Shown piece by piece: positions 1 through 64,000 of a stretch of DNA of 64,000 bases; position 1 is the stretch's first letter, and each line of letters opens with the position of its first letter. The stretch is from Thermoplasmata archaeon. Its GTDB lineage: Archaea; Thermoplasmatota; Thermoplasmata; Lutacidiplasmatales; UBA184. A program made the position numbers and the translations under genes. The stretch is taken from NCBI GenBank assembly GCA_050749465.1, contig JBOGRO010000020.1, positions 47,540 to 111,539 of the forward strand. Reading direction: 5' to 3'. The notes below the pieces were generated by a model that was not told the origin of the DNA, made no database searches, and saw only the letters and a program-made list of their open reading frames with translations.

Positions 1-518
1 AAGCGCACGAGCAAGGTCTCTCCGTCTTCCTCCTGGTAGACGAGGCGCTCCGGGGAGCGCGCCATGCCGCAGGCGGGGCAGATCCGCAGCGAAACGTCCC
101 GTACCGCGAGCGCCCCCAAGCGGGCGAGGCGGCCGACGATCTGCTGCACGGCGGGGCGTCGCGGGGCACTGTCCCAGGCGCGACCGTCGTCGCCCCCGAC
201 CCAGATCCCGAGCGCAGTAAGGAGCGGTTCGAGCCGCGGCGACGGGGTGGGCGGACCCCCTTCTTCCCTTCGCAGGATCCCTCGCGCCCGTCGGCCGACC
301 AGGATCATCGCCCGCGCGTCAACGTCGGCGGCGACCGCGCGCTGGACCGCGAGGATCCCGGCTTCCTGCGGGGCGAACGCCCCCTCGAACTGGTGGACGA
401 CAGGCCCCTCCGCGGGGCCGACCGGCCCCTTCGCCGGAGGGAGGTGCTGCGCGGCCCAGAGGTCCCGGGCCTCCGCTTCGATCGCCCGGGGGTCGGCCTT
501 CTCGGAAAGCGTCGCCAT
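1..518 (-). CDS. Class Ia aminoacyl-tRNA synthetase-like protein, N-terminal part only (continues beyond left edge)
   Basis: Open minus-strand frame from ATG at 518 to position 1. It is absent from the ORF track because no stop lies in the window. My translation is MATLSEKADPRAIEAEARDLWAAQHLPP...VQQIVGRLARLGALAVRDVSLRICPACGMARSPERLVYQEEDGETLLVR. It resembles the Ile/Val/Leu-RS N-terminus and the WCP-x-C-x-T-ALS-x-EVEY segment. The expected HIGH position reads AFAPQEAG. Confidence 0.4.
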   Translation of the reverse strand, partial: MATLSEKADPRAIEAEARDLWAAQHLPPAKGPVGPAEGPVVHQFEGAFAPQEAGILAVQRAVAADVDARAMILVGRRARGILRREEGGPPTPSPRLEPLLTALGIWVGGDDGRAWDSAPRRPAVQQIVGRLARLGALAVRDVSLRICPACGMARSPERLVYQEEDGETLLVR

Positions 519-659
519 GCGTGGGGGTCTGGACTCCAGGGAATGCACTATGGGGGCCCGCCAGAATAAGCTCTCGGCCCACCGGTCCGTCCCCCGGAGG
601 GGTCGGTTCACGGCAACCGTTATGCCACCCCGGCTCTCCTCGGCGCCCGAGGAGTCTCG

Positions 660-1046
660 ATGGCCTGGACGCAACAGGAGATCCGCGAGCTGAAGGAAGG
701 TCGGTACCTGCTCATCGACGAGGAGCCCTGCCGGATCCTCAGCATCCAGACCTCCAAACCCGGGAAGCACGGGGAAGCGAAGGCGCGTATCGACGCGGTC
801 GGGATCTTTGACGAGCGTAAGCGGAGCGTCGTATTCCCGGTGACCCACAAGGTCCAAGTGCCGATGATCGGGAAGCGCATGGCCCAGGTGCTGTCGCTGA
901 CCGGCGCCGAGGTGCAGCTGATGGACCTCGAGACGTACGAGACGTTCTTCCTCGCCGTCGGGCCGGACGTCAAGGGGGAGCTCGCCCCGGGCGCCGAGGT
1001 CCAGTACCTCGACGCGATGGGCAAGCGCCGGATCATGCGCAAGTGA
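660..1046 (+). CDS. eif5a: Translation initiation factor 5A (aIF5A)
   Basis: 128 aa starting at ATG. The hypusine-loop motif STSKTGKHGHAKA is recognisable as QTSKPGKHGEAKARI. Size and OB-fold C-terminus are typical of archaeal IF5A. Confidence 0.92.
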   Translation: MAWTQQEIRELKEGRYLLIDEEPCRILSIQTSKPGKHGEAKARIDAVGIFDERKRSVVFPVTHKVQVPMIGKRMAQVLSLTGAEVQLMDLETYETFFLAVGPDVKGELAPGAEVQYLDAMGKRRIMRK

Positions 1047-1105
1047 GGGGGGGGCGGCGGCCGCCCTCCGCGACCCGCCCGGCCGAGCGGCATTCGCTCG
1101 CTTGA

Positions 1106-1112
1106 TTTATAA
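1106..1112 (+). promoter_or_regulatory. Archaeal TATA box (TTTATAA) upstream of the giant repeat-protein gene
   Basis: A perfect TTTATAA in an otherwise ~70% GC context, just after the aIF5A gene. GTG at 1134 and ATG at 1143 (same frame) lie 25-34 nt downstream, as expected for a leaderless or near-leaderless transcript. Confidence 0.55.
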
Positions 1113-1816
1113 GGTGGTCCGGGCATCAATCGGGTGCCCCGGATGCCCGAACTCCGTTCTACGGTTCTGGGGGTCTAGGGGGGAAGTCCACGTCGGGAGC
1201 CGGCAACATCGGAGGCGTCGGGTCCTCTCGCCTCACGAGAATCCTACAGGAAAAGGCCGAGGCGCTGAAAAAAAAGCGCCAATCGGCGGAGTCGCGCCAG
1301 AAGGAGGCGGAAGAGCAGGTCGCGCTCCTGGACGCGCTGGGGATCTCCCCGTCGGAGGCCCCCGAACGACTCACCCAGCTGCGGGAGCTTGCCCGACGTT
1401 CGGATTGGGACGGCGTCGAGGAGCAGGCGAAGGCGCTTACCGAGTACCTCGGACGGACCGTCCCGAACTCGATCGAGAGTCGTCGGAAGCGCACCGTCGA
1501 AGCCGCCGGCGCCCTCGCGGGAGCCGGGGTCACCGTCCCCGCCACGATCTCGAAAGAGCTGAACCTCCTCGAGCACCCTCCCGAGGGTTCCACGTGGTCC
1601 GCGACGGTCGACCGTCTCGCGAAGGTCGAGCTCGCGCTCACGATCGCTCAGGAGCAGTACGTCGCGGCCGCCCGCACCGGCGCGCTCGCGGTCGGCCAAT
1701 GGATCGGCCTGAGCCCGGAGCGATCCGCGGAGTTCCACGAACTGATCGAGGCCGCGGCCGCCCCGGCGGCCGACGGTCGCGTCGTCGAGGCGATCGACCA
1801 GATCCGTCGCTCGCTC

Positions 1817-4800
1817 TTGGAAGGACTTCCGGAGGCGCAGGCGCGCCGGGAGGAGGTCCGGGCCGCCGGGACCCGCATCGTGGCCGAGGCGCGCGAGTTC
1901 GGCGCATCAACGACCCGTCTCGAGGCGGCGGTCCGCGACGACGGCGACGCGACGCCCGAACGATGGCCCGAGTCGGTCCGCGCGATCGAGGACGCGATCG
2001 TCGAGGTCGGCGAGGGGTTGCGCGAACGCGGCGGCCAGGCGCTCGACTCGCTCGCGGTCGCGCTCTCCGCGACCAAGGATTACGGCGTCGACCCGGCCCC
2101 GGCGCAGGTCGCGGTCGAGGAGGCGGTCGCCCGGATCAAGACCGCGACGCCGCTCGAGATCATCCCGCTCCTCACCGAGGCCCGCCGGGCCGCCGAGGAG
2201 CCGATCGTCGCGGTGGTCGCCGGTCTTTTGGATGAAGTACGGCCCCGCATCGCCGAGGCCCGCCGGCTCGGTCGGGACCCCTCCGACGTCTTCGCGGCGA
2301 TGAACCGGGCCCGCGAGGCGCTGAGGCTCAAGATCTACTCCGAAGCGCTCGCCGCGAGCCAGGAAGCGGTCGACCGCGTCGGCCGCCTCACCGAGGACCT
2401 CGAGATAGTCCGCGACGAGCTCGCGGCGGTCGAGGAGATGCTCGGGCGCCTGCGCCGCGTCGGCTTTGTCACCGACGCGTTCGACACGCAGGTCCAGCGG
2501 GTCACCGCGTACGTCGAACGGGCGGAGGTGCCGCACGCGCGCGACCTCCTCAAGGAGACCGTCCTCGCGGTCGGACGCGAGGCGTTGCAGTTCTTCCTCC
2601 AGCGATGGAGCTCGCTCGACGGCGTGCGGGAGTACGCCCGGCGGCGCGGCTTCTTGCCGGCGGAGATCGACCGGGAATTGACCGACGTACACGGACTACT
2701 CGAGTCCGGGAACCTCGCGGAAGGGGTCGAGCGGCTGGCGAAGGCCGAGGTCGCACTTCGGACGGCCGCCGAGCCGTTCGTCGCGCGGCGGATCGAGGAG
2801 ATGGAGAAGGGGTTTGCCGACCTCCCCGACGAGACCCTCGCGGCTCCGACGCGTCGGCTCCTCGCCGACGCGGACGTCACCCTGCGGATCAAGCGGGACG
2901 TCATCGGCTCGGTCGAGAGCCTCCGTCGCGCCGAGCGGGACTTCGCCGCCGTCTTCGCCGCCCACGCCTCGTCGCTCGTGGAGGAGCTCGAGGTCGAGGG
3001 GCGGGTCCTTGAGGCGATGGGCGGCGCCGGCGACGAGATCCAGCGCCAGATCGACGAGGTCCAACAGATCTTCAACATGGGCGATTTCGTCCAGGCGTCG
3101 CGCGCCTCCCAGGAGATCCGTCAGCGCGCCCGCCAGCAGCAGCTCCTCCGCAGCGAGGAGGCGGTCTCCCACGCGAAGCTCGCCCTCGTCGAGCTCGAGA
3201 CGATGGGCCTTGACCTCACGAAGTTCCGCGGTCAGCTCGAGTCGGCGCAGTCGAACGCGCGCGCGGCCAAGTACTCCGAGGCGTACAGGGGCGCGAGCCA
3301 GCTCGAGGAGTCGGCGGGGCGCACGTGGACGACCGCGCAGGAGATCCTCGAGGCCCTCAACCACGCCCAAGATCTCCTCGGCCGGGTCCGCGAGTCCGGC
3401 AGTGATGCGAGCTCGTACTACGAGCCGCTCCGCGACGCCCGCGTCGCGTTCCAGGCGCTCGACTTCGACACCGCGCGGGCGAAGCTCGAAGCGGTCCAGC
3501 GGGGCCTGGGCGACGAGGAGGCGCGCAGCGAGACGGGCCGGCTCCTCACGGAGATCGAACGGATGGTCGAGGACGGACGCCGGCTCGCGATCCCGATGGA
3601 AGCGTTCGCTGCCCGGCTCCACGGCATGCGGACCGAGCAGGCGACCGCGGCCCCCGAGGCGACGCGCACCCAGGCGAGACTCGTCCACGAGGAGGTCGTC
3701 GCCCTCCTGCGGCCGGTGCTCGAGGAGAATCTGCGGGGCCTCGAGCGGGACCTCGACATCGCCCGAGGCGCGGGCGTCGACGTCGACCGGATCCTCGCCC
3801 CGCTCTCCGAGGCCCGGCGGCGGATCGCCCTTCGCGTTCCGACCGGGGCGGCCGCGCTGCTCGACGAGGCCCGCGCGGAGTTCGTCGACACGCGCGGTTT
3901 CGTCGAGCACGCCGAGCGCGTCGCGAAGCGGGCGCGCGAGGCGCTCGCCCAGGCCGACCTCCTCCACGTCGAAGCGCCCTCTCTGCGCTCCGCGATGGAG
4001 CGGCTCGAAACCGGGCTCGCGCAGCGGCAGTACGCCCGGGTCGTCGAGCTCGGGGGCCCGCTCGAGCGCGAGCTCCTCCAGGCCACGTACCAGCACGTTT
4101 CGAAGACGCTCGCGAACTTCCAGGCGATGCTCACCCGGCTCCGCCGGGAGGGGAGCGACACGACGATCGCTGAGAACCTCCTCCACCAGGCGCGCATGGC
4201 GCTGGACGAGGGGAAGGCCGTGGAGGCCCTCCAACTTGCCGGCCGCAGTGAGTCCGAGCTCGAGCGTGCGGACCTGCAGCGACGCGTGGCGGAAGGCTCG
4301 GTCCAGGCGGCCGAGCGCTCCTTGAACCGCGCCGTCAGCGAGGGGGTACACGCCCCCGCCGCCGCCGCCGAGGTCGCCGCGTCGAAGGCCGCGTTCCAAG
4401 AGCGGGACTATCCGACCGTGCTCGAGCGCGCGCTGAGCGCGTCCGATGCGCTCGGGGTCGCGCGCGAGAATCACCGGCGGGCCAAGGAAGCGCTCGGGGC
4501 GGCCGACCGGCAGCTGGCCGAGGCGACCGGCCTCGGTGCGGAGGTCGCGGAAGCGGTCGCGCGCCTCGCGGGCGCGCGTCGGACCGCCGAGGTGGGGCAG
4601 TACCCCGAGACGATCCGCGGCGCCCGCGAAGCGACCGAGATCGCGCGCTGGGCGATCGAGAAACTGTTCGCCGGCCCGCTCGGCGAGCTCCGGCAGCTGG
4701 TCGAGCAGGGCCGTCGCGAGAAACTGACGACCGAGCTCGACCCGGTCGAGTCGATCGTCGCGGAGGGCGAGTCGGCGCTCCGGGCCCGGGACTGGGGTCA

Positions 4801-5740
4801 GGCGCGCGAAACGATCGACCGCGCCGGCACCGCGGCACGACGCGCGTTCGAGTCGGTCATCGACGAGCGATGGCGCGAGGTCGAGGCCGACGAGGCGCGG
4901 GCCGGCCCGGTGCTGGCGGCCGAGGCGGCCCGACGCGACGAGGTCCGCCAGCGACTCGCCTCACTCCGATTGCAGCGGGACTACCCGGCCGCGCTCGATC
5001 TCGTTCGCAGCGAGCTCGAGCTCGTTCGGCGCCGACGTCGCGAGCGGGTCGACGCGCGCATCGCCGAGCTGAAGGGTCAACTGTGGGTCGGCGAGCGCCT
5101 CGGCCTCGACACGACGCCCGTCATGCAGACGTTCAGCGAGGCGCGCAGCGCGACCGACGCCGGGCGGCTCGAGGACGCGGACCGACTCCTCGCGGAGGCG
5201 CTCCCCGCGCTCGAGAAGGCGGTGCGCGAACCGCTCTCCCGGCGGCTCAAGGACGTCGCGACCGAACTCAATTTCGCCCAGGAGGGTCTCCACGTGAGCG
5301 TCGGCCCGGTCGTGGAGCGTCTCCGCGAGGTCGAGGCGCTCGAGCGGGACGGCCACCCGGTCGACGCGAGCCGTGCGCTCCTTGCCGCCGAAGAGGACCT
5401 CAACCTCCGCAAGTCGCTCCACCGCGAGCTGACGAACCTCCACTACCTCATCGATGCCGCGCTCGCGCGCGCCCAGCAGAACCGGATGGACACCGCGCCC
5501 GCGCGCCAGCTCCTCTCCGAGTCGATCCGGATCCGGGAGACCGACTACGTCGCCGCGCTCGAGAAGTCCCGCGAGGCGCTCCGACTCCTCCAGGGCGAGG
5601 CGCCGCCGCCCGCAGTCCCCCCCTCCGTGACCCCCGCGGCGAGTTCCGACGCGCCCGCTTCGGAGAAGGCCGCGACGCCCGCGCCGACCACGACCCCCAC
5701 GTTCTGGCCCTTCCGCAAGCGACCCCCCAGCGGCGGGTAG
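1817..5740 (+). CDS. Giant all-alpha helical-repeat / coiled-coil protein (A/E/R/L-rich), function unknown; true start probably upstream near 1134-1143
   Basis: 1307-aa ORF from TTG at 1817. The same frame is open and coding-like back to 1106 with no ATG/GTG/TTG. It contains repeated modules with a recurring aromatic-x-x-A motif (KIYSEALAAS, KYSEAYRGAS, RDYPTVLERA, GQYPETIRGA, RDWGQARETI, RDYPAALDLV, TDYVAALEKS). The C-terminal tail is P/T/A-rich. Confidence 0.8.
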   Translation: MEGLPEAQARREEVRAAGTRIVAEAREFGASTTRLEAAVRDDGDATPERWPESVRAIEDAIVEVGEGLRERGGQALDSLAVALSATKDYGVDPAPAQVAVEEAVARIKTATPLEIIPLLTEARRAAEEPIVAVVAGLLDEVRPRIAEARRLGRDPSDVFAAMNRAREALRLKIYSEALAASQEAVDRVGRLTEDLEIVRDELAAVEEMLGRLRRVGFVTDAFDTQVQRVTAYVERAEVPHARDLLKETVLAVGREALQFFLQRWSSLDGVREYARRRGFLPAEIDRELTDVHGLLESGNLAEGVERLAKAEVALRTAAEPFVARRIEEMEKGFADLPDETLAAPTRRLLADADVTLRIKRDVIGSVESLRRAERDFAAVFAAHASSLVEELEVEGRVLEAMGGAGDEIQRQIDEVQQIFNMGDFVQASRASQEIRQRARQQQLLRSEEAVSHAKLALVELETMGLDLTKFRGQLESAQSNARAAKYSEAYRGASQLEESAGRTWTTAQEILEALNHAQDLLGRVRESGSDASSYYEPLRDARVAFQALDFDTARAKLEAVQRGLGDEEARSETGRLLTEIERMVEDGRRLAIPMEAFAARLHGMRTEQATAAPEATRTQARLVHEEVVALLRPVLEENLRGLERDLDIARGAGVDVDRILAPLSEARRRIALRVPTGAAALLDEARAEFVDTRGFVEHAERVAKRAREALAQADLLHVEAPSLRSAMERLETGLAQRQYARVVELGGPLERELLQATYQHVSKTLANFQAMLTRLRREGSDTTIAENLLHQARMALDEGKAVEALQLAGRSESELERADLQRRVAEGSVQAAERSLNRAVSEGVHAPAAAAEVAASKAAFQERDYPTVLERALSASDALGVARENHRRAKEALGAADRQLAEATGLGAEVAEAVARLAGARRTAEVGQYPETIRGAREATEIARWAIEKLFAGPLGELRQLVEQGRREKLTTELDPVESIVAEGESALRARDWGQARETIDRAGTAARRAFESVIDERWREVEADEARAGPVLAAEAARRDEVRQRLASLRLQRDYPAALDLVRSELELVRRRRRERVDARIAELKGQLWVGERLGLDTTPVMQTFSEARSATDAGRLEDADRLLAEALPALEKAVREPLSRRLKDVATELNFAQEGLHVSVGPVVERLREVEALERDGHPVDASRALLAAEEDLNLRKSLHRELTNLHYLIDAALARAQQNRMDTAPARQLLSESIRIRETDYVAALEKSREALRLLQGEAPPPAVPPSVTPAASSDAPASEKAATPAPTTTPTFWPFRKRPPSGG

Positions 5741-5750
5741 CGGGACGGTC

Positions 5751-6206
5751 CTAGTTCGACGCGAAGCTCGAGGCCGCGCCCATGGGCGGGAGGCCGGGAG
5801 GACCGCGCGGCGGGCCGAGCGGGAGTCGGTCGTACTCGACCGTGTGCTTGATCCCGCGGCGCCGCAGAAGGACCGAGACCTGCTCGGTGATCTGGACGAC
5901 CTCCTGGCAGCGCGCCGGCTTGGTGAAGTAGAACTCGGCGCGCCGCTCGTCCGAGAGCGGGAAGATCAGGCGGAGGCCAAAGGCATCCTGCCGGTTGTAG
6001 CCGGTCGGCTTGCGGTCCCCCTTGAGGTCGCGCAGGTTCTCGTCGAGCAGGACCTCGGGGAGGAGCGGGTCGGTCTCCTTCACGAACGGTCGGTTCATTT
6101 CGACCACCCGGCGGTGGATCTCGGGATAGACCCGGACGAGGTCCTTGTAGGAGCGCTTCGGGTCGAGCAGGATGTGGCCGCTGCGGGCCTTGACCGGTGG
6201 TGTCAC
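5751..6206 (-). CDS. Hypothetical protein, family not recognised
   Basis: 151-aa ORF with a GTG start and balanced, non-shadow composition (ILLDPKRSYKDLVRVYPEIHRRVVEMNRPFVKETDPLLPEVLLDENLRDLKGD...). The tail is proline/glycine-rich. A weak TATA-like CCTAAGAG lies about 26 nt upstream. Confidence 0.6.
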   Translation of the reverse strand: MTPPVKARSGHILLDPKRSYKDLVRVYPEIHRRVVEMNRPFVKETDPLLPEVLLDENLRDLKGDRKPTGYNRQDAFGLRLIFPLSDERRAEFYFTKPARCQEVVQITEQVSVLLRRRGIKHTVEYDRLPLGPPRGPPGLPPMGAASSFASN

Positions 6207-6337
6207 GGCGAATGGAGGGGGAGCCCGCTCTTAGGCGCTTCGGGCCGGAGGTGAAGCGTCTCCCTCGGGCCGGGCGGCCGGATTCCCGCGCCCCGTGGAG
6301 AAAGGCTCAAAGAGCGTACCCCCTACGGAGCGCGGGC

Positions 6338-6441
6338 GCTCCCGTAGTCTAGTGGTCAAGGATAGAGGCCTCTCGAGCCTCTGACGCGGGTTCAAAGCGG
6401 CCGGCCCCACGGGACCGGCCCGGGAAATCCCGCCGGGAGCA
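6338..6441 (+). tRNA. tRNA-Glu (anticodon CUC) with a ~31-nt intron in the T-loop
   Basis: Hand-folded cloverleaf. Acceptor GCTCCCG/CGGGAGC with discriminator A. D-stem GTCT/GGAT with a GG-containing loop. Anticodon stem GAGGC/GCCTC, loop CTCTCGA (U33, CUC, G37). T-stem GCGGG (6386-6390) pairs with CCCGC (6429-6433). The T-loop TTCAAA...T is interrupted by about 6397-6427, which contains the hairpin GGCCGG/CCGGCC. The mature length is 73 nt and CCA is not encoded. Confidence 0.8.
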
Positions 6442-6485
6442 CCTCCCCCCGTCCGATGACGACCGTTCGCCGGCTTCGCTTCGGC

Positions 6486-6500
6486 TTCCTCTTTTTCTCT
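6486..6500 (+). terminator. Pyrimidine/T-rich tract (CTTCCTCTTTTTCTCT), possible archaeal terminator after the tRNA
   Basis: It contains the only T5 run in the local GC-rich region, about 50 nt downstream of the tRNA 3' end. Confidence 0.3.
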
Positions 6501-6683
6501 GACCATAATCTAACCCGTTGAGAAGTCGGAAAACTTCGGGGTCGGCGACCCGATCCGGGAGCGCGCCGCGTTCGTGCGCCGGACGCAGGACCGGTTCCCT
6601 CGCTCGCTGCCGAGCGAACTCGACCGACGCGGAGCCGGTGGCGCCGCCCGCAATCTCTTGAGGGGCACGGCGGTGACGGCGCA

Positions 6684-7544
6684 ATGGGCCTGTCGTATCT
6701 CGTGCTCGCGTCCGACGAGGACCCCGTTGCCTCCCGGGTCGCGGAGCACTGGGGAACTCCGGAGTCCACCGGCTCGCTCGTCGACGGGGCCCCCATCCGC
6801 CTCCTGGGGCCGGAGGTTGGGTTGCTTCGGCGACCGGGTCGGCACATCCACGACGAACGGGTCGACCTTCGGCTGCCCGCGGCGCTTCGCGAGGCGGGCG
6901 TCACGCTCGTCTTCCCGTCGATCCACCGCAGCGAGCAGAACGTCGAGTGCCTCACCGTCCATCCGCTCGGGAACCCGGGGCCGAACTCCGAGGTCGGTGG
7001 GCGACCGCGCACCCTGACGCCGACCGACCCACGTCGCATGACCGCCGCGTTGCGACTCCTCGAGGAGCCGGGCCGCGCGCTGGGGCTCCCGGTGACGTTC
7101 GAGGCGACGCACCACGGGCCGGAGGTGGGGCTTCCCGCGTTCTTCGTCGAGATCGGTTTCGGCGCTGCTGAGGGTCCTTCCGACGGCGCGGTCCGCGCGC
7201 TCGCCCGGGCCATCCCCGAGATCGTACCGAACTCGGCCGACCGCGTCGCCCTGGGGGTGGGAGGAGGCCACTACGCCCCGCACTTTACGCAGCTCGCGCT
7301 GCGGAGGGGATGGGCTTTCGGCCACCTCCTCTCCCGTCACGCGCTCGAGGAGCTCGACGCGGACACCGCGCGGGCCGCTTGGACCGCAACGCCCGGCGCG
7401 GAGGGCGTGCTCTACGCGCGCGCGGAGGACGCAACGCTGACCGCGCTCGCGGGGATCGGTCCCCGGCTCCGCGACGGCGCTGCCCCGCGGCGCGAGGGTC
7501 CGGCGGAGCTTACGACCGCTTCTCGGCCGGCTTCTGGAACATGA
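6684..7544 (+). CDS. dtdA: D-aminoacyl-tRNA deacylase, archaeal type (DtdA)
   Basis: 286 aa. N-terminal LVLASDEDPVASRVAEHW, the central TVHPLGNPG motif and FEATHHGP match the archaeal tRNA_deacylase family pattern. Confidence 0.75.
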   Translation: MGLSYLVLASDEDPVASRVAEHWGTPESTGSLVDGAPIRLLGPEVGLLRRPGRHIHDERVDLRLPAALREAGVTLVFPSIHRSEQNVECLTVHPLGNPGPNSEVGGRPRTLTPTDPRRMTAALRLLEEPGRALGLPVTFEATHHGPEVGLPAFFVEIGFGAAEGPSDGAVRALARAIPEIVPNSADRVALGVGGGHYAPHFTQLALRRGWAFGHLLSRHALEELDADTARAAWTATPGAEGVLYARAEDATLTALAGIGPRLRDGAAPRREGPAELTTASRPASGT

Positions 7545-7767
7545 TCGCGCCGGAGCGGTAGACCGCCTTCCCGAGACGGACCTGCTGCGTCGACGCGACG
7601 CTCGGGCTGCGCTCGGCGAGCATCAGGCTCTCGACGATCTGGCGGAACAGCGCGCTCTGATTGATCTCGGGGTGGCGCTCGAGGAATTCTTCCTCGTCCG
7701 GCGTGATGGTGATGTTCTTGCGGAGCATCCCCTGGGGGGCCGTTTCTCCCTTCTGCGGCAGCCGCAT
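7510..7767 (-). CDS. Ribbon-helix-helix (CopG/Arc/MetJ-like) small DNA-binding protein
   Basis: 85 aa. A beta-strand (KNITITPD) is followed by two helices (EEEFLERHPEINQSALFRQIVESLM). A TATA-like CATATAC is centred about 25 nt upstream of the ATG. The 3' end overlaps the dtdA 3' end by 35 nt in convergent orientation. Confidence 0.6.
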   Translation of the reverse strand: MRLPQKGETAPQGMLRKNITITPDEEEFLERHPEINQSALFRQIVESLMLAERSPSVASTQQVRLGKAVYRSGAIMFQKPAEKRS

Positions 7768-7788
7768 GTCGCTCCGTAGCGCGAGGAC

Positions 7789-7795
7789 GTATATG
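7789..7795 (-). promoter_or_regulatory. TATA-like element (CATATAC on minus strand) for the RHH gene
   Basis: An AT-rich heptamer about 25 nt upstream of the ATG at 7767, implying a leaderless transcript. Confidence 0.45.
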
Positions 7796-8050
7796 TGCGT
7801 ATTGGGCGAGCGGAATCACCTCGAACGCCACGTCGGCATACGGCTCGATCCGGGAAGATCGTCGCAGGCTCGGCCACCCGTTGTCGTGACCCCAGACTTT
7901 GACGAAAGCCAGCTCCGCAGCGAAAACGGAGGAGGGAACCACTCGCTCTAAACGGGCGAGTCGGTCAACGGCCGTTCGGGAGCGACCGTCGGCCTCGGGC
8001 GTTCCCGCTTCGACGACGGTTCCCACTTTTCGAGGGAAGCTAAGATACGC

Positions 8051-9334
8051 TCAGCCCCCGGGGCCGACCGGCCCCGCAACGACCGTGACCGAGCGGTTCC
8101 GCTCGAAGGCTCGCTCCGCCGCCCGGAGGACCTCTTGCGGTGTCACGGCTCGCAGGCGCGCGGGCCACGTGAGCCAGAAGTCCGCCGGGAGCTCGTGGTA
8201 GGCGACGTCGACCGCGAGTCCGTGCGCGTCCGCCGTCGATTCCAGGGCGAGCGGGATCTCCCCGATCGCGCTCTCGCGGACCGACCCGAGCTCCCGGCCG
8301 GGAACCCGCTCCGTGCGAAGGCGTTCGACTTCTTCTTCGAGCATGGGTACTACCTGGCGCCAGCGGTCCGCCCCGGTGCCGGCCTGCGCGCTCCAGATCC
8401 CGCCGAGACGCATCGACTCGAGGTGGCTCGACGCGTGGTAGGCGAGGCCGTTCTTCTCCCGGACTCTTTGGAAGAGCCGGGCGAGCAGCGGTCGGCCGCC
8501 GAGGACCTGGTTCGCGAGATACGCGGCCGGGTAGTCGGGCGCATCCTGCGGGATCGACGGCCCACCGAGCCTCACCTCGACCTGAGAGCGCCCGGGAAGG
8601 TCGACGGTCCTTCGCTTGGAGGACGCGGGGGATAGCGACGGGAGAGCGAGGCGCGGACCGCCCGAGGTGGGGAGTTCGGCGAAGCGCCGCTCCACGGCTC
8701 GAGAGATCGAACGCATCGGCGCAGCGGCGGTGACGACCACGAGCCCCCCGTCGCTCGTGTAGTGGTCGCGGTGGAAGTGGCGGAGCCGCCCCCGGGTGAG
8801 TCGGGCGAGCGAGCGTCGGTCGCCGAGGCCGGTCTCGCGGTACGGGTGCCCCTCGGGGAAGACCGTACGGAGGAGCTCGAGCTCGGCGCGGCTCGCCGGC
8901 TGCGTCCTCTCGCGGAGCTGGCGCTCCAGGAATTGACGCCGCACCCGCGCGAGATCGTCCGGGTCGAAGCGCGGAGTGCGCACCACTTCGCCGAGGAGCC
9001 CGAGCAGGGGCTCCCAGTCCTCCGCCGGGCCCCAGATCGTGACCTCCGCGGACTCCGGGTTGACGTCGCGGGAGAGCGTCGCTCCCGCACGGTCGAGCCG
9101 ACGGGCCAGCGCCACGCGGTCGAATCGTCCGGTCGCGCTCGTGAGCAGATGGTTGACCAGCCGCGCGAGCCCCGCCTCCCCCGGAGGGTCGAATCCCCAC
9201 CCCGCCGGTCCGACGTACGTGGCCGAGAAGCTCGCGGCCCCGGCGGGGGGGTATTGGCGGGCGACCCGCAGCCCGTCAGGGCCGTCTCCGTACTCGAGTC
9301 GGAGCGGGTCGGTCGGACTAGTCGTCGTCCGCAC
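8051..9334 (-). CDS. M16 (pitrilysin/insulinase) family peptidase, non-catalytic-type subunit
   Basis: The long ORF 8051..9532 overlaps the upstream gene. An in-frame GTG at 9334 gives a 16-nt overlap with the upstream stop at 9318. The product starts near LRLEYGDGPDGLRV. The HxxEH position reads NHLLT, so it is degenerate. The fold pattern is M16-like and it is paired with an active M16 gene. Confidence 0.75.
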   Translation of the reverse strand: MRTTTSPTDPLRLEYGDGPDGLRVARQYPPAGAASFSATYVGPAGWGFDPPGEAGLARLVNHLLTSATGRFDRVALARRLDRAGATLSRDVNPESAEVTIWGPAEDWEPLLGLLGEVVRTPRFDPDDLARVRRQFLERQLRERTQPASRAELELLRTVFPEGHPYRETGLGDRRSLARLTRGRLRHFHRDHYTSDGGLVVVTAAAPMRSISRAVERRFAELPTSGGPRLALPSLSPASSKRRTVDLPGRSQVEVRLGGPSIPQDAPDYPAAYLANQVLGGRPLLARLFQRVREKNGLAYHASSHLESMRLGGIWSAQAGTGADRWRQVVPMLEEEVERLRTERVPGRELGSVRESAIGEIPLALESTADAHGLAVDVAYHELPADFWLTWPARLRAVTPQEVLRAAERAFERNRSVTVVAGPVGPGG

Positions 9335-10637
9335 CCCCCGTCGGGGTGTACCGGACGACAACGCGGGACTCGGGGGAGAACAGGGACCGAGCCCGTTCGC
9401 GGACTTCGGGGGCGGTGACGCGGAGGAGGGCGCGGAAGAGTTCGTCCTCGTACTCGACCGAGCGGAGCGCGGAGAAGTAGCCGAGCCGGAAGCCGATCCG
9501 GGAGGCTCCCTCGTACGCGAGGCCCGCTCCACGACGGATCTTCGTACGCACGTCGTCGAGCTCCGTGGCGGTCGGCCCGCTGCGCTGGAGGCGCTCGGTC
9601 ACGGTGTAGATCGCCGACTCGAGTCGATCGAGCGAGACCCCCTTCGCCGCCTGGCTCTGGATCGTGAAAAGGCTCGGGAACTCGCGCGGTCGCCATTCGC
9701 TCGTCGCCCGAACGGCGAGTCCGGGGTCGACGAGCGCACGGTAGAGCCGGGCCGAGGGGTGCTCGTTCGCTCGACCCCATCCCGCACCGGCGGAGAAGAG
9801 CCGAGTCTCGCCGCCAAGGACCGTGTCGAGGACCATCGTCGCCGGGGTCTCGGCGTCGCGGAGCGCGGGGGATCGCCAGCCGATCTGGAGATACGGGGTC
9901 GTCCCGGGACCGGAGAGTTCGGACCTCCGCTCGCCTCTCGCGGGGGGTTCGACGTCCCCGACGGCGACATCCGCGCCGCTATCGGGCAGCGGGGAGAACC
10001 GCGACCGGACATCCTGGGCGAGCGCCGCGCGATCGAACCCGCCCGCGATGACGAGGACCGCGTTCCGGGTGCCGTAGTACTTCTGGTAGTACTCTCGCAG
10101 TTCGGCCGGCGTGAGCCGCTCGATGTCGGTGCGCCGCCCGAGCACTTCCCAACGATAGGGGTGGACCCGGAACGCGAGCTGGTACAGCTCCTCCTCGACC
10201 CGAAACTCGGGCCAGTTCTCGTTGCCCTCCCGCTCCGAGTGGATGACGGTGCGCTCGCGCTCGACCTCGCCGTCCGCGATCAACGCGCGGGTCATCCGGT
10301 CGGACTCGATGTCGAGCGGCACCTCGAGGTGCTCGCGCGGCACGGTCGAGAAGTACGCGGTGAAGTCGGTGTCGGTGAACGCGTTGAGCTCGCCGCCGAC
10401 GCTGACCACGGCGCGGTCGATCTCGCCCTTGCCGTAGCGCGGCGAGCCCTGGAAGAGCATGTGCTCGACCCAGTGGGACGCCCCCGTGATCCCGGGGTGC
10501 TCGTTCTTCGAGCCCACGCGGTACCAGACCCAGACGCTCGAGGTCGGGCTCGAGGCGTCCGGGGCGAGAACGACGCGCAGCCCGTTCGGAAGACGGAATT
10601 GGTCCACCGCGGGGCGTGGAACGCGCGACCGGACCAT
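9318..10637 (-). CDS. M16 family zinc peptidase, catalytic-type subunit
   Basis: 439 aa with LPNGLRVVL at the N-terminus, the inverted zinc motif HWVEH (HxxEH) and a downstream E in GGELNAFT. The ATG at 10637 lies about 27 nt from a TATA-like element. Confidence 0.88.
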   Translation of the reverse strand: MVRSRVPRPAVDQFRLPNGLRVVLAPDASSPTSSVWVWYRVGSKNEHPGITGASHWVEHMLFQGSPRYGKGEIDRAVVSVGGELNAFTDTDFTAYFSTVPREHLEVPLDIESDRMTRALIADGEVERERTVIHSEREGNENWPEFRVEEELYQLAFRVHPYRWEVLGRRTDIERLTPAELREYYQKYYGTRNAVLVIAGGFDRAALAQDVRSRFSPLPDSGADVAVGDVEPPARGERRSELSGPGTTPYLQIGWRSPALRDAETPATMVLDTVLGGETRLFSAGAGWGRANEHPSARLYRALVDPGLAVRATSEWRPREFPSLFTIQSQAAKGVSLDRLESAIYTVTERLQRSGPTATELDDVRTKIRRGAGLAYEGASRIGFRLGYFSALRSVEYEDELFRALLRVTAPEVRERARSLFSPESRVVVRYTPTGGADDD

Positions 10638-10660
10638 CTTCTCTCAACGAGCGCGGGGGG

Positions 10661-10668
10661 CATATAAC
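10661..10668 (-). promoter_or_regulatory. TATA-like element (GTTATATG on minus strand) for the M16 peptidase operon
   Basis: Centred about 27 nt upstream of the ATG at 10637, consistent with a leaderless mRNA. Confidence 0.5.
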
Positions 10669-10768
10669 GCGCCGCGTTCCCGGACGTTATCTCGAGGCAC
10701 CGGCGGTATCGTGGGCCCGCCGCAGATTCAACCAAATCGTTAAGCGAGCGTCGGGGCCATCCGTCGGC

Positions 10769-11617
10769 GTGCATCCGGCGTTCCGGCTCGTGCGCGCCGG
10801 GAATCTCGGCGTCTCGTTCGTCGGGACCCTGGTCGGGGGGCTCGTCGCCCACGCGGCCGGGGTCGCCGGCTCCACCACGTTCTGGGCGTTGATCCTGCTC
10901 GCGGCCGCGTCGACCGCCCTCGTGACGGCCGGCGGCAACGTCCTCAACGACCTCGAGGACATCGAGGGGGACCGGGTCAACCACCCGGACCGTCCGCTCG
11001 TGACCGGAGCGGTCTCGGTGCCGGGAGCGCGCATCCTTGCGATCGGGCTCTTCGTCGCCGGCATCGAGGCGGCGTTGCCCGTCATCTTCGTCGAGCCGCT
11101 CGTGGGCGTCATCCTGGCGATCGCGCTCGCGGCGATGCTCGCCTACGAGTTCCGGCTCAAGGCGGCCGGGTGGGGAGGGAACCTGGTCGTCGCGGTCCTG
11201 ACCGGCCTCGTCTTCCTCTACGGCGGAGCGGCGGCGGGGGACCTCGTCGTCCTCGCGCCGTTCGCCGCCATGGCGTTCCTCGCGACGCTCAGCCGCGAGG
11301 TGATCAAGGACATGGAGGACGTCGCCGGGGACGTCACTCGCCGCACGTTGCCGAAGACGCACGGCTTGGCGTTCTCGGCGGTCGTCGCCCGGGCGTCGGT
11401 CGGGGCTGCGATCGTGCTCAGCTTCGTCCCGCTCTTCTGGTTCGTCTCGACCGGTACGGTCGCGGGAATTATGTATCTCGGTCTGGTCGTCGCGGCCGAT
11501 GCGATCTTCGTGGTGTCCGTCTACTACCTACCCGGCCGGCTGCACGCGGAGCAGACCTGGAGCAAGGCCGCGATGACGGTCGCGTTGTTCGCGTTCCTGG
11601 CGGTGGCGTTCCGGTGA
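10769..11617 (+). CDS. Digeranylgeranylglyceryl phosphate synthase (UbiA-family prenyltransferase)
   Basis: UbiA motifs NDLEDIEGD and KDMEDVAGD are present with multiple TM helices. The track ORF begins at 10616, but its first ~50 aa are junk-like. An in-frame GTG at 10769 gives M-HPAFRLVRAGN, a typical N-terminus. The stop overlaps the GGGPS start (GTGA). Confidence 0.8.
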   Translation: MHPAFRLVRAGNLGVSFVGTLVGGLVAHAAGVAGSTTFWALILLAAASTALVTAGGNVLNDLEDIEGDRVNHPDRPLVTGAVSVPGARILAIGLFVAGIEAALPVIFVEPLVGVILAIALAAMLAYEFRLKAAGWGGNLVVAVLTGLVFLYGGAAAGDLVVLAPFAAMAFLATLSREVIKDMEDVAGDVTRRTLPKTHGLAFSAVVARASVGAAIVLSFVPLFWFVSTGTVAGIMYLGLVVAADAIFVVSVYYLPGRLHAEQTWSKAAMTVALFAFLAVAFR

Positions 11618-12381
11618 CCGCCTCGACCCCCCACGGCCGCGTCGAGCGGTACCTGAACGAGCGACTGGAGAAGGGTCCGGTCCACTTCACGCTGATCGAC
11701 CCCGACAAGTCGCCCGGGGCGACCGCGGCCGAGATCGCGCGAGGAGCCGTGGACCTGGGGAGCCACGTGATCCTGCTCGGTGGATCGACCGGGATCTCGC
11801 GCGACGGGATGGGCGACGCGGCCGCGGCGATCAAAGCCGAGGTCGACGTCCCGGTCGTCATCTTCCCCGAAGGTTCGGGGTCGCTCACGCCGAACGCGGA
11901 CGCGGTCCTCTTCATGAGCCTGCTCAACTCGCGGAATCTCGACCTCGTGATCCGGACCCATGCGCGCGCCGCGCCGGTCGTCCGGAAGATGGGTCTCGAA
12001 CCGATCCCGCTGGGTTATCTCGTGGTCGCTCCCGGGATGCGCGTCGGCGAGGTCGGTCAGGTCGACGCCGTCCCCCGCGACGACCCGGAGGGCGCTGCCG
12101 GCTACGCCCTCGCCGCGGAGTTCCTGGGGATGCGGTTCATCTACCTCGAGGCCGGCTCGGGAGCTCCGGCACCGGTGCCGACGCCGATGGTTCGGGCCGT
12201 GCGCTCGGTGTTGTCGATCCCGCTGGTCGTGGGAGGCGGGATCCGGGGCGGTCCCGAAGCGCGCGAGCTGCTCGCCGCCGGCGCGCAGTTGCTCGTCACC
12301 GGCACCGTGACGGAGGAGACCGGACTCGGAAGCGGCTTCCGCGAGATCCTGGAGGAGGTGCGACGCGCTCGTGGCGACTGA
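11614..12381 (+). CDS. Geranylgeranylglyceryl phosphate synthase (PcrB/GGGPS family)
   Basis: The real product starts at GTG 11614 (VTASTPHGRVERYL...). Motifs are HFTLIDPDK, VILLGGSTG, FIYLEAGSGA and PLVVGGGIR, the TIM-barrel GGGPS signature. The upstream part of track ORF 11170..12381 is shadow sequence. Confidence 0.88.
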   Translation: MTASTPHGRVERYLNERLEKGPVHFTLIDPDKSPGATAAEIARGAVDLGSHVILLGGSTGISRDGMGDAAAAIKAEVDVPVVIFPEGSGSLTPNADAVLFMSLLNSRNLDLVIRTHARAAPVVRKMGLEPIPLGYLVVAPGMRVGEVGQVDAVPRDDPEGAAGYALAAEFLGMRFIYLEAGSGAPAPVPTPMVRAVRSVLSIPLVVGGGIRGGPEARELLAAGAQLLVTGTVTEETGLGSGFREILEEVRRARGD

Positions 12382-14185
12382 CGCGCCCTCCCATACCGCT
12401 CCCGACAAGAGGGCACCGCATCGGGGCACACTGCTGTTCCGGGCGCCGAGCGTCCCCGTGGCGATCGTCGCGATCGTCGCCGTGAGCGCGGCGCTCGCGA
12501 CCCTGCTTTGGTGGCCGGACTCGACCCATCTCGGGGAGGGGTTTCTCTTCGCCTTCGGGGCCCCCGCGCTCGTCGCCGCGTTCGCCACGACGCCGCTCGC
12601 CGCGGCGATGGGCGGCCGGCTCGAGCTACGTCGAGGCGTCTTCCTTTCGCTCGTCGTTCTCGTGATCCAGCTCCCGATCGCCGCCGTCTGGCGGGGGGCG
12701 CTGATGACCTGGCCCGGGGAGACGCCGAGCGTCGTCTTCCTCGGCGCATTCCTGGTCGGTCCCGCGGTCTGGTTCCGCCAGATGAGCCTCTTCAGCCTCT
12801 CGCGCCCCAACCACGCGGCGACGCTCCCCGCGGCGCTCCTGCAGCCGCTCCTGGCGCTGGCGGGCCTGTTCGTCGTCACACCGCCGACCGCCCGCGTCGT
12901 GGCGGCCGCGATCCTGTTCTTCGTGATCGGGTTCGGCTGCTCCGTCGCGCTCCTCCGCGCGGCGGACCGACCGCTCCGTCGGGAGTTTCAGAGCTCGGGG
13001 ATCTCCCTCATCCGCCCGATGCTGGACCACGTCGCCCTCCGCGACCCCGGAGCGACGCGGACCCTCGAGAAGTTCTTTGAGAAGTTCTCCTCGCCGGTCG
13101 ACCTCAAGGTCAGTCTCCTCTCGTTCTTCCGGGACGGGAAGGCCCGTGCCACCATCGCCCTTCCCACGGTGCACCCGGGGCCGTTCGCGGCGCTCGGCGC
13201 GAGCGACCTCCCGCGGAAGCTCTCGGAGCAGCTCGGACCGGACGCGGGCGTCGTCCTCGTCCCTCACACCCCATCGGACCACGACCTCGACCTCCCCGCG
13301 GACAGCGAGGTCGACCGGGTCGGTCAAGTATGCCGCGGGTTGCTGCGCACGCTCGGGCCGGTCTCCGCGGCCCGAGCGAGCCCCCTCGTCTCCCCCTACG
13401 CCGGGAGCTTCGCCCGAGCGCAACTGATCGGGGACGTCGCGCTCGTCGTCGTGACGCAGGCCCCGGCGCCGACGGACGACATCGCGTTCAGCGTCGCCGA
13501 CCGCATCGACCGCGAGTTCGGCCGGGAGGGCGGACTCCGCCTCGCGCTCGTCGACGCCCACAATTCCTACATCGAGGGGAAGGGCGACATCACCTACGGA
13601 ACCCCGGTCGCCGAGAAGCTCGCCACCGATGCGAAGGCGGCGGTGTCGGCCGCGGCGGCCGCGGCCCGGCCCGGCGGGATCGAGGTCGGCGTCGCGATGA
13701 GGTCCGGCTACGACATCGGGGCGGACGGGATCGGGCCGCAGGGAATGCGGGCGCTCGTCGTGCGCGCCGGCGGCCGGACGTCGGGCTACGTCCTGATCGA
13801 CGGGAACAACCTCCAGGTAGGCTTCCGCGATCCGATCGTCAAGTCGCTCGAGCAGGTCGTCGACGTCGCGGAGGTGCTCACGACGGACAACCACGTTGTG
13901 CACGAGGTCGACGGAGGGATCAACCCCGTCGGGGAGCGCCGGTCGCTCGAGGCGCTGACCCGCGACGCGGGGGCCGTGCTTGCGAGCGCGAAGGCCGACC
14001 TCGGGCCCGCGGAGGCGCGGTTCGGCTCGGCCCCCGTACCGGGGGTCAACGTCCTGGGGCCGGGGTTCACCGCACGGCTTTTGACCTCCCTCGGCGACAC
14101 CCTCTCGATGTTCACGAACATGGTCGTCGCGACGTTCCTCCTCCTCCTGACCAGTTCCCTGGTCGTCACCTTCGCGCTGAAGTGA
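12371..14185 (+). CDS. Polytopic membrane protein with large soluble domain (resembles archaeal DUF2070 family)
   Basis: 604 aa. About 5 N-terminal TM helices, a soluble central domain (TVHPGPFAALGASDLPRKL, LVPHTPSDHDLD, TTDNHVVHE) and a C-terminal TM helix. Family assignment is from memory only. Confidence 0.65.
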   Translation: MATDAPSHTAPDKRAPHRGTLLFRAPSVPVAIVAIVAVSAALATLLWWPDSTHLGEGFLFAFGAPALVAAFATTPLAAAMGGRLELRRGVFLSLVVLVIQLPIAAVWRGALMTWPGETPSVVFLGAFLVGPAVWFRQMSLFSLSRPNHAATLPAALLQPLLALAGLFVVTPPTARVVAAAILFFVIGFGCSVALLRAADRPLRREFQSSGISLIRPMLDHVALRDPGATRTLEKFFEKFSSPVDLKVSLLSFFRDGKARATIALPTVHPGPFAALGASDLPRKLSEQLGPDAGVVLVPHTPSDHDLDLPADSEVDRVGQVCRGLLRTLGPVSAARASPLVSPYAGSFARAQLIGDVALVVVTQAPAPTDDIAFSVADRIDREFGREGGLRLALVDAHNSYIEGKGDITYGTPVAEKLATDAKAAVSAAAAAARPGGIEVGVAMRSGYDIGADGIGPQGMRALVVRAGGRTSGYVLIDGNNLQVGFRDPIVKSLEQVVDVAEVLTTDNHVVHEVDGGINPVGERRSLEALTRDAGAVLASAKADLGPAEARFGSAPVPGVNVLGPGFTARLLTSLGDTLSMFTNMVVATFLLLLTSSLVVTFALK

Positions 14186-14198
14186 GAGGGCGCGGACG

Positions 14199-15827
14199 AT
14201 GGCGGCCGTCGAACCGGGACTCCGCGGAGCGGCGGCGGCGCTCGGCGACGAGGAGGCGCTCCGGCTCCTCACCCAGTTCGTCGCTGCGGCGCCGACGAAC
14301 CTCGAGATTCCGCGCGACGGGCGCTGGGAGAAGCCGAACTACCTGCGGACGGCGGAAGCGATCGCCCGCGCGGCGCGCGCCGCGGGTCTCGCGACGCGGA
14401 TCTATGACCCGCTCGTCGCGGGCGACATTCCGGGCGAGTGGCACGGCGTCAACCGGCCGAGCGTCGTCGTGGACCTCGACGTCGGGGCGCTCGAGACGGT
14501 GCTCCTCCTCGCCCACTACGACGTCATCCCGGTGCCGGCCGAGCAGCTGCCCCGTTGGAAGAGCCCGCCGTTCTCCCTGACGCTCCGCGCCGACGGACGC
14601 CTCTATGGCCGCGGCGCGGCCGACGACCTCGGGAGCGGGATCGTCGCCTCGCTCCTCGCGATGCGTCGGCTCGCGAACGGCCCGACCCCCTCCCCGCGGA
14701 ACGTTCGCCTCCTCGCGTGCTGCGACGAGGAGACCGGCGGGGAGGGAGGGATCGAGGCGATCCGGGCCCACGACGGGCCCCGCGCGCCGAACGACCCCGA
14801 GCGGATCCTCCGCGCGGACGTTGCGCTCATCCCGGACGGGAGTCCCGAGACGACCGCCGGCTCGAGCGGTCTCGCGTTCCTCGACGCCTCGTTCTCGGCC
14901 CGCGTCTCGCTCGTCGACGCGCTCGCCTACGGGCACGCGCTGGTCGGCTTGCACGAGATCGCGCGGACGTGGCGCTCCGCCTACCTCTCGCCGGACTGGC
15001 CCGACCGTCACGCGCCCGAGCCGGTGCTCACCGGCCGCGCCACCGTGACGCAGCTCGACATCAAGGGAGTGGAGGGGGACCCGACCCACGTTCGGCTCCT
15101 CGCCGCGCACGCCGAGACCGAAGCGTCCAACCTGATCCCTCGCGCGGTGACGGTCCTCCTGGCCGGACCGGCCGCCGAGCTCGAGTCGCTCGACTCCCGG
15201 CTCGCCCCGCTCCTCCCCGCTCCGTTTTCTCTCGAGACGGGAGGTCCCAGCTCGCTCCCCGTGCCCACCGGTGCCCGAGCGTTCCAGCTCGTCGGAGAAC
15301 CCGGGCACGCGGGGTACCCCCACCGCGCCCACAACCCCGTACCGGTCGTCCTCCAGGTCCTCCGCGCGGCGGTCGACCGCGGCTGGGTCGATGGCGGGGC
15401 GAAGGGGACCGCCACGTTCACGGTCGATCTACGACTGGTCCCCGAGATGGAGCTTTCCGAGGGGCTCGACGCGGCGTTCGCCTACTTCCGCGGCTGGAGC
15501 GCGACCCACTCTCCGCTCGCGCGGCTCGACGCGCCGCCGGCGCACTGCCGGGCCGGCTCGGCGACCCCCGTCGACCACCCGATCGTCTTGAAACTCGAGC
15601 GGATCGTCCGGTCGACGTTCGGAGTCGAGGGGGTCCGGGGGGAGTACGGCGGCACGGACGCGAGCTCCCTCCGGGGACTTCGCACTCCGAAGAATGAGCC
15701 GCTACCGGCGCTCGTGTTCGGCGCCATGGATCCCTGGTGTCGGATCCACGACGCCGAGGAGAGCGTGGACCCCCACCTGATCGCGGCCGTCGCCGAGACG
15801 ATCGAGCGCTTCGTGCGGGAACCGTAG
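14199..15827 (+). CDS. M20/M25/M40 family metallopeptidase (ArgE/DapE/CPG2-like)
   Basis: 542 aa. LLAHYDVIPV, RLYGRGAADDLGSGI and CCDEETGGEGGI are the metal-ligand motifs of the family. Confidence 0.8.
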   Translation: MAAVEPGLRGAAAALGDEEALRLLTQFVAAAPTNLEIPRDGRWEKPNYLRTAEAIARAARAAGLATRIYDPLVAGDIPGEWHGVNRPSVVVDLDVGALETVLLLAHYDVIPVPAEQLPRWKSPPFSLTLRADGRLYGRGAADDLGSGIVASLLAMRRLANGPTPSPRNVRLLACCDEETGGEGGIEAIRAHDGPRAPNDPERILRADVALIPDGSPETTAGSSGLAFLDASFSARVSLVDALAYGHALVGLHEIARTWRSAYLSPDWPDRHAPEPVLTGRATVTQLDIKGVEGDPTHVRLLAAHAETEASNLIPRAVTVLLAGPAAELESLDSRLAPLLPAPFSLETGGPSSLPVPTGARAFQLVGEPGHAGYPHRAHNPVPVVLQVLRAAVDRGWVDGGAKGTATFTVDLRLVPEMELSEGLDAAFAYFRGWSATHSPLARLDAPPAHCRAGSATPVDHPIVLKLERIVRSTFGVEGVRGEYGGTDASSLRGLRTPKNEPLPALVFGAMDPWCRIHDAEESVDPHLIAAVAETIERFVREP

Positions 15828-15836
15828 CGAGCGCCC

Positions 15837-16415
15837 GTGCTGAACGCCCTCGAGTCGTCGGCGCTCGCGGTCCTCTGGCTGCTCCTCCCCGCCTACGTCG
15901 CGAACTCGATCGCAACCCTCCCGAAGGGCCGTGGACCCCCGATGGACTTCGGGCGGCCCTGGCCGGGCGACGGCCGGCACGTGCTCGGCCCGTCGAAGAC
16001 GTGGTCGGGGTTCCTCTTCGGCGGGTTCGTCGCGATCCCGGTCGGTCTTCTCGAGGCGTGGCTGATCCTCCTGGCTCCGCCGAACCTCCAGCTGGTGCCG
16101 CGGCTCGCGGGAACCGTCGTCGCGGCGATCCCGGTCGTCGCGGTGCTCACGTTCGGCGCGATGACCGGCGACGCCCTCGGCTCGTTCGTGAAGCGTCGGC
16201 TCGGCCGGGAGAGTGGCGCGCGTACCCTCTTCCTCGATCAGCTGCCGTTCGTCCTGGTCCCGATCGCGCTCGGGCTCCTGTTCTACCCCGCCCTGTTCGT
16301 CGGGGTGTTTGACTCCGGGGAAGCGGTCTTATGGCTTCTCGTCTACACGCTCGGGCTGCACGCCGCCTTCAACTGGGTCGGCTACAAGGCGGGCGTGAAG
16401 AAGGTGCCCTGGTGA
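15837..16415 (+). CDS. carS: CDP-archaeol synthase (CarS)
   Basis: 192 aa. LLLPAYVANSIATL...PMDFG...DGRHVLGPSKTWSGFLFGG matches the CarS (DUF46) pattern. It has 5 TM helices and a GTG start. Confidence 0.82.
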   Translation: MLNALESSALAVLWLLLPAYVANSIATLPKGRGPPMDFGRPWPGDGRHVLGPSKTWSGFLFGGFVAIPVGLLEAWLILLAPPNLQLVPRLAGTVVAAIPVVAVLTFGAMTGDALGSFVKRRLGRESGARTLFLDQLPFVLVPIALGLLFYPALFVGVFDSGEAVLWLLVYTLGLHAAFNWVGYKAGVKKVPW

Positions 16416-16966
16416 CCCCGGCGGAGAGCGCAGCGGTCCCGAGCCGGGACGAGGTCGTCCGGCTCCTGCTCGACGCGGGGGCGGTGCGGTTCGGGGACTT
16501 CACCCTCGCTTCGGGGGTGAAGAGCGACGTCTACATCGACGTGAAGAAGGCGTGGACCGACCCGCGCCGGCTCGCGACGCTCACGGCGGCGTTCGCCGGC
16601 CGCGCCGGCACCGAAGAGCGCCTGGCCGGTATGGAGCTCGGCGCCGTACCGCTCGTCGTCGCCCTCGCCCTCGCGACGGGCCGTCCGTACGCGGTGCTGC
16701 GGAAGGCCGCGAAGGAGCACGGCACTCGTCAGCCGTTCGAAGGCGAGTTCCCGCCCGGCAGCCGCACGCTCCTCGTCGAGGACGTCACGACGACGGGCGC
16801 GAGCACGCTGCGTTCGGTCGAGATCGTGCGCGCCGCCGGCGGCGTCGTCGACCGCGCGGTCGTCGTCGTCGACCGCGAGAACGGCGCGACAGAACGGCTC
16901 CGCGCGGCGGGGGTCCGCCTCGAACCACTCGTCACGCTCTCGGGGCTGCGGAGCGCACGTCGGTGA
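16412..16966 (+). CDS. pyrE: Orotate phosphoribosyltransferase
   Basis: GTG at 16412 overlaps the carS stop (GTGA). GAVRFGDFTLASGVKSDVYID and the PRPP loop LLVEDVTTTGAS are present. Confidence 0.88.
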   Translation: MTPAESAAVPSRDEVVRLLLDAGAVRFGDFTLASGVKSDVYIDVKKAWTDPRRLATLTAAFAGRAGTEERLAGMELGAVPLVVALALATGRPYAVLRKAAKEHGTRQPFEGEFPPGSRTLLVEDVTTTGASTLRSVEIVRAAGGVVDRAVVVVDRENGATERLRAAGVRLEPLVTLSGLRSARR

Positions 16967-18027
16967 CGGGGGTCCTCGGGCCCGACGCGACGGTCCGGTT
17001 CGACGACCCCGCCGAGTCGAGCGCGATCTACGGGAAGGGCTACTTCGGGACGCCGACCGCGGCGGGCGGGCTGACGCTCGATCGCTACGAGGCGGTCTAT
17101 CTGACCGAGATGGGGCGCGCGGAGGTCGCGGCGACGCCCGGCCGTCCGACGCCTTGGGCCGCGGTGTTTCGCCGCGCGGTTCGGGCTGACGCGGGGTTTG
17201 CGGTCCGCTACCTGGTCTACCGGGACCTCCGCCAGCGCGGGTACGTCGTGCGGGCGACGCCGCCCCCCGTCGCGTTCTCGGTACTACCACGAGGGGGCAT
17301 CCTGCGGAAGACGCCGTCGCGCTATTGGGTGGAGGCGCTGAGCGAGCGGGTGCCGTTCGATCTCGCCCGACTCTTCGACCTTGCGGACCGCGCCCAGAGC
17401 GCGAAGAAGCTCCTTCTGCTCGGGCTCGTCGATGAGGAGTCCGACCTCACCTACTATCGGGTCCGGCGGACCGCGCCGAGCGGCGCGGTCGTTCCCGCCC
17501 CGCTCGCAGCACCGACCGAGGGTTGGCTCTCCGACGACCGCGTTACGGTCCACGAGCCGGCCGCGGTCGACGGACTCGGGAGGGCCCTCGCGTACGGGAG
17601 TCGGATCGGCGAGCGGCTGGAGCTCTCCCTCCTGGAGGCGGCCTACCTGGTCGAGTCGGGTCAGCTCGCCCTGCGGGACGCGAAGAGCGGCCGACCGGTA
17701 CCGCTCGACCGGCTCGAGCGGCGCGCCCAACGCCTCGACCCCCACTTCGCCGAGCGCCGGGCCGCCTATCGCGCGCTGCGGAGCCGCCGGCTCGTCGTGA
17801 AGACCGGGTTCAAGTACGGGGCGCACTTCCGCGCCTACCCCCGGAACCCCGAACACGCCCATGCGAAGTACCTGGTCCAGGCGGTGCCCGCGGACCACCG
17901 GGCGGCGTGGCCCGAGATCGCGGGCGGCGTCCGCGTCGCCCAGGGAGTCCGGAAGGAGTACGTCCTCGCGGGCGTCGGCCCCGAAGCGGGGGTGCGGTTT
18001 CTGTCGCTCGAACGCGTTCGTCCCTGA
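16963..18027 (+). CDS. endA: tRNA-splicing endonuclease, fused two-repeat (alpha-prime2-like) form
   Basis: GTG at 16963 overlaps the pyrE stop (GTGA); 354 aa. The N-terminal repeat is degenerate. The C-terminal repeat carries catalytic-type residues in GFKYGAHFRAYPRNPEHAHAKYLV and the downstream GVRKEYVLA. Confidence 0.82.
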   Translation: MTGVLGPDATVRFDDPAESSAIYGKGYFGTPTAAGGLTLDRYEAVYLTEMGRAEVAATPGRPTPWAAVFRRAVRADAGFAVRYLVYRDLRQRGYVVRATPPPVAFSVLPRGGILRKTPSRYWVEALSERVPFDLARLFDLADRAQSAKKLLLLGLVDEESDLTYYRVRRTAPSGAVVPAPLAAPTEGWLSDDRVTVHEPAAVDGLGRALAYGSRIGERLELSLLEAAYLVESGQLALRDAKSGRPVPLDRLERRAQRLDPHFAERRAAYRALRSRRLVVKTGFKYGAHFRAYPRNPEHAHAKYLVQAVPADHRAAWPEIAGGVRVAQGVRKEYVLAGVGPEAGVRFLSLERVRP

Positions 18028-18036
18028 ACGGCGCCG

Positions 18037-18060
18037 GCCGGCGAAACCGGCGGAGGTTTT
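18037..18060 (+). terminator. Short hairpin (GCCGG-CGAAA-CCGGC) followed by a T4 tract after endA
   Basis: Lies 10-33 nt after the endA stop. A 5-bp GC stem is followed by GGAGGTTTT, at the end of the plus-strand gene run. Confidence 0.35.
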
Positions 18061-18259
18061 GTACTCGGCCCCGCTCGACGGGTCGTTCTGATCCCTGCAC
18101 CACCCTCCCGAATGATCCGTCTCGCGCCGGACCCGGGTCGGGGTCTCGGATCGGGTGGAAGCCCACGTCGGAGGTGAGAGTCGCGGTTCACCGGAGGAGC
18201 GGCGGGGAAAGAGGGGGGTGCCGTTCGGCGGGTCGGACGGCCTCCCCCGGGTGCGCCGC

Positions 18260-20128
18260 ATGACCGACGGCGAGACCGAAGCGCCCCCCTCGACCGCCCC
18301 GAGCGGCCTCGCGGAGTTCGTCAGCTGGTTCCGCCACCCGAACCTAGGCGGTGCCCGGAACTTGTACCGATGGGCCCTCATCGGCGTCTCGGTCGGGATG
18401 ATCGCCGGGCTGGTCGCCGTGGCGTTCTACGCCGCCCTCCAGCTTTTCAGCGGTACCCTTCTCGGGACCCTCCTCGGCATCCGGCTCCCCGAGAACGGCG
18501 CCCCACCGGGCGGGACCTACTCGTGGTCGACGGACCCCGCGCTGTTCATCCTGCTGCCGGTCCTCATGATCGCCGGCGGCCTCGCGGTCGGCCTTCTGAT
18601 CTACAAAGGCGCCGCCGAGATCGAGGGCCACGGTACCGACCAGTCGATCCGCGCGTTCCACCGCGGGCGAGGGGTGATCCGCTATCGGGTGCCCCTGCTC
18701 AAGTTCATCGCCTCCGCGCTCACGATCGGCACGGGAGGCAGCGGAGGTCGGGAGGGGCCGACGGCGCAGATCGGCGCGGGGCTCGGTAGCTTCCTCGCGC
18801 GCCCCCTCGGCCTCTCGACCCAGGAGCGCCGAGTCGCGGTCATGGCCGGCGTCGGCGCCGGCATCGGAGCGATCTTCCGGGCGCCGTTCGGGGCGGCCCT
18901 GCTCTCGAGCGAGATCCTCTACCTCTCGGACTTCGAGCCCGAGGTGATCATGCCGTCGATCATGGCGTCGGTCATCTCCTATTCGATCTTCGGCGCGGTG
19001 AACGGCTTTGGCCCCGAGTTCGCCACTCCGGGGGCCAGCTGGATCCCGGCGCAGCTGCCGATCTTTGCGCTCCTCGGCGCGGTCGCGGGGCTCTTCGGGG
19101 TCCTCTACGTCGTGAGCTTCTATCGGACCCGCGACGCGTTCCGCCGGCTCCGGCTGCCGGCGTGGAGCCGCCCCGCGATCGGGGTCGGGATCGTCGGCGC
19201 GCTCTTCGCCGCGCTCTACTACTTCGTGCCGTACGAGAACCACCTCCTCGGGGTGGGGTCCATCGGCATCGGGTACGGGTTCGTTCAGTGGCTCCTCTTC
19301 CAGGGACACGTGGGGACGATCGTCCTCGCGCTGGTGATCGCGCTGATCTTCGTCAAGATCTTCGCGACGTCGCTCACGATCGGCTCCGGCGGCAGCGCCG
19401 GGTTGTTCGGACCGGCGATCGTCATCGGGGCCTTGATCGGGTTCACGGTCGTGAGCCTCGTCGACCTCGTGTTCCCTCAGATCGCGAACCCGGGGGACGT
19501 CACCGCGTTCACGATCATCGGCATGATGGCGTTCTTTGGGAGCGTCTCGAAGGCCCCGATCGCGACGATCCTGATGGTCGTCGAGATGACCGGCTCGGAG
19601 GCCCTGCTCGTGCCGGCGATGATCGCGATCTTCATCGGCTACTACGTCGCCGGACCGTACCACCTCTACGAAGAGCAAGTTCGCGACCGGCTCGCTTCTC
19701 CGGCCCACACCACCGAGTACTTCGCCGAGTTCCTCCGGCACATGCCGGTCTCGTCGGCCCTGGACCCTCACGTCGCGACGGTCGCGCCGACGACCTCGGT
19801 CGGGGACGCGGCGTTCCGCCTCACCGGCTCCGGCCACTCGATCCTTGCGGTCGTGGACGCCGGGCGGGTCGTCGGGGAGGTCCGGCTCGCCGATATCCTC
19901 GAGGTGCCCCCGGCAGAGCGCGACCGGGAGCTCGTCGCCAATGTGCTTCGGGAGTCGTTCCCGTCGGTCACCACCCGTTCGACCTTGCTCGACGCGATCG
20001 GGATCATGGACGGGGAGGGCGTGGACGCGGTCCTCGTGTTGGACGAAGCGGACCCGCACCGTCTCGCCGGGTTCGTGAGCCGTGAGGCCGTGGCCCATTT
20101 CCAGCGCGCGCCGACCCCGTCCGACTAG
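18260..20128 (+). CDS. ClC-family chloride channel / H+-Cl- antiporter with C-terminal CBS pair
   Basis: GSGGREGP selectivity-filter motif, GAIFRAPFG and GxFxP-like GLFGPAIV are present, with more than 10 TM helices. The C-terminal ~130 aa has CBS-domain character. ATG 18260 is preferred over track start 18155, whose first 35 aa are junk-like. Confidence 0.88.
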   Translation: MTDGETEAPPSTAPSGLAEFVSWFRHPNLGGARNLYRWALIGVSVGMIAGLVAVAFYAALQLFSGTLLGTLLGIRLPENGAPPGGTYSWSTDPALFILLPVLMIAGGLAVGLLIYKGAAEIEGHGTDQSIRAFHRGRGVIRYRVPLLKFIASALTIGTGGSGGREGPTAQIGAGLGSFLARPLGLSTQERRVAVMAGVGAGIGAIFRAPFGAALLSSEILYLSDFEPEVIMPSIMASVISYSIFGAVNGFGPEFATPGASWIPAQLPIFALLGAVAGLFGVLYVVSFYRTRDAFRRLRLPAWSRPAIGVGIVGALFAALYYFVPYENHLLGVGSIGIGYGFVQWLLFQGHVGTIVLALVIALIFVKIFATSLTIGSGGSAGLFGPAIVIGALIGFTVVSLVDLVFPQIANPGDVTAFTIIGMMAFFGSVSKAPIATILMVVEMTGSEALLVPAMIAIFIGYYVAGPYHLYEEQVRDRLASPAHTTEYFAEFLRHMPVSSALDPHVATVAPTTSVGDAAFRLTGSGHSILAVVDAGRVVGEVRLADILEVPPAERDRELVANVLRESFPSVTTRSTLLDAIGIMDGEGVDAVLVLDEADPHRLAGFVSREAVAHFQRAPTPSD

Positions 20129-20165
20129 GGTCGCGGGGCCACTCCCACCGGTCCGCCCGAGTCCG

Positions 20166-20903
20166 TCACCGGGTCCCGCGCGGAACGGAGCGAGGGGCGG
20201 CGACGATCGACCGGACGAGCTCCGACATCGCCCGAGGGCCGGCCCTCCGGCGGAGGAGCTCCTCGAGTGCCGTCCCGACCACCACCCCGTCCGCGCCGCT
20301 CGCGAGCGCCCGCTGAGCGCTCGCGCGATCGCGTACGCCGAACCCGATGAGGACCGGCAGCGCCGGTGCGGCGTCCCGGGCCGCTGCGACGAACGGCGCG
20401 AGACCCACGGTCGAGCCGCGCGCGCTGCCCCCGGTCGTGCCGTAGTGTCCCACCAGATAGAGGAAGCCGCGCGAGGCTCGAGCGATCCGCGCGAGTCGAG
20501 CGCGGTCGATCCCGGGCGCCGCGAGCAGGATCTCGTCGACGCGCGCGCGTCGGGCCGCGCGGCGGAACGGACCGGACTCCTCGAGGGAGAGGTCGGGAAC
20601 GATGATCCCCGAGGCCCCGGCGGCGGCGAGCTCGCTGAGCGCGCCCGCGGCCCCGCGGCGGACGAGCGGGTTCGCGTACGTCATCAACGCGGTCGGGAGC
20701 ACCGTGCTCGCGGTGCGGACCGCGGCCACGACGTCGTTCCAGCCGGTCCCGTGCGCGAGGGCCCGGTCGTGCGCCGCCTCGAGGACGGGACCGTCGGCGA
20801 TCGGATCGGAGAACGGAATCCCGAGCTCCAGCGCGCTCGCGCCCCCGTCCCGCAGCGCGGTGACCGTGCGGACGAGCTCGCCCCGGCGGCGCCGGTCGAC
20901 CAT
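20166..20903 (-). CDS. trpA: Tryptophan synthase alpha chain (annotated from ATG 20903; real start likely upstream, e.g. CTG 20951)
   Basis: ELGIPFSDPIADGPV, MTYANP and GFLYLVGHYGTTGG are present. The in-frame upstream 23 codons ([24 protein letters not shown]) encode the conserved beta-1 strand but contain no ATG/GTG/TTG. Confidence 0.88.
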   Translation of the reverse strand: MVDRRRRGELVRTVTALRDGGASALELGIPFSDPIADGPVLEAAHDRALAHGTGWNDVVAAVRTASTVLPTALMTYANPLVRRGAAGALSELAAAGASGIIVPDLSLEESGPFRRAARRARVDEILLAAPGIDRARLARIARASRGFLYLVGHYGTTGGSARGSTVGLAPFVAAARDAAPALPVLIGFGVRDRASAQRALASGADGVVVGTALEELLRRRAGPRAMSELVRSIVAAPRSVPRGTR

Positions 20904-20955
20904 GACGTACGGGACGACGATCGTCCGTCCGGCGTCGCGGCTCCGGCGCAGCGCG

Positions 20956-22128
20956 TTAGCGAGCCGCGTGGGCTACCACCTCGAGGTCCTTGTCGCCGCG
21001 ACCGGAGAGCGTGACGACGACGTGCTGCCGGGCCGGCCGGCGCCGCGCCTCGCGGACCGCGGCGAAGATCGCGTGCGCGGGCTCGAGCGCGGGGAGGATC
21101 CCCTCGTCCTCCGCGAGCCAGTGGAATGCGCGGAGCGCGTCGCGGTCGTGGACGGCGGTGTACCGTGCGCGGCCGCTCTCCTTGAGGTAGGCGTGTTCGG
21201 GGCCGACCCCCGCGTAGTCGAGGCCGGCGGAGATGCTCTGCGTTGCGGCGACCTGGCCGTCCTGGTCCTGGAGGACGTAGGAGAAGCTGCCGTGCAGCAC
21301 GCCCGGCGCGCCCCGAGAGAGCGACGCCGCCCCGACTCCGCGCCCGGCCGGCCCCGCCGCCTCGACGCCGAGGAACTCGACCTTCGTGCGGCGCAAGGGG
21401 CGGAACGTACCGATCGCATTCGACCCCCCGCCGACGCACGCGACCGCGAGATCCGGCAGCCGGCCGAAGGCGCGAAGGGACTGACGACGGACCTCCTGCC
21501 CGATGACGCTCTGGAAGTCGGCGACGATCGTCGGGAACGGGTGCGGTCCGACCGCCGAGCCGAGCAGGTAGTGGGTGGTGCGGACGTTCTGGATCCAATC
21601 CCGAAGCGCCGCGTTGATCGCGTCCTTCAGCGTGCGGCTTCCGCTCCGGACCGGGACGACCTGGGCGCCGAGCAGCCGCATCCGCTCCACGTTCGGTCGC
21701 TGACGCGCCATGTCGACCTCGCCCATGTAGACCTCGGTCTCGAGTCCGAGGGCGGCCCCGATCATCGCGGTCGCGACGCCGTGCTGGCCGGCCCCGGTCT
21801 CGGCGATCAACCGCGGCTTGCCCATCCGGACTGCGAGCAGCCCCTGCCCCAGGGCGTTGTTGAACTTGTGCGCCCCGCCGTGGAGAAGGTCCTCGCGCTT
21901 CAACCAGATCTCCGCGCCGCCCGCGCGCCTCGAGAGGCGCCGCGCGAAGTAGAGCGGGGTCGGGCGGCCGGCCAGCGTCGTGCTCAGGCGGTGGAGTTCG
22001 GCGCGGAACGCGGGGTCGCGACGCGCCGAGCGCCACGTCTTCTCGAGCTCGACCAGCGCCGGGACAAGGGTCTCGGGAACGTACGCTCCCCCGAAACGGC
22101 CGAACCGCCTAGGCATGGGTCGACTCAT
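20956..22128 (-). CDS. trpB: Tryptophan synthase beta chain
   Basis: 390 aa with [13 protein letters not shown] and [13 protein letters not shown] (PLP lysine motif), ending [10 protein letters not shown]. Confidence 0.95.
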
Positions 22129-22756
22129 AGGCGGTGACCGCCCGGACGAACGCGCGCATCTTCTCGATATCCTTCACGCCCGGGGCGCTCTCGATCCCCG
22201 AGGAGACGTCGAGCCCCCAGGGCCGCACGGTCGCGAGCGCGTCGGCCGCGTTCTCCGGCGCGAGCCCGCCCGCGAGGACGAACTTTCGACCCGGATGGGC
22301 GTCGACGATCCGCGCGCAGACCTCCCAGTCGGGTCGCACTCCACTCCCACCGGGCACCGGCTGACCCGCCGCATCGAGGTGGATGCGCGGGTAGTCTTCC
22401 GCGGGGGGGACCGTCGGCTCCGGGAGGTCGCCTCCCGGCGGTCCGACCGCGATCGAGGGGACCAGGTGGTGCACCTCAAGGAACTCGAGCCCGGTCGGGA
22501 CGGCGCCGTAGACTTGGATTCGATCCACGCCCACCTCCTCGAAGAGACGGTGGATCAATTCCGCGCTCGGCTCGACGACCACGGCCCACGCCTCGGCCTC
22601 GGTGGGGACGAGCTCGATCAGCTCGGCCACCGACTCGATCGGGACCGATCGGGGGGACGTGGGGACTTCGACCACGAAGCCGGCGGCTCCTCCGGCCGGG
22701 ACCTCGCGCACCGCCTCCGCATTCCGCAGGCCGCAGAACTTCACGAACGTCTTCAC
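22109..22756 (-). CDS. trpF: Phosphoribosylanthranilate isomerase
   Basis: GTG at 22756 overlaps the trpC stop (GTGA); 215 aa. [12 protein letters not shown] and [16 protein letters not shown] are present. The rest of track ORF 22109..23920 is shadow sequence. Confidence 0.85.
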
Positions 22757-23556
22757 GCGCGGACTCCGCTCGAGGGGCGGGCGAGGGTGCGCAGGAACGC
22801 GGCGGGATCGGGCGCGCGCGCCACCGCGCGGCCGAGCAGGATCCCATCGACCCCGGCGGACCAGAAACGGGCCGCGTCGGCCGGCGTACCGACCCCGCTC
22901 AACCCGAGGAGGGGCCGGCGGCCGCGCGCCGCGCGGAGCGTGACGAGGGCGACCTCGGGCTCCATCCGCAGCGAGTCGAGGTCGCGCACGTTGACGCCGT
23001 ACATGTCGGCGGGCACGTCCGCCGTCGGTCTTAATTCTGACCGGTCGTGGTACTCGAGCAGAACCTCGAGCTGGCGGGCGTGCGCCGCCCGGGCCAACTC
23101 CGCGAGCGACGTCGAGAGGAGCCCTTCCGACTCGAGCCGCGCGATGAGAAGGACCGCGCTCGCTCCCGCGCTCCGGGCCGCGTCGAGCTGCACCGGGTCG
23201 ACCACGAAGTCCTTGAAGAGCACCGGGAGGCCGGTTCCCGTCGCGACCGCGCGGACGTCCGCGACCGACCCACGGAACCGGTGCTCGGTCGCCACGCACG
23301 AGTAGCCGGCCAGGCCGGCGTCGGCCGTGGCCCGGACGAACTCGGCGGGCGATCGGGTGGGCAGCTCCGGTGCCGAGGACCCGGGGGAGACCCGCTTGAA
23401 CTCCGCGAGGAGCGCGCCGCGGGCCGAGGCCGACTCCACCGCGGTTCGCAAGCTCGGACGCGCCCCGGAGCCGGCCGGCGTCGCCGCCGCGAGAAGGTAC
23501 TCCGGCCGCGCGATCGAGGTCCGCGTGGCCGCGACGATCTCGGCGAGGAACCCCAT
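22753..23556 (-). CDS. trpC: Indole-3-glycerol phosphate synthase
   Basis: The start is ATG 23556, or GTG 23559 in a GTGA overlap with the trpD stop. EFKRVSPG, LPVLFKDFVVDPVQ, GVNVRDL and GLSGVGTP are present. Confidence 0.85.
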   Translation of the reverse strand: MGFLAEIVAATRTSIARPEYLLAAATPAGSGARPSLRTAVESASARGALLAEFKRVSPGSSAPELPTRSPAEFVRATADAGLAGYSCVATEHRFRGSVADVRAVATGTGLPVLFKDFVVDPVQLDAARSAGASAVLLIARLESEGLLSTSLAELARAAHARQLEVLLEYHDRSELRPTADVPADMYGVNVRDLDSLRMEPEVALVTLRAARGRRPLLGLSGVGTPADAARFWSAGVDGILLGRAVARAPDPAAFLRTLARPSSGVRA

Positions 23557-24590
23557 CACGACTCCTTCGGCGAAGTCGGAAACCGTGCGGCCAGTCCTCG
23601 CAGGTTCTCGAGCAGCCGCTCGGCGGCCCCACTGTCCAGCGCCTCGCGGGCTCGCTCGATGCCGTCGGCGAGGGCGGGGACGTCGCCGCCGACCCAGAGG
23701 GCGGTCCCGCTCGTGAGCAAGACCGACCCGCGACGGGCTCCCCCGCCGCCGGCGAGGATACGCTCCGCCTCCTCCGCCGCCTCGGGCGGAGGAAGGGGTC
23801 CCCAAGGGCCCCGTCGATCGTCGGCGGGGAGGAGCGGGGTCGGGTCAACTCGGAGGCGTCGCGTGCGAGCGCCGGTCCAGACGATCGCGGTGGTCGAGGC
23901 GCGCGGCGAGAATTCGTCACAACCGTCGTCGGACGCCATCGCGGCGCCCCGCTCTACGCCGAGCACGGGGAGGATGCGCGCGGTCTCGATCGCGCTCGGG
24001 AGATCGGGGGCTCCCGCCACCTGGCACCGTACCCGAGCCGGATTCGACAGCGGACCGAGGCGATTGAAGATCGTCGGGATACCGAGGCGAAGTCGGGTCG
24101 CCGCGACCGCGCGCGTCGCGGGATGGAAAAGGGGCGCGTGAAGGAACGCGATCCCGAAGCGCCGGTAGCTGGCCCGGGCGAACGGGATCGACGTCAGCAC
24201 CGGGAGCCCGAGGGCGTCGAGCAAGTCGCTCGAACCGCAGACGCGGCGGCTACGGTTGCCGTGCTTGACCACCGCCCGTCCGGCGGCCCGCGCGACGAAC
24301 GCGCTCACCGTCGAGACGTTGAACGAGGGGTGGAGCGCGCCGCCCGAGCCACACAGGTCGAGCGCCCGGTCGCGTCGCGGGACCGGGAACGGGATGGCGC
24401 GCCGGCGCATCTCGCGCGCGAAGGCGAGAAGTTCGAGAGCGGGGTGGCCGCGGGCCCGCAGGGCAACCAAGAGAGCCGCCCGCTCGTCCTCCGCCGTCGC
24501 GGGGGCGGTCAGCGCGTCGAACGCGGCCCGGACCTCGCGCGCTCCGAGCGGACGGGGGTCGAGGAGTCGGTCGAGGAGCCCCGCGTTCAC
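23556..24590 (-). CDS. trpD: Anthranilate phosphoribosyltransferase
   Basis: GTG at 24590 overlaps the trpG stop (GTGA); 344 aa. DLCGSGG, VVKHGNRS and IFNRLGPLSNP are present. Confidence 0.85.
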   Translation of the reverse strand: MNAGLLDRLLDPRPLGAREVRAAFDALTAPATAEDERAALLVALRARGHPALELLAFAREMRRRAIPFPVPRRDRALDLCGSGGALHPSFNVSTVSAFVARAAGRAVVKHGNRSRRVCGSSDLLDALGLPVLTSIPFARASYRRFGIAFLHAPLFHPATRAVAATRLRLGIPTIFNRLGPLSNPARVRCQVAGAPDLPSAIETARILPVLGVERGAAMASDDGCDEFSPRASTTAIVWTGARTRRLRVDPTPLLPADDRRGPWGPLPPPEAAEEAERILAGGGGARRGSVLLTSGTALWVGGDVPALADGIERAREALDSGAAERLLENLRGLAARFPTSPKES

Positions 24591-25168
24591 CGACGAGCCT
24601 CCGCGACGAAGTTCCTCAGAAGAGCCGGCCCGGCGGGCGTCAGATACGACTCGGGGTGAAACTGGACCGACTCCACCGGTCGCCTTCGGTGCCGGAGCGC
24701 CATCAGTACCCCCTCGTTGCTCTCCGCCGAAATCTGGAGGGCGGGGGGCACGGAACCCGGGTCCACGACCAGAGAATGGTACCGCGCCACGGAGGTCGGG
24801 CTCGCGAGCCCCTCGAACACTCCGAGCCCGTCGTGCGTGATGAGGCTCGTCTCGCCATGGACGGGGGCATCGGCCCGGACAACGCGCGCACCGTAGTGCT
24901 CCGCCACGAGCTGGTGGCCGAGGCAGACACCCAGGAAAGGGCGCTCGGTGTCCCATCGGCGGAGGAGTGCGCGGGCAAGCCCGGTCAGTCGACGATCCCG
25001 GGGGTGACCCGGTCCCGGCGAGAGGACGACGGCGTCCGGGTCAATGCTCAATGCCCGCGCCAGCGGTTCCGTCGCCCGGAGGCAGTGGACCTCGGCGCCG
25101 TCCTGGACCAGCGCCTGCTCGATGTTGTGGACGAACGAGTCCTCGTGGTCGACGAGTAGGACCTTCAC
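24587..25168 (-). CDS. trpG: Anthranilate synthase component II (glutamine amidotransferase)
   Basis: GTG at 25168 overlaps the trpE stop (GTGA); 193 aa. VLLVDHEDSFVHN, GVCLGHQ (catalytic Cys) and QFHPES are present. Confidence 0.88.
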   Translation of the reverse strand: MKVLLVDHEDSFVHNIEQALVQDGAEVHCLRATEPLARALSIDPDAVVLSPGPGHPRDRRLTGLARALLRRWDTERPFLGVCLGHQLVAEHYGARVVRADAPVHGETSLITHDGLGVFEGLASPTSVARYHSLVVDPGSVPPALQISAESNEGVLMALRHRRRPVESVQFHPESYLTPAGPALLRNFVAEARR

Positions 25169-26364
25169 GATCCGGCCTCCGCGAGCATCGACTCCACCTG
25201 GGCGAGCTTCGTCAGCGTCTCGTCGAACTCCCGACGAGGTTCCGAACGATGGACGATCCCCGCGCCGGCCGCGGTGTAGAGGCGAGGGCCGGCCGCGAAC
25301 GCGGTCCGGATCGCGAGAGCCCAATCGGCGCGGCCCCCTCCTTCGAGGAGCCCGACCGTCCCCGCGTACGGCCCGCGCCAGGTCCGCTCTTCGCGACGCA
25401 GGAGCTCCGTCGCCCGGATCTTCGGCGCCCCCGAGACGGTCCCGGCCGGGAACGCGGCGCCGAGAACGTCCCACGGCCCGGTTCCGGGGCGAAGTCGCGC
25501 GGCGACCCGGCTCACGAGGTGGTCGAGGCGGGCGAATCGCTCGACCCGCTCGACCGAGACCAGCCGAACCGTTCCCGGACGGGCGACCGATCCGAGGTCG
25601 TTCCGCGCGAGGTCGACCAGCATCCGGTGCTCCGAGAGCTCCTTCGGGTCGACCGCGAGCGGGACGCGCCCGCGCGGCGACCGTCCGTGGGGGATCGTCC
25701 CGGCGATGGGGTTGAGGAACGCGCGGTCCCGCGCCACCTCGACGACCGACTCGGGCGTCGCGCCGACGAGCTCGAGGTCGCCGAGGCGCAGATAGTAGAA
25801 GAACGCGTACCGCTCCGACGCGCGGAGCCGACCCGCGCGGGCGAGCAGGTCGGTCGGGCGACGCCACGCTCGACGGTGCGCGAGGACCACCTGGTAGGCC
25901 TCGCCCTCTCGGATCGCCTCGACCAAGCGGCCGACGCTGCGCTCGAACGCCGCGCGCGGCAGCGTGTCGTGGAGCGGTCGATCCCGTACGGCGCGGGGTC
26001 GTCGGGGGCGCCGAACCCGACGGAATGGCACCGGCGCGCGAGTCGGGCCTTCGACGAGTGCGAACGCGCCGACCGGGAAGGGGCAATTCGAGGGGAAGGA
26101 GCGGAGCCTCGGCTCGAAGAGCCCCACGGCGTCGAACCCCAGAAATCCGAACGCGGCACGCCCTCGACCCCGGCGGAGGAATCGCCCCAACTCTCGCGCG
26201 GTATCCGCCGGGCGACTGCGCGGGGTGAGCGAGTGCACGGCCGACGCCGCCAAGAACGACAGCGAACGCCCGGCCTTCCCCGGAGCGAGCGCGGCGCGCT
26301 CGAAATAGCCCGCGACCTCGCTCCCTTCCGCGGCGCGGGCGAACGCGACCCACGGGTCGGTCAT
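25165..26364 (-). CDS. trpE: Anthranilate synthase component I (short form)
   Basis: 399 aa. LNPIAGT, EHRMLVDLARND, FPAGTVSGAPK and GPYAGTVG are present. The ATG overlaps the lysC stop (ATGA). Confidence 0.88.
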   Translation of the reverse strand: MTDPWVAFARAAEGSEVAGYFERAALAPGKAGRSLSFLAASAVHSLTPRSRPADTARELGRFLRRGRGRAAFGFLGFDAVGLFEPRLRSFPSNCPFPVGAFALVEGPTRAPVPFRRVRRPRRPRAVRDRPLHDTLPRAAFERSVGRLVEAIREGEAYQVVLAHRRAWRRPTDLLARAGRLRASERYAFFYYLRLGDLELVGATPESVVEVARDRAFLNPIAGTIPHGRSPRGRVPLAVDPKELSEHRMLVDLARNDLGSVARPGTVRLVSVERVERFARLDHLVSRVAARLRPGTGPWDVLGAAFPAGTVSGAPKIRATELLRREERTWRGPYAGTVGLLEGGGRADWALAIRTAFAAGPRLYTAAGAGIVHRSEPRREFDETLTKLAQVESMLAEAGS

Positions 26365-27680
26365 CGGCCGTCCTCGCTCACCAGCACCCGATGGAGCTCC
26401 CGGAGGGTCCGGGACCCTCGCCCGAGGGGCACCGCAAGAGAGAGCGCGCGCGGGGTCGCGCTAAACCCCTCGACCCCACGGAGAACCGCCGGCGGGATGC
26501 GATGCACGTCGTCGAGCACCCCGTCGCCGATGACGGTCACGAGCGCGACCCGGTAGGGTCCGTCCAGCATCGCGGCGGCGTCGCGCGTGACCGGCGCGAG
26601 CGCCCGGATCGCGCGGACGACCTGGTGGGGGACGAGAACGAGGCAGAGGAGCGCCGACGAAGTGTAGAGTTGGACGAGGTTGACCGTCGCCTCCGAGAGG
26701 CGGCGCGAGACCTCGGCGACGATGCCGGGGCGTTGACGGCCCCCGGGAAACCGGAGCCGAAGCAGGCGCAGCGGGCGGAGGATCGTGATCGCCCGGTTCC
26801 TCCGGCCCTCCCGCGAGGGCGAGATCGTCGTCACCACCGTCGGGTCCTCGAGCGATCGAACCCGCAGTGTCACGCCGTGGGCGCGCGCCGGCTCGATCGT
26901 GAGCGGATGCAGGACGCGGGCGCCGAACTGGGCGAGCTCTTCGGCCTCTTCGTACGAGAGCTCGGGGATCGGACGGGCCTCCGGCACTTCCTGCGGGTCC
27001 GCCGAGAGCACCGCGACGTGGCGTTTGACGAGCTCCACCCGCGATGCACCGAGGAGCGCGCCGATCCCCGCCGCCGTGTAGTCCGAACCCCCGCGACCCA
27101 GCGTCGCGACGCGACCCTCGAGGCTCCGGCCGAAGTAACCGGTCACTACCGGGAGCTTTCCGGCGGCGAGGAGTCGCCCCAAGCCCCGCCGGACCGAGCC
27201 GCTCGATCGATCGAGCAGGAGGCACGAGGCGCCGTAGGCGTTGTCCGTGATGAGGCCGAGGTGGTCGGCCTCGACCGGCACGGCCGGTAGCCCGAGTTCG
27301 ACCAGCCGTGCGGAGAGCCAGTGGACCGCGAGGCGCTCGCCCTGGCTAAGGACTCGGTCCGCGAGCGGGGCATCTCGAGCGGGGGCCCGTTCGACCTCCG
27401 ACATGAGGTGGCGGAGGCGGTCGAGCTGTCGACGGCCCGCGGGCGGGAGCCCGGGGTGACGGCGAGCGAGCACTTCCAGCGCGTCGCGGTGCTGGGCCGT
27501 CGCGCGGGGGTGGGCTACGACACGGCCCAGCAGGTCGGTCACTCCCTCCCGGGCCGAGGCCACCACGACCACTCCGGTCCCTTCGGCCAGCAGCTCCCGG
27601 ACGTCGTGCGCGACCCGGGTGGGATCCTCCAAGGAGGCGCCCCCGAACTTGACGACGATGGGCGGGCGACGGCGGTTCAC
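26361..27680 (-). CDS. lysC: Aspartate kinase
   Basis: GTG at 27680 overlaps the asd stop (GTGA); 439 aa. VVKFGGASL, LGRGGSDYTA, GARVLHP and a C-terminal ACT-like region are present. The remainder of track ORF 26361..29093 is shadow sequence. Confidence 0.85.
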   Translation of the reverse strand: MNRRRPPIVVKFGGASLEDPTRVAHDVRELLAEGTGVVVVASAREGVTDLLGRVVAHPRATAQHRDALEVLARRHPGLPPAGRRQLDRLRHLMSEVERAPARDAPLADRVLSQGERLAVHWLSARLVELGLPAVPVEADHLGLITDNAYGASCLLLDRSSGSVRRGLGRLLAAGKLPVVTGYFGRSLEGRVATLGRGGSDYTAAGIGALLGASRVELVKRHVAVLSADPQEVPEARPIPELSYEEAEELAQFGARVLHPLTIEPARAHGVTLRVRSLEDPTVVTTISPSREGRRNRAITILRPLRLLRLRFPGGRQRPGIVAEVSRRLSEATVNLVQLYTSSALLCLVLVPHQVVRAIRALAPVTRDAAAMLDGPYRVALVTVIGDGVLDDVHRIPPAVLRGVEGFSATPRALSLAVPLGRGSRTLRELHRVLVSEDGR

Positions 27681-28759
27681 GCTCCCGCGCTCCAGCCGGG
27701 GGAGAGGAGACCCTCGGCGAGGGCGAGCTCCGCGTTGAGGACGGATGCCCCGGCGCCCCCGCGCACCGCATTGTGGGAGAGGAGGAAGAACCGAAGGTAC
27801 GGTGCTTCCCACCGCACGCGCCCGACGACGACCGCCATGCCCCTCGCGCGGGCCGGCGCGCCGGCCCAGCGGTCTCGGATCGGTTGGGGTCGGTCCGCCT
27901 CGGTTCGGAGCTCGATCGGGGGGTGGGGCGCGCTCGGTAGGGGCCGACCCGCGAGGGGGTCGAACCCTCGGAGCGCGGCAAGGATATCCGCCCGTGAGGG
28001 CCGCCGGGCCGCCTCGACCGTCACGGACTCGAGATGGCCCTCCCGCGTCGCGACCCGAGCGCAGTGCACGAGGAAGGGCACTCCCAGCTCGACCACCCGA
28101 CCCCCACGACGGCGGCCGAGCATGCGCGCCGACTCCTGCGCTACTTTCTCTTCCTCCTCCGGAACGAAGGGTAGGACGTTGTCCGTGATCGCGAGCGACG
28201 GGACGCCCGGGTAGCCGGCGCCGGAGAGCGACTGGTACGTACTCACGTGCACGGCCCGCGGCGCGAGCAACGGGAGAAGCGGGGCGAGGGCGACGACGAG
28301 ACCCGTCGCCGAGCAGTTGGGGTTGGCGACGAGGAGCCCCCGCCCGCTCGGTCGACCGCGGACGAGTCGAAGGTGGTCCGCGTTCACTTCGGGAACGAGC
28401 AGCGGGACGGTCGGGTCCATTCGGTGGTCCGCTGCGTTCGTGAAGACGGAGATCCCGCGGCGCGCGAGCTCCGACTCGATGGGACCGGCCGGGCCCGAAG
28501 GCAGTGCGGAGAAGACGATCCGGATCCCGGTGCGCGCGAGAGTCGCCGGAGTGAGCCGATCGAGGTGGCGATCGGCGAGCACGGGCGGGGGAGCGTCGGC
28601 CAGCTGCCAGACCTCGGCGAGGGACTTTCCCCCCGAGCGGTCGCCCGCGCCGAGGGCAGGGAGCGCGAACGACGGGTGGTCCGCGAGGAGCCGCGCGAAG
28701 TGCTGGCCGATGTACCCCCCCGCGCCCAGGATCGCGCAGGGGATCCGGTCGTCGCTCAC
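27677..28759 (-). CDS. asd: Aspartate-semialdehyde dehydrogenase
   Basis: GTG at 28759 overlaps the aroC stop (GTGA); 360 aa. ILGAGGYIGQ (NADP fold), ANPNCSATG (catalytic Cys) and SLSGAGYPG are present. Confidence 0.88.
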   Translation of the reverse strand: MSDDRIPCAILGAGGYIGQHFARLLADHPSFALPALGAGDRSGGKSLAEVWQLADAPPPVLADRHLDRLTPATLARTGIRIVFSALPSGPAGPIESELARRGISVFTNAADHRMDPTVPLLVPEVNADHLRLVRGRPSGRGLLVANPNCSATGLVVALAPLLPLLAPRAVHVSTYQSLSGAGYPGVPSLAITDNVLPFVPEEEEKVAQESARMLGRRRGGRVVELGVPFLVHCARVATREGHLESVTVEAARRPSRADILAALRGFDPLAGRPLPSAPHPPIELRTEADRPQPIRDRWAGAPARARGMAVVVGRVRWEAPYLRFFLLSHNAVRGGAGASVLNAELALAEGLLSPGWSAGA

Positions 28760-29841
28760 GGGAGGTACCCTCCTCGGAGCCCGAGGTCGGCGAGCGCCAT
28801 GGCGGCCACCGACTCGAGCACCACGACGGCCCGGGGCACGATGCACGGGTCGTGGCGACCCGTGACGACGAGGGTCGTGGTCGTGCGATCGTGGAGGTTG
28901 ACCGTCTGCTGCGGGTGAGCGATCGACGAGGTCGGTTTGACGACCGCCCGGAAGACGATCGGCATCCCGGTCGCGAGGCCCCCGAGGACCCCGCCGGCGT
29001 GGTTCGTGACCGTGCGGACCCGGCCCTCGCGCCACTCGAACGGGTCGTTGTGCTCGCTGCCTCGCATGCGAGCGGCCCGGAAGCCGGCGCCAAACTCGAC
29101 CCCCTTCACGGCCGGGACGGCGAACGCCGCGTGGGCGACGGCGCTCTCGATCGAGTCGAAGAACGGCTCGCCGAGACCGACCGGGACGCCGTCGATCCGT
29201 ACCTCGACCACACCGCCCAGGCTGTCGGCGACCCGTCGCGCTTCCCCGATCTCCGCCGCCATGCGAGCCGCCGCCACCGGGTCCGGGCTTCCGACCTCGT
29301 TCTGAAAGGAGCGCTCGCGCAGCGTCGGGAGGTCGAGGTCGGCCGGGATCGTCGCGTCGACCGAGCCGATCGACCGGGTGTACGCCACGAGATCAATGCC
29401 GCGGACGGCGAGCAGCTGACGCCCCACCGCGCCCGCGATGACGAGGCCGACGGTCATCCGACCCGAGAAGATCCCTCCGCCGGAGAGGTCCGCATCCACG
29501 CCGAAGCGCACGCGCGCCGGGTAGTCCGCATGACCGGGCCGGGGCGTGTCGCGCAGTCGGTCGTACGGCTCGCGGCGCACGTCCTCGTTCGCCACATGAG
29601 CCCGGAGGGTCGAGCCATCGGCCCGCCCGTCGAGGACCCCGCGGTCAACGAGGAGGTGGTCCTCTTCCTGGCGTTTGGTCGCCAGCGATCGTCCGACCGG
29701 TCGCCGCCGGTCCATCTGGGCCTGGACGGCAGCGAGGTCGATCGGGGTCCCGACCGGGATCCCCTCGATCTCGACCCCGACCTCGGGCCCGTGGCTCGAG
29801 CCGAAGATCGTCACCCGGAACTTCTCCCCGAATCGCATCAT
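28756..29841 (-). CDS. aroC: Chorismate synthase
   Basis: ATG at 29841 overlaps the aroA stop (ATGA); 361 aa. FGSSHGP, RPGHADY and GGIFSGR are present. Confidence 0.9.
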   Translation of the reverse strand: MMRFGEKFRVTIFGSSHGPEVGVEIEGIPVGTPIDLAAVQAQMDRRRPVGRSLATKRQEEDHLLVDRGVLDGRADGSTLRAHVANEDVRREPYDRLRDTPRPGHADYPARVRFGVDADLSGGGIFSGRMTVGLVIAGAVGRQLLAVRGIDLVAYTRSIGSVDATIPADLDLPTLRERSFQNEVGSPDPVAAARMAAEIGEARRVADSLGGVVEVRIDGVPVGLGEPFFDSIESAVAHAAFAVPAVKGVEFGAGFRAARMRGSEHNDPFEWREGRVRTVTNHAGGVLGGLATGMPIVFRAVVKPTSSIAHPQQTVNLHDRTTTTLVVTGRHDPCIVPRAVVVLESVAAMALADLGLRGGYLP

Positions 29842-31109
29842 CGACGGGACTTCTCCCGGAGCGTGGCGAGCGCCTCCCAGAAGCCGGGGTACGACTTCGT
29901 GACCGCGGAGGCGTCCCCGACCACCGACTCGACATCCCCGGCGAGCGCGCCGACCGCGGCGCTCATCACGAGCCGATGGTCGGTAAGGTGCCGGAGCCGG
30001 AACCCGCGCGGTCGCGACGCCCCACGGATCGTCAGCGCGCCCCGCTCCCATCGCACTTCGGCGCCCATCGCCTCCGCCAACGTCTGCGTGCCCGCCCGCC
30101 GATCCGACTCCTTATGGACCACGTGGGCGGCACCGCGAAGTCGACTGCGACCGTGGATGGAGGCGGCGAGGACGCCGGCGAGCGGGTAGAGATCGGGCGC
30201 GGACGTGAGGTCGACCGTGAACGCGCGGAGCGAGCCTCCCTCCACGACCGCTCCGTCCGAGCTCCGTCGAACCGTGGCGCCCGCGGCCCGCAGGAGATCG
30301 AGTATCGTGAGGTCGGCCTGGGGCCAGGTCTTCGGCACTCCGCTCACTCGCACGCGGCCGCCCGTGACGGCCGCCGCGACCCAAAGGTACGCCGCCGAGG
30401 AGGCGTCCCCGGGCACGGTCATGCCGCTTCCCCGGTAGGTTTGACCTCCGGGAATGGAGAACCGTCGCCCGCCTCGCGCGACGCGGATGCGGTGATGCCG
30501 CAGGACCCTCAGGGTCGCCTCGATGTACGGCTCGGAGACGATCGGACCCACCAGCTCGAGGACCGAGTCGCCCGACACGGTCGGCAACGTCAGGAGGAGC
30601 GCAGACGCGAACTGAGAACTCTGCGAGGCGTCCAGCCGTACCCGCGCGCCGTGGATCGGCCCGGAGATGGTCAACGGAAGCGCGCGCGCGCGGCTGGCCG
30701 GCACGCAGGTGGCGCCGATCGTGCGGAGCGCGTCCAGGAGTTCGGCCATCGGACGCTGCGGCAGTCGGCCGCGACCCAGGAGCCGGAGCGGACGGCTCCC
30801 GCGGGCGGCGAGGGCCGCTACGAACCGGAGCGTGGTGCCGGACTCGCCACAGTCGATCGTCGGGTCGGTTCGACCGGACGCACGGGCCGACGAAACTCGC
30901 CAGCGCTTACCCTCCATGCGGACCCGAGAACCCAGCGGGCGCAACGCGCGCGCCGTAGCCCGGGTGTCGTCCGCGTCAAGAGGGCCGTTCACCGCGTACT
31001 CGCGACCGCTCAGGTGGCCCGCCACGAGGGCTCGATGGGTGTAGCTCTTGGATGGCGGCGCGCGGATCGATCCGGCGGTGATCCCGGGCGCGAGTCGAAG
31101 AGAGGTCAC
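29838..31109 (-). CDS. aroA: 3-phosphoshikimate 1-carboxyvinyltransferase (EPSP synthase)
   Basis: 423 aa. APPSKSYTHRAL, GESGTTLRF and the two-domain length are typical. The GTG start overlaps the shikimate kinase stop (GTGA). Confidence 0.9.
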   Translation of the reverse strand: MTSLRLAPGITAGSIRAPPSKSYTHRALVAGHLSGREYAVNGPLDADDTRATARALRPLGSRVRMEGKRWRVSSARASGRTDPTIDCGESGTTLRFVAALAARGSRPLRLLGRGRLPQRPMAELLDALRTIGATCVPASRARALPLTISGPIHGARVRLDASQSSQFASALLLTLPTVSGDSVLELVGPIVSEPYIEATLRVLRHHRIRVARGGRRFSIPGGQTYRGSGMTVPGDASSAAYLWVAAAVTGGRVRVSGVPKTWPQADLTILDLLRAAGATVRRSSDGAVVEGGSLRAFTVDLTSAPDLYPLAGVLAASIHGRSRLRGAAHVVHKESDRRAGTQTLAEAMGAEVRWERGALTIRGASRPRGFRLRHLTDHRLVMSAAVGALAGDVESVVGDASAVTKSYPGFWEALATLREKSRR

Positions 31110-31984
31110 GGAGCCCCCGTCCCCTCGGCCGCGAGCCCGGTCGAGAAGGCGACCGCACGTCGGTCGCCGGGCGCGGGGTCCAGGACCTCGAGCAGCTCCC
31201 GGACGCGGGAGCGGGGCGCGATCGCCACGAGGGCCGGTCCCATGCCGCTCACGCCGCTCGCCACCGCCCCGTGGCGGAGTAGCTCCGTCCGCAACGGTTC
31301 GTAATCATAGCCGATGATGCGCTCCACGAGCTCGGTGTTCTCGCGCATCGCCCCGGTCCAGTCGCCCCGAAGCGCCCGCGTAGCGGCGGAGCGTCCCCGT
31401 TCCGACTCGGCCCGGAACGCGGCCGCCCACTCCGGGGACGGTCGGTGCGTTCCGGGCGGCAGGTACAGCGCGACCTCCAGCTCCGCGGGCATCGGGAACT
31501 GCTGAAGCAGCTCGGTCTGGGCGTTGTCGGTCACGAGCACGCCGGGGACGAGTCCGGCGAGGGCGTCGTCGAACGCGCCGGTCGCGCTCACGCCGACGGA
31601 GCGCGAAACCTCCGCGGAGAGGCGGGCGACGTCGGCCGGGTCCGCCCGGGCGTCCGTCGCGCGCGCGATCGCGAGGATCACCGCGGAGCTGACCGCGCTG
31701 GAGCTCTTCAGACCGCGAGCCGGCGGGACGTCGGAGCGCACCGCGAGGGCGCCGGAGCCCGAGGAGCCCGGGGCAAACTGCCGGAGCGCGCGGCCGACGG
31801 ACTCGATGACGAGCGGGGTGCGGGTCTCCGCGTCGATCCGCACGTCCCATTTCCCGTGCGACCCCGCCGGGTGGAGGTCGACCTCGGCCCGGACCCGGAG
31901 GTCGATCCCGACCGCGCAGCCGACGCCGGTCGGCAGCGCGTTGACGATCGTGATCGCGGCGGTCGACTCGCCTACGCCGTGCAC
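31106..31984 (-). CDS. Shikimate kinase, archaeal GHMP-kinase type
   Basis: GTG at 31984; 292 aa. The GHMP motif PPARGLKSSSAVSSA and SGMGPALVAI are present. Its position between aroDE and aroA fits. The rest of track ORF 31106..33355 is shadow sequence. Confidence 0.8.
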   Translation of the reverse strand: MHGVGESTAAITIVNALPTGVGCAVGIDLRVRAEVDLHPAGSHGKWDVRIDAETRTPLVIESVGRALRQFAPGSSGSGALAVRSDVPPARGLKSSSAVSSAVILAIARATDARADPADVARLSAEVSRSVGVSATGAFDDALAGLVPGVLVTDNAQTELLQQFPMPAELEVALYLPPGTHRPSPEWAAAFRAESERGRSAATRALRGDWTGAMRENTELVERIIGYDYEPLRTELLRHGAVASGVSGMGPALVAIAPRSRVRELLEVLDPAPGDRRAVAFSTGLAAEGTGAP

Positions 31985-33477
31985 GGCCCCTCCCGAACGA
32001 CGGCGCTCACTTCGTCCACGCTCGGCTCGGACCCCCACCAGATCCCGAAACTCGCGGCGGCCTGGTAGACGAGCAGGCGCCAACCGTCCTCGTAACGGCC
32101 CCCCGCCCCTTCGGTGGTGACGCGGATCGTGGGATCGTCGGCTGCGTAGACCCAATCGAGCACGGTGGTACCCGCGGCCGTCAGTTCCGCGAGCGGCACT
32201 TCCAGCGCGCCGGCCCCGGCCCGGCCGACGTCGGTCGCGTGCACCACGAGCGGGAACGGACGCGCCTCGGGCCGGAGCCCCAACTTCGCGCCGAACTGTT
32301 CCGAGATCGCGAGGGCCCGTCGCCCGTCTCGGGCGAAGACGTAGGCCGTCGCCCCCAGCTCCCTCACCGCCGCGAGGGTCGCCGCGGCCGCGCCGCCCGC
32401 GCCCACGACGGCGAGCTCGGAACCGTCCCACCCGCCCGACTGGCGCAGCTCGTCCAGTCGGCGAAGCACGGCGGCGAGGTCGGTGTTCTCCGCCTCGATC
32501 TCTCCGTCCGTGAACGTGAGGCAGTTCGCGGCGCCGACGGTCTCGGCGCCGGGGCCGACCCGCGTCGCCACGTCCCGCGCGGCCGCCTTCCACGGGTGCG
32601 TGACATTGAGGCCCCGAAATCCCCCGTCGGCGAGGGGGTCGAGGCTCTCGACGAACTCCGACTCGCTCTCGATGTCGAGCGCGATGTAGAGACCGGCGCG
32701 GCGCGCGGACCTCATCCAGCGAGAGTGAAGTCGCGGACTCCGGGAGTGCCCGATCGGGTGACCCAGGATGGCGAAGAGCGGAGCCTCCTCGTCGGCCGAC
32801 AGGAAGGGGACGAGCCGGTCGATCGGGATCTGACTCGGCTCGACGGACGGCGCGCCGGTAGACTCCGAGTCGGCCGGCCTGGCGTAAACGAGCGGAAGGC
32901 CGAGACGTTGGGACCATGCCCGCAAGAGCGCGCCGGACGGCCCGGTCGTCATCAGGGCGACCTCGCGATCCTTCGCGCCGACGACGAGGGGGAGCAGCTC
33001 GCGGAGGACCCGGTCGACCGACGCCGGAAGGACGACTTTGCGGATCGCACCGGGCGGCGCGACCTCCTGGAGGAGGCGAGCGACGTCCTCGAGCGACGCG
33101 GTCTCGGGGAGGTGGGTGGAGAGGATTCGCCCCAGCTGGGCGGGGGGAGGGAGACGCCCGGCGAGCGCGCCGTCCCGCGCCGCCTCGAGGTCCATCCACC
33201 GGAACGGGTAGGCCCCGAGCGACTCGAGCAACCGCGCCCGTGGCTCCTCGGCATCGGGACCCTCCCCGCCCTCGGCCCGTGAACGGATCGTCGCGACCAG
33301 CGGAACCGGGCTCGGAAAGAGTGCGCCCGCCGCGGAGAGCTCCTTCGACTCCCACCGGTCGAACCGTATCTCGACCGCGTCCGCCCCCGCGTCCCGCGCG
33401 GACGCGATCTCGCTTCGAACCTCCGCGACCGTCCGGCCAGGGACGGTCACGATGACGAGCGGTCGTCGGACGGTCAT
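31972..33477 (-). CDS. aroDE: Fused 3-dehydroquinate dehydratase (type I) / shikimate 5-dehydrogenase
   Basis: ATG at 33477 overlaps the aroB' stop (ATGA); 501 aa. The N-terminal half is type-I DHQase-like (VEIRFDRW..., ATIRS). The C-terminal half has ILGHPIGHSRSP, NVTHPWK and the NADP fold VVGAGGAAAA. Confidence 0.82.
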   Translation of the reverse strand: MTVRRPLVIVTVPGRTVAEVRSEIASARDAGADAVEIRFDRWESKELSAAGALFPSPVPLVATIRSRAEGGEGPDAEEPRARLLESLGAYPFRWMDLEAARDGALAGRLPPPAQLGRILSTHLPETASLEDVARLLQEVAPPGAIRKVVLPASVDRVLRELLPLVVGAKDREVALMTTGPSGALLRAWSQRLGLPLVYARPADSESTGAPSVEPSQIPIDRLVPFLSADEEAPLFAILGHPIGHSRSPRLHSRWMRSARRAGLYIALDIESESEFVESLDPLADGGFRGLNVTHPWKAAARDVATRVGPGAETVGAANCLTFTDGEIEAENTDLAAVLRRLDELRQSGGWDGSELAVVGAGGAAAATLAAVRELGATAYVFARDGRRALAISEQFGAKLGLRPEARPFPLVVHATDVGRAGAGALEVPLAELTAAGTTVLDWVYAADDPTIRVTTEGAGGRYEDGWRLLVYQAAASFGIWWGSEPSVDEVSAVVREGPCTA

Positions 33478-34505
33478 CGCTCCTCGATCGTCTCCTCGAC
33501 CGCGGTGCCCAGATGGCGGGCGGCGGGAAGTCGCACGCCGTGCACGGACGTTCCGACCGTCACGTCGGGGGACGCGACGGGGCCGGCGGCGGTCGACAAT
33601 CGGACGGTCTCCGCCTCCTGGAGGAAGACGGTCCGGGCGGCGCCGGCGTCCTCCGCGGTGACGATGACCAGTGGGCGGCGTTCGATCTTGATCCGGCCGA
33701 CGCGAGCCGACCGGGCCGGCCCGCCGGGGCGCGTGACGAGCACGGCGTCCCCCGGCGCCAGCTCCGAGAGGTACCGGGTCGTTCCATCGGCCAGGAGAAC
33801 GTAGGAGTGGGCCGCGCCCGCGTTGACTCGGAACGGGCGGGGCCGGCTGAACCGCGAGCCGACCGCCTCGCTCGCGACGTGGAAGAGGAACGCCGCCGCG
33901 CTGCCGACCAGCATCCCGTCCTCCGGCGCGAGGAGCGAGGTCGTGTCGACGAGGACGCGGTGCCCCACGCCGGCGGGGCCGACCGAGGTCACCCGGGCGT
34001 CGGTCCACTCGAGGCTCGTTCGCAACGGGCCCTCCACGATCCCCTCGAGGGCGTCGACCTCCTCGGGAGAGTGGACCGCAACAAAGACGCGGTCGGCGCC
34101 ATGCTCGAGGGCGCCCAGGGCTCCCGGGACTTCGAGCGGGGTGCGTGCGAAGGCCCAGACCGCGTGGTGGGTTCCGCGGGCGGCGATCGCGTTCTCGAGC
34201 GGGATCACGCGGTCGCCGGTCCACTCGATCGCGAGGATCCCGCCGTCGGGCACCCGACGCGCGGCGGCGTCGAGCTCGTCGGGAGTCCCGACCGATACCA
34301 CTTGGACACCGGCGTCGGGCGTGCCCGCGCCCCGGAGCCGGTCCCCTTCTCGTCGGAGGACTTCCTCGCCCTCCTCGGGCCGAACCGGATCGGCCGACGC
34401 GTCGTGGAAGCGGCTGAACCCCCGGCGTCGAGCGCGGGCCAGGACCGCCGCCCGCGCCGTCGGGTCCCCGGCGGGCAGTATGATCGTGATCCGCTCCCGC
34501 GCCAC
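33474..34505 (-). CDS. aroB': 3-dehydroquinate synthase II (archaeal AroB')
   Basis: GTG at 34505, preceded by GGAGGT 6 nt upstream; 343 aa. Domain pattern (VIPLENAIA..., RPFRVNAGAAHSY, GDAVLV) and neighbourhood match archaeal DHQ synthase type II. Confidence 0.75.
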   Translation of the reverse strand: MARERITIILPAGDPTARAAVLARARRRGFSRFHDASADPVRPEEGEEVLRREGDRLRGAGTPDAGVQVVSVGTPDELDAAARRVPDGGILAIEWTGDRVIPLENAIAARGTHHAVWAFARTPLEVPGALGALEHGADRVFVAVHSPEEVDALEGIVEGPLRTSLEWTDARVTSVGPAGVGHRVLVDTTSLLAPEDGMLVGSAAAFLFHVASEAVGSRFSRPRPFRVNAGAAHSYVLLADGTTRYLSELAPGDAVLVTRPGGPARSARVGRIKIERRPLVIVTAEDAGAARTVFLQEAETVRLSTAAGPVASPDVTVGTSVHGVRLPAARHLGTAVEETIEER

Positions 34506-34516
34506 GAGCGACCTCC

Positions 34517-35266
34517 TCAACTCCCGTGCAGCTCGCGTGCGATCCGGCGCGCCAGCGGGGCGATCGGGGATCGTTGGAAGAGATTCCGGCCGATGCAGAT
34601 CCCGGCGCCGCCCGCCCGGACGCTCTCCTCGACGACCCGGAGGAAGGCCGCCTCGTCCTCGAGACGAACGCCCCCGCCGATGAGCACCGGTACCGGGGTC
34701 GTACGGCACAGCTTCGCGAACTCCTCGACGGAGCCCGGGTAGCTCGTCTTCACGATGTCCGCGCCGAGGTCCGCGGCCGCCCGCGCCGCGTGACGGAGCT
34801 CGTCGGGCGTTCCGCCGTTCGCCTTCTTGACGTAGGCCATGCACAGCAGCGGGAGGCCCAGCTGTCGGCACTGGTCCGCGGCGACCCCGAGGTCGGTCAG
34901 CATGTCGCCCTCCTCGGCGATGCCGAAGTTGACCTGGACCGAGAGGAGGTCCGCCCCGAGCGCGACCGCTTCCGCCGCCGAGCCGACGAGGCGTTTGTGG
35001 TTCGAGGTCGGGCCGAGGCTGGTCGAGGCGGAGACGTGGACTCCGAGCCTCGTCGACGGAGCGAGGACCGGGGCGAGCTCCCGCACCGCGCCCTTGGTGA
35101 CGATCAGGAGGTCCGCGCCGCCCTCCTGCAGCGCGACCGCGAGGGGAGCCAGCGCTTCGAGCCCGTCGATCGGCCCCATCGAGAGCGCGTGGTCGAGGGG
35201 GACGGAGAAGAGCCGTCGCTCCGGCGTCGGGAACAGTCGCTTCAGTCGGATCGTTTTGCCGTACAT
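34517..35266 (-). CDS. aroA': 2-amino-3,7-dideoxy-D-threo-hept-6-ulosonate synthase (AroA', DhnA-type class I aldolase family)
   Basis: ATG at 35266 (MYGKTIRLKRLF...); 249 aa. SVPLDHA, KRLVGSAAEAVALGAD, ADIVKTSYPG (Schiff-base lysine region) and LIGGG are present. It is the first gene of the aro cluster. Confidence 0.78.
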   Translation of the reverse strand: MYGKTIRLKRLFPTPERRLFSVPLDHALSMGPIDGLEALAPLAVALQEGGADLLIVTKGAVRELAPVLAPSTRLGVHVSASTSLGPTSNHKRLVGSAAEAVALGADLLSVQVNFGIAEEGDMLTDLGVAADQCRQLGLPLLCMAYVKKANGGTPDELRHAARAAADLGADIVKTSYPGSVEEFAKLCRTTPVPVLIGGGVRLEDEAAFLRVVEESVRAGGAGICIGRNLFQRSPIAPLARRIARELHGS

Positions 35267-35369
35267 CGGGGTTTCCACCTTCGTGTTACTTCGAAGGGAG
35301 GACACCGAAAGGGAGCGAACCCTCCGCGTGCGGGGCACGTCGGGGCGGCGCCCTCCCGGCGCCTCCCGT

Positions 35370-35441
35370 TCACCAGAGCCAGGTCTCGGCGGCCACGACG
35401 CCCGACCGCGAGTGCACGCATCGGTCGAGTCGGTCCGCCAT
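35370..35441 (-). promoter_or_regulatory. Candidate leader peptide uORF (23 codons, MADRLDRCVHSRSGVVAAETWLW-stop)
   Basis: Hand translation of the minus strand. The ATG at 35441 sits about 28 nt downstream of the TATA-like ATAAATA. Two of the last three sense codons are TGG. It is followed by ~100 nt of GC-rich self-complementary leader before the aroA' ATG. Confidence 0.4.
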
Positions 35442-35464
35442 CGTTCGCCGGGACCCTCGCGCCT

Positions 35465-36205
35465 CTATTTATGGTTGCCCGAACCCCCGTTCGAGGCCGC
35501 GTGCGCGATCACCCCGTCGACGAGCAAGGCGTGGATCGAGAAGCCCCGGAGCATCTGGTCCCACATCTGCCGGCGGACCTCAGGAGAGTTCGCGAACCCG
35601 GCGACGATCTGTCCGATCCACTCGGAGTGCTCGACGTCGGCGGTGACGTGGAGCTGGTAGTAGGCGAGGTGGGCGTCGTCGACGCCGTAGTGGTTCTTGA
35701 ACGCGGGAAGGAGGCGCGCGCAGAGGTCGACGTTCGGCGGCTCGGACGAGCCCGCCGCGGAGACGTAGAACGGGTTCATCCGGTTCGTGTAGAGGAAGTC
35801 GTCGATCGCGACCATCGTGCTCGGGAGGAGCGAGGCGGACTGCACCTCCCCGCGCGGGACGCCGAGCCCTTCGCAGAACCGGAGCCAGAGCTCGGGGTGG
35901 CCCGGCTCCTTGCCCTTGGGGTCCCCCGCCTCCTCGACGAGCTGGTCGAGGATCATCCGACGGTACCGGTCGTTCGCCGGCTCCCACGAGCAGTTCGCGA
36001 ACCGCTCGGCCATCGCGACCGGCACGGACGCGAGCCAGGGATAGAACTGGGCGACCCACGCGCGGACGAGCGGTTTCGGGACCTTGCCGTGCTCGAGGTC
36101 GGAGAAGAACGGGTGCGTGGCGAACGGGTGGTTCGCCATCTTGAACTTGGTGAGCTCGTCGCGAAACTTCTCGCCCTCGTACCGGACCCACGGGGGTTCC
36201 GTCAT
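35465..36205 (-). CDS. Heme-oxygenase-like di-iron protein (CADD / PqqC / TenA superfamily)
   Basis: 246 aa. HPFFSDL, QFYPWL, EEAGDPKGKEPGHPELWLRFCEGLG and YYQLHVTADVEHSEW (H-x3-D-x2-H) resemble the ligand pattern of the iron-containing redox enzyme/CADD family. Confidence 0.65.
   Translation of the reverse strand: MTEPPWVRYEGEKFRDELTKFKMANHPFATHPFFSDLEHGKVPKPLVRAWVAQFYPWLASVPVAMAERFANCSWEPANDRYRRMILDQLVEEAGDPKGKEPGHPELWLRFCEGLGVPRGEVQSASLLPSTMVAIDDFLYTNRMNPFYVSAAGSSEPPNVDLCARLLPAFKNHYGVDDAHLAYYQLHVTADVEHSEWIGQIVAGFANSPEVRRQMWDQMLRGFSIHALLVDGVIAHAASNGGSGNHK
35466..35472 (-). promoter_or_regulatory. TATA-like element (ATAAATA on minus strand) upstream of the aro/trp supra-operon leader
   Basis: The only AT-rich heptamer in the 198-nt gap between the CADD-like gene and aroA'. 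It overlaps the stop codon of the upstream gene. Confidence 0.45.
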
Positions 36206-36225
36206 GGCCCCTCGACCGCGGCGCG

Positions 36226-36233
36226 CTATTTGG
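36226..36233 (-). promoter_or_regulatory. TATA-like element (CCAAATAG on minus strand) for the CADD-like gene
   Basis: Centred about 24 nt upstream of the ATG at 36205, in the 86-nt divergent intergenic region. Confidence 0.4.
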
Positions 36234-36261
36234 GGCTCGAGGTTCTCCGCTGAACCTCGAG

Positions 36262-36269
36262 GTTTATCG
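36262..36269 (+). promoter_or_regulatory. TATA-like element (GTTTATCG) for the CoA-transferase/ACAD/S53 gene run
   Basis: Centred about 26 nt upstream of the ATG at 36292, consistent with a leaderless mRNA. Confidence 0.45.
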
Positions 36270-36291
36270 CGGACCGGCCCGCTCGGAGCCG

Positions 36292-37605
36292 ATGACCGGC
36301 GAGGCGACGACCCCGGCGATCGTGCCCGAGTTCGGGCCGCTCGCCGGCTTGCGGGTGCTCGAGTCCGCGCGGTTCGTCGCGGGCCCCTGGGCGGCGACGT
36401 ACCTCGGCGAGTTCGGCGCCCGCGTGGTGCACGTCGAGGGTCCGCCGTTCGGCCCCCCCTACGCCGACGCCACCCGGTCCCTCCGCCCCCTCCTTCCCGG
36501 AGGCGCCCCGGGCGACGAGGTCTCGGAGTCGTGGGTGCAGTACTCCCGGAACAAGCTCTCGGTGGGCCTCGACCTGCGGAGAAGCGAAGGTCGCGCGGTC
36601 TTCCTCGACCTGGCCCGCGCGTCGGACATCTGGATCGAGTCGTCGCGACCGGGTACCTACGACCGGCTCGGACTTACGGACGCCGAGATCTGGTCGGCGA
36701 ATCCCCGGTTGACGATCGTCCACGTCTCGGGGCACGGTCGGACCGGCGACCCCGCACGGGTCAGCGCCCCGTCCTACGACCTCACGGCGCAGGCGTTCAG
36801 TGGCTACCTGTCGTTGCAGGGGCGACCCGACCCGGAGCCTCCGATGCGTTCGGGCACGGCGCTCAATGACACCGTGACGGGCCTCGCCGCCGCTACGGCC
36901 GGACTGATGGGGTACTTCCACGCTCAGCGGACGGGGAAGGGACAGGCCGTCGACGTCGCGCAGTACGAGATCTTCTTCGTGCTCCTCGAGAACCTCGCGC
37001 TCGACTACTTCATGCGTGGGGTCGTCCGGGGTCGCTTCGGGACCGGCCACGCCCGCCTCCATCCGTACGACGTGCACCGGGCCGCGGACGGCTGGGTCGT
37101 CGTCGCGGCCCCGACGCCCGACGCGTGGGCGCAGCTCAAGGGGGTCCTCGGGTTCACCGACCCCGCGTACGACGACCGGGACTACCGCCTCGCCCACCGA
37201 GAACCGGTCGACCGGGCCATCGCGGCGCTCTGCGCTACCCGTACGCGAGACGAGCTGGAGCGGATCGGTCGCGAGCATGACGTGGCGATCTCTCGGGTCT
37301 TCGACATCGCCGACATCGCGCACGACGAGCACTATCGCCGTCGCGAGATGTTCCTGGAGTGGGACGACCCGGTCGCGGGCCGGGTCAAGGGCGCGGGCGT
37401 CGCGCCGAAGTTCTCGGCGACGCCGGGGGGCGTCTGGCGCGGCGCCCCCTGGCTCGGACAGGATAACCGATCGGTGCTCGCGGGTATCCTAGGGTATCCA
37501 CCGGAGCGGATCGACGAACTTCGACGGTCGGGGGTCGTGGGAGACCACCCGCCGACCGCATCGGCGGCGAGATCGGAACCGAGGTTCCGACGGGAGGGAC
37601 TCTGA
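36292..37605 (+). CDS. Family III CoA-transferase (CaiB/BaiF family)
   Basis: 437 aa. GPLAGLRVLE...AGPWAATYLGEFGARVVHVE at the N-terminus and the interlocked-dimer length are typical. The conserved Asp region is LNDTVTG. Confidence 0.85.
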   Translation: MTGEATTPAIVPEFGPLAGLRVLESARFVAGPWAATYLGEFGARVVHVEGPPFGPPYADATRSLRPLLPGGAPGDEVSESWVQYSRNKLSVGLDLRRSEGRAVFLDLARASDIWIESSRPGTYDRLGLTDAEIWSANPRLTIVHVSGHGRTGDPARVSAPSYDLTAQAFSGYLSLQGRPDPEPPMRSGTALNDTVTGLAAATAGLMGYFHAQRTGKGQAVDVAQYEIFFVLLENLALDYFMRGVVRGRFGTGHARLHPYDVHRAADGWVVVAAPTPDAWAQLKGVLGFTDPAYDDRDYRLAHREPVDRAIAALCATRTRDELERIGREHDVAISRVFDIADIAHDEHYRRREMFLEWDDPVAGRVKGAGVAPKFSATPGGVWRGAPWLGQDNRSVLAGILGYPPERIDELRRSGVVGDHPPTASAARSEPRFRREGL

Positions 37606-38765
37606 CGTCGTCGCTCCCCCCGCTTCCGGAGGACCCGCTCGCGGAGGAGATCGTCGCCGCCGCGCGCGCGCTCGACCTGCCCCGGCGGTACCGAGAGCTC
37701 GACCGGAGCCCCGCTTTCCCGCGCGAGGAGTTCCGGGCGCTGGGGAGGGGCCACCTCCTCGGACTGAGGACCGCGGAGTCGCTCGGGGGTCGGGGGCTCC
37801 CGCTCCCCCGGGTCGGGGTCGCGCTCTTTCGACTGGCGTACGAGGCAGGCACGACGTTCGCGAAGCTCTCGCTGCAGCCCGAGTTCTCTTCGGTCCTCGC
37901 GGAGCACGGGCCGCCCGAACTCGTCGACCGGTGGTTCCGCCCGATGCTCGCGGGGGAACGACTCGTCGGGAATCAGATCACCGAGCCGTCGGCCGGGTCG
38001 GACGTCAGTGCGATCGAGGCGACGGCCGACCTGAAGGGGCACGAGTACCGGCTGAACGGGACGAAAAGCGAGGTCGCGTTCGCCGAGGAGGCGGACGCCG
38101 CGATCGTCTACGCCAAGGTCCCGTCGGCGGACCCACGGCGAGGGATCACCGCGTTCCTCGTCCCCCAGGACCTCCCGGGCATTCACCGCGAAGCCGGCGC
38201 CGGCGACCTCGGGGAGCGCTGGCAGCGGCGCGGCACGGTCCGCTACGAGAACGTGCGGGTGCCGGCGGACCATCGACTGGGAGCGGAGGGGGCGGGCCTC
38301 GATCAGGTGCGCGGGGAGCTCACTCGCGAACGCGCGCTGCTCGCGGCCATCTACCTCGGGGTCGCCCGCGCCTCCTGGGAGGAGACGGTCCGCTATGCGG
38401 GGGAACGCGTCGTGTTCGGGAAACCGCTGTCGGCCCAGGAAGCCGTGGCGTTCCCCCTGGTCGAAGACGGCGTCGCCCTCACCGCGGCCTGGCTCTACAC
38501 TCAGCATGTCCTCGCTCGGTTGGACGCCGGCGAAGCGGTCGACGCCGACGCCGCCCTCGCCAAGTGGATGGCGACCGAGGCGGCGCTGCCAGCGATCGAC
38601 CACGCGATCCAGTTCCACGGGGGCCGGGGGTACTCCCAGTCCCTCCCGCACGAACAACGATGGCGCGACGTGCGGAGCGGCCGGATCGCTCACGGACCGT
38701 CCGAGGTCCTTCTGCGGCTCGGCGCCCGGGGGTTGTGGCCGCGGAAACCCGGCGATGGTTTATAG
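37602..38765 (+). CDS. Acyl-CoA dehydrogenase (full-length model from CTG 37602; track-supported minimal ORF is 37944..38765)
   Basis: From ATG 37944 only the middle and C-terminal ACAD domains are encoded (ITEPSAGSD, YENVRVP, FGKPL, QFHGGRGY). The in-frame upstream 114 codons encode an ACAD N-terminal alpha domain (FPREEFRALGRGHLLGL...GGRGLPL...EHGPPELVDRWFRPMLAGERL). There is no ATG/GTG/TTG there, and CTG 37602 overlaps the upstream stop as CTGA. Confidence 0.8.
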   Translation: MTSSLPPLPEDPLAEEIVAAARALDLPRRYRELDRSPAFPREEFRALGRGHLLGLRTAESLGGRGLPLPRVGVALFRLAYEAGTTFAKLSLQPEFSSVLAEHGPPELVDRWFRPMLAGERLVGNQITEPSAGSDVSAIEATADLKGHEYRLNGTKSEVAFAEEADAAIVYAKVPSADPRRGITAFLVPQDLPGIHREAGAGDLGERWQRRGTVRYENVRVPADHRLGAEGAGLDQVRGELTRERALLAAIYLGVARASWEETVRYAGERVVFGKPLSAQEAVAFPLVEDGVALTAAWLYTQHVLARLDAGEAVDADAALAKWMATEAALPAIDHAIQFHGGRGYSQSLPHEQRWRDVRSGRIAHGPSEVLLRLGARGLWPRKPGDGL

Positions 38766-38771
38766 GGCAGG

Positions 38772-41700
38772 TTGGGACCTTCTCAACGTGTGCAGGCCGC
38801 GCCGGGACCGACCTCACGACCGCCCTCGAATCGACGCCGCGGTGCGTGCCGTACGCTCGTAGGCGGCGGGGTGGCGCTCGTCACCGTGGTCGTCGTCTTG
38901 TCGCTCCTCCCGACTTCCGCCCTCACCGCCTCTTCCGCTCCATCGATCGGGGTTCCTTCGACCACGACGGATCCGGGCCCCGTTCTAGGCGGTCCGCTCG
39001 TCTTGGCGCCGGTCGCCGCCTCCGACATCGTCCCCGCCGGGGCGGGGGTGATCGGCGGGCCGGGCGATGCGCCCCTTCCGATCCTCCTCACGTTGGAGCT
39101 CACGAACCGGACGGCCCTCGGAGCCTTGCTCGCGGGACTCTCGGACCCCGTCTCCGCGGAGTATCACCAGTACGTCACTGCGGCACGGTTCGAAGCCCGC
39201 TTCAGCCCTTCGCGGGCGACCTGGAACGGCGTGCTCGACTACCTCGCGGGGTTCGAGGTCTCGAACCTCACGACCACTCCGGACCGCGTCTCGGTCTGGT
39301 TCGACGCGACGCCCGCCGTGATCGACGCAATGTTCCATACGACGCTCGAGACGTTCGACCTCGGCGGTGACGACTTCGTGGCTCCCCTCACGAACCCCGA
39401 GTTGCCGTCCGAGCTCGCGGGGGTCCTCACCCAGGTCACGGGGTTGAGCACGTACTCGCAGTACACGATCCACACGGCCAGCGTCGGCCGCGTAGTCGCC
39501 CGGTCGGGCTCCCCGGGCGCGGTGGCGGCGGGCGCCCCGTCCCTCTCGTACCTCGCCCCGGTCGAGTACGACGGCGCCCAACTCGAGTACGCTCCCGACT
39601 TCCAGGTCGCCTACGACGAGCAGTCGCTCTTCGCGCAGTACGGGTACCCCACCAACGCCACCGTCGCGACCATCCTCTGGGCTGGCGCGTACAGCGGCAG
39701 CACCGTCTCCACGCCCTGCGGCACCGTCTCGACGGGCGAGGACGTCGGCCCGTTCGTGCCGGCGGACGTCTATGGCTACTTCAACGAGACGTTGCCCGCC
39801 GGGGAACCGCACCCCCGCGTCACGGCGGTTCCGATCGGCAGTGCGGCCGGCGCGAGCTGCGCGGCTTCCTGGGACTCCACCGGCGCGGTCGGGGAGAACA
39901 CCCTCGATCTCGAGATGGTGGGGTCGACGGCCCCCGGCTCGCAGATCTACAACGTCTATGGCCCGACTCCAAGCGAGACCTACCTCGACGCGGCGTTCGC
40001 CACGGTGCTGAGCCCGCCCCTGACCCTCTCTGCGGCCGCCCAGGCGGGCTTGAGCAACGTCACGGTCATCACGAACTCCTGGGGCGAGTCCGATACCTAC
40101 GACTCAAACTGGTACCAGTACCTCGAGCAGGCCCAAGCCCGCGGCATCAGCGTGCTCGCGAGCTCGGGCGACTCCGGGGACAACCCCTCCAGCTCGAAGT
40201 ACCTGGGCTCGACGGTCGAGTTCCCCTCCTCCATGTCGTACAATGCGTTCGGGATGACCGCGGTCGGCGGCACGACACCGACCCTCTCCTCCACGACCTA
40301 CCACCTGACGAGCCAGGTCGTCTGGAACATCACGGCGGCGGATGTCTCCGATGACGGCCCGGCGGGCTCCACGGGTGGGGTCAGCACGGTGTACCCCGAG
40401 CCGATCTGGCAGACCGACACGGAGGCGAACGACGCCATCGGGGGCGCCGGGCGTGGGGTGCCCGACCTCGCGGCGATCGCGAACAACACGCTCGCTACGT
40501 TGTCGGTGGATGGGTACCAGTACCGGGCCACGAACGCGTCCGGCGTGGGGCAGTTCTACTCCTTCTGGGGCACCAGCATCGCGAGCCCGCTCACCGCGGG
40601 GCTCCTCGCCGACATCGATTACGTTCTGTCGGTGAACCACACCGCTCCCCTCGGATTCCTCAACCCCTCTTTGTACTCCGTCGCGAACCGAGAGTACGCC
40701 CCGCTCCCGAACAACGCGACGGGGATTGGCGCCGAGGCCACCGGTGCGTACATCTACTCGCTCCCGACGACGCCATTCTCGGACGTGACCCTCGGCTCGA
40801 ACTACGTCTACGACGCCGCCTTCGGTTACGACCTCGTGACCGGGTGGGGCTCCCTCGACGCCTACAACTACACGATGTACGTGAAGACCACGTCCTCGGC
40901 CGGGGACCCGGGTCGACTCTCGGGGATCCAGGACCGCGTCCACTTGGCCGGACTCTCCGTCTCGTCCGCCGGGAAGACCTACAACGCCTCGACCCAGCAG
41001 AACTTCTTCCTGGCGAACAGCCTCGGGGCACCGGTCTACTGGGTCCAGAACGTCGTCTACATCTCGGGCGAGCCGGGCGCGTGGTCGATGCGGTTCACCG
41101 GGTGGGTCGTCTTCCCGTTCTACGCCGCGTACCCGAGCCTCACCGTCTACGAATACAACTGGCCGGCCACGAGCCTCGCGGAGTCGACGCCGATCGCGCT
41201 CAACTTCACCACCCAGCTGGTCGACCCCGGGGGCCTCGGGGCGGCGGTGACGTTCTCCTTCGGCGTGGCGGGCGCCTCGACGCTCACGCTCCCGGTGCCG
41301 GGCGCGTCGTTCCTGATCGGGAGCCTCAACTACACTTACACCTGGCAGGGGACGTCGTACACCAACGGCGGACCGTCCTTCGGAGCCGCCGAGGGGTTCC
41401 TCACCCCCCAGTTCGGCCTCGTCGGGGGCCCGAGTCTCGGCGTCGGGGAGTTCGCCGCTCCGACCGCCGGGACCGTTTCGGCGTACACCGCGGCGTGGGG
41501 CTCGAGCGTCTTCGTGCCCGCCGGGACCGCGACGTTCACGACGTCCGCGAGCCAGACCGCTGAGGTCGCGGCCAACCTCGAGTACACGCCGACGAGCGGC
41601 AATAACTGGACGATCAGTGTCCAGTCGGGAAGCGGGACTCAAGGGGTCCTCGCTTTCGAGAGCGGCGCCGCGGAGTACGCCGTCCAGTTCAACCAGACCG

Positions 41701-42521
41701 GCGTCCCGGCTGGCACGACCTGGTGGGTGAACGTGACCGGCGGGCCCCCTCTCTCGGGCCCCGGCTCGACGGCCGACCTGGTCACCGACCTCACGGACGG
41801 CAGCTACCCGTGGACGTTCCAGGTCGGTTCCATCCTCGGCACCGCGTCGGCCGGCAGCGGCACCGTCACGGTGAGCGGTGCCGGGGTGTTCGTAGACCTG
41901 ACGTACGACGTGCCCACCGGAACGGTCACTTTCTCGGAGCTCGGACTCGCGTCGGGCGCTACGTGGCGGGTCGCGATCGGAGGAGGGCCTACGGTCTCCG
42001 GCGCTACGATCGACCTGACCGTCACGGTCGAATACGGCGCTCACTCCTACCGGATCCAGGGGCCGGACGCGACCTGGCAGGCGGCCCCGCGGACCGGCAC
42101 GGTATCGGTCGGCTCGAGCCCGTCGACCGTCGCGGTCGCCTTCACCCGCGTCGTCTACGTCGTCACGTTCGCGCCCAGCTTCTCGGGGACGGGAGCGGTC
42201 GAATGGTGGGCCAGTTTCAATGGGACGACCGTCCCGGGCGATGCCTCCAACATCCCCGTCGAGCTTCCGAACGGCACCTACGACTTCAGCTTCACGACGG
42301 GGACGGGGTACTCCGTGAGCCCCACGAACGAGAGCCTGACCGTCACCGGCGCCCCGCTCGTAGTGGCGTTCGTCGTCTCCCCCTCGAGCCCCGGGGGTCT
42401 CTTTGGCCTCGGGACATGGGGCTACCTTCTCGTTGGGGGGATCGTCGTGGTCCTCCTCGGGGTCGTGATCGCCGCGGTGGCGACCCGACGCAAGAGCCCG
42501 CCGACCGGACCGGGAACTTAG
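38772..42521 (+). CDS. Secreted, membrane-anchored S53 (sedolisin/kumamolisin-like) serine peptidase with C-terminal repeat domains
   Basis: 1249 aa with an N-terminal hydrophobic signal (VALVTVVVVLSLL). The pro-kumamolisin-like activation region is LSDPVSAEYHQYVTAARFEARF. The catalytic domain has ENTLDLEMVGSTAPG, NSWGE, ASSGDSG and the serine motif WGTSIASPLTAG. A long beta-rich region, three FxExGLxxGTxW-type repeats and a C-terminal TM helix plus basic tail follow. An alternative start is GTG 38790. Confidence 0.8.
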   Translation: MGPSQRVQAAPGPTSRPPSNRRRGACRTLVGGGVALVTVVVVLSLLPTSALTASSAPSIGVPSTTTDPGPVLGGPLVLAPVAASDIVPAGAGVIGGPGDAPLPILLTLELTNRTALGALLAGLSDPVSAEYHQYVTAARFEARFSPSRATWNGVLDYLAGFEVSNLTTTPDRVSVWFDATPAVIDAMFHTTLETFDLGGDDFVAPLTNPELPSELAGVLTQVTGLSTYSQYTIHTASVGRVVARSGSPGAVAAGAPSLSYLAPVEYDGAQLEYAPDFQVAYDEQSLFAQYGYPTNATVATILWAGAYSGSTVSTPCGTVSTGEDVGPFVPADVYGYFNETLPAGEPHPRVTAVPIGSAAGASCAASWDSTGAVGENTLDLEMVGSTAPGSQIYNVYGPTPSETYLDAAFATVLSPPLTLSAAAQAGLSNVTVITNSWGESDTYDSNWYQYLEQAQARGISVLASSGDSGDNPSSSKYLGSTVEFPSSMSYNAFGMTAVGGTTPTLSSTTYHLTSQVVWNITAADVSDDGPAGSTGGVSTVYPEPIWQTDTEANDAIGGAGRGVPDLAAIANNTLATLSVDGYQYRATNASGVGQFYSFWGTSIASPLTAGLLADIDYVLSVNHTAPLGFLNPSLYSVANREYAPLPNNATGIGAEATGAYIYSLPTTPFSDVTLGSNYVYDAAFGYDLVTGWGSLDAYNYTMYVKTTSSAGDPGRLSGIQDRVHLAGLSVSSAGKTYNASTQQNFFLANSLGAPVYWVQNVVYISGEPGAWSMRFTGWVVFPFYAAYPSLTVYEYNWPATSLAESTPIALNFTTQLVDPGGLGAAVTFSFGVAGASTLTLPVPGASFLIGSLNYTYTWQGTSYTNGGPSFGAAEGFLTPQFGLVGGPSLGVGEFAAPTAGTVSAYTAAWGSSVFVPAGTATFTTSASQTAEVAANLEYTPTSGNNWTISVQSGSGTQGVLAFESGAAEYAVQFNQTGVPAGTTWWVNVTGGPPLSGPGSTADLVTDLTDGSYPWTFQVGSILGTASAGSGTVTVSGAGVFVDLTYDVPTGTVTFSELGLASGATWRVAIGGGPTVSGATIDLTVTVEYGAHSYRIQGPDATWQAAPRTGTVSVGSSPSTVAVAFTRVVYVVTFAPSFSGTGAVEWWASFNGTTVPGDASNIPVELPNGTYDFSFTTGTGYSVSPTNESLTVTGAPLVVAFVVSPSSPGGLFGLGTWGYLLVGGIVVVLLGVVIAAVATRRKSPPTGPGT
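41676..42385 (+). repeat. Three tandem ~77-80-aa beta-sandwich-like repeats (coding) related to those in the 50412..54005 gene
   Basis: YAVQFNQTGVPAGTTWWVNVTGG, GTVTFSELGLASGATWRVAIGGG and YVVTFAPSFSGTGAVEWWASFNG each end in a VxF strand. The architecture matches repeats 50565..51941. Confidence 0.6.
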
Positions 42522-42545
42522 CTCGGGTCGGGTCGGGCCCGCGCC

Positions 42546-43883
42546 CTACGTCGCTTTCGAGCGGGCCAGGCCTCTCGGGCGTGACCGTCCCGGGGCGGGC
42601 TCCGAGGACCGGCCCTTCGCCGGGGCGAACTGCTCCGACTCGGTCGATCCGTCCATCGCGAGCGTGGTCGTGAGGCCGCCCGAAAGGACCTGCGCGATGT
42701 CATCGAAATAGCCGGCACCGACGAACGACTGGTGCTTGACCGCCGCGTACCCCTCCTCCTCCGCCGCGAACTCCTCCTGCTGAAGCTCCGTGTACGCCGC
42801 CATGCCGCGTTCGGCGTAGCCGCGGGCGAGGCGGAACGTCGAGAGGTTCAACACGTGGAATCCGGCGAGGGTGACGAACTGGAAGCGATACCCCATCTTC
42901 GCGATCGTCTCCTGGAAATCGGCGATCGTCTCGGGGGGGAGCTTCTTCCGCCAGTTGAACGAGGGCGAGCAGTTGTAGGCGAGCAGTTTCCCCGGAAACT
43001 CGAGGTGGACCTCCCGCGCGAACTGCTCGGCCTCCTCGAGGTCCGGGCTCGACGTCTCGAACCAGAGGAGGTCCGCGTACGGAGCGTAGGCGAGGGAACG
43101 AGCGATCGCCATGTCGAGCCCACCGGTGATGCCGAAGAACCCCTCGGAGGTCCGCCGGCCCGTGAGGAACGGCGCGTCCCGCGGGTCGATGTCGCTCGTG
43201 AGGAGCTTCGCGCTCTGGGCGTCGGTCCGGGCGACCACCAACGTCGGCACCCCGGCGAGGTCCGCCGCGAGTCGCGCGGCCCAGAGCTTCTGGTTGAACT
43301 CCCGGGCGGGGATGAGCACCTTTCCGCCCATATGCCCGCACTTCTTCGCCGACGCGAGCTGGTCCTCGAGGTGGAGCCCGGCGGCGCCCGCGTCGATCAG
43401 GCCCTTCGTGAGTTCGAAGACGTTCAGGTTCCCGCCGAAACCGGCCTCCGCATCCGCGACGATCGGAGCGTACCAGTAGACGTCGTCCTTCCCGGCGGCG
43501 TGCTGCTTCTCGTCCTCTCGCCGGAACGCATTGTTGATGCGGCGAACGAGCGTCGGCATTGCGTCGGCCGGGTAGAGGCTCTGGTCGGGGTAGGTCTGGT
43601 CCGCGGTGTTCGCATCGGCGGCGACCTGCCAGCCGCTCGCGTAGATCGCCGGAAGGCCGGCCTGGACCATTTGGACGGCCTGCGTACCGGTGAACGCGCC
43701 CAGCGACGCGACGTACGGCTCGCTCTCGAGGAGACGCCAGAGTCGGGCCGCCCCGAGCTGCGCGAGCGTATGCTCGACGCGTACGGAGCCGCGCAATCGC
43801 TCCACGTCGGCCGCGTGATACGGCCGCCGAATCCCTCGCCAGCGTTCGGACGTCTTCCAATCGGTCTCGATCTCTCCGCTCAT
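42546..43883 (-). CDS. aceA: Isocitrate lyase
   Basis: ATG at 43883 overlaps the aceB stop (ATGA); 445 aa. The catalytic signature KKCGHMGGK is present, with ADAEAGFGG and NCSPSFNW. The upstream part of track ORF 42546..44402 is shadow sequence. Confidence 0.92.
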
Positions 43884-45529
43884 CCCCCTTCCCCCGGAGG
43901 GTCCTCCAACGCGGCGTAGGCGTCTACCGTGATATATTCCTCTAGCTCGCCGGCCGCGACGGCGTGATCGAGCAAACGCACCGCCCCTTCGAGCGTCGGC
44001 GACGGGGCCGAGCGCCCCCGCTCGGCGGCGAGGTCGCCGGCCTCCGCGGTGAGCGTCCGGCGAACGAGCGCGAGGTCGACGGGGGCGCCGTCTTCGGTGG
44101 TCGCGCCGTGGTGGACCCACTGCCAGAGCTGGCAGCGCGCGATCTCGACCGTCGCGGCGTCCTCCATCAGGTGGTCGATCGGAACGCAGCCGATCCCGCG
44201 GAGCCAGGACTCGAGGTAGCGTACCGAGACGCGGACGTTCCGACGGACCCCCTCGCGCGTCACCGGCCCTGCGGGTAGCCGAAGGAGATCCTCGGCGGGG
44301 ACCGAGGGACCCGATGGTGGGCGGTCGATCTGGTTCGGCCCCGGCATTCGCGCGTCGAAGGCGGTGCGGGCGACGGCCACGAGACCCGGGTGCGCGACCC
44401 ACGTCCCGTCGTGCCCCGCCGCGGCCTCGCGCTCCTTGTCCGCGCGGACGAAGGCGAGCGCCCGCTCGTTCGCCGCCGGGTCGTCCCGGATCGGGATCTG
44501 CGCCGCCATCCCGCCCATCGCGTGCGCGCCGCGGCGGTGGCAGACCTCGACCAGCCGGCGCGAGTACGCCGAGAGGAACGGAGTCGTCATCGTCAGCGCC
44601 GCGCGGTCCGGGAAGCAGAGTCGCCGGTCGTCCCGGTACTGCTTGATGACGCTGAAGAGGTAGTCCCAGCGGCCGCAGTTCAGTCCGACCGAGTGCTCCC
44701 GCAGTTCGTAGAGGATCTCGTCCATCTGAAACGCGGCGGGCAGCGTCTCGATAAGGACCGTCGCCCGTGCGGTGCCCGCGCGGAGCCCGAGGGTCTCCTC
44801 CGAGGCCCGGAGGACGTCGTCCCAGAGGCGCGCCTCCCGAGAGTCTTCGATCTTCGGGAAGTAGAAGTACGGCCCTGTACCGCGGGCCACGAGTTCGCGG
44901 GCGTTATGGAAGAAGAACAGTCCGAAGTCGAAGAGGCTCGCCGAAACGGGCCGACCGTCGATCGTGACGTGCCGCTCGTCGAGGTGCCAACCTCTCGGCC
45001 GCACCATGAGCGTCGCGAGACGGGGGCCGAGTCGATACTCGCGGCCTTCGGGGGAGTGGTAGTCGATGCGCCGGCGCACTGCGTCGACCAGATTCCCCTG
45101 GCCCTCGACGGTCGACGACCAGGTCGGTGAGTGCGAGTCCTCGAAGTCGGCCATGTAGACCGACGCCCCGGAATTCAACGCATTGATCACCATCTTACGG
45201 TCGACCGGCCCGGTGATCTCGACCCGGCGGTCGAGGAGGTCGTGGGGAGGCGGGGGCACTCTCCACTCCGCGCTCCGGATCCTCGACGTTTCCACCGGGA
45301 ACTCCGGACGACCCCCGGAACGAACGAGGGCGCGGAACGCGCCGCGGGCGCGGAGCGCCTCGTGCCGACGCTCTTCGAAGCGGTCGTGGAGCGTCGTGAC
45401 GAAGTCGAGCGCGTCCACCGTCAAGATGTCGTGGTCGCGCCCCGTGGGCGGACCCCTGACAGCAACTCGGGAGAGCTGCCGGCCAATCCGCTTGTTCCGG
45501 CCCCGTTCCCCGGCTCGTGCGGCGGGCAT
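43880..45529 (-). CDS. aceB: Malate synthase A
   Basis: ATG at 45529 ([10 protein letters not shown]...); 549 aa. [22 protein letters not shown] and DGTWVAHPG are present. Confidence 0.9.
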
Positions 45530-45630
45530 GATTTGGCGACACCCGTGCTCGCTGGATCCGACTACGAGCCCCGACCCCGAGCGGAGAACTCGAGTCCGTT
45601 CGGAGAGATAAGCCGGTGTCCCACGTCCAA

Positions 45631-46227
45631 TCAGGGGGTCTTCGGTCCTCGTCCCCTGGGGGGAGTCGGGGCGGAGCCCGCCGAGGACTCCGCGAGGCGG
45701 AAGTCGAGGCGCATCTGGTTCGTCGGGGTGAAACCGACCTTCTCGTAGATCGGCCGACCAATCTCGGTCGAATGCAGCTCGACCCGAGTATATCCCCGGC
45801 GACGGGCGGACGCGACCAGTGCGGCGACAATCTGCGAGCCGAGCCCGTGACGGCGATGCGCCGGGTCGGTGTAAACCGACAGGATGTAGGGCGTTCGTTG
45901 GTGCGGGAAGCGGGGGGAGGGCTGTCGGGGTTGGAGCCACAGGAGACCGGTAGCGACGGGCACACCGGCGGAAGTCTCCGCGACGAGCCCCCACAGGTGA
46001 CGCGCGCAGAACTCTCGATGGAACCACCGACGGAAGACCGGTCCGTACGCCGAGATCGCCGGCGCCGCGAGCTCCCCGTACGAGCGGAACATCTCCATTC
46101 GGTGAGCCAAGATGGTGCCGGCGTCTCGTTCGCGAACCTTGCGAATCCGGTAGACGGGCCGGGGGGCCCGTCCCGTCTTCCGAGCTCGCCGCCCGACCCG
46201 CGGCGGTCCGTTTCGAGGTGACGGCAT
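45631..46227 (-). CDS. GNAT-family N-acetyltransferase
   Basis: 198 aa. The acetyl-CoA binding motif is VYTDPAHRRHGLGSQIVAALV, followed by YEKVGF. Confidence 0.8.
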   Translation of the reverse strand: MPSPRNGPPRVGRRARKTGRAPRPVYRIRKVRERDAGTILAHRMEMFRSYGELAAPAISAYGPVFRRWFHREFCARHLWGLVAETSAGVPVATGLLWLQPRQPSPRFPHQRTPYILSVYTDPAHRRHGLGSQIVAALVASARRRGYTRVELHSTEIGRPIYEKVGFTPTNQMRLDFRLAESSAGSAPTPPRGRGPKTP

Positions 46228-46247
46228 CGATAGAACGAACCGACGGA

Positions 46248-46253
46248 TTATAA
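46248..46253. promoter_or_regulatory. Palindromic TATA box (TTATAA) shared by divergent genes
   Basis: The only AT-rich element in the 49-nt intergenic region. Its centre is about 23.5 nt from the ATG at 46227 (minus) and about 26.5 nt from the GTG at 46277 (plus). Confidence 0.5.
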
Positions 46254-46276
46254 GTCGGGAAGATAGCTACTACCCG

Positions 46277-47629
46277 GTGTCAGAGGCTGCCGGCGCCGAG
46301 CGAATGCTGTCGATCGTGAGTCTCGTAGAGACTCGGCGGTACATACGCCGCGCGCACGCGCGGATGATGGTGGTCTTCTTCGCGATCCTCTACGCGCTCG
46401 GCTCCATGGTCCTCGGGGGGATGCTGCTGCTGACCCGGGTGCGCGGCGGCTACACGAGCGAGATCATGTGGGGCTCGGCTCTCGGGACCGGCCAGTGGAA
46501 CTACCCGGGGATACTGATCGTCGCCCCCTGGGGGGTCGTCACCCTGCCGTTCCTGGCGACGATCTCGATGATCGTCGTCTCCATCGGTGTCGGCATCGGC
46601 GTCTCCGTCGCGATCCTGATCTCCGCCCGCCTGATCCAGGACCGCCGTCGCGCCACGGCGACACCGGGCGTCGTCGGCTCGGTAGCGGGGCTCACGCCCG
46701 CGATGATCGCGCTCGTGACCCTCGGTGCGTGTTGCTCGACCACGGCGGCCGCGACCGCGGGAGTCGGACTGGTCGCCCAGGCGAGCGGCTCGAACCTCAA
46801 CAGCCTCCTCGTCAACAACTGGTACCTCGACCTGTTCCAGATGACGGTGATCTTCGTGGCGCTCCTCGCCCAGGAGATGCTGCTGGAGGTGTACGGGGGC
46901 CTCTTCGGGCTGGAACCCCGGGGCGACTCGAACGCGATGGCGCCGCCGCTCGCGTCGCCCGGAGCGGCCCGTCGGATCGCGGGGGGTGCGCTCCGCGCCA
47001 CCCTTCTGCTCGGGGGGGTGACGTGGTCGCTGGCGATGTTCGCGGAGTGGACCACGGTCTCCCCAGCGACCGCGAGCGCGGGCCTATGGTTCCAATGGAT
47101 CTTCCAGCACCAGCTCCTCGGCGGGTTCGCGATCGTGGCCGCCCTCTTCCCGAGCACGGTGATCTCGGTCGTGACCCGGCGGGCCACGACGACTGCGGGG
47201 TATGCATTCCGGACCGCGTTGCTCCTCAGCGGGCTTTCGCTCGCGGCGTGGGTCCCACCCGCGGTCGCGGCGAGCGGCGCTCCCGGCTTCGTCAACGAAC
47301 TTTTGGGAGCGGGGGGTTTCTCCGCCGCATGGGGCGCGGTCGCGCCGGTGTACTCCCCCGGAGTCGCTCTGTTCCTCCGCTGGGGGTCTCAGTACGTGCT
47401 GCTCGGCGGGTTCGCGGTCGCGGTCGCGCTCGCGCCCCGGGTCGCACTTTCCCCGCTCGCCTGGACGCTGGGCCTCCCCCGGCGGGCCAGCAGCGCCGGC
47501 GTGAACCCCGCACCGGCGCCGCGGTCCACCCCGTTCGATACCCCGGGCGCAGACCTCTCGTTCGAGAGCCGGGCAAGCCGACTCGATGTCCCGGCACCGG
47601 CGCGCGCCGGGGTCGTCCGGGAGCCTTGA
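46277..47629 (+). CDS. Polytopic membrane protein, uncharacterised (contains a TM-embedded GACCSTTAAATAG motif)
   Basis: 450 aa with about 10 predicted TM helices by eye. GTG start at leaderless distance from the TATA. No family recognised. Confidence 0.65.
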   Translation: MSEAAGAERMLSIVSLVETRRYIRRAHARMMVVFFAILYALGSMVLGGMLLLTRVRGGYTSEIMWGSALGTGQWNYPGILIVAPWGVVTLPFLATISMIVVSIGVGIGVSVAILISARLIQDRRRATATPGVVGSVAGLTPAMIALVTLGACCSTTAAATAGVGLVAQASGSNLNSLLVNNWYLDLFQMTVIFVALLAQEMLLEVYGGLFGLEPRGDSNAMAPPLASPGAARRIAGGALRATLLLGGVTWSLAMFAEWTTVSPATASAGLWFQWIFQHQLLGGFAIVAALFPSTVISVVTRRATTTAGYAFRTALLLSGLSLAAWVPPAVAASGAPGFVNELLGAGGFSAAWGAVAPVYSPGVALFLRWGSQYVLLGGFAVAVALAPRVALSPLAWTLGLPRRASSAGVNPAPAPRSTPFDTPGADLSFESRASRLDVPAPARAGVVREP

Positions 47630-47660
47630 CCCCGGCCCGCCGGACATTGGGAGGACTCGA

Positions 47661-49778
47661 ATGATCGCGGCCGGCCTGCTCCTCTGGCCGATCGCCGCGG
47701 GGATGGCCGTCGTCACGGCGGCTCTGCTCAAGTGGGCCGCGGACGCACGGACTCCGTTGCGGGCGGCGACGGTCCTGTTCCTCTTGATCATGATGGTCGC
47801 GATGATCGGCGGTGCCGCGATCTACTACCTTCACCCGGGGGCGACGAGCCTCGTCGAGGGGTTCTGGGTCGCGAGCGCCGTGATGTCGGTGAGCGTCGTC
47901 GCCGTCTTTTACGCGTTCTTGGAGGAGGCGCGCCTCCGCCTCGCAGTGGGAGCGGGGTACTCGCCGCCGCTGCTCCGTTCGCGCCGTACGTTCGTCGTCT
48001 CGGTAGTCGGTGTCGTTCTCCTGAACGAGCTCCTGATGGGCTGGACTTTCTCCGCCGCGGCTGGGCTGTCCCTCAGTGCCGGCGCGGGCGGCGTCGCGGG
48101 CGCGGTGGCGTTGCTGTCGAGCGTCGTCGCCTCGCCGTGGTTCCTGTTCACGATGTCGGCGGAGATGGGCGTCACGACCTACCTGCTGCGGGACCGGATC
48201 TCCCCGGCCTTCTATCGGGTCCTGCTCGTGCAATCCCTCATCATGTTCTTCTCGCCGACCGCGATCGCGGCGGGGAGCTGGGTCGCGCTCAGCATCTACC
48301 TGTCGAGCTCGGCGATGATCGTGCTCATCGTCTACCTCATGGAGTTCATCTACCGCCACCGGCAGCTCGACCTCGGGTTCTCCCGTTACATCGTGGCGCT
48401 GCTCGCCGTCTACTCGGCCATGATGGCCGGGCAGTTCCTGTGGCTCTATTATCCGGGCTGGACCGACCTCTTCGCGCTCAGCGTCGTCGCGGAGATGGTC
48501 CTGTTCTTCGCGGCGGTCGTTCGGCCCGAGCGTTCCGAGGGCGGTGTCGGGCGTCCGTGGCAGCTCGACCCGGGATGGGCTTTCCGGCTGCTCGCGTGCA
48601 TCTTCGTCGCCGAGGTCTTCATGGGGGCGCTCCTCGACCTCCAGATTCAGCCCGACGCCTACGTGGGTGCGTTCTTCACGCTCCCGCTCAGCGGCGCACC
48701 GGCGACGATCCTCTACGACGCCGTCTACAACGGGTTCTGGTTCCTCGCCGGCGTCACCGCTTCGACCTGGTTCCTCACGATGATGGGGATCGAGATGGGG
48801 GCGCTGATGTACTTCAAGTTCCGCGAGACCCGAGAGCTCGAGACCCGCGTCCGGATCCTCCTGACGATGGGTTGCTACGGCGCCTTCGCGGTCTTCTTCC
48901 CGAGCGTCTACTACGCCGCGGTCTTCCCCCAGGCACCGCAGGGGACCGCGGTGCCGGTGCTCGGCTGGTCGATGGGGGTCGGCTCGGCGGAGCTCGCCTC
49001 CGCCGTCTTCATCGTGGTCGTCGTCACCTACCTCGTCACCGGCGCGCTGGTCGTCCTCTTCGGCCGCCGCGTGATCTGTTCCGTGTTCTGCACCGCCCCC
49101 CTCATGTACCAGGGGACGGCGCTCGACGCGATGAAATCGTTCAACCGGACCGAGTGGCCCGCGAAGAAGTACCTCGGCAGCCGGTTCTCGACCGCCTACT
49201 CGGTCACGACCGGCCTCGTCGTCGGCTCCCTCGCCCTTGCGTCGATCGCCTCCTACCTCAACACGACCGGCGTCTGGGCCGTACAGGTCCTCTCGGCCGA
49301 TCCGACCGTCTTCCTCTTCTCGCTGTACTTCGGGATCCTGTGGTATGTCCTGTTCGTGACGATCCCGTACACCGGGAACTACAACTGCGTCACGATGGGC
49401 TGGTGCTACACGGGCCAGATCGCCGCGGCGTTCCACCGGATCGGCTTCTCGAAGCTCAAGGTCCGGGACCGGGGGATCTGCCGGGCGTGCACGACGCTCG
49501 ACTGCGCGAAGGCGTGCCCGGTCGGACTCGTCGACATGCCGGGGCACTTCCGCACGAAGGGCGAGTTCCGCAGCTCGAAGTGCTGCGGGGTCGGCAACTG
49601 CGCGGGCGCCTGCCCGTATGGGAACCTCTACCTCTCGGACGTCCGCCACTGGATCCGCGAGCGGATCGGGACCCGGAGCGTCCCTCCCGTACGAGCCCGC
49701 CTCCCCATGGTCGCCGCGCGCCCCTCGCCCAGCCCAACGAACGCGCCGGTCACCGCATCGCCTTCGCGCGCCGACTAG
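47661..49778 (+). CDS. Large polytopic membrane protein fused to a NapH/FixG-like membrane polyferredoxin module (2x[4Fe-4S])
   Basis: ATG at 47661, preceded by GGAGGA 6 nt upstream (track start 47586 gives a junk-like N-terminus). About 14 or more TM helices. Cys motifs are RRVICSVFCTAP, NCVTMGWCYTG, CRACTTLDCAKACP and CCGVGNCAGACP. Confidence 0.7.
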   Translation: MIAAGLLLWPIAAGMAVVTAALLKWAADARTPLRAATVLFLLIMMVAMIGGAAIYYLHPGATSLVEGFWVASAVMSVSVVAVFYAFLEEARLRLAVGAGYSPPLLRSRRTFVVSVVGVVLLNELLMGWTFSAAAGLSLSAGAGGVAGAVALLSSVVASPWFLFTMSAEMGVTTYLLRDRISPAFYRVLLVQSLIMFFSPTAIAAGSWVALSIYLSSSAMIVLIVYLMEFIYRHRQLDLGFSRYIVALLAVYSAMMAGQFLWLYYPGWTDLFALSVVAEMVLFFAAVVRPERSEGGVGRPWQLDPGWAFRLLACIFVAEVFMGALLDLQIQPDAYVGAFFTLPLSGAPATILYDAVYNGFWFLAGVTASTWFLTMMGIEMGALMYFKFRETRELETRVRILLTMGCYGAFAVFFPSVYYAAVFPQAPQGTAVPVLGWSMGVGSAELASAVFIVVVVTYLVTGALVVLFGRRVICSVFCTAPLMYQGTALDAMKSFNRTEWPAKKYLGSRFSTAYSVTTGLVVGSLALASIASYLNTTGVWAVQVLSADPTVFLFSLYFGILWYVLFVTIPYTGNYNCVTMGWCYTGQIAAAFHRIGFSKLKVRDRGICRACTTLDCAKACPVGLVDMPGHFRTKGEFRSSKCCGVGNCAGACPYGNLYLSDVRHWIRERIGTRSVPPVRARLPMVAARPSPSPTNAPVTASPSRAD

Positions 49779-50365
49779 CCGGGTCCCAGTCGGGCGAGGA
49801 CCGTCGCGGTCGTCTCGACGTCCGACATCGCTCGCAGCACGCGGAGGCCTTCGGCGTGGCCCTCGGGCGACGACGAGCCCACGGCATCCTCGACGACGAG
49901 TGGGTGGAAGCCGAGGGTGACCGCGTGCCGCGCGGTGCCCAGGATCCCGCCCTCGGTGCTCACCCCCGTGAGAACGATCGTCTCACACGCGCGGAACCGC
50001 AGGAGCTCCTCGATCGGGGTCCCCACAAAGAAGCTCGGCGTCGTCTTCGGGAGGACGAGCTCGTCGGCCCGGGGAGCGAGCTCGGGAAGGATCTCCCACT
50101 CTGGCGCGCCCGGGGTCAGCCGGAAACTGCCCGGGGCCATCCCCCGCCGCGCGGCCGCGCGGACCATCGCCGGATTCCCCCAGCCCTCGGGTAAGGTCGT
50201 GTGCTGACTGTAGACGACCGGGAGTCCCCGGGCGCGGTACGCCGCGAGGAGTGCGGCGACCCGGGGGACGATCTCGGTTCGATTGAAAGCGCGTCCGGCG
50301 ATCGCGTCCTGCATATCCCAGACGACGAGCGCGGAGCGCCGGAGGTCGAGCGGTTCGAGGGCCAT
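49775..50365 (-). CDS. Isochorismatase-family cysteine hydrolase
   Basis: 196 aa. ALVVWDMQ, K in LVLPKTT and the catalytic Cys region IVLTGVSTEGGI (Cys replaced in the canonical VxTxxCV position, so subfamily uncertain). The stop shares the CTAG tetranucleotide with the convergent upstream gene. Confidence 0.75.
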   Translation of the reverse strand: MALEPLDLRRSALVVWDMQDAIAGRAFNRTEIVPRVAALLAAYRARGLPVVYSQHTTLPEGWGNPAMVRAAARRGMAPGSFRLTPGAPEWEILPELAPRADELVLPKTTPSFFVGTPIEELLRFRACETIVLTGVSTEGGILGTARHAVTLGFHPLVVEDAVGSSSPEGHAEGLRVLRAMSDVETTATVLARLGPG

Positions 50366-50411
50366 GCGTGACGAGAGGGCGCACGAGCAGAAGAGCTCCG
50401 ACGCCGCGACC

Positions 50412-53400
50412 CTAGGAACGGGACCCAGTTTCGGGGGGCGACGGGGGAGGTACGGGCTTCGGCCGCGAGCGGACGATCACTCCGACGGCCACGCCGAGGA
50501 CCACGAGGAGGATGATTCCGACCACGATCCAGTCCCACGGGAAGGTACTCGCCGGCGACAGGTTCGACGACGAGAACGCGACCGCCTGGGTCGCCGCGGC
50601 TCCCGAGACGGTCACGTTGCCGTGGGTCGGGGTGCCGACCTCGCCGGGTACTGCCCCGACCGCGAAGGGGTACGTCCCGTTCGCGAGGAGGAAAGTGTGG
50701 TCGGGGGAACTGGAGTTCACGGTCTGACCGCCGGTGGAGACCGACCAGTCCGTCCCCGCCGGGAGGCCCGTCTCGGCGAACGTCACGACGTAGGTGAAGA
50801 CGGCAAAGGAGACCGACTCGGTCTCCGAAGATCCGTGGACCCCGACGACGCCGGACGCCGGCGTCGGAAGGTAGCCCGGTGACGCGACGAGGTACGGATA
50901 GGTCCCGTTCGCCTCGGCGATCACGTTCGACCCGGTCGCGCTGGACCGCGTCGTTCCGTCGAGCGTCACGGTCCACACGGTCCCGGTGGGGAGACCGCTC
51001 GCGTCGAACGTTACGGCGTAGGTCACGAGCGCGAACGGCACCGACACCGCGGCCGCGCGCCCCTGCACGGTGTAGACCGCGCCGGGGGAGGAGAAGCTCG
51101 AGTTCCCCGACCCGATCCCGTAGGAGTAGCTCCCGTTCGGCTCGGCGGTCGTGATCGTCGTCCCGGTCGAGCCGAGCGGTGACTGGCCGGTCTGGTTGAC
51201 CCACCACGGGGTCCCCGTGGGGAGGTCGCTCTCGGTGAACGTCACCGCGTACGTCACGAGCGAGAAGGCGGCCGGCTGGCTGACCGCGGCGCCGTTCACC
51301 GTGAAGTCGCCCCCGGCCCCGCTCCAGCTCCGGTTCGCGCTCGCGAGGGCGTAAAAGTACGTCCCGTTGGTGAGGGGGAAAGTGAGGGAGTCCCCGGTGG
51401 AGTTGAAGGACACGCCGTCGGTGACGTTCACCCACCACTCGGTCCCGCTCGGCAGACCGGACTCGGTGAAGGTGACGGGGTAGCGGTAGAGGGTGAATGT
51501 CACCGTCTCAGCGACCGGGGCCCCGTTCACGACGAAGTCGCTCACGTTCGTCGAGTACCCTTTGTTCGGGGTCGCCGTGGAGTAGTAGTAGGTCCCGTTG
51601 GCTTCGTTGAACTGAATGGTCGCGCTCGTCGTCTCGATCGCCGACTGACCCGTCGTGTTGAGCCACCACTCCGTGCCCGCGGGGAGTCCGACTTCCGTGA
51701 AGGTGACGGGGTACGTGACGACGGTGAAGACGACGGGCTCCGAGGCGTTCGCGCCCGCGACCGTCACGCTGCCGGAGTAGGCGGTGGAGTACCCGGGGAG
51801 GGCCCCGATCGACCAGCTCCACGTTCCGTTCGGTGCCCAAAACCCGATCGTCGGCGTCGTCGAGCTGTTCTTCACGCCGCCGAGCGTGACGGACCAATGG
51901 GTGCCCGCGGGTAGTCCGGACTCGGTGAACGTGACGAAGTAGTTGGTGGAGATGACGGAGAGCGTGCCCTGCGCGTAGTTGCCGACGTAAACGAGGGAGT
52001 TGAGCGGGTCACGGAGCACGGACTCGGGCCGTTGGCCGACGGGCACCGACGTCACGATGCGATCCGTCGTAGTGTTGATCGCGCTGACGCTCGCGTGGCT
52101 CAATGTGGTGACGAGCATCTCTCCGGCCCAAGCGTCGTAGGCGAGCGCCACGGGGTGCGTGTTGGTCGTGACACTCGTCACGGTCGTGTTCGTCGGGGCG
52201 TCGATGATGGTCACGTTCTTCGAGGCCAGGTTCGCGACGAAGACCTCGCGCTGCGCCGGGTCGTAGGTGACCGCGTCCGGATCGGTTCCGACCGCGATCG
52301 TCGCGACGACCTCGTGCACCGTGTCGTTGATGACGCTCGTGTTGTTCGTCAGCTCGTTGGCGACGAAGATCTCTCCGGCACCCGGGTCGTACGCGAGGGC
52401 GTCCGGACCGCCGCCCGTGGTCACGTTCGCGACCACCTCGTTGTTCGAGGCGTCGATGACCGTCGTGTTGTTCGACATCGAGTTGGCGACGTAGACCTCG
52501 TTCTGGCCGGAGTCATACGTGACGGCGACCGGGAAGTAGCCCGCGCCGAGGGTGTAGGCGACCTGGTTCGTGTTGACGTCGATGACGCTCACGCTGTTCG
52601 ACGCCGAGTTCGCGACGAACACCTCCATCTGCGCCGGGTCGAACGCCGCGGAGTAAGGGTGGTACCCGACCGAAATGTTCGCGACGATCACGTTCGAGGT
52701 GTCGTTGATCACCTCGACGCTGTTCGAGAACTCGTCCGGAACGAAGAGTTCCGCCAGCGGGGGGTCGAGCGCGATCCCCCGAGGCGTGGCCCCGATCCCG
52801 ACGGATGCGACCGTGAGGTCCGTAGTGTCGTTGACCACCGTGATCTTGTCCGAGCCACTGCTTTCGACGAAGACCTCCCCCACCGACGGGTCGTAGGTCA
52901 CGCCCGAGGGGTGCGAGTCCACGGCGACGATCGTAGCGATGGTGTTCCCGGTGTCGTCAATGACGTAGACGTCGCGGGGTCCGCGGTTCGAAACGAACAC
53001 TTCCCCGTGCCCGGGGTCGTAGGCGACCCCGCTCGGGTTGCTCGCGACGGTCACGGTGGTGAGCACGGGATAGGGAGAGGAGCCGCTGACGACGCTGACG
53101 TTCCGGGACCCCTGATTGGCGACGTACACCTCGTGCGTCCCGTAGTCGTACGCCTCCGCAGCGGGGTTGGTGCCCACGTTCACCGTCGCGATGACCTGGT
53201 TGAGCGTGTCGTTGATCACGCTGACGGTGTCGGAGCCGTAGTTCGCGACGTAGATGTCGCCGGTCGCGTTGTCATAGGCGACCGCGTCGGGCTCGAGGCC
53301 GACGGCGACGTTTTTGACCACGACGTTCCGGGTGTCGTTGATCACCGTGACGTTGTTCGAGGCGTTGTTCGCGACGTACACGTCGCCCACCGAGGGGTCG

Positions 53401-54005
53401 TACGCGAGGGCATCCGGCTCGTTGCCCGCGCCGACGCTGGTGTTGGCCGCGTAGGTGACCCCGCGGAGGACGCTGACGTTGTCGGAGCCGTTGTTAGCGA
53501 CATAGACCTCCTCGTGGCCGGCGTCGTACGCGACGGCCATCGGAAGCGTTCCGGCGCCGACCGTCCCTGCGTTGAGATTCGTCGCAGCGTTGATCCGGCT
53601 CAGGCTGTCGGAGCCGAAGTCCGCGATCAGTACCGCGCCCGTCGCGGTGTCCACGGTCCCCGCCAGCGGGTTAAGGCCATTGGCCGCGGCGAAGTTGCCG
53701 TCCACGAGCGTGCTGTTCAGGAGAACGAGGGTCCGTGTCGAGGTCGGCCCCGAGTTGAGGCTCGGGCCGAGACCGGTTTCGATGTGGGCGGAACCGGCCG
53801 CGGCGCCGGTCCTGGCGATTCCCGCGCTTGCCCTCCCACCGGGCACTACCGTGGGGGTCGCCGCGCGAGGTCCCGCGGACCCGCTGGCCGGCACGAGAAC
53901 AACGATCAGGATGAAGAGAATTCCGACCGAGAGAATCGTGCCCCGGCAGGAGCGGGCTCTCGCGCGAATGACCCACCCCATGCTGGTTCCGACCGGGCGT
54001 TCCAA
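50412..54005 (-). CDS. Secreted, membrane-anchored surface protein: YVTN-type beta-propeller repeats plus six tandem 77-aa repeats
   Basis: 1197 aa with an N-terminal signal/TM (ILSVGILFILIVVLV). About 14 copies of the ~42-aa motif P-x-x-(V/A)AYD-x-x-x-x-E(V/I)(Y/F)VAN-x-x-S-(N/D)-x-V(S/T)VI form a YVTN family beta-propeller. Six FTESGLPxGTxWxV repeats follow, then a C-terminal TM helix and a basic/proline tail. The track start is TTG 54005; an alternative is ATG 53981. Confidence 0.85.
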   Translation of the reverse strand: MERPVGTSMGWVIRARARSCRGTILSVGILFILIVVLVPASGSAGPRAATPTVVPGGRASAGIARTGAAAGSAHIETGLGPSLNSGPTSTRTLVLLNSTLVDGNFAAANGLNPLAGTVDTATGAVLIADFGSDSLSRINAATNLNAGTVGAGTLPMAVAYDAGHEEVYVANNGSDNVSVLRGVTYAANTSVGAGNEPDALAYDPSVGDVYVANNASNNVTVINDTRNVVVKNVAVGLEPDAVAYDNATGDIYVANYGSDTVSVINDTLNQVIATVNVGTNPAAEAYDYGTHEVYVANQGSRNVSVVSGSSPYPVLTTVTVASNPSGVAYDPGHGEVFVSNRGPRDVYVIDDTGNTIATIVAVDSHPSGVTYDPSVGEVFVESSGSDKITVVNDTTDLTVASVGIGATPRGIALDPPLAELFVPDEFSNSVEVINDTSNVIVANISVGYHPYSAAFDPAQMEVFVANSASNSVSVIDVNTNQVAYTLGAGYFPVAVTYDSGQNEVYVANSMSNNTTVIDASNNEVVANVTTGGGPDALAYDPGAGEIFVANELTNNTSVINDTVHEVVATIAVGTDPDAVTYDPAQREVFVANLASKNVTIIDAPTNTTVTSVTTNTHPVALAYDAWAGEMLVTTLSHASVSAINTTTDRIVTSVPVGQRPESVLRDPLNSLVYVGNYAQGTLSVISTNYFVTFTESGLPAGTHWSVTLGGVKNSSTTPTIGFWAPNGTWSWSIGALPGYSTAYSGSVTVAGANASEPVVFTVVTYPVTFTEVGLPAGTEWWLNTTGQSAIETTSATIQFNEANGTYYYSTATPNKGYSTNVSDFVVNGAPVAETVTFTLYRYPVTFTESGLPSGTEWWVNVTDGVSFNSTGDSLTFPLTNGTYFYALASANRSWSGAGGDFTVNGAAVSQPAAFSLVTYAVTFTESDLPTGTPWWVNQTGQSPLGSTGTTITTAEPNGSYSYGIGSGNSSFSSPGAVYTVQGRAAAVSVPFALVTYAVTFDASGLPTGTVWTVTLDGTTRSSATGSNVIAEANGTYPYLVASPGYLPTPASGVVGVHGSSETESVSFAVFTYVVTFAETGLPAGTDWSVSTGGQTVNSSSPDHTFLLANGTYPFAVGAVPGEVGTPTHGNVTVSGAAATQAVAFSSSNLSPASTFPWDWIVVGIILLVVLGVAVGVIVRSRPKPVPPPSPPETGSRS
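50565..51941 (-). repeat. Six tandem ~231-bp (76-77 aa) coding repeats
   Basis: Each unit begins Y-x-VTF-(T/A/D)-E-x-GLP-x-GT-x-W and ends in a V-x-F strand. Residue counting gives units of 76, 77, 77, 77, 76 and 76 aa. Unit starts are also similar at the DNA level (ggtgaaggtgacggggta variants). Confidence 0.8.
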
Positions 54006-54202
54006 TCCCAGCAGTAGTTAACCGTTTCGAACCGACCCGGATTCAGTCGCGCCGGTCGTTTTTCGCACCGGCTACCGGTCACCGGATTCGACCTCGAGCC
54101 GCGGCGGCGAACTCCCGTCGCGAACTATGCGAATACGAACTCGATCGGCCACGGACGGACCAACGTAGAAATACTACTTCGACCCAAGCTTGACCACCCC
54201 AC

Positions 54203-56437
54203 GTGCGCCGTTCGAGAACGAATCCCGAATCCTCGCATTCACGCATGCAACCTCTGCCCTCTCCGCGAGCCTGGACGGGTACGGTCAACCCCCGTCGGGT
54301 GGTCTTGGTCGCCCTGTCGGTCGTGGTGGTCGTTTTGCTGGTGCCGTCGCTCGTCGTCCCCGCCTCGGGGAGCGCGTCGTCGGGTCCTCCCTCACTGGAT
54401 TCGCTCGTATCGCACTCGACGGCCGCCGCGGGCTTTCCAACGCCGATTCAGCACGTCATCGTGCTGATGTTCGAGAACCAGGCCCAGTCCTCGGTCCTGG
54501 GAAACAGCTATTTCGCCGGCCTGTGTAAGACCTACTCCTGCGCCACGGATTTCTACTCCGAGTGTCACCCGAGCGAACCGAACTATCTCGCCTTTTTCTC
54601 CGACTCCGTGCACGGGCGATGCGGCACGGACGACCTGACGTCCTTTGGCGGGACGAGCCTCGCCAACTCGCTCGACGCGTCGGGGCGCTCCTGGGCGTCC
54701 TACGAGCTCGACATGCCCTCCGCCTGCTACCTGAAGAACGACAAACCGTACGACGCCTGGCACGACCCGGCCGTCTTCTTCACCTACGTCACCTCGAGCA
54801 CGAGCTACTGCGACAGCCACGTCCTCGCGAACGGCGCGGTCTACAGCCCTCCCTCGTGGAATACGAGCGCTCCGCCGAACTTCGCCTGGGTGGGGCAGGG
54901 CCAGGGCGGCGCGGGTACCGGCGGCAATGTCTACTCGCTCAAGGACAACGCAGTGATGGCGTCTTACGACCTCGGCGAGTGGGAGTCGCAGCCCTGGTGG
55001 TCGAGCACGGCCATGCTGATCGCCTTCGATGAGGGCGGCGCCTCCGACACGAGCTGCCCCGGCGTCGATGGTCTCACCTCCGGCTGCGGCGGCCTCACCT
55101 ACCTCGCCGCCGTGAGTCCCTACTCGGCGGGCGTGGGGAACGACGCTACGCCGAGCGACCACTTCTCCGAATACCAAACGGTCGCCTGGCTCCTCGGCCT
55201 CACGACGGACGTGGGCATTGTGGGCACCCCGCTCACGGCGATGTTCCACCTCTCGTTGACCGGTAGCTACACGGTCTCGGGGATCGTCTCGAGCGCGCTG
55301 GGCGAACCGCTCTCGGGAGCGACCGTCTTTGCGAACGGCTCGAGCGTGGAGCGGTCCACGACGACCGACGCTGCGGGGGCGTTCTCCTTCCAATTGCCGA
55401 ACGGGTCGGTCGAACTCACCGCCACGGAAACCGGTTACCTCGCCAACGCTACCGGCGTCACCGTGTCGGGCGGGGCCATCACCGGGGTCTCGTTGGAGCT
55501 CCACGCGCTCGGCACGGCCAGCTACGGCGTATCGGGAACGGTCCAACAGTTCGGAACCGGCGCGCCGATCTCCGGAGCGAGGGTTTACGCGAACACGAGC
55601 ACGTCGTCGGTCTACCAGACCACGTCCGCGTCCGGCACCTACACGTTCTCGCTGGTCAACGGGAGCTACGAATTCGCCGCGACCGCCCCGGGCGACGGGC
55701 CCCAGGGCCAGTCGGTGACCGTCGCCGGTACCGCCCTCTCGAACGTGAACTTCACCCTCTCGTCGGACTACGAGGTATCGGGCTCCGTTCTCGCGGCGCT
55801 CGACGGGGCCCCGGTCCCGGACGCTCGGGTCTACGCGAACTCGACGGGGGGGTCCGCCCAGGGAGTGGGCAGCTCCAACGGGAACTACTCCCTAGCCCTC
55901 TCGAACGGCACCTACCATCTCACCGCGGCCGCGGCTGGGTTCGAGCCGGGGCATGAGAACGTAACGGTCAACGGTGCCTCGGTCAGCCGGGAGAACTTCG
56001 CCCTTACCGCGGCTCCGGCCCCGCGCTACCCCGCGGAGGGCTTCGTTCAGAGCAGCTCGACCGGCGCCGCGATCTCGAACGCGACCCTCGTCTTCACGAA
56101 CGGGACGCTCTCGGTCCACGCGGCGACGAACGCGACCGGTGAGTACTCGACGCTCCTGGCGAGCGGGAAGTACAACATCACGGTCACGGCCCAAGGCTAC
56201 ACGACGGACGTCACGCAGGGGACGGTCGCCCCCGCCGACCACAACATCCTCAACTTCACCCTCCTGCCCGGTTCGTCCCCCTCCTCTCCGGCCGGGACCC
56301 CGTGGACCCCGCTGGACGACTATCTCGTCATCGGCACCGTCATTGCGGTCGCCGGGCTGGCGAGCTGGGTGGTGCTGCGACGGTCAGCGAGTCGTCCTCC
56401 CCCCTCCCACCGTGCCTCAAGACCCGGCGTCAAGTAG
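54203..56437 (+). CDS. Secreted, membrane-anchored phosphoesterase-family protein (phospholipase C / acid phosphatase-like) with about five CarboxypepD_reg-like domains
   Basis: 744 aa with a signal/TM (VVLVALSVVVVVLLV). HVIVLMFENQAQSSVLG and CHPSEPNYLAFFSD are phosphoesterase-like. Repeated ~85-aa units of the type Y-x-VSG-x-V...G-x-P(I/V)-x-(G/D)A-x-V(F/Y)AN...G-x-Y-x-(F/L) follow, then a C-terminal TM helix plus basic tail. The start is GTG 54203, or alternatively ATG 54245. Confidence 0.7.
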   Translation: MRRSRTNPESSHSRMQPLPSPRAWTGTVNPRRVVLVALSVVVVVLLVPSLVVPASGSASSGPPSLDSLVSHSTAAAGFPTPIQHVIVLMFENQAQSSVLGNSYFAGLCKTYSCATDFYSECHPSEPNYLAFFSDSVHGRCGTDDLTSFGGTSLANSLDASGRSWASYELDMPSACYLKNDKPYDAWHDPAVFFTYVTSSTSYCDSHVLANGAVYSPPSWNTSAPPNFAWVGQGQGGAGTGGNVYSLKDNAVMASYDLGEWESQPWWSSTAMLIAFDEGGASDTSCPGVDGLTSGCGGLTYLAAVSPYSAGVGNDATPSDHFSEYQTVAWLLGLTTDVGIVGTPLTAMFHLSLTGSYTVSGIVSSALGEPLSGATVFANGSSVERSTTTDAAGAFSFQLPNGSVELTATETGYLANATGVTVSGGAITGVSLELHALGTASYGVSGTVQQFGTGAPISGARVYANTSTSSVYQTTSASGTYTFSLVNGSYEFAATAPGDGPQGQSVTVAGTALSNVNFTLSSDYEVSGSVLAALDGAPVPDARVYANSTGGSAQGVGSSNGNYSLALSNGTYHLTAAAAGFEPGHENVTVNGASVSRENFALTAAPAPRYPAEGFVQSSSTGAAISNATLVFTNGTLSVHAATNATGEYSTLLASGKYNITVTAQGYTTDVTQGTVAPADHNILNFTLLPGSSPSSPAGTPWTPLDDYLVIGTVIAVAGLASWVVLRRSASRPPPSHRASRPGVK

Positions 56438-56481
56438 AACAGTCCCTGCCGCCGAACCCGATGGGTTCCTTCGTCGTAGAA

Positions 56482-56508
56482 GCTTCCGCCCGAAACCGGG
56501 CGGGAAGC
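56482..56508 (+). other. Strong GC hairpin (GCTTCCGCCCG-AAAC-CGGGCGGGAAGC, one bulged G)
   Basis: An 11-bp stem with one bulge and a 4-nt loop, 45 nt downstream of the 54203..56437 stop. No T-tract follows. It may be a transcript 3'-end or stability element. Confidence 0.3.
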
Positions 56509-56646
56509 GGACTCGTGTTGGATCAAGCCGAGCCCGCGTCCCCCGTGGAGCGGGACGAGCAGACCTCTCCAGCTCGCCCGCGTGCCGGGGCCGGCCCGGG
56601 ACGAGTGGAACATTCCATAAGTCCTTAGCCTAGCGATGCCTACCTC

Positions 56647-57825
56647 TTGCGAGGTGGGCTTCTGCCCCTACCCAGCTATGCGGTGGTCCTCTCGGAAGGG
56701 GAGCATCAACGACTCGAGGCGACCGTCCGCCGGACCTCGGCCCCGTATCGTGAGGCGCTGCGCTCTCGGATCGCGCTCCTTGCCGACCAAGGTACGTCCA
56801 ATCACGAGATCGCCCGCACCCTCGGGTGCGCCCTTCAGACCGTCAAGACGTGGCGCAAACGCTTCGTCCGAGAGCGACTCGATGCCCTCGTCGACCGCCC
56901 TCGGACCGGACGCCCCCGACAGTTCCCGGCCCGTACGTGGGCGACCCTGAAGGCCATCGCCTGCGAGCTCCCGGCGGAACGGGGTCTCCCGCTCAGCCGC
57001 TTCTCCCTCTCGGAGATCCACTCCGTGCTTCGGAAGGAGCGGCTCCGGCCGCTCCCTAGTCGGACCACCGTCTGGAGAGTCCTCCATCAAGATGGGATCC
57101 GTCCCTGGTTCTACCGGTCCTGGATCCACAAGCGCGCCCCGGACTTTCTCGAGAAGGCCGGCCCCGTGCTCGATCTCTACGAAGGGCGTTGGGAAGGGCA
57201 GCCGTTGGGATCGAGGGACCACGTAATCTGCGCCGATGAGAAGACCGGGGTCCAGATCCTCCGCCGAAAGGTGGGGACCCGAGCGCCCCGACCAAGGGAA
57301 CCGGGCAAGGTGGAGTTCGAATACACCCGGAAAGGGACCCTCTGTTTCCAGGGAGCTCTGGACGTCCTTCGGGGGCGTGTGTTCGGGGCATTCCCCGAAC
57401 GCAACACCGCCGAGGCGTTCCGAAGCTTCGTCGCCGAGGTCATGGAAGGGGAGCCGTACGTCTCGGCGACTCGGATCTTCTGGGTGACGGACAACGGGAG
57501 CGCGCATCACCCGAAGAGCTTCGGACCGTGGCTGACGGCCCGCTATCCGCACGCTCGCGCGGTTCACACGCCGGTACACGCGAGCTGGGTGGACCAGGAA
57601 GAGCTCTTCCTGGCGATCCTGACGAAGAAGGCGCTGACGCCGAGGGACTTTGCGAGCCGCGAAGAAGCAGCGGCCCGTATCCGGGGATTCCTCGCTCGAT
57701 GGAACCGACACCCCCGTCCTTTCCGTTGGACCTACACGCGGGAGGATCTCCGGGCCGACCTGAAGCGGTGGTCCGAAGAAGAGCCCAAGAGTCGGGAGCT
57801 CGTGAGGGCGGAGGAGAAGCGATGA
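56647..57825 (+). CDS. IS630/Tc1-mariner-like DDE transposase
   Basis: 392 aa. N-terminal HTH pair (SNHEIARTLGCALQTVKTWRKRF; LSEIHSVLRKE...TTVWRVL). DDE-type residues lie in VICADEKTG, FWVTDNGSAHH and ASWVDQEELF. The track start is TTG 56647; an alternative is GTG 56683. Confidence 0.82.
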   Translation: MRGGLLPLPSYAVVLSEGEHQRLEATVRRTSAPYREALRSRIALLADQGTSNHEIARTLGCALQTVKTWRKRFVRERLDALVDRPRTGRPRQFPARTWATLKAIACELPAERGLPLSRFSLSEIHSVLRKERLRPLPSRTTVWRVLHQDGIRPWFYRSWIHKRAPDFLEKAGPVLDLYEGRWEGQPLGSRDHVICADEKTGVQILRRKVGTRAPRPREPGKVEFEYTRKGTLCFQGALDVLRGRVFGAFPERNTAEAFRSFVAEVMEGEPYVSATRIFWVTDNGSAHHPKSFGPWLTARYPHARAVHTPVHASWVDQEELFLAILTKKALTPRDFASREEAAARIRGFLARWNRHPRPFRWTYTREDLRADLKRWSEEEPKSRELVRAEEKR

Positions 57826-58175
57826 CGCGAGCCGCGGGAGGGATCCCTCCGAAGCTCCGACAGGAGCTGACCGACCGCCTGAGGACCCATGCCCAGAAGC
57901 ACTGGAAAGAACGGTGCGCGCGGGTGGAGGTGCGGTTCCGGGGGCGATACGCCCAGGTGGACGCCTACGAGTTTGACGAGGAGTCGCCGGGGAACGTGGA
58001 GAGCGTCCCGACGCACCTGTGTCGACTGGAATACGCCGGTCGGTCGGACCTCTGGGGCTTTGCGTTCTACAAATACAGCACGGAGCGGTACGAGCGCTCG
58101 TTCCTGCCGAGCGGGTCGATGGGGGGCACGCCCGAGGAGTGCTTCGACTGCGCGGGGCTCGCCTACCTGAGGTGA
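57822..58175 (+). CDS. Hypothetical 117-aa protein, translationally coupled to the transposase (ATGA overlap)
   Basis: ATG at 57822 overlaps the transposase stop at 57823-57825. The sequence is MTRAAGGIPPKLRQELTDRLRTHAQKHWKERCARVEVRFRGRYAQVDAYEF...LCRLEYAGRSDLWGFAFYKYSTERYE..., with balanced composition. The upstream part of track ORF 57528..58175 is shadow sequence. Confidence 0.6.
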   Translation: MTRAAGGIPPKLRQELTDRLRTHAQKHWKERCARVEVRFRGRYAQVDAYEFDEESPGNVESVPTHLCRLEYAGRSDLWGFAFYKYSTERYERSFLPSGSMGGTPEECFDCAGLAYLR

Positions 58176-58183
58176 GAAGGACG

Positions 58184-58585
58184 ATGTCCCGATCGTGGGA
58201 GGACCGGGTCGACGAGTATGTAGACTCACCGCGGATGCGAGAACGGATCAAGGACGGATCGACCGTGATATGTCGGATCCAGGGAAACTCGGGGGTCTAC
58301 CGGACCGAGGCTTCGGTGGGGCGAAAGAAGGCGTCGGATTGCACCTGCCCGTCCGAGTACGTCCCGTGCAAGCATGTGGCTGCGCTGCTCGAGACCTACC
58401 AGCGCAATCCGCGATCGTTCGTGGACCTGGATCAGGTGCTGAAGCAGCTCGAGAAACGGGACCCGAAGGAGCTGCTCGGCGTTGTCCGACAGATGGCGCG
58501 CGAGACACCCTCGGTGCTCGCGGTCCTTGGAGTGAAGGGATTCCAGAAGCTGGACGAGTACGACCCGGAAGAAGAGGGATGGTAG
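58184..58585 (+). CDS. SWIM zinc-finger protein (133 aa)
   Basis: ATG at 58184, 8 nt after the previous stop, with GGTGAGAAGG upstream. The SWIM signature C-x-C-x(n)-C-x-H is present as DCTCPSEYVPCKHVAALL. Confidence 0.7.
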   Translation: MSRSWEDRVDEYVDSPRMRERIKDGSTVICRIQGNSGVYRTEASVGRKKASDCTCPSEYVPCKHVAALLETYQRNPRSFVDLDQVLKQLEKRDPKELLGVVRQMARETPSVLAVLGVKGFQKLDEYDPEEEGW

Positions 58586-58828
58586 AGGCGATGGGCCGTG
58601 CTCGGCTAGGAACTTCTGGAAACGCCCACTAGCCGCGGCAGCGAGCCTCGCGGCCGCCCCGACGCAGGCATACAGGTTCATATACCGGAGAGGGCGAGAT
58701 ATACATCCAAAGGTCCGCATCGAACCCGCTCTCGCGTCGGTGAGGGAAGCGACCGCTGGGTCGCTCTTCGCTCCTCGACCCCGGTCTCCTGAGCGGCCTG
58801 GTGCAGTGGATGTCGGAGGGTCGACACG

Positions 58829-60949
58829 ATGAGAGGAGCATGGACGGGAACGGCCTCCCTCGTCGTGGTCAGCCTCCTTCTCGCGTCCGGACTCGCGCTC
58901 GCCAGTGGCTCGACTCCGAGGTCGCCCGCATCGTCCGCGACTTCGGGGGAAACCGCCGCGGGGGTGACGCGGGGCTCCTCCAGCGTCTCCGTCAATCTCT
59001 CGGGGGCCGCTCCGTATGACCTCGCCCCCGGATTCTGGGGCGTCAACGTCCGGCCCTACACCACGGTCGGGGCCTCTCAGGCCGCGCTGATCGACGCGAC
59101 GCCGGTCCGCTACGTCATCTGGCCGGGCGGCGCGATCGCCGACCGGTACAACATGAGCTCGGGGACCCTCTACAGCCTTTCGGGCCAGGCCTCGACCATG
59201 CCGTCGAACGAGGCGCAGTTCGTGGCGTGGTGCCGCTCGAGCGGTTGCAGCGCGATCATCCAGGTCCCCGCCGAGACCGACCGGCCGTGGGTCGCCGCGG
59301 CGGAGATCAATTACACCGTCAAGACGCTGGGCTTCCAGCCGACACTGATCGAGATCGGCAACGAGCCGGCCCTTTGGGACCACTTTGACGTCCCCTGGTC
59401 GAAGTGGGCCTCCGCCCAGAAGGATACGGTGACGGCGACTCAGTACGCCCAGCTCGTGCACGCCTACATCGCGGCGATCCGCTCGGTCGACCCCTCGGCT
59501 CGCTTCGTGGGGCTACCGGGGCTGGGGACCGGTTCGTCGGGCGAGACGACCTGGCTCGCGGACTCCGTGTCGGTCAACGGCCCGAACCTCTCCGCGGTCG
59601 CGATCCACGTCTATCCCGCCGGCTCCGACTCCCCGATCCTGCCGACGCTGTCGGCCTTCTACTCCACCCTCAGCACCGGCGCTTCCTCGCTCGACGTCCG
59701 GGTGCCGAAGGACCGCGCCGCGATGGCCGCGGCCTGCTCCACGTGCGGTTCGATCCCGATCCTCGTGACGGAGCTTGGGGCCTCGGGCGTCTCGACGTCG
59801 TCGTTCACCTCCTACATGGAGGGGTTCCCGAACGTCCCCTACATCGCGACCGAACTCGTCCAGGGGATCGCGCTCAACCTCTCGGGGATGTACGATTTCG
59901 CGTTCCAGTCGACGTACCCGGGGTCGTGGGTCGCGGCGAACGGCTCGATCGACCCGGTCTACACGCTCTACAGTACCTTGCTGGCGAACCTCGGTACCCT
60001 CGCCCAACCGCTCGCGCTCAGCGCCACCGCCGCTGGGCTCGCGGTCGCGCTCCTTCAGAACACGACCACCGGCGCCGAGCGGCTCCTTGCCGTGAACACC
60101 AACGTCGCGACCTCGTACTCGCTCCAGATCGGGGCCCTGCCGTGGGCGACCGGCTCGGAGGCGACCGCGACCTGGTGGAACGGGACCGCGCCGGCCCCGG
60201 TCTCGCTCAGCGAGCGCGCGGTCCCATCGGTATGGACGGTCGCGCCCGAGAGCGTGGCGCTCCTGGCGAGCGGCGGCAACCTTACGATCGTCCCGCCGCC
60301 CCACCCCGGAACGATCGCCGGCGAGGTCACGGCGAGGTCCGGCGCTCCGCTCGGCGGCGCCGAGGTCGTCGCGGTGGGCAGCGAGGGTTCGGGCAGCGCC
60401 ACGTCCAACTCGTACGGCGGGTACTCGATCTCTGTCGCGGCGGGGTCGTACTCCGTCCGCGTGTCCGCTACGGGGTTCGTGGCGGCGACCGGCACGGCGA
60501 CCGTCCGACCGGGGACGACAACCTCGCTCAACTTCACGCTCAAGGTCGCCGCGGCCAGCTACCCCGCCGCGGGGGTCGTCGTCGCGGCCGAGGGCGGCCC
60601 GCTCTCCCACGCGACCGTGCAGGCTCGGAACGGCAGCACGAGCGTCTCGACGGTCTCCGACGCGAACGGCTCGTTCTCGCTTGCGCTTCCCAACGGGACG
60701 TACACGATCACCGCCACGGACTCCGGCTACGATCCGGCGAGCGTGACGGTCACGGTCGCCGGCGGACCGGTCCGCTCGGTCGACCTCTCGCTGACCTCGG
60801 CCGCCGGGTCCGGCTCCGGAACTTCCCCCGCGGGCAACCCGAGCGGATCCGGGGGATGGATTCCGCTGGCCGGGATCGCGGCGATCGGGATCGCGGTCGT
60901 CGCCGGCGCGATGCTCCTGCTCCGACGCCGCCGGGCTCCGCCCGCGTAA
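58829..60949 (+). CDS. Secreted, membrane-anchored glycoside-hydrolase-like (clan GH-A TIM barrel) protein with two CarboxypepD_reg-like domains
   Basis: 706 aa with signal peptide MRGAWTGTASLVVVSLLLASGLALA. WPGGAIADRY, the IEIGNEPALW acid/base-type NEP motif, AIHVYPAG and a VTELG nucleophile-type motif are present. Two Ig-like regulatory domains, a G/S linker, a TM helix and RRRR follow. GGAGGG lies 10 nt upstream of the ATG. Confidence 0.65.
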   Translation: MRGAWTGTASLVVVSLLLASGLALASGSTPRSPASSATSGETAAGVTRGSSSVSVNLSGAAPYDLAPGFWGVNVRPYTTVGASQAALIDATPVRYVIWPGGAIADRYNMSSGTLYSLSGQASTMPSNEAQFVAWCRSSGCSAIIQVPAETDRPWVAAAEINYTVKTLGFQPTLIEIGNEPALWDHFDVPWSKWASAQKDTVTATQYAQLVHAYIAAIRSVDPSARFVGLPGLGTGSSGETTWLADSVSVNGPNLSAVAIHVYPAGSDSPILPTLSAFYSTLSTGASSLDVRVPKDRAAMAAACSTCGSIPILVTELGASGVSTSSFTSYMEGFPNVPYIATELVQGIALNLSGMYDFAFQSTYPGSWVAANGSIDPVYTLYSTLLANLGTLAQPLALSATAAGLAVALLQNTTTGAERLLAVNTNVATSYSLQIGALPWATGSEATATWWNGTAPAPVSLSERAVPSVWTVAPESVALLASGGNLTIVPPPHPGTIAGEVTARSGAPLGGAEVVAVGSEGSGSATSNSYGGYSISVAAGSYSVRVSATGFVAATGTATVRPGTTTSLNFTLKVAAASYPAAGVVVAAEGGPLSHATVQARNGSTSVSTVSDANGSFSLALPNGTYTITATDSGYDPASVTVTVAGGPVRSVDLSLTSAAGSGSGTSPAGNPSGSGGWIPLAGIAAIGIAVVAGAMLLLRRRRAPPA

Positions 60950-61039
60950 GGCTCCGGGACCGATCCGATCCGCCGCCGTTCGGGCTTGCAGCTCCTCGTG
61001 GAGCAGCACCCAACCGGTGCTCGACCCCGGTTCCCGAGG

Positions 61040-62515
61040 TCAGGTCACCGGGCCCATCCCGCCGAGGGGCGCGCGGGCGCTCGGGGGCTCCGGGTTCCAG
61101 GGTTCGGGCGAGATCCAGAGGCCGACCCCGAGGGGGGGGAGGAGGACGGAGGTCGTTCCCACCGCCAGAGCCCGGGGGCCGGTCGGCGACGACGCGCCGG
61201 GGGTCCAGTTCCATCCCTCGCTCCCGGCCACCATCGGGAACCCGGCGACCGTCAGGTTGACCCGCAGCGCGGTGGTGGTGTTCGTGTTGACGAGAAGGAT
61301 CGAGGAGTTTCCCCCGAGCGCGGACGGGGTGTAGCCGGCGATCGCGAAGAGCCCTTCTGGGCTAGGAAGGGCGTCCGTGCGGTACGTCTCCGCCGGCAGA
61401 TGCGCGAGGAGGGTGGAGTAGAGCGAGAAGGTCGGCGCGGCGCTGCCGCCGGAGTTGAACCAGGAACCGGGGTAGGTCGACTGGAGGGCCCAGAGAGCGG
61501 TCCCCCGCACCCCCTCCTCGAGCGCCTCCGCCAGCTCCGCGGCGACGTACGGCACCGCATCGTACCCCCCGGCGTAGCTGGGGTACGGTGAGCCGGTGAC
61601 GGACCCGAGCTCGTCGACCAAGAGCGGAAGGTCGCAGGTCCGACAGGCAGCGTGGATGGCGGCGAGGTCGGAGGGAACGCGAGCCACGAGGCTCCCCGAG
61701 CCGGTCAGGGTCGTGAAGAAGGCCGCCACCGGCTCCGACGGCAAGACCGAGCCCGCGGGGAAGACGTGGATCGCGACCGCGGAGAGGTTCGGGCCGTTCA
61801 GGGCCACCACCGCGCGGAGCCACTGCGTGTCGGAGCTGCCGCCGGTGCCGACGCCGGGGAGCCCGATCACCGCGGCGCCGGGCTCGACGGCGTGGATCGC
61901 GGCCACGTACTGTTGGACCACTTTCGCATACTCGTCGGGGCTCGGCGAGAGCGCCTGGCTCGAGTTCCACTTCGTCCACGCGACCCCGAAGTGGGTCCAG
62001 ATCCCGGGCTCGTTCCCGACCTCCCAGTACGCGGGCGTGAAGTCGAGCGTCGATTCGGAGTACTCCACGATGCTGGCTGCGTACGACGCGTTGTCGATCT
62101 CCCCGGGGAGCGTCACGATCGCGGCGCAGTGGGTCGCGGTGCACCACGCGGCGAACTCGGCGAACGAGGTCACCGACGGGCTCGCCGCTCCGACGGCGTC
62201 GTAGATCAGCCCCTGGTCGTCGTCGGCGAGGGGATCGAGGAGGTCGGAGAGGTTCCCGCCCGGCCAGCGGACGAGCGAGACCGGGGTCGCGGAGAGCGCC
62301 CCCTCCTGGGCGGCGCCGAGCGCGGAGTCGGCCCGCACGTTGACCCCGAGGAAGTCAGAGGGGACGGGCTGGGAGACGTTCCGGTCGACGACGAGCGTCG
62401 TGTTCACGATCGGCGCCGGAACGGCGGGCGGGGCGGACGGCTGGGTCGCGAGCTCCACCCCGACCGCGAGACCGGCGACGACCAGGAGGATCACAAAGAG
62501 CGCGATCCAGCTCAA
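61040..62515 (-). CDS. Glycoside-hydrolase-like (clan GH-A) paralog with an N-terminal signal anchor
   Basis: 491 aa; TTG start. N-terminal TM WIALFVILLVVAGLAVG. It is collinear with the 58829 gene: WPGGNLSD, WEVGNEPGIW, AIHVFPAG and VDELG. Confidence 0.65.
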   Translation of the reverse strand: MSWIALFVILLVVAGLAVGVELATQPSAPPAVPAPIVNTTLVVDRNVSQPVPSDFLGVNVRADSALGAAQEGALSATPVSLVRWPGGNLSDLLDPLADDDQGLIYDAVGAASPSVTSFAEFAAWCTATHCAAIVTLPGEIDNASYAASIVEYSESTLDFTPAYWEVGNEPGIWTHFGVAWTKWNSSQALSPSPDEYAKVVQQYVAAIHAVEPGAAVIGLPGVGTGGSSDTQWLRAVVALNGPNLSAVAIHVFPAGSVLPSEPVAAFFTTLTGSGSLVARVPSDLAAIHAACRTCDLPLLVDELGSVTGSPYPSYAGGYDAVPYVAAELAEALEEGVRGTALWALQSTYPGSWFNSGGSAAPTFSLYSTLLAHLPAETYRTDALPSPEGLFAIAGYTPSALGGNSSILLVNTNTTTALRVNLTVAGFPMVAGSEGWNWTPGASSPTGPRALAVGTTSVLLPPLGVGLWISPEPWNPEPPSARAPLGGMGPVT

Positions 62516-62653
62516 GGCGCTCGAGCCGGGGCGAGCAGGGGGGGAGGCCGGTCCGGTCTGCGCGGTCGTGGGCGGACCCTCTTTCCCCCGCAGGGCTCCG
62601 TTCGCCCCGGACCCGCGGTGGCCGTCCCGAGTACGGTCTCCGCCTTAAGCGCG

Positions 62654-64000
62654 TCAGGGGGCGAGCGGCCCTTCCAGCTCGAGGAGCTCCCGGACCCGGG
62701 AGACCGCTTCGTCCGCGAGTCGCCGTGCGCTCGAAGGGTCCCGGTTCTCGGCGAAGATCCGGATGACGGGCTCCGTGCCCGACGGACGGAGGAGCAGCCA
62801 ACCGCCGTCCGTATAGATCTTGAAGCCGTCGAGCGTGAGCACGCGGCGCGCGCCGTCGCTCATCGCCTGGGCGACGGTCGCGAGCAGGGGCGCGGCGCGG
62901 TCGGGCGGGCACGGCACCCGCTCCTTGACCAGACCGTACCGGGGGAGGTCGTCCAGCAGCGCGTCGAGCGGCTGGTCGGCCTTCGCGAGGAGTTCGAGCA
63001 ACGCCGCGGCGGTCAGCCCGCCGTCCCGGGCGAGCTGGAAGTGGGGGAAGACGACCCCCCCGTTCTCCTCGCCCCCGATCACCGCGTGGCTCTTCTCGAT
63101 CTCGCCGGTGAGCTTCGGGGAGCCGATCGCGGTGTACCGCACCCGGGTCCCGAGCGGCGTCACGACGTCCTCGACGACCTGAGAGGTGGAGAGCGGGGTC
63201 ACGACGACGCCCGAGGGGGAGGCCCGTGCCGCCGCGCGGGCGAGGAGAGCAAAGCTGCGGTCTCCCGGCACGAACCGGCCACGCCCGTCCACGAACAGCG
63301 TGCGGTCCCCGTCCCCGTCGTGGGCGATCCCGAGGTCGGCCCCGAACTCGGGGACCGCGCGCGCGAGGGCGCTCAGCGTCCGCTCGTTCGGCTCCGAGGG
63401 CCGTCCGGGGAAGCAACCGTCCACGTGCCCGTTCAGGGTGATGACGCGGCAGCCGAGCCGGCGGAGGAGCGTGGGGCTCGTGACGGCGGTCGCGCCGTTC
63501 GCGCAGTCGAGAACGATCGTGAAGTGTTGGCGGGCGACGACCCCCGCGTCGACCTCGCCCAGGACCCCCGTAAGGTATCGCTCGGCCCCGTGGGGGTCCG
63601 GCCGCCGTTCACCGACCCGGTCGAACGGGACCGAGACCTCGACGCCGGCGTCGATCGCCTGCTCGATCTTCCGCTCCGTCCCCGTCGAGACCGAATGGCC
63701 TCGCTCGTCGAGGCACTTGATGCCGTTGTACTCGGGCGGGTTGTGCGACGCGGTGACGACGACCCCGAAGCCCGCGCCGACGCGGGGCACGTTGTACTGC
63801 ACCGCCGGGGTCGGCAAGAGGCCGAGGTCGACCACGTCGCGGCCGGCGAGCAGCAGCGAGGCGGCGATGAGGTCGGAGAACGCCGAGCTCGACGTGCGGC
63901 CGTCCCGGCCGATCGCGACCGTTGCGGTCGGGTCGATGGCGGAGGCGATCGCCTGGGCGATCGTCGTCGCGAACGGCGCAGTGAGCCGGTCCCCGACCAC
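62654..64000 (-). CDS. Phosphohexomutase (phosphoglucosamine/phosphomannomutase family), N-terminus beyond right edge
   Basis: The 448-aa partial ORF runs to the window edge. The active-site loop TASHNPPEYNGIK, the metal loop AHDGDGDR, GEENGG and the C-terminal RPSGTEP are present. Confidence 0.9.
   Translation of the reverse strand: MVGDRLTAPFATTIAQAIASAIDPTATVAIGRDGRTSSSAFSDLIAASLLLAGRDVVDLGLLPTPAVQYNVPRVGAGFGVVVTASHNPPEYNGIKCLDERGHSVSTGTERKIEQAIDAGVEVSVPFDRVGERRPDPHGAERYLTGVLGEVDAGVVARQHFTIVLDCANGATAVTSPTLLRRLGCRVITLNGHVDGCFPGRPSEPNERTLSALARAVPEFGADLGIAHDGDGDRTLFVDGRGRFVPGDRSFALLARAAARASPSGVVVTPLSTSQVVEDVVTPLGTRVRYTAIGSPKLTGEIEKSHAVIGGEENGGVVFPHFQLARDGGLTAAALLELLAKADQPLDALLDDLPRYGLVKERVPCPPDRAAPLLATVAQAMSDGARRVLTLDGFKIYTDGGWLLLRPSGTEPVIRIFAENRDPSSARRLADEAVSRVRELLELEGPLAP

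Follow-up and report, generated by a model that had tools for sequence, protein, structure and literature searches.

A putatively leaderless tryptophan-codon reading frame and conserved RNA helices ahead of an aro-asd-lysC-trp operon suggest a ribosome-mediated sensor in a soil Thermoplasmata archaeon

The stretch of DNA that we analyzed (64,000 nucleotides, hereafter the window) derives from an uncultured Thermoplasmata archaeon of soil. It carries a run of 16 genes, all on the minus strand down to 20166, in the order aroA'-aroB'-aroD-aroE-aroK-aroA-aroC-asd-AK-trpE-G-D-C-F-B-A (20166..35266). Pfam and NCBIfam assign to its products ADH synthase (aroA'), DHQ synthase II, a GHMP shikimate kinase, EPSP synthase, chorismate synthase, and aspartate kinase, among others. 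These assignments agree with an earlier description made from the letters of the DNA (the sequence-only reading), in which the downstream genes formed an aro/asd/lysC/trp supra-operon ending in trpEGDCFBA. All coordinates given there could be reproduced on the minus strand by direct reading, including the gap of 198 nt between the upstream gene and the aroA' ATG (35266). The leader features described below likewise lie on the minus strand.

The upstream gene (CADD/PqqC-like) terminates with TAG at 35467-35465. Its last Lys codon and its stop are overlapped by a TATA box, ATAAATA (35466..35472), which sequence reading and conserved spacing identify as the putative operon promoter; in relatives that carry the short upstream ORF (uORF) described below, this gene ends in K-x-K-stop. 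Specifically, (C/A)TAAATA(G) is found 26–31 nt 5′ of the uORF ATG, measured from the start of the match, in 112 of 113 distinct leaders, and the center of the TATA box falls ~27 nt before the AUG. The claim that this spacing matches leaderless promoters elsewhere in the window also holds, with 25–31 nt between TATA box and start codon at several long ORFs. Judged by the TATA spacing only, transcription is predicted to start at or adjacent to the A of the uORF ATG.

This ATG (35441) opens a putatively leaderless frame of 23 codons, MADRLDRCVHSRSGVVAAETWLW-stop (35370..35441), which closes with TGA at 35372-35370. Immediately before the stop, the frame reads UGG-CUC-UGG (35373..35381), encoding W21, L22, and W23, the candidate sensor codons. 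We collected relatives through the AroA' protein alone, independently of the leader. Of 80 such relatives containing AroA', 79 are MAGs of soil Thermoplasmata, and the remaining record, L031, is labeled only as a bacterium. In 55 of the 77 relatives found through AroA', the ORF is conserved together with its Trp codons and the hairpin that follows, and the number of distinct leaders rises to 113 once metagenome matches are added. The pattern used in the metagenome scan was free of Trp codons, and every genuine match proved to be an aroA' leader with TGG-NNN-TGG.

One check named in the sequence-only reading was whether relatives keep a short ORF with Trp codons at its end; they do, with the frame maintained. 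In 111 of 112 leaders, WxW-TGA is read in the frame of the first ATG that follows the TATA box, the exception (L068) being from a contig whose other genes are also split by frameshifts. Across the leaders, the uORF measures 54, 57, 60, 66, 69, 72, or 75 nt, all multiples of three, and the frame is retained across at least 10 independent indel events. Stops in this frame occur in none of 51 leaders, compared with 8 and 2 of the 51 for the other two frames. As a control, the lengths of the spacer after the uORF fall into mod-3 classes of 56, 31, and 29, i.e., without a 3-nt periodicity. Since these lengths occupy all three classes, we rejected a candidate reading in which UGA read-through or a frameshift would join the uORF to aroA' or to an in-frame GTG at 35338.

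Within the frame, every one of the 117 distinct leaders counted carries TGG-YYC-TGG-TGA. At codon 22, 97 of them have CTC, 11 CCC, and 9 TCC, so that residue 22 is Leu, Pro, or Ser and it is the codon class YYC that is kept, not the amino acid; the two UGG codons are never consecutive, one YYC codon always lying between them. In two further genomes, GGG replaces the first TGG and leaves only the second (W21 is absent). W23 and the TGA show no variation at all, and W23, not W21, is the invariant Trp codon. The uORF is almost always 23 codons long with a variable N-terminus (55 relatives and the window), and the peptide is unconserved beyond W-x-W: residues 2–16 are free, and residue 20 is occupied by 8 different amino acids.

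The leader is limited to one clade, in which the operons continue into trpE-trpG, and the gene order through trpG is identical at every uORF-bearing locus with enough flanking sequence. In one nested pair (L009/L014), a deletion has removed the TATA box along with the uORF and the hairpin's 5′ strand, and the operons end after aroC. The supposed tie between the leader and the trp genes is thereby strengthened, as the leader is gone in the sole nested lineage whose operon is trp-free.

Two helices of the leader covary. The first, P0, pairs the 5′ AUG region with uORF codons 17–18 and is absent from the sequence-only reading. Its 5′ strand, UGGCGG (35435..35440), comprises RNA nt 2–7, including the UG of the AUG, and its 3′ strand, CCGCCG (35387..35392), lies 15–20 nt before the stop, a register that is constant relative to the stop codon in 55 sequences. 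Paired bases fill 76% of cells, compared with 17–52% when the partner is slid, and the covariation of 0.289, compared with 0.158 in shuffles, is reached in 0 of 500 shuffles. For example, pair 4:29 is GC in 29 sequences and AU in 18, and pair 6:27 is AU in 16, GC in 16, and CG in 12. The uORF ATG itself is invariant, and the positions flanking it covary. P0 also explains the apparent conservation of residues 17–18.

The second helix, H2, is a long imperfect hairpin of 72 nt (35296..35367; −49.7 kcal/mol), supported by folding and covariation, with its 5′ strand GGGAGGCGCCGGGAGGG at 35367-35351, its 3′ strand CCCUUUCGGUGUCCUCCC at 35313-35296, and an apical hairpin CGUGC-CCC-GCACG at 35339-35327. 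Across the leaders, it always begins 2 nt after the uORF TGA. Its lower stem has 86.6% of cells paired, compared with ~55% when slid, and shows compensatory changes (pair 22:89, GC 31, GU 14, AU 11; pair 28:83, GC 23, CG 10). Set against shuffled sequence, H2 is unusually stable in the window (z = −3.7) as well as in 14 diverse leaders (z from −2.2 to −5.7), whereas the fold of the whole 187-nt window leader is unexceptional (z = −1.1); it is the H2 segment alone that stands out. The 5′ strand is almost invariant and far more conserved than its 3′ partner. We scored this covariation in the consensus register rather than in the projection of the window's minimum free energy fold, which is shifted by one position at the base of the helix, owing to an extra C in the window (CCUCCC versus CUCCC). 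RNAalifold on a MAFFT alignment returned only a fragmentary consensus, since the middle of H2 is poorly aligned.

The sequence-only reading had pictured the spacer as strongly self-complementary, with several competing pieces. The first part stands, as the spacer holds a conserved structure with compensatory changes; as to the second, the pieces that it saw as competitors join into one long hairpin, which it had overlooked. GGGAGG (35367-35362) is indeed complementary to CCTCCC (35301-35296), and this pairing is in fact the base of H2. The palindrome GGCGCC-GGGAG-GGCGCC is also present at 35363-35347. It can form an invariant local hairpin, P1 (35347..35363), that competes with H2 for GCGCC; 96.7% of its cells are paired without any variation, and its covariation is therefore uninformative either way. 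A four-segment 1:2/2:3/3:4 scheme built on the direct repeat GGGAGGCGCC/GGGAGGGCGCC was rejected, as the second copy is missing in the clade-2 variant GGGGAGCGCCCGGACGGCGCG. We also rejected T-box-like and K-turn readings of UGGCUCUGGUGA, given a geometry impossible for one tRNA and the lack of a consistent partner strand.

The 3′ base of H2, CCUCCC (CUCCC in other leaders; 35296..35301), is a candidate anti-Shine-Dalgarno (anti-SD) sequence whose alternative partner would be the SD of aroA'. The ribosome-binding region of aroA' is CGAAGGUGGA (35274..35283), with the SD core GGUGG at 35279-35275, and a purine-rich GGAGG-like block is found 6–10 nt 5′ of the aroA' ATG in all leaders. CTTCG (35296-35292) and CGAAG (35283-35279) adjoin GGTGG (35279-35275), as had been noted from the sequence. 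The GGGAGG/CCUCCC pairing does have a competitor, a predicted duplex with the aroA' SD. Pairing between anti-SD and SD is possible in nearly all leaders. The duplex of the anti-SD with the leader's own SD region averages −12.05 kcal/mol; with swapped partners the value is −10.89, and with a 16S-tail-like sequence −8.1. The native SD, however, ranks only 19th of 54 in the median, and the complementarity is partly trivial because CCUCC pairs with any SD. Both alternative partners (P1, and the anti-SD with the SD) are conserved, yet they are invariant or co-evolve weakly, and the fold with H2 closed is favored over the alternative by a median of 3.9 kcal/mol.

Comparison of the sequences thus establishes the promoter spacing, the reading frame, the Trp codons, two covarying helices, SD/anti-SD complementarity, and co-occurrence with trp genes as features of the leader. 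Given these features, we lean toward the reading that the 198-nt gap encodes a ribosome-mediated Trp sensor, an archaeal counterpart of the leader-peptide attenuator, that would most likely act on the translation of aroA'. The mechanism itself is inferred, from where transcription starts and how the uORF is translated to the placement of the ribosome and the sign and magnitude of the response. In it, the TATA box inside the end of the upstream gene would start the mRNA at or adjacent to the AUG of the leaderless 23-codon ORF. A ribosome loaded at this 5′ end would read UGG at codons 21 and 23, right before the UGA. Two nucleotides past the UGA, the 5′ base of H2, GGGAGG, would serve as a decoy SD that holds the anti-SD CUCCC, ~27 nt 5′ of the aroA' start codon. 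When Trp-tRNA is scarce, the ribosome would wait at a UGG short of H2, leaving H2 closed, the SD free, and the operon on. When Trp is plentiful, the ribosome would reach the stop and invade the base of H2, freeing the anti-SD to pair with the aroA' SD, which would lower initiation and turn the operon off. Translational coupling or polarity would then reduce the expression of the genes behind aroA' as well. P0 would probably gate loading onto the uORF, shield the 5′ end, or both.

We modeled the leader with a ribosome placed according to the bacterial helicase position (+11). The modeled probability that the SD core is unpaired is 0.45 with the ribosome at W21, 0.42 at W23, and 0.28 at the stop codon. 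Shifts in SD accessibility larger than 0.2 occur in 20 sequences toward lower values with the ribosome at the stop and in 1 in the opposite direction. The predicted effect is modest (~0.45 to 0.28) and depends on geometry. The nuclease footprint of the Haloferax ribosome reaches +15 from the P site (PMC7261190), and under this footprint instead of +11, a modeled ribosome waiting at W23 already opens H2. A biosynthetic operon would then respond in the wrong direction. In addition, H2 is closed at equilibrium (the “on” fold), so that repression would depend on termination being slow or on the choice being made during transcription. P0 should also keep ribosomes from loading onto the uORF again and again, which speaks against a steadily occupied stop codon, and the invariance of W23 but not of W21 likewise counts against the mechanism. 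A control by Trp only would also throttle chorismate for Phe and Tyr, which speaks against it.

Leader-peptide attenuation is a textbook bacterial mechanism, and archaeal trp genes have been described under DNA-binding regulators. In methanogens and Thermococcales, for instance, TrpY is a DNA-binding repressor at trp promoters. The proposed sensor would share with TrpY the pathway and a Trp-responsive control in an archaeon, here suggested from sequence, but differs in consisting of an ORF and compensatorily changing RNA helices downstream of the predicted transcription start. A full-text literature search found no archaeal leader-peptide attenuator. We tentatively propose, with rather less confidence than the sensor reading itself, that the element may be the first ribosome-mediated amino-acid attenuator in Archaea, arisen independently in one soil Thermoplasmata clade, in which a leaderless ORF reading Trp-tRNA at two UGGs and a decoy-SD/anti-SD/SD switch would set the translation (through polarity, perhaps the transcription) of a 16-gene operon, with a 5′ helix gating the AUG.

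The likeness to bacterial Trp attenuation leaders that the sequence-only reading had pointed out holds for the ORF, the Trp codons, and the covarying helices, but not for an oligo-T terminator; lacking this, the element departs from bacterial transcription attenuation rather than copying it. None of the refutation tests named in that reading overturned it. Specifically, the leader ORF would head the transcript with two Trp codons near its stop, as in E. coli trpL and the actinobacterial trp leaders, and, as there, conserved helices start from the end of the ORF, so that the position of the ribosome would set the fold (PMC1262725; PMC4007540). Unlike trpL, the element has an archaeal host and a putatively leaderless ORF, its Trp codons are one codon apart and directly at the stop, and one long hairpin with no terminator U-run takes the place of the 1:2/2:3/3:4 set; it precedes a 16-gene aro-asd-lysC-trp fusion operon and has no sequence or Rfam similarity to trpL.

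Mycobacterial leaderless poly-Cys ORFs (Ms5788A, “ribulon”) are sensors placed as the first cistron (bioRxiv 10.1101/834739), as is predicted for the uORF here. These Cys ORFs are translational attenuators in which ribosome stalling prevents an RBS-sequestering duplex (bioRxiv 10.1101/834739), and in both systems, the charged tRNA of the end product would be sensed, with access to the SD of the next gene, via a duplex, as the proposed output (bioRxiv 10.1101/834739). They differ in being bacterial and in using consecutive Cys codons (bioRxiv 10.1101/834739), whereas the UGGs here are split by one codon. Another difference from Ms5788A is the predicted three-way switch of decoy SD, anti-SD, and SD, which would be opened by a terminating ribosome, together with a P0 that buries the 5′ AUG. 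The ermCL/cat leaders and TnaC are comparable in that a ribosome held at a defined leader codon remodels a downstream hairpin, as would happen here, and TnaC additionally in its Trp, its UGA stop, and its short peptide (24 residues). However, those leaders need conserved nascent-peptide residues and a small-molecule ligand, whereas only W-x-W is conserved here, and the tna operon is catabolic and Rho-dependent.

The alternative that survives best keeps the same Trp-codon sensor but gives it a transcriptional output, with the position of the ribosome at the end of the uORF deciding whether RNA polymerase passes through the ~100-nt spacer, possibly by factor-dependent termination or polarity (FttA/aCPSF1-type) or by pausing at H2; the device would then attenuate transcription in the true sense. 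Archaea couple translation to transcription, and FttA causes polarity much as Rho does, which fits this alternative. The succession of sensor codons, stop, and strong hairpin is moreover the layout of a classical attenuator, and P0 would allow one co-transcriptional round of translation, in keeping with a kinetic decision. We nevertheless regard a transcriptional output as unlikely, albeit a serious contender. An oligo-T tract, the known signal for archaeal intrinsic termination, is missing: of the 116 spacers that separate the uORF stop from aroA', 115 have no T run longer than 4, which led us to reject an oligo-T or bacterial-type terminator, and no U-tract follows H2 on direct reading of the window leader. 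No factor entry site is marked in the sequence, and the conserved SD/anti-SD alternative would be unneeded by a purely transcriptional device.

We consider it quite improbable that the uORF encodes a TnaC-like arrest peptide, such that abundant Trp would let the W-L-W peptide block release at the UGA, with the base of H2 open and the SD masked. In favor of it, the peptide invariably ends in Trp before a UGA, with the hairpin at a fixed distance of 2 nt, and a ribosome that lingered at the stop would hold the operon stably “off,” with the correct sign whichever geometry is assumed. Known arrest peptides, however, require several fixed residues, and conservation here is restricted to W-x-W, with residues 20 and 22 varying, residues 2–16 free, and residues 17–18 accounted for by P0.

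Marginally less probable still is a structured regulatory RNA, either a riboswitch or a protein-binding leader, whose ORF would be incidental and untranslated. That two helices covary and that a 35-nt core is kept down to its wobble positions suggests that the RNA sequence itself is under selection; in C-UGG-YYC-UGG-UGA, no wobble position varies, which, with the near-invariant 5′ strand of H2, points to a constraint outside the sensor model. The AUG is also partly buried in P0, and stops are rare in DNA of 72% GC in any case, as the other frames illustrate (8/51 and 2/51). Against this stand an ATG that is invariant amid covarying neighbors and in frame in 111 of 112 leaders, ahead of an aperiodic spacer, a TATA box that would put the transcript start at the AUG, and the loss of the element together with the trp genes. 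Rfam 15 gave no family match in the window at gathering thresholds, and no match in 35200-35520 at E ≤ 10. TRAP leaders carry ~9–11 (G/U)AG triplets spaced 2–3 nt apart, and direct reading of the leader and the alignments revealed no such array. A constitutive, non-sensing device, i.e., termination-reinitiation or shunting to aroA', or protection from 5′-to-3′ decay, is very improbable: H2 does juxtapose the uORF stop and the region just 5′ of the SD, P0 and H2 would both stop 5′ exonucleases, and plant pararetroviruses use the same arrangement, a short ORF that stops just ahead of a stable hairpin, for shunting, but two UGGs as the sole invariant sense codons before a Trp operon, and their disappearance with the rest of the leader in the trp-less lineage, would be left unexplained.

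If the ribosome-mediated Trp sensor is real, archaeal ribosomes also serve as metabolite sensors, and they would do so on a leaderless mRNA whose start-codon access could itself be regulated by RNA structure. With ~175 nt, the element would be compact enough for studying how archaeal translation is coupled to RNA folding or transcription, and it would also suit the study of SD-dependent initiation inside operons and of initiation on leaderless mRNA. The arrangement of a TATA box, an AUG ~27 nt further on, a short ORF rich in one codon, and a hairpin may serve as a search template for other amino acids. As to the same hairpin with other sensor codons, the remaining metagenome matches were rejected as chance occurrences in bacterial coding DNA. 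Among other leaderless short ORFs of the window, the sole candidate, at 11499, lies inside a coding region, and Pfam searches of ten further large ORFs of the window revealed no other amino-acid operon. The 35-nt core itself occurs once in the window, compared with an expectation of 0.

The gap between the upstream gene and aroA' (ATG at 35266, minus strand) spans 198 nt in the window, and reading the minus strand bore out the coordinates that the sequence-only reading had given for the gap, a TATA-like element and a short upstream ORF (uORF). The TATA-like ATAAATA (35472-35466, minus strand) overlaps the upstream gene's final Lys codon and its TAG stop (35467-35465, minus strand). The uORF, MADRLDRCVHSRSGVVAAETWLW, runs on the same strand from an ATG at 35441 to a TGA at 35372-35370, and the complementary segments reported for the spacer were all found at the positions claimed. 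The window contains a single copy of the 35-nt core TGGCTCTGGTGAACGGGAGGCGCCGGGAGGGCGCC, versus 0 expected. Downstream, Pfam and NCBIfam confirmed the proposed aro/asd/lysC/trp gene order. The operon extends from aroA' to trpA (35266 to 20166), with all genes on the minus strand: ADH synthase (aroA'), dehydroquinate synthase II (aroB'), aroD, aroE, a GHMP-type shikimate kinase, EPSP synthase and chorismate synthase (genes 1-7), followed by aspartate-semialdehyde dehydrogenase, aspartate kinase and trpE, G, D, C, F, B and A (genes 8-16). The kinase ORF (end 26361) and the trpE ORF (start 26364) overlap by 4 nt.

The aspartate-semialdehyde dehydrogenase and aspartate kinase genes (26361-29035, minus strand) lie between aroC and trpE, within the aro operon, a placement that fits the archaeal ADH-synthase route, a consumer of aspartate semialdehyde. 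With these genes inside the operon, a leader responding to Trp only would also co-regulate the aspartate-semialdehyde supply. The gene directly 5' of aroA' (35465-36205, minus strand) encodes a CADD/PqqC-like "iron-containing redox enzyme", with a match to Pfam Haem_oxygenas_2 and an NCBIfam CADD family match below cutoff. By tblastn across relatives' loci L001-L080, it is found directly 5' of aroA' in nearly all loci with upstream flank, most outgroups included. The chorismate setting would suit a CADD-type function in p-aminobenzoate or folate metabolism. Within the clade that carries the leader, the final codons of this gene (K-x-K-stop) constitute the TATA box of the aro-trp operon.

Relatives were collected with an AroA' protein query, independently of the leader, taking one genome per species. 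This yielded 80 loci at 57-88% protein identity, 79 of which come from soil or peat Thermoplasmata MAGs; the remaining record (L031) is titled "bacterium" only. The host is therefore archaeal. Among the 77 loci having at least 150 nt of upstream sequence, 55 carry the full leader, with an ATG-initiated ORF whose end reads (T/A/P/V/I)-W-(L/P/S)-W-stop and lies about 100 nt 5' of aroA'. In two others (L005 and L053), the first TGG is replaced by GGG (Gly), about 105 nt 5' of aroA', and the rest of the leader is intact; two (L009 and L014) have a leader deletion, and 18 more distant relatives have an intergenic gap of just 35-120 nt and no leader. A metagenome scan, whose pattern was built from the stop codon and hairpin alone, without a Trp codon, returned 120 matches; about two-thirds are aroA' leaders, all with TGG-NNN-TGG-TGA. 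Pooling relatives and metagenomes gave 113 distinct leaders. The remaining third or so of the matches were rejected as chance hits in bacterial coding DNA. At L085, L108, L160 and other metagenome loci, the pattern falls in a recurrent, unrelated bacterial coding sequence (...GGCGTGACCGGGAAGCGCCCGGGCGGCGC...).

The reading frame of the uORF is maintained. When the first ATG 22-38 nt past the TATA match was accepted in any frame, it shared the frame of the Trp codons in 111 of 112 leaders, the sole exception (L068, 70 nt) lying on a long-read contig in which other genes are fragmented too. The uORF measures 69 nt in 89 leaders, 72 in 10, 66 in six, 60 in three, and 75, 57 and 54 in one each, so its length is nearly constant, and its N-terminal ~16 residues vary freely. 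By our reading of the tree and peptides, at least 10 independent indels appear to have occurred, every one a multiple of three. As a control, the spacer from the uORF stop to aroA' in the same sequences (83-109 nt) distributes over the mod-3 classes as 56/31/29. No leader has an in-frame stop inside the uORF, compared with 8/51 and 2/51 for the other two frames; taken alone, this absence carries little weight given the GC-rich DNA (the window is ~72% G+C). The second Trp codon (W23), which is the last sense codon, is never lost among the leaders, making it, and not the first (W21), the invariant one. The TATA element, (C/A)TAAATA(G), is conserved as well, centered ~27 nt 5' of the A of the ATG. 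The TATA-to-ATG spacing described for the window is kept across leaders, and it matches that at several long window ORFs (38790+, 46277+, 46227-, 10637- and 54203+). We infer that the uORF is leaderless.

The leader RNA is predicted to form a helix, P0, between the 5' AUG region and codons 17-18 of the uORF. Its 5' strand comprises predicted-RNA nt 2-7 (the UG of AUG, all of codon 2 and base 1 of codon 3) and its 3' strand the six bases 20-15 nt ahead of the stop, in constant register. Across 55 sequences aligned without gaps, 76% of P0 cells are paired versus 17-52% with the partner slid; at pair 4:29, 29 sequences have GC and 18 have AU, and at pair 6:27, 16 have AU, 16 GC and 12 CG. The covariation score is 0.289 versus 0.158 when shuffled, and 0 of 500 shuffles reach 0.289. 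All three bases of the start codon stay invariant while neighboring bases covary. The peptide "...R-T-A-A..." seems conserved because of P0 pairing, that is, at the RNA level and not at the protein level.

The self-complementary spacer noted previously turned out to be a near-universal hairpin, H2, with compensatory changes. In nearly all leaders, it is one long imperfect hairpin of 67-72 nt (~30 bp) that starts exactly 2 nt past the TGA. The 3' end of H2 lies 21-32 nt from the aroA' ATG in 54 of 56 leaders, and 36 and 40 nt from it in the remaining two. Its energies in 14 diverse leaders are -38 to -57 kcal/mol (z -2.2 to -5.7). In a MAFFT alignment fitted to no structure, pairing in the 16-bp lower stem reaches 86.6% versus ~55% in slid controls, with compensatory changes at pairs 22:89 (GC 31, GU 14, AU 11) and 28:83 (GC 23, CG 10), and all five apex pairs are altered on both sides. 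The 5' strand (GGGAGGCGCCGGGAGGGCGCC) is nearly invariant and the 3' strand drifts. The base of the 3' strand, CUCCC or CCUCCC, is an anti-Shine-Dalgarno (anti-SD), with the purine-rich aroA' SD 10-17 nt downstream. Pairing of the anti-SD with its own SD region averages -12.05 kcal/mol, versus -10.89 with swapped partners and -8.1 with a 16S-tail-like sequence; the own-versus-swapped difference has a permutation p of 0.0003, a value inflated by relatedness. In constrained folds, the median advantage of the H2-closed form over the CUCCC:SD form is just 3.9 kcal/mol (interquartile range, 1.4-6.8), and in 9 of 54 leaders the latter equals or exceeds the former in stability. The anti-SD thus has a near-isoenergetic alternative partner. 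The palindrome GGCGCC-N5-GGCGCC could also form a local hairpin, P1, as a rival for GCGCC; it is invariant, so covariation is uninformative for or against P1.

Comparison of the sequences establishes the promoter spacing, frame maintenance, two UGG codons at the ORF end, the fixed 2-nt gap to H2, P0 and H2 covariation and the near-isoenergetic anti-SD partner. In the mechanism we propose, a ribosome would load at the 5' AUG of the uORF, and its position at the uORF end would set whether the H2 base (a decoy SD paired with the anti-SD) remains closed. At the bacterial helicase position, duplex is tolerated as far as +11, counted from the first nucleotide of the P site. With this geometry, UGG23 in the A site puts the first H2 G at +12, and therefore a ribosome waiting at either UGG leaves H2 intact; UGA in the A site opens three G:C pairs. 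In the model, the SD core is unpaired with a probability of 0.45 (W21), 0.42 (W23) and 0.28 (stop), and SD accessibility drops by >0.2 in 20 sequences and rises in one. As expected for such a sensor, Trp shortage would then leave the SD open, and under Trp sufficiency terminating ribosomes would mask it. Using instead the Haloferax nuclease footprint of 27 nt, beginning 12 nt 5' of the P site (PMC7261190), the W23 ribosome already opens the H2 base (0.40, 0.25 and 0.24 for W21, W23 and stop). The two geometries disagree at W23, so the predicted direction of the response depends on which of them applies.

The model faces difficulties: P0 should limit repeated ribosome loading, the H2-closed fold is the predicted equilibrium state, and the invariant Trp codon is W23 rather than W21. 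We regard a translated Trp-codon regulatory leader as quite probable, and the specific decoy-SD mechanism as a tentative proposal that may well be wrong; the two combined, as a best-explanation statement, have the balance slightly in their favor. As to other outputs, factor-dependent polarity is possible. An intrinsic terminator, bacterial-style or archaeal, is unlikely because the spacers between uORF stop and aroA' hold no oligo-T tract (T runs of at most 4 in 115 of 116).

In a neighbor-joining tree of AroA', the uORF-bearing loci form one clade, and all its members with enough flank share the order ...aroC-asd-AK-trpE-trpG. Outgroup loci lack the leader and have a trpF or trpD homologue after the kinase instead of trpE-trpG, seen within the 10-kb flank ~9 kb downstream of aroA' (L047, L054, L058, L060, L063, L064, L066, L070-L074, L076 and L079); the arrangement of the trp genes thus differs in these lineages. 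The sister taxa L009 and L014 sit deep inside the uORF clade, beside L013, and their operons stop after aroC, with other genes next. At L009:9815-10012 and L014:9880-10012, the TATA box, uORF and H2 5' strand have been lost by deletion, and the alignment shows that the 3' ~75 nt of the leader and the SD are retained. This loss is a single evolutionary event, yet it points the right way: a Trp-codon leader gone once the trp genes no longer lie behind it.

The wobble bases of C-UGG-YYC-UGG-UGA (window 35370-35384, minus strand; alignment A1 columns 1-15) are invariant. At codon 22, 97 leaders have CTC, 11 CCC and nine TCC, and none CTG; the third base of codon 20 is C in 111 of 117. In the operon genes, CTC makes up just 62% of Leu codons, and across the same genomes the codons at conserved Leu positions of AroA' vary synonymously, as do synonymous aroA' sites. 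The near-invariant H2 5' strand holds two SD-like GGGAGG motifs. Together, the invariant wobbles and this strand suggest a further sequence-specific interaction at the nucleotide level, whose candidate partners would be the ribosome, some factor or a third RNA.

No Rfam family matches the leader, and a full-text literature search found no archaeal leader-peptide attenuator; a Methanosarcina Ribo-seq study names 5'-UTR small ORFs solely as potential uORFs (PMC11456600). In function, its nearest counterparts come from bacteria: trpL-type attenuators, predicted leaderless leader peptides of Deinococcus (PMC4007540) and, above all, mycobacterial leaderless poly-Cys short ORFs, which regulate the following gene at its RBS (10.1101/834739). 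By analogy, the archaeal leader appears to work like these while being a member of none: it lacks a terminator and consecutive sensor codons, is not homologous to them and belongs to another domain of life. Altogether, the leader is real and strongly conserved, and the attenuation-like reading is supported as far as sequence can go by the frame, Trp codons, covarying helices and co-occurrence with trp genes. The leader is best described as a putative new archaeal variant of ribosome-mediated attenuation, with a predicted output step and sign.

Elsewhere in the window, TATA-like AT-rich boxes are rare, and several lie 25-31 nt 5' of long-ORF starts, those at 46227 (minus strand) and 46277 (plus strand) forming a divergent pair; the sequence suggests that many genes here may be leaderless. 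ARAGORN found no tRNA anywhere in the window, and Rfam gave a borderline tRNA at 6338-6409 (plus strand), scoring 29.2 bits versus a gathering score of 29.0.

Follow-up and report, generated by a model that had tools for sequence, protein, structure and literature searches.

A CTG codon at a stop/start overlap as the putative start of an archaeal acyl-CoA dehydrogenase gene

The window, as we call the whole 64-kb stretch of DNA from an uncultured Thermoplasmata archaeon analyzed here, carries a family III CoA-transferase gene followed by an acyl-CoA dehydrogenase (ACAD) gene (Table 1), and this CoA-transferase gene is also found 5' of the ACAD gene in the orthologous loci. The ACAD frame, preceded by a TAA codon (37464-37466), is open from position 37467 and is devoid of any ATG, GTG or TTG from there up to ATG 37944, as the initial annotation had pointed out. 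It had likewise seen no canonical start close to the junction in any frame, and the sole such triplet within 37500-37720 is indeed GTG 37537, which belongs to the CoA-transferase frame. The overlap that it had described between CTG 37602-37604 and the CoA-transferase stop codon TGA (37603-37605), forming CTGA, is also present. Canonical NTGA overlaps number 14 at the other junctions of the window, roughly the 15 GTGA or ATGA junctions reported earlier. The Shine-Dalgarno-like GGAGG motif upstream of this CTG sits within the final codons of the CoA-transferase gene (..REGL and stop). An internal promoter for a leaderless start was sought in 37300-37620, where no TATA-like motif was found, and no tRNA gene was found in the 64-kb window. 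Since standard gene callers take only ATG, GTG and TTG, the ACAD is cut to 273 residues and loses a third of its length. The earlier statement that such callers bar CTG needs one correction: NCBI-sourced protein records do show non-canonical starts for this gene, albeit at other positions.

Table 1. Features of the CoA-transferase/ACAD junction (positions within the window)
Feature	Position	Strand	Evidence or remark
CoA-transferase family III gene, 437 aa	36292..37605	+	Pfam CoA_transf_3 (E 7e-102), translation
Shine-Dalgarno-like GGAGG, inside GGGAGGG 37592-37598	37593..37597	+	4 nt 5' of CTG
CTG, putative ACAD initiation codon, CTGA overlap	37602..37604	+	M/V starts of orthologs align
ACAD CDS, predicted full length, 387 aa + stop	37602..38765	+	Pfam N/M/C domains, orthologs, PDB
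ACAD N-terminal alpha-domain, 114 codons, omitted by gene callers	37602..37943	+	Codon model, conservation, omega
Internal CTG, start in NCBI-sourced record (362 aa)	37677..37679	+	Off the conserved start position
ATG, first canonical in-frame start, gene-caller choice (273 aa)	37944..37946	+	ORF list

Read from CTG 37602, the ACAD returns Pfam hits with Acyl-CoA_dh_N (residues 27-119) and with the M and C domains. PF02771, PF02770 and PF00441 all exceed their curated cut-offs in this 387-residue protein, which thus exhibits the three-domain ACAD architecture. The alignment with solved ACADs (~380 residues) spans residues 32-378 of the window protein, residue ~32 matching chain residue ~35 (N-terminal offset of ~3), and all family-invariant N-domain residues are retained. 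With regard to the catalytic base and FAD binding, the alignment with 4u83 places the chain segment YEGTS opposite AHGPS of the window protein. Codon log-odds analysis of 37602-37943 reports +0.29 per codon in the ACAD frame, comparable to the neighboring genes, versus ~-0.55 in the other two frames. In the ACAD frame, the log-odds are negative 5' of ~37600 and positive from 37611 onward, the switch being located at ~37602. The same kind of codon log-odds model served for the survey of junctions, since thresholds on GC content by codon position proved overly stringent and did not recover the junction of the window itself.

The ACAD orthologs comprise 381-400 residues and share 66-78% identity with the window protein across 95-100% of its length. 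Their N-termini follow the pattern M/V-x-x-x-LPPLPDDP, to be compared with L-TSS-LPPLPEDP in the window, the starts of the orthologs thus coinciding with CTG 37602. Among ~160 Thermoplasmata loci from MAGs and metagenomes, this start column is occupied by ATG, GTG, TTG or CTG and by no other codon: ATG, GTG or TTG is found in ~150 loci, and CTG in six distinct loci of other species. The closest relatives (75% identity) read GGGACT-GTGA at the junction, versus GGGACT-CTGA in the window. The orthologous junctions are of all types, gaps included. Among the best 120 homologs, the N-domain is absent only in the window species' own gene call.

The CTGA junction is also present in L031, L040, L046/L166 and L163, which belong to a clade separate from the window, while in L138 the CTG directly follows a TAA with zero gap, so that the CTG cases comprise five overlaps and one zero-gap junction. 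The CTG loci, the window included, occupy three separate positions in the tree, and CTG recurs in at least three independent lineages. L040, L046 and L163 group in a subclade with CTG throughout, next to a sister group that has GTG. In L046, an upstream in-frame canonical start is wholly absent, and L163 has a possible alternative start, a TTG 12 codons 3' of the CTG. For L031 and L040, the in-frame GTG/ATG triplets at -51/-56 were considered as starts and rejected, being missing from L046 and from the window and lying deep in the CoA-transferase coding region. The L031, L040 and L046 organisms come from Microflora Danica or peat samples. The CTG is identical in L001 and L002. The CTGA junction agrees between the window and two other assemblies of its species, one from Logan and the other GCA_974104635.1, which differs from the window by SNPs elsewhere, the three same-species assemblies possibly sharing reads.

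Between CTG-bearing lineages, omega amounts to 0.10-0.28 for codons 2-25 and to 0.11-0.32 for codons 2-46. Over the N-domain it reaches 0.13-0.20 at a dS of 0.7-0.8 within the CTG clade (remainder of the gene ~0.10), these values describing the sister CTG clade rather than the window lineage, in which the window hardly differs from L002. In the CTG clade, codons lying 5' of the canonical starts are therefore under purifying selection, which argues that the N-domain is translated. The long retention of CTG at the conserved start position in related archaea indicates, at the level of sequence comparison, that the codon is functional as a start. In the window lineage itself, the G-to-C change could be recent.

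The frequency of GGAGG increases as the start codon weakens, from 34% at ATG junctions (30/88) to 59% at GTG, 86% at TTG and 100% at CTG junctions (5/5 distinct); the difference between CTG and ATG is associated with a Fisher p of 0.006, related loci being counted as independent. The spacing of GGAGG in the window equals that in its GTGA and TTGA relatives. A C occupies the overlap position in 4/15 cases, versus 16/29 in neutral Leu CTN usage, and this under-representation suggests that CTG is disfavored. The same relation between a weaker start codon and a stronger Shine-Dalgarno motif was described by Belinky, Rogozin and Koonin (2017, PMC5622118), who did not consider CUG starts because of their small number; in the present case the trend (ATG < GTG < TTG < CTG) reaches CTG inside one gene family. 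Switches to CUG are generally rare in prokaryotes (~1e-4, PMC5622118), and in E. coli CUG initiates at 1-2% of the AUG level (bioRxiv 10.1101/063800). A second gene of the window displays ACG (1190-1192) and ATC (1208-1210) at its two conserved start positions and is devoid of an upstream overlap. As one CTG case is of the zero-gap type and this second gene lacks the overlap, the Shine-Dalgarno motif appears to be the common feature.

The coincidence with ortholog starts, the recurrence of CTG, the selection on the N-terminal codons and the equal GGAGG spacing all bear out the proposal that CTG 37602 is a real start, and we consider it likely that the ACAD gene extends over 37602-38765 and is translated from this codon overlapping the CoA-transferase TGA. 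Translational coupling at stop/start overlaps (ATGA, GTGA, TGATG) is known from archaea and bacteria, and has been documented in archaea by Huber et al. (2019, PMC6728339). As in that termination-reinitiation system (see also the follow-up, PMC10666635), the two genes form a co-directional pair with a 4-nt overlap and a Shine-Dalgarno motif within the upstream ORF, and the 14 other window junctions as well as most orthologous junctions share this architecture. The putative restart codon is CTG here, as opposed to ATG or GTG in PMC6728339, the text of which does not mention CTG or CUG. Pairing of GGAGG with the anti-Shine-Dalgarno sequence would keep the ribosome at the junction, allowing initiation on the near-cognate CUG, and the ribosome is probably also retained after terminating on the overlapping UGA. 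Initiation would use Met-tRNAi, and the product would start with MTSSLPPLPEDP.... The yield would probably be below that of a GTG or ATG start.

The main competing explanation is a recent loss of the start codon, in which a GTG-to-CTG mutation silenced or crippled the ACAD and the N-domain is intact for want of decay time. The GTGA of the nearest relatives (75% identity) and the weak initiation by CUG in E. coli are in line with it, and divergence after the change is unmeasurable in the window lineage. However, the other clade has kept CTG through a dS above 0.7, with an omega of ~0.1-0.3 on codons that would otherwise be untranslated, the window retains the full Shine-Dalgarno motif along with every invariant N-domain residue, and its CTG is common to two sampled populations, which makes this loss unlikely. 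We regard as improbable that translation begins at another non-canonical in-frame codon, namely ACG 37605, ATC 37650 or CTG 37677. ACG 37605 is 7 nt from GGAGG, and NCBI-sourced records begin at CTG 37677 in the window (P0121, 362 residues, M followed by the window's translated sequence beginning at 37680), at CTG +12 for L040, and for L046 at ATT +16. None of the three candidates is conserved as a start position, however; the ortholog starts all fall on the junction column, and both conservation and selection are seen in the residues ahead of 37650 and 37677 (LPPLPEDP...). The ACG adjacent to the CTG, proposed by the initial annotation as an alternative, does not stand, since the second codon varies across the CTG lineages (ACG, ACG, ACA, ACC, AAA, GGC).

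A sequencing or assembly error hiding a true G at 37602 is very unlikely. A single base separates the window from the GTGA of its nearest relatives, and the read sets of the three assemblies may overlap; yet different pipelines yielded the same junction in all three, one of which carries SNPs elsewhere, and CTGA also occurs in independent MAGs and in JGI metagenome contigs of other species. It is no more plausible that the annotated 273-residue ACAD, initiated at ATG 37944 and devoid of the N-domain, is the genuine product. This ATG is the first canonical start in the frame, and the 273-residue gene calls of the Logan and NCBI assemblies (P0028 and P0122) adopt it, but conservation and coding potential reach 114 codons further 5', the best 120 homologs possess the N-domain except for the window species' own gene call, and neither GGAGG nor another Shine-Dalgarno motif was noted ahead of 37944. 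Finally, a fusion of the CoA-transferase with the ACAD, through programmed -1 frameshifting or, in L138, readthrough, would make use of the 45 open ACAD-frame codons located 5' of the junction. It is the least probable reading of all: no slippery heptamer X XXY YYZ was found in the overlap of the five CTG loci inspected (window, L031, L040, L046 and L163), the coding potential of the ACAD frame is negative 5' of the junction, the diversity of ortholog junctions, including gaps, does not fit a fusion, and L138 would require a different mechanism. Initiation at CTG 37602 thus remains the favored reading.

CTG, ATT, ATC as well as ATA figure as rare bacterial initiators in NCBI translation table 11. 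Like the rare bacterial CTG starts, the ACAD codon is a near-cognate NTG heading a normal enzyme gene and presumably read by the initiator tRNA; unlike them, it is archaeal and is conserved among the species of a single clade, with independent recurrence inside a single gene family. With eukaryotic near-cognate initiation (eIF1/eIF2; PMC4705826), it has in common the codons involved, namely CUG and, for the second gene, ACG, and archaea possess the homologous aIF1 and aIF2; it differs in operating without scanning and in being tied to a Shine-Dalgarno motif and an overlap within an operon. Ribosome profiling of Haloferax volcanii (PMC7261190) and of Methanosarcina mazei small ORFs (PMC11456600) suggests that near-cognate starts are possible in archaea. 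The sites in these studies were discounted as possible false positives or belong to small ORFs, whereas the ACAD codon is backed by evolutionary evidence and would act as a conserved enzyme's main start.

Reviews and gene callers recognize AUG, GUG and UUG alone as archaeal starts. The comparative evidence assembled here suggests that different species can keep CUG as the principal start codon of a conserved enzyme of metabolism, its retention being paralleled by a strong Shine-Dalgarno motif together with a stop/start overlap. The ACAD family may therefore offer a natural test case for the stringency of start selection by aIF1 and aIF2, and for the tolerance of termination-reinitiation towards near-cognate codons. 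The breadth of the phenomenon was addressed by a survey of 421 distinct genes (~0.96 Mb of Thermoplasmata DNA) for coding sequence that reaches at least 35 codons 5' of a gene's first canonical start. The only hits were the ACAD loci, the second window gene and two CoA-transferase genes (L063 and L074), the latter two being ruled out as frameshifted. This small and insensitive sample of 421 genes provides no evidence for widespread CTG use, and CTG restart beyond the ACAD family was not found in the junction survey. The ACG and ATC codons at the start positions of the second gene hint at a relaxed choice of start codons in this lineage. It is conceivable, although doubtful, that high-GC soil and peat Thermoplasmata have a relaxed stringency in general, CUG, ACG and possibly AUC being maintained in evolution as genuine starts of ordinary genes when a strong Shine-Dalgarno motif or an overlap keeps the ribosome in position. 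The presence in 64 kb of two genes without a canonical codon at their conserved starts, together with the recurrence of CTG in the ACAD family, would fit such a reading. If true, this relaxed stringency would represent an archaeal equivalent of the near-cognate initiation of eukaryotes, one that current gene callers systematically miss. Public records truncate such genes or assign them arbitrary starts, the ACAD being recorded with 273 or 362 residues instead of 387 and the second gene with 1307 residues rather than ~1516, and these errors are carried into the domain- and structure-based annotation of MAGs.

The acyl-CoA dehydrogenase (ACAD) gene is annotated from an ATG that would truncate its product. 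Direct reading of 37300-38100 indicates that the open frame reaches back to 37467, behind a TAA (37464-37466), and a codon-by-codon scan of 37467-37943 finds ATG, GTG and TTG absent from this frame, as the initial annotation had stated. That annotation also reported no rescuing canonical start near 37570-37640, which extends to all three frames of 37500-37720, where the sole such triplet, GTG 37537, is one of the codons inside the upstream CoA-transferase gene. CTG 37602-37604 overlaps the TGA of this gene as CTGA, and an N-domain is indeed encoded from there: Pfam analysis of the 387-residue product reports all three ACAD domains, with the N-domain profile (113 positions) matched from position 20 to 113 by residues 27-119. 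Query residue 32 faces chain residue 35 in solved ACADs (~380 residues), and the length of 387 residues is therefore correct to ~3 residues. A codon log-odds model trained on ~460 long ORFs of related DNA (G+C of the window ~70-73%) gives +0.29 per codon in the ACAD frame of 37602-37943 and ~-0.55 in the other two frames, while 37467-37601 scores -0.45 in the ACAD frame; over stretches of 16 codons, the sign switches between 37587 and 37611. Further along the chain, at residues ~362-370 (RIAHGPSEV, window ~38700-38730), 'AHGPS' faces 'YEGTS' of the PDB 4u83 chain, and the IAHGPSE motif is kept across ACAD orthologs. If the Glu of 'YEGTS' is the catalytic base, as in MCAD-type enzymes, the IAHGPSE family must carry its base elsewhere.

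The best protein matches of the window ACAD are annotated Thermoplasmata archaeon MAG proteins. Among the best 120 homologs, none naturally lacks the N-domain, all having 371-412 residues save the window species' own 273-residue call. Their N-termini (MSAELPPLPDDP, VTIAMPALPDDP, MTAHLPPLPDDP and others) line up with L-TSSLPPLPEDP in the window, and their M/V therefore sits exactly on the CTG. The start column was located in 160 orthologous loci, drawn equally from GTDB species genomes (80) and JGI metagenomes (80). Most of them join the CoA-transferase and ACAD genes by an overlap of 4 nt or 1 nt or by a zero gap; about one quarter have a short gap. The column holds ATG in 100 loci, GTG in 45, TTG in eight and CTG in the remainder, and no other codon in any of the 160. 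The nearest relatives (72-75% identity) read ...GAGGGACT-GTGA..., and the window ...GAGGGACT-CTGA.... Within the window, 14 canonical overlaps were counted, close to the 15 GTGA or ATGA junctions claimed initially. From these comparisons, a full-length ACAD encoded from 37602, with CTG at the conserved start position, is well supported.

An assembly artefact would also place a CTG at this junction. The junction is unchanged in two other assemblies of the species, a Logan contig from run SRR27067711 and GCA_974104635.1; against the window, the latter shows 1 SNP over 6.8 kb at the junction locus and 3 over 4 kb elsewhere, which marks it as a consensus of its own; the underlying read sets may overlap. 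As a general explanation of CTG, artefact is unlikely, since CTG is also found independently in other species. Four compared loci besides the window (L031, L040, L046 and L138) bear CTG in the start column, the 25 codons upstream being free of canonical starts. The junction is CTGA in the first three; in L046 the frame contains no canonical start anywhere upstream, the next being TTG at +25. In L138, TAA is directly followed by CTG, its relatives having TAG-ATG, TAG-GTG or TAG-TTG. A second protein search, with L040 as query, adds L163 and L166 (CTGA), L164 (GTGA) and L165 (TTGA) to its clade. The CTG sequences stem from different projects (several sets of MAGs, and contigs of JGI metagenomes). 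By distance and in an NJ tree they take three separate positions, namely the window among GTG neighbours, L138 among ATG or TTG neighbours, and the group ((L164-GTG, (L040, (L163, L046/L166)) all CTG), (L165-TTG, L031-CTG)); CTG therefore has at least three origins. On this topology, CTG passed through at least two speciation events within one subclade.

The main rival explanation is a recent loss of the start codon in the window species, in a gene that has not yet decayed. All family-invariant residues of the window N-domain are intact, and selection after the G-to-C change is not measurable in this lineage, since all of its close genomes are almost identical to it. Untranslated sequence is expected to show omega near 1 and to accumulate stops. 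Nei-Gojobori estimates between CTG-bearing species L040 and L046 give omega 0.13 (dS 0.72) for the N-domain, 0.11 (dS 1.06) for codons 2-46 and 0.10 (dS 1.95) for codons 2-25, as against 0.10 (dS 1.09) for the rest of the gene; L163 compared with either yields 0.18-0.32 (dS 0.62-1.18) for the same three segments. Codons 2-25 of L040 and L046 lie upstream of every canonical start, and low omega there indicates that the ACAD N-terminus is produced in organisms carrying CTG, as measured in L040, L046 and L163, not in the window lineage. Recent loss is accordingly judged improbable, and the ribosome of the window organism probably initiates at CTG 37602. The initial interpretation of this codon as the start was essentially right, in view of the ortholog starts on its column, the recurrence of CTG, the low omega and a strong Shine-Dalgarno (SD) sequence.

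A full GGAGG lies 4 nt upstream of the CTG, with equal spacing in GTGA and TTGA relatives and a spacing of 8 nt in the zero-gap junction type. Scored within 20 nt of the start in 137 distinct junction contexts, GGAGG accompanies 30/88 ATG (34%), 22/37 GTG (59%), 6/7 TTG (86%) and 5/5 CTG junctions (100%; Fisher, CTG vs ATG p = 0.006, CTG+TTG vs ATG p = 0.0002, relatedness of loci being ignored), and is also present in L163. This gradient repeats the compensation described for genes that start with GUG or UUG (PMC5622118). In the 4-nt overlap, one base serves both as third base of the last Leu codon of the CoA-transferase and as first base of the ACAD start codon; C occupies this base in 16/29 CTN codons when it is free (zero-gap type) vs 4/15 in overlaps, and CTG is therefore disfavoured but tolerated. 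In the L003-L166 junctions, the preference for CTC favours the weak CTG start, so that the two neighbouring genes have slightly conflicting demands where they overlap by 4 nt. No slippery heptamer is found in the overlap of any CTG lineage, and no TATA-like motif ahead of the junction. The adjacent ACG, put forward initially as another start, is excluded as a conserved one, the second codon differing among CTG lineages (ACG, ACG, ACA, ACC, AAA, GGC). SD pairing supports the proposed initiation at CUG, and a ribosome fresh from terminating on the overlapping UGA probably adds to this support; such a restart is akin to the archaeal ATGA and TGATG pairs (PMC6728339).

According to reviews, archaea start translation at AUG, GUG and UUG (PMC7531240; PMC4705826). 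In Haloferax ribosome profiling, ~30% of harringtonine-defined alternative sites are near-cognate, which the authors put aside to limit false positives (PMC7261190), and in M. mazei CTG is assigned to 5% of new sORFs (PMC11456600). CUG initiation in E. coli reaches 1-2% of AUG (bioRxiv 10.1101/063800), and in 36 genome groups switches to CUG affect 2/61,358 AUG, 1/5,080 GUG and 1/2,468 UUG starts (PMC5622118). Against this rarity, six distinct CTG junctions among ~140 in the ACAD family, with inheritance in a clade, are unusual. Near-cognate initiation is already known; here it would lie at an archaeal stop/start overlap, and be kept across species and linked to the strength of the SD.

The claim that gene callers refuse CTG holds for the Prodigal-type calls of the window ACAD (273 residues; P0028, P0122) and fails for the NCBI-sourced P0121 (362 residues), which equals M plus the translation from 37680 and so starts at CTG 37677. 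The L040 record starts at CTG +12 (L040 3037; 379 residues), that of L046 at ATT +16 (L046 3049; 375 residues) and that of L031 at TTG +67. Public annotation thus uses non-canonical starts here, away from the conserved position. In two other MAGs (L063 2473-2982, L074 2321-3004), the upstream CoA-transferase gene is split over two frames, a frameshift that reflects an assembly indel or else marks a pseudogene.

Coordinates of the ACAD junction and of a second gene with no canonical start at its conserved start positions
Feature	Position	Strand	Remarks
aIF5A gene	660..1046		upstream of second gene
Second gene, ORF	1106..5740	+	~1516 aa, coiled-coil-like
TTTATAA box	1106-1112		ahead of second gene
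G-rich SD GGGGGG	1178-1183		6 nt upstream of ACG 1190
Position A	1190		ACG
Position B	1208		ATC
First canonical start of second gene	1817		TTG, used by gene callers (1307 aa)
Family III CoA-transferase gene	36292..37605		437 aa, Pfam E 7e-102, ends at TGA 37603-37605
ACAD, proposed	37602..38765	+	CTG
ACAD, as annotated	37944..38765	+	ATG, 273 aa

A window-wide search for coding sequence ahead of the first canonical start returns two genes only, ACAD and the second gene. The coding potential of the latter starts near 1226, and its homologs begin MSG..PSSRLTRILQEKAE or MG..PSSRLTRILQ. Aligned at the DNA level, the loci share two conserved start positions, A and B, occupied respectively by GTG and GTC in L169, ATG and ATG in L170 and L172, and ACG and ATG in L171; among these five sequences, the window alone lacks a canonical codon at A as well as at B. 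The start bases are unchanged in two other assemblies of the species, and no upstream ORF overlaps the gene. Two such genes in 64 kb hint at relaxed start selection in the window lineage; no further case was found in 421 distinct genes of related DNA by a search that picks up only genes whose N-terminus extends by 35 codons or more. The overlap-free L138 and this second gene suggest that the SD is the factor common to the cases. The motif GGCATGAA, 12-13 nt past the TATA-like box, is kept in L169, L170 and L171, the window having GGCATCAA at 1124-1131. A different ORF of 11 codons is present in the window, from ATG 1143 to TAG 1176-1178, and stops right before the G-run.
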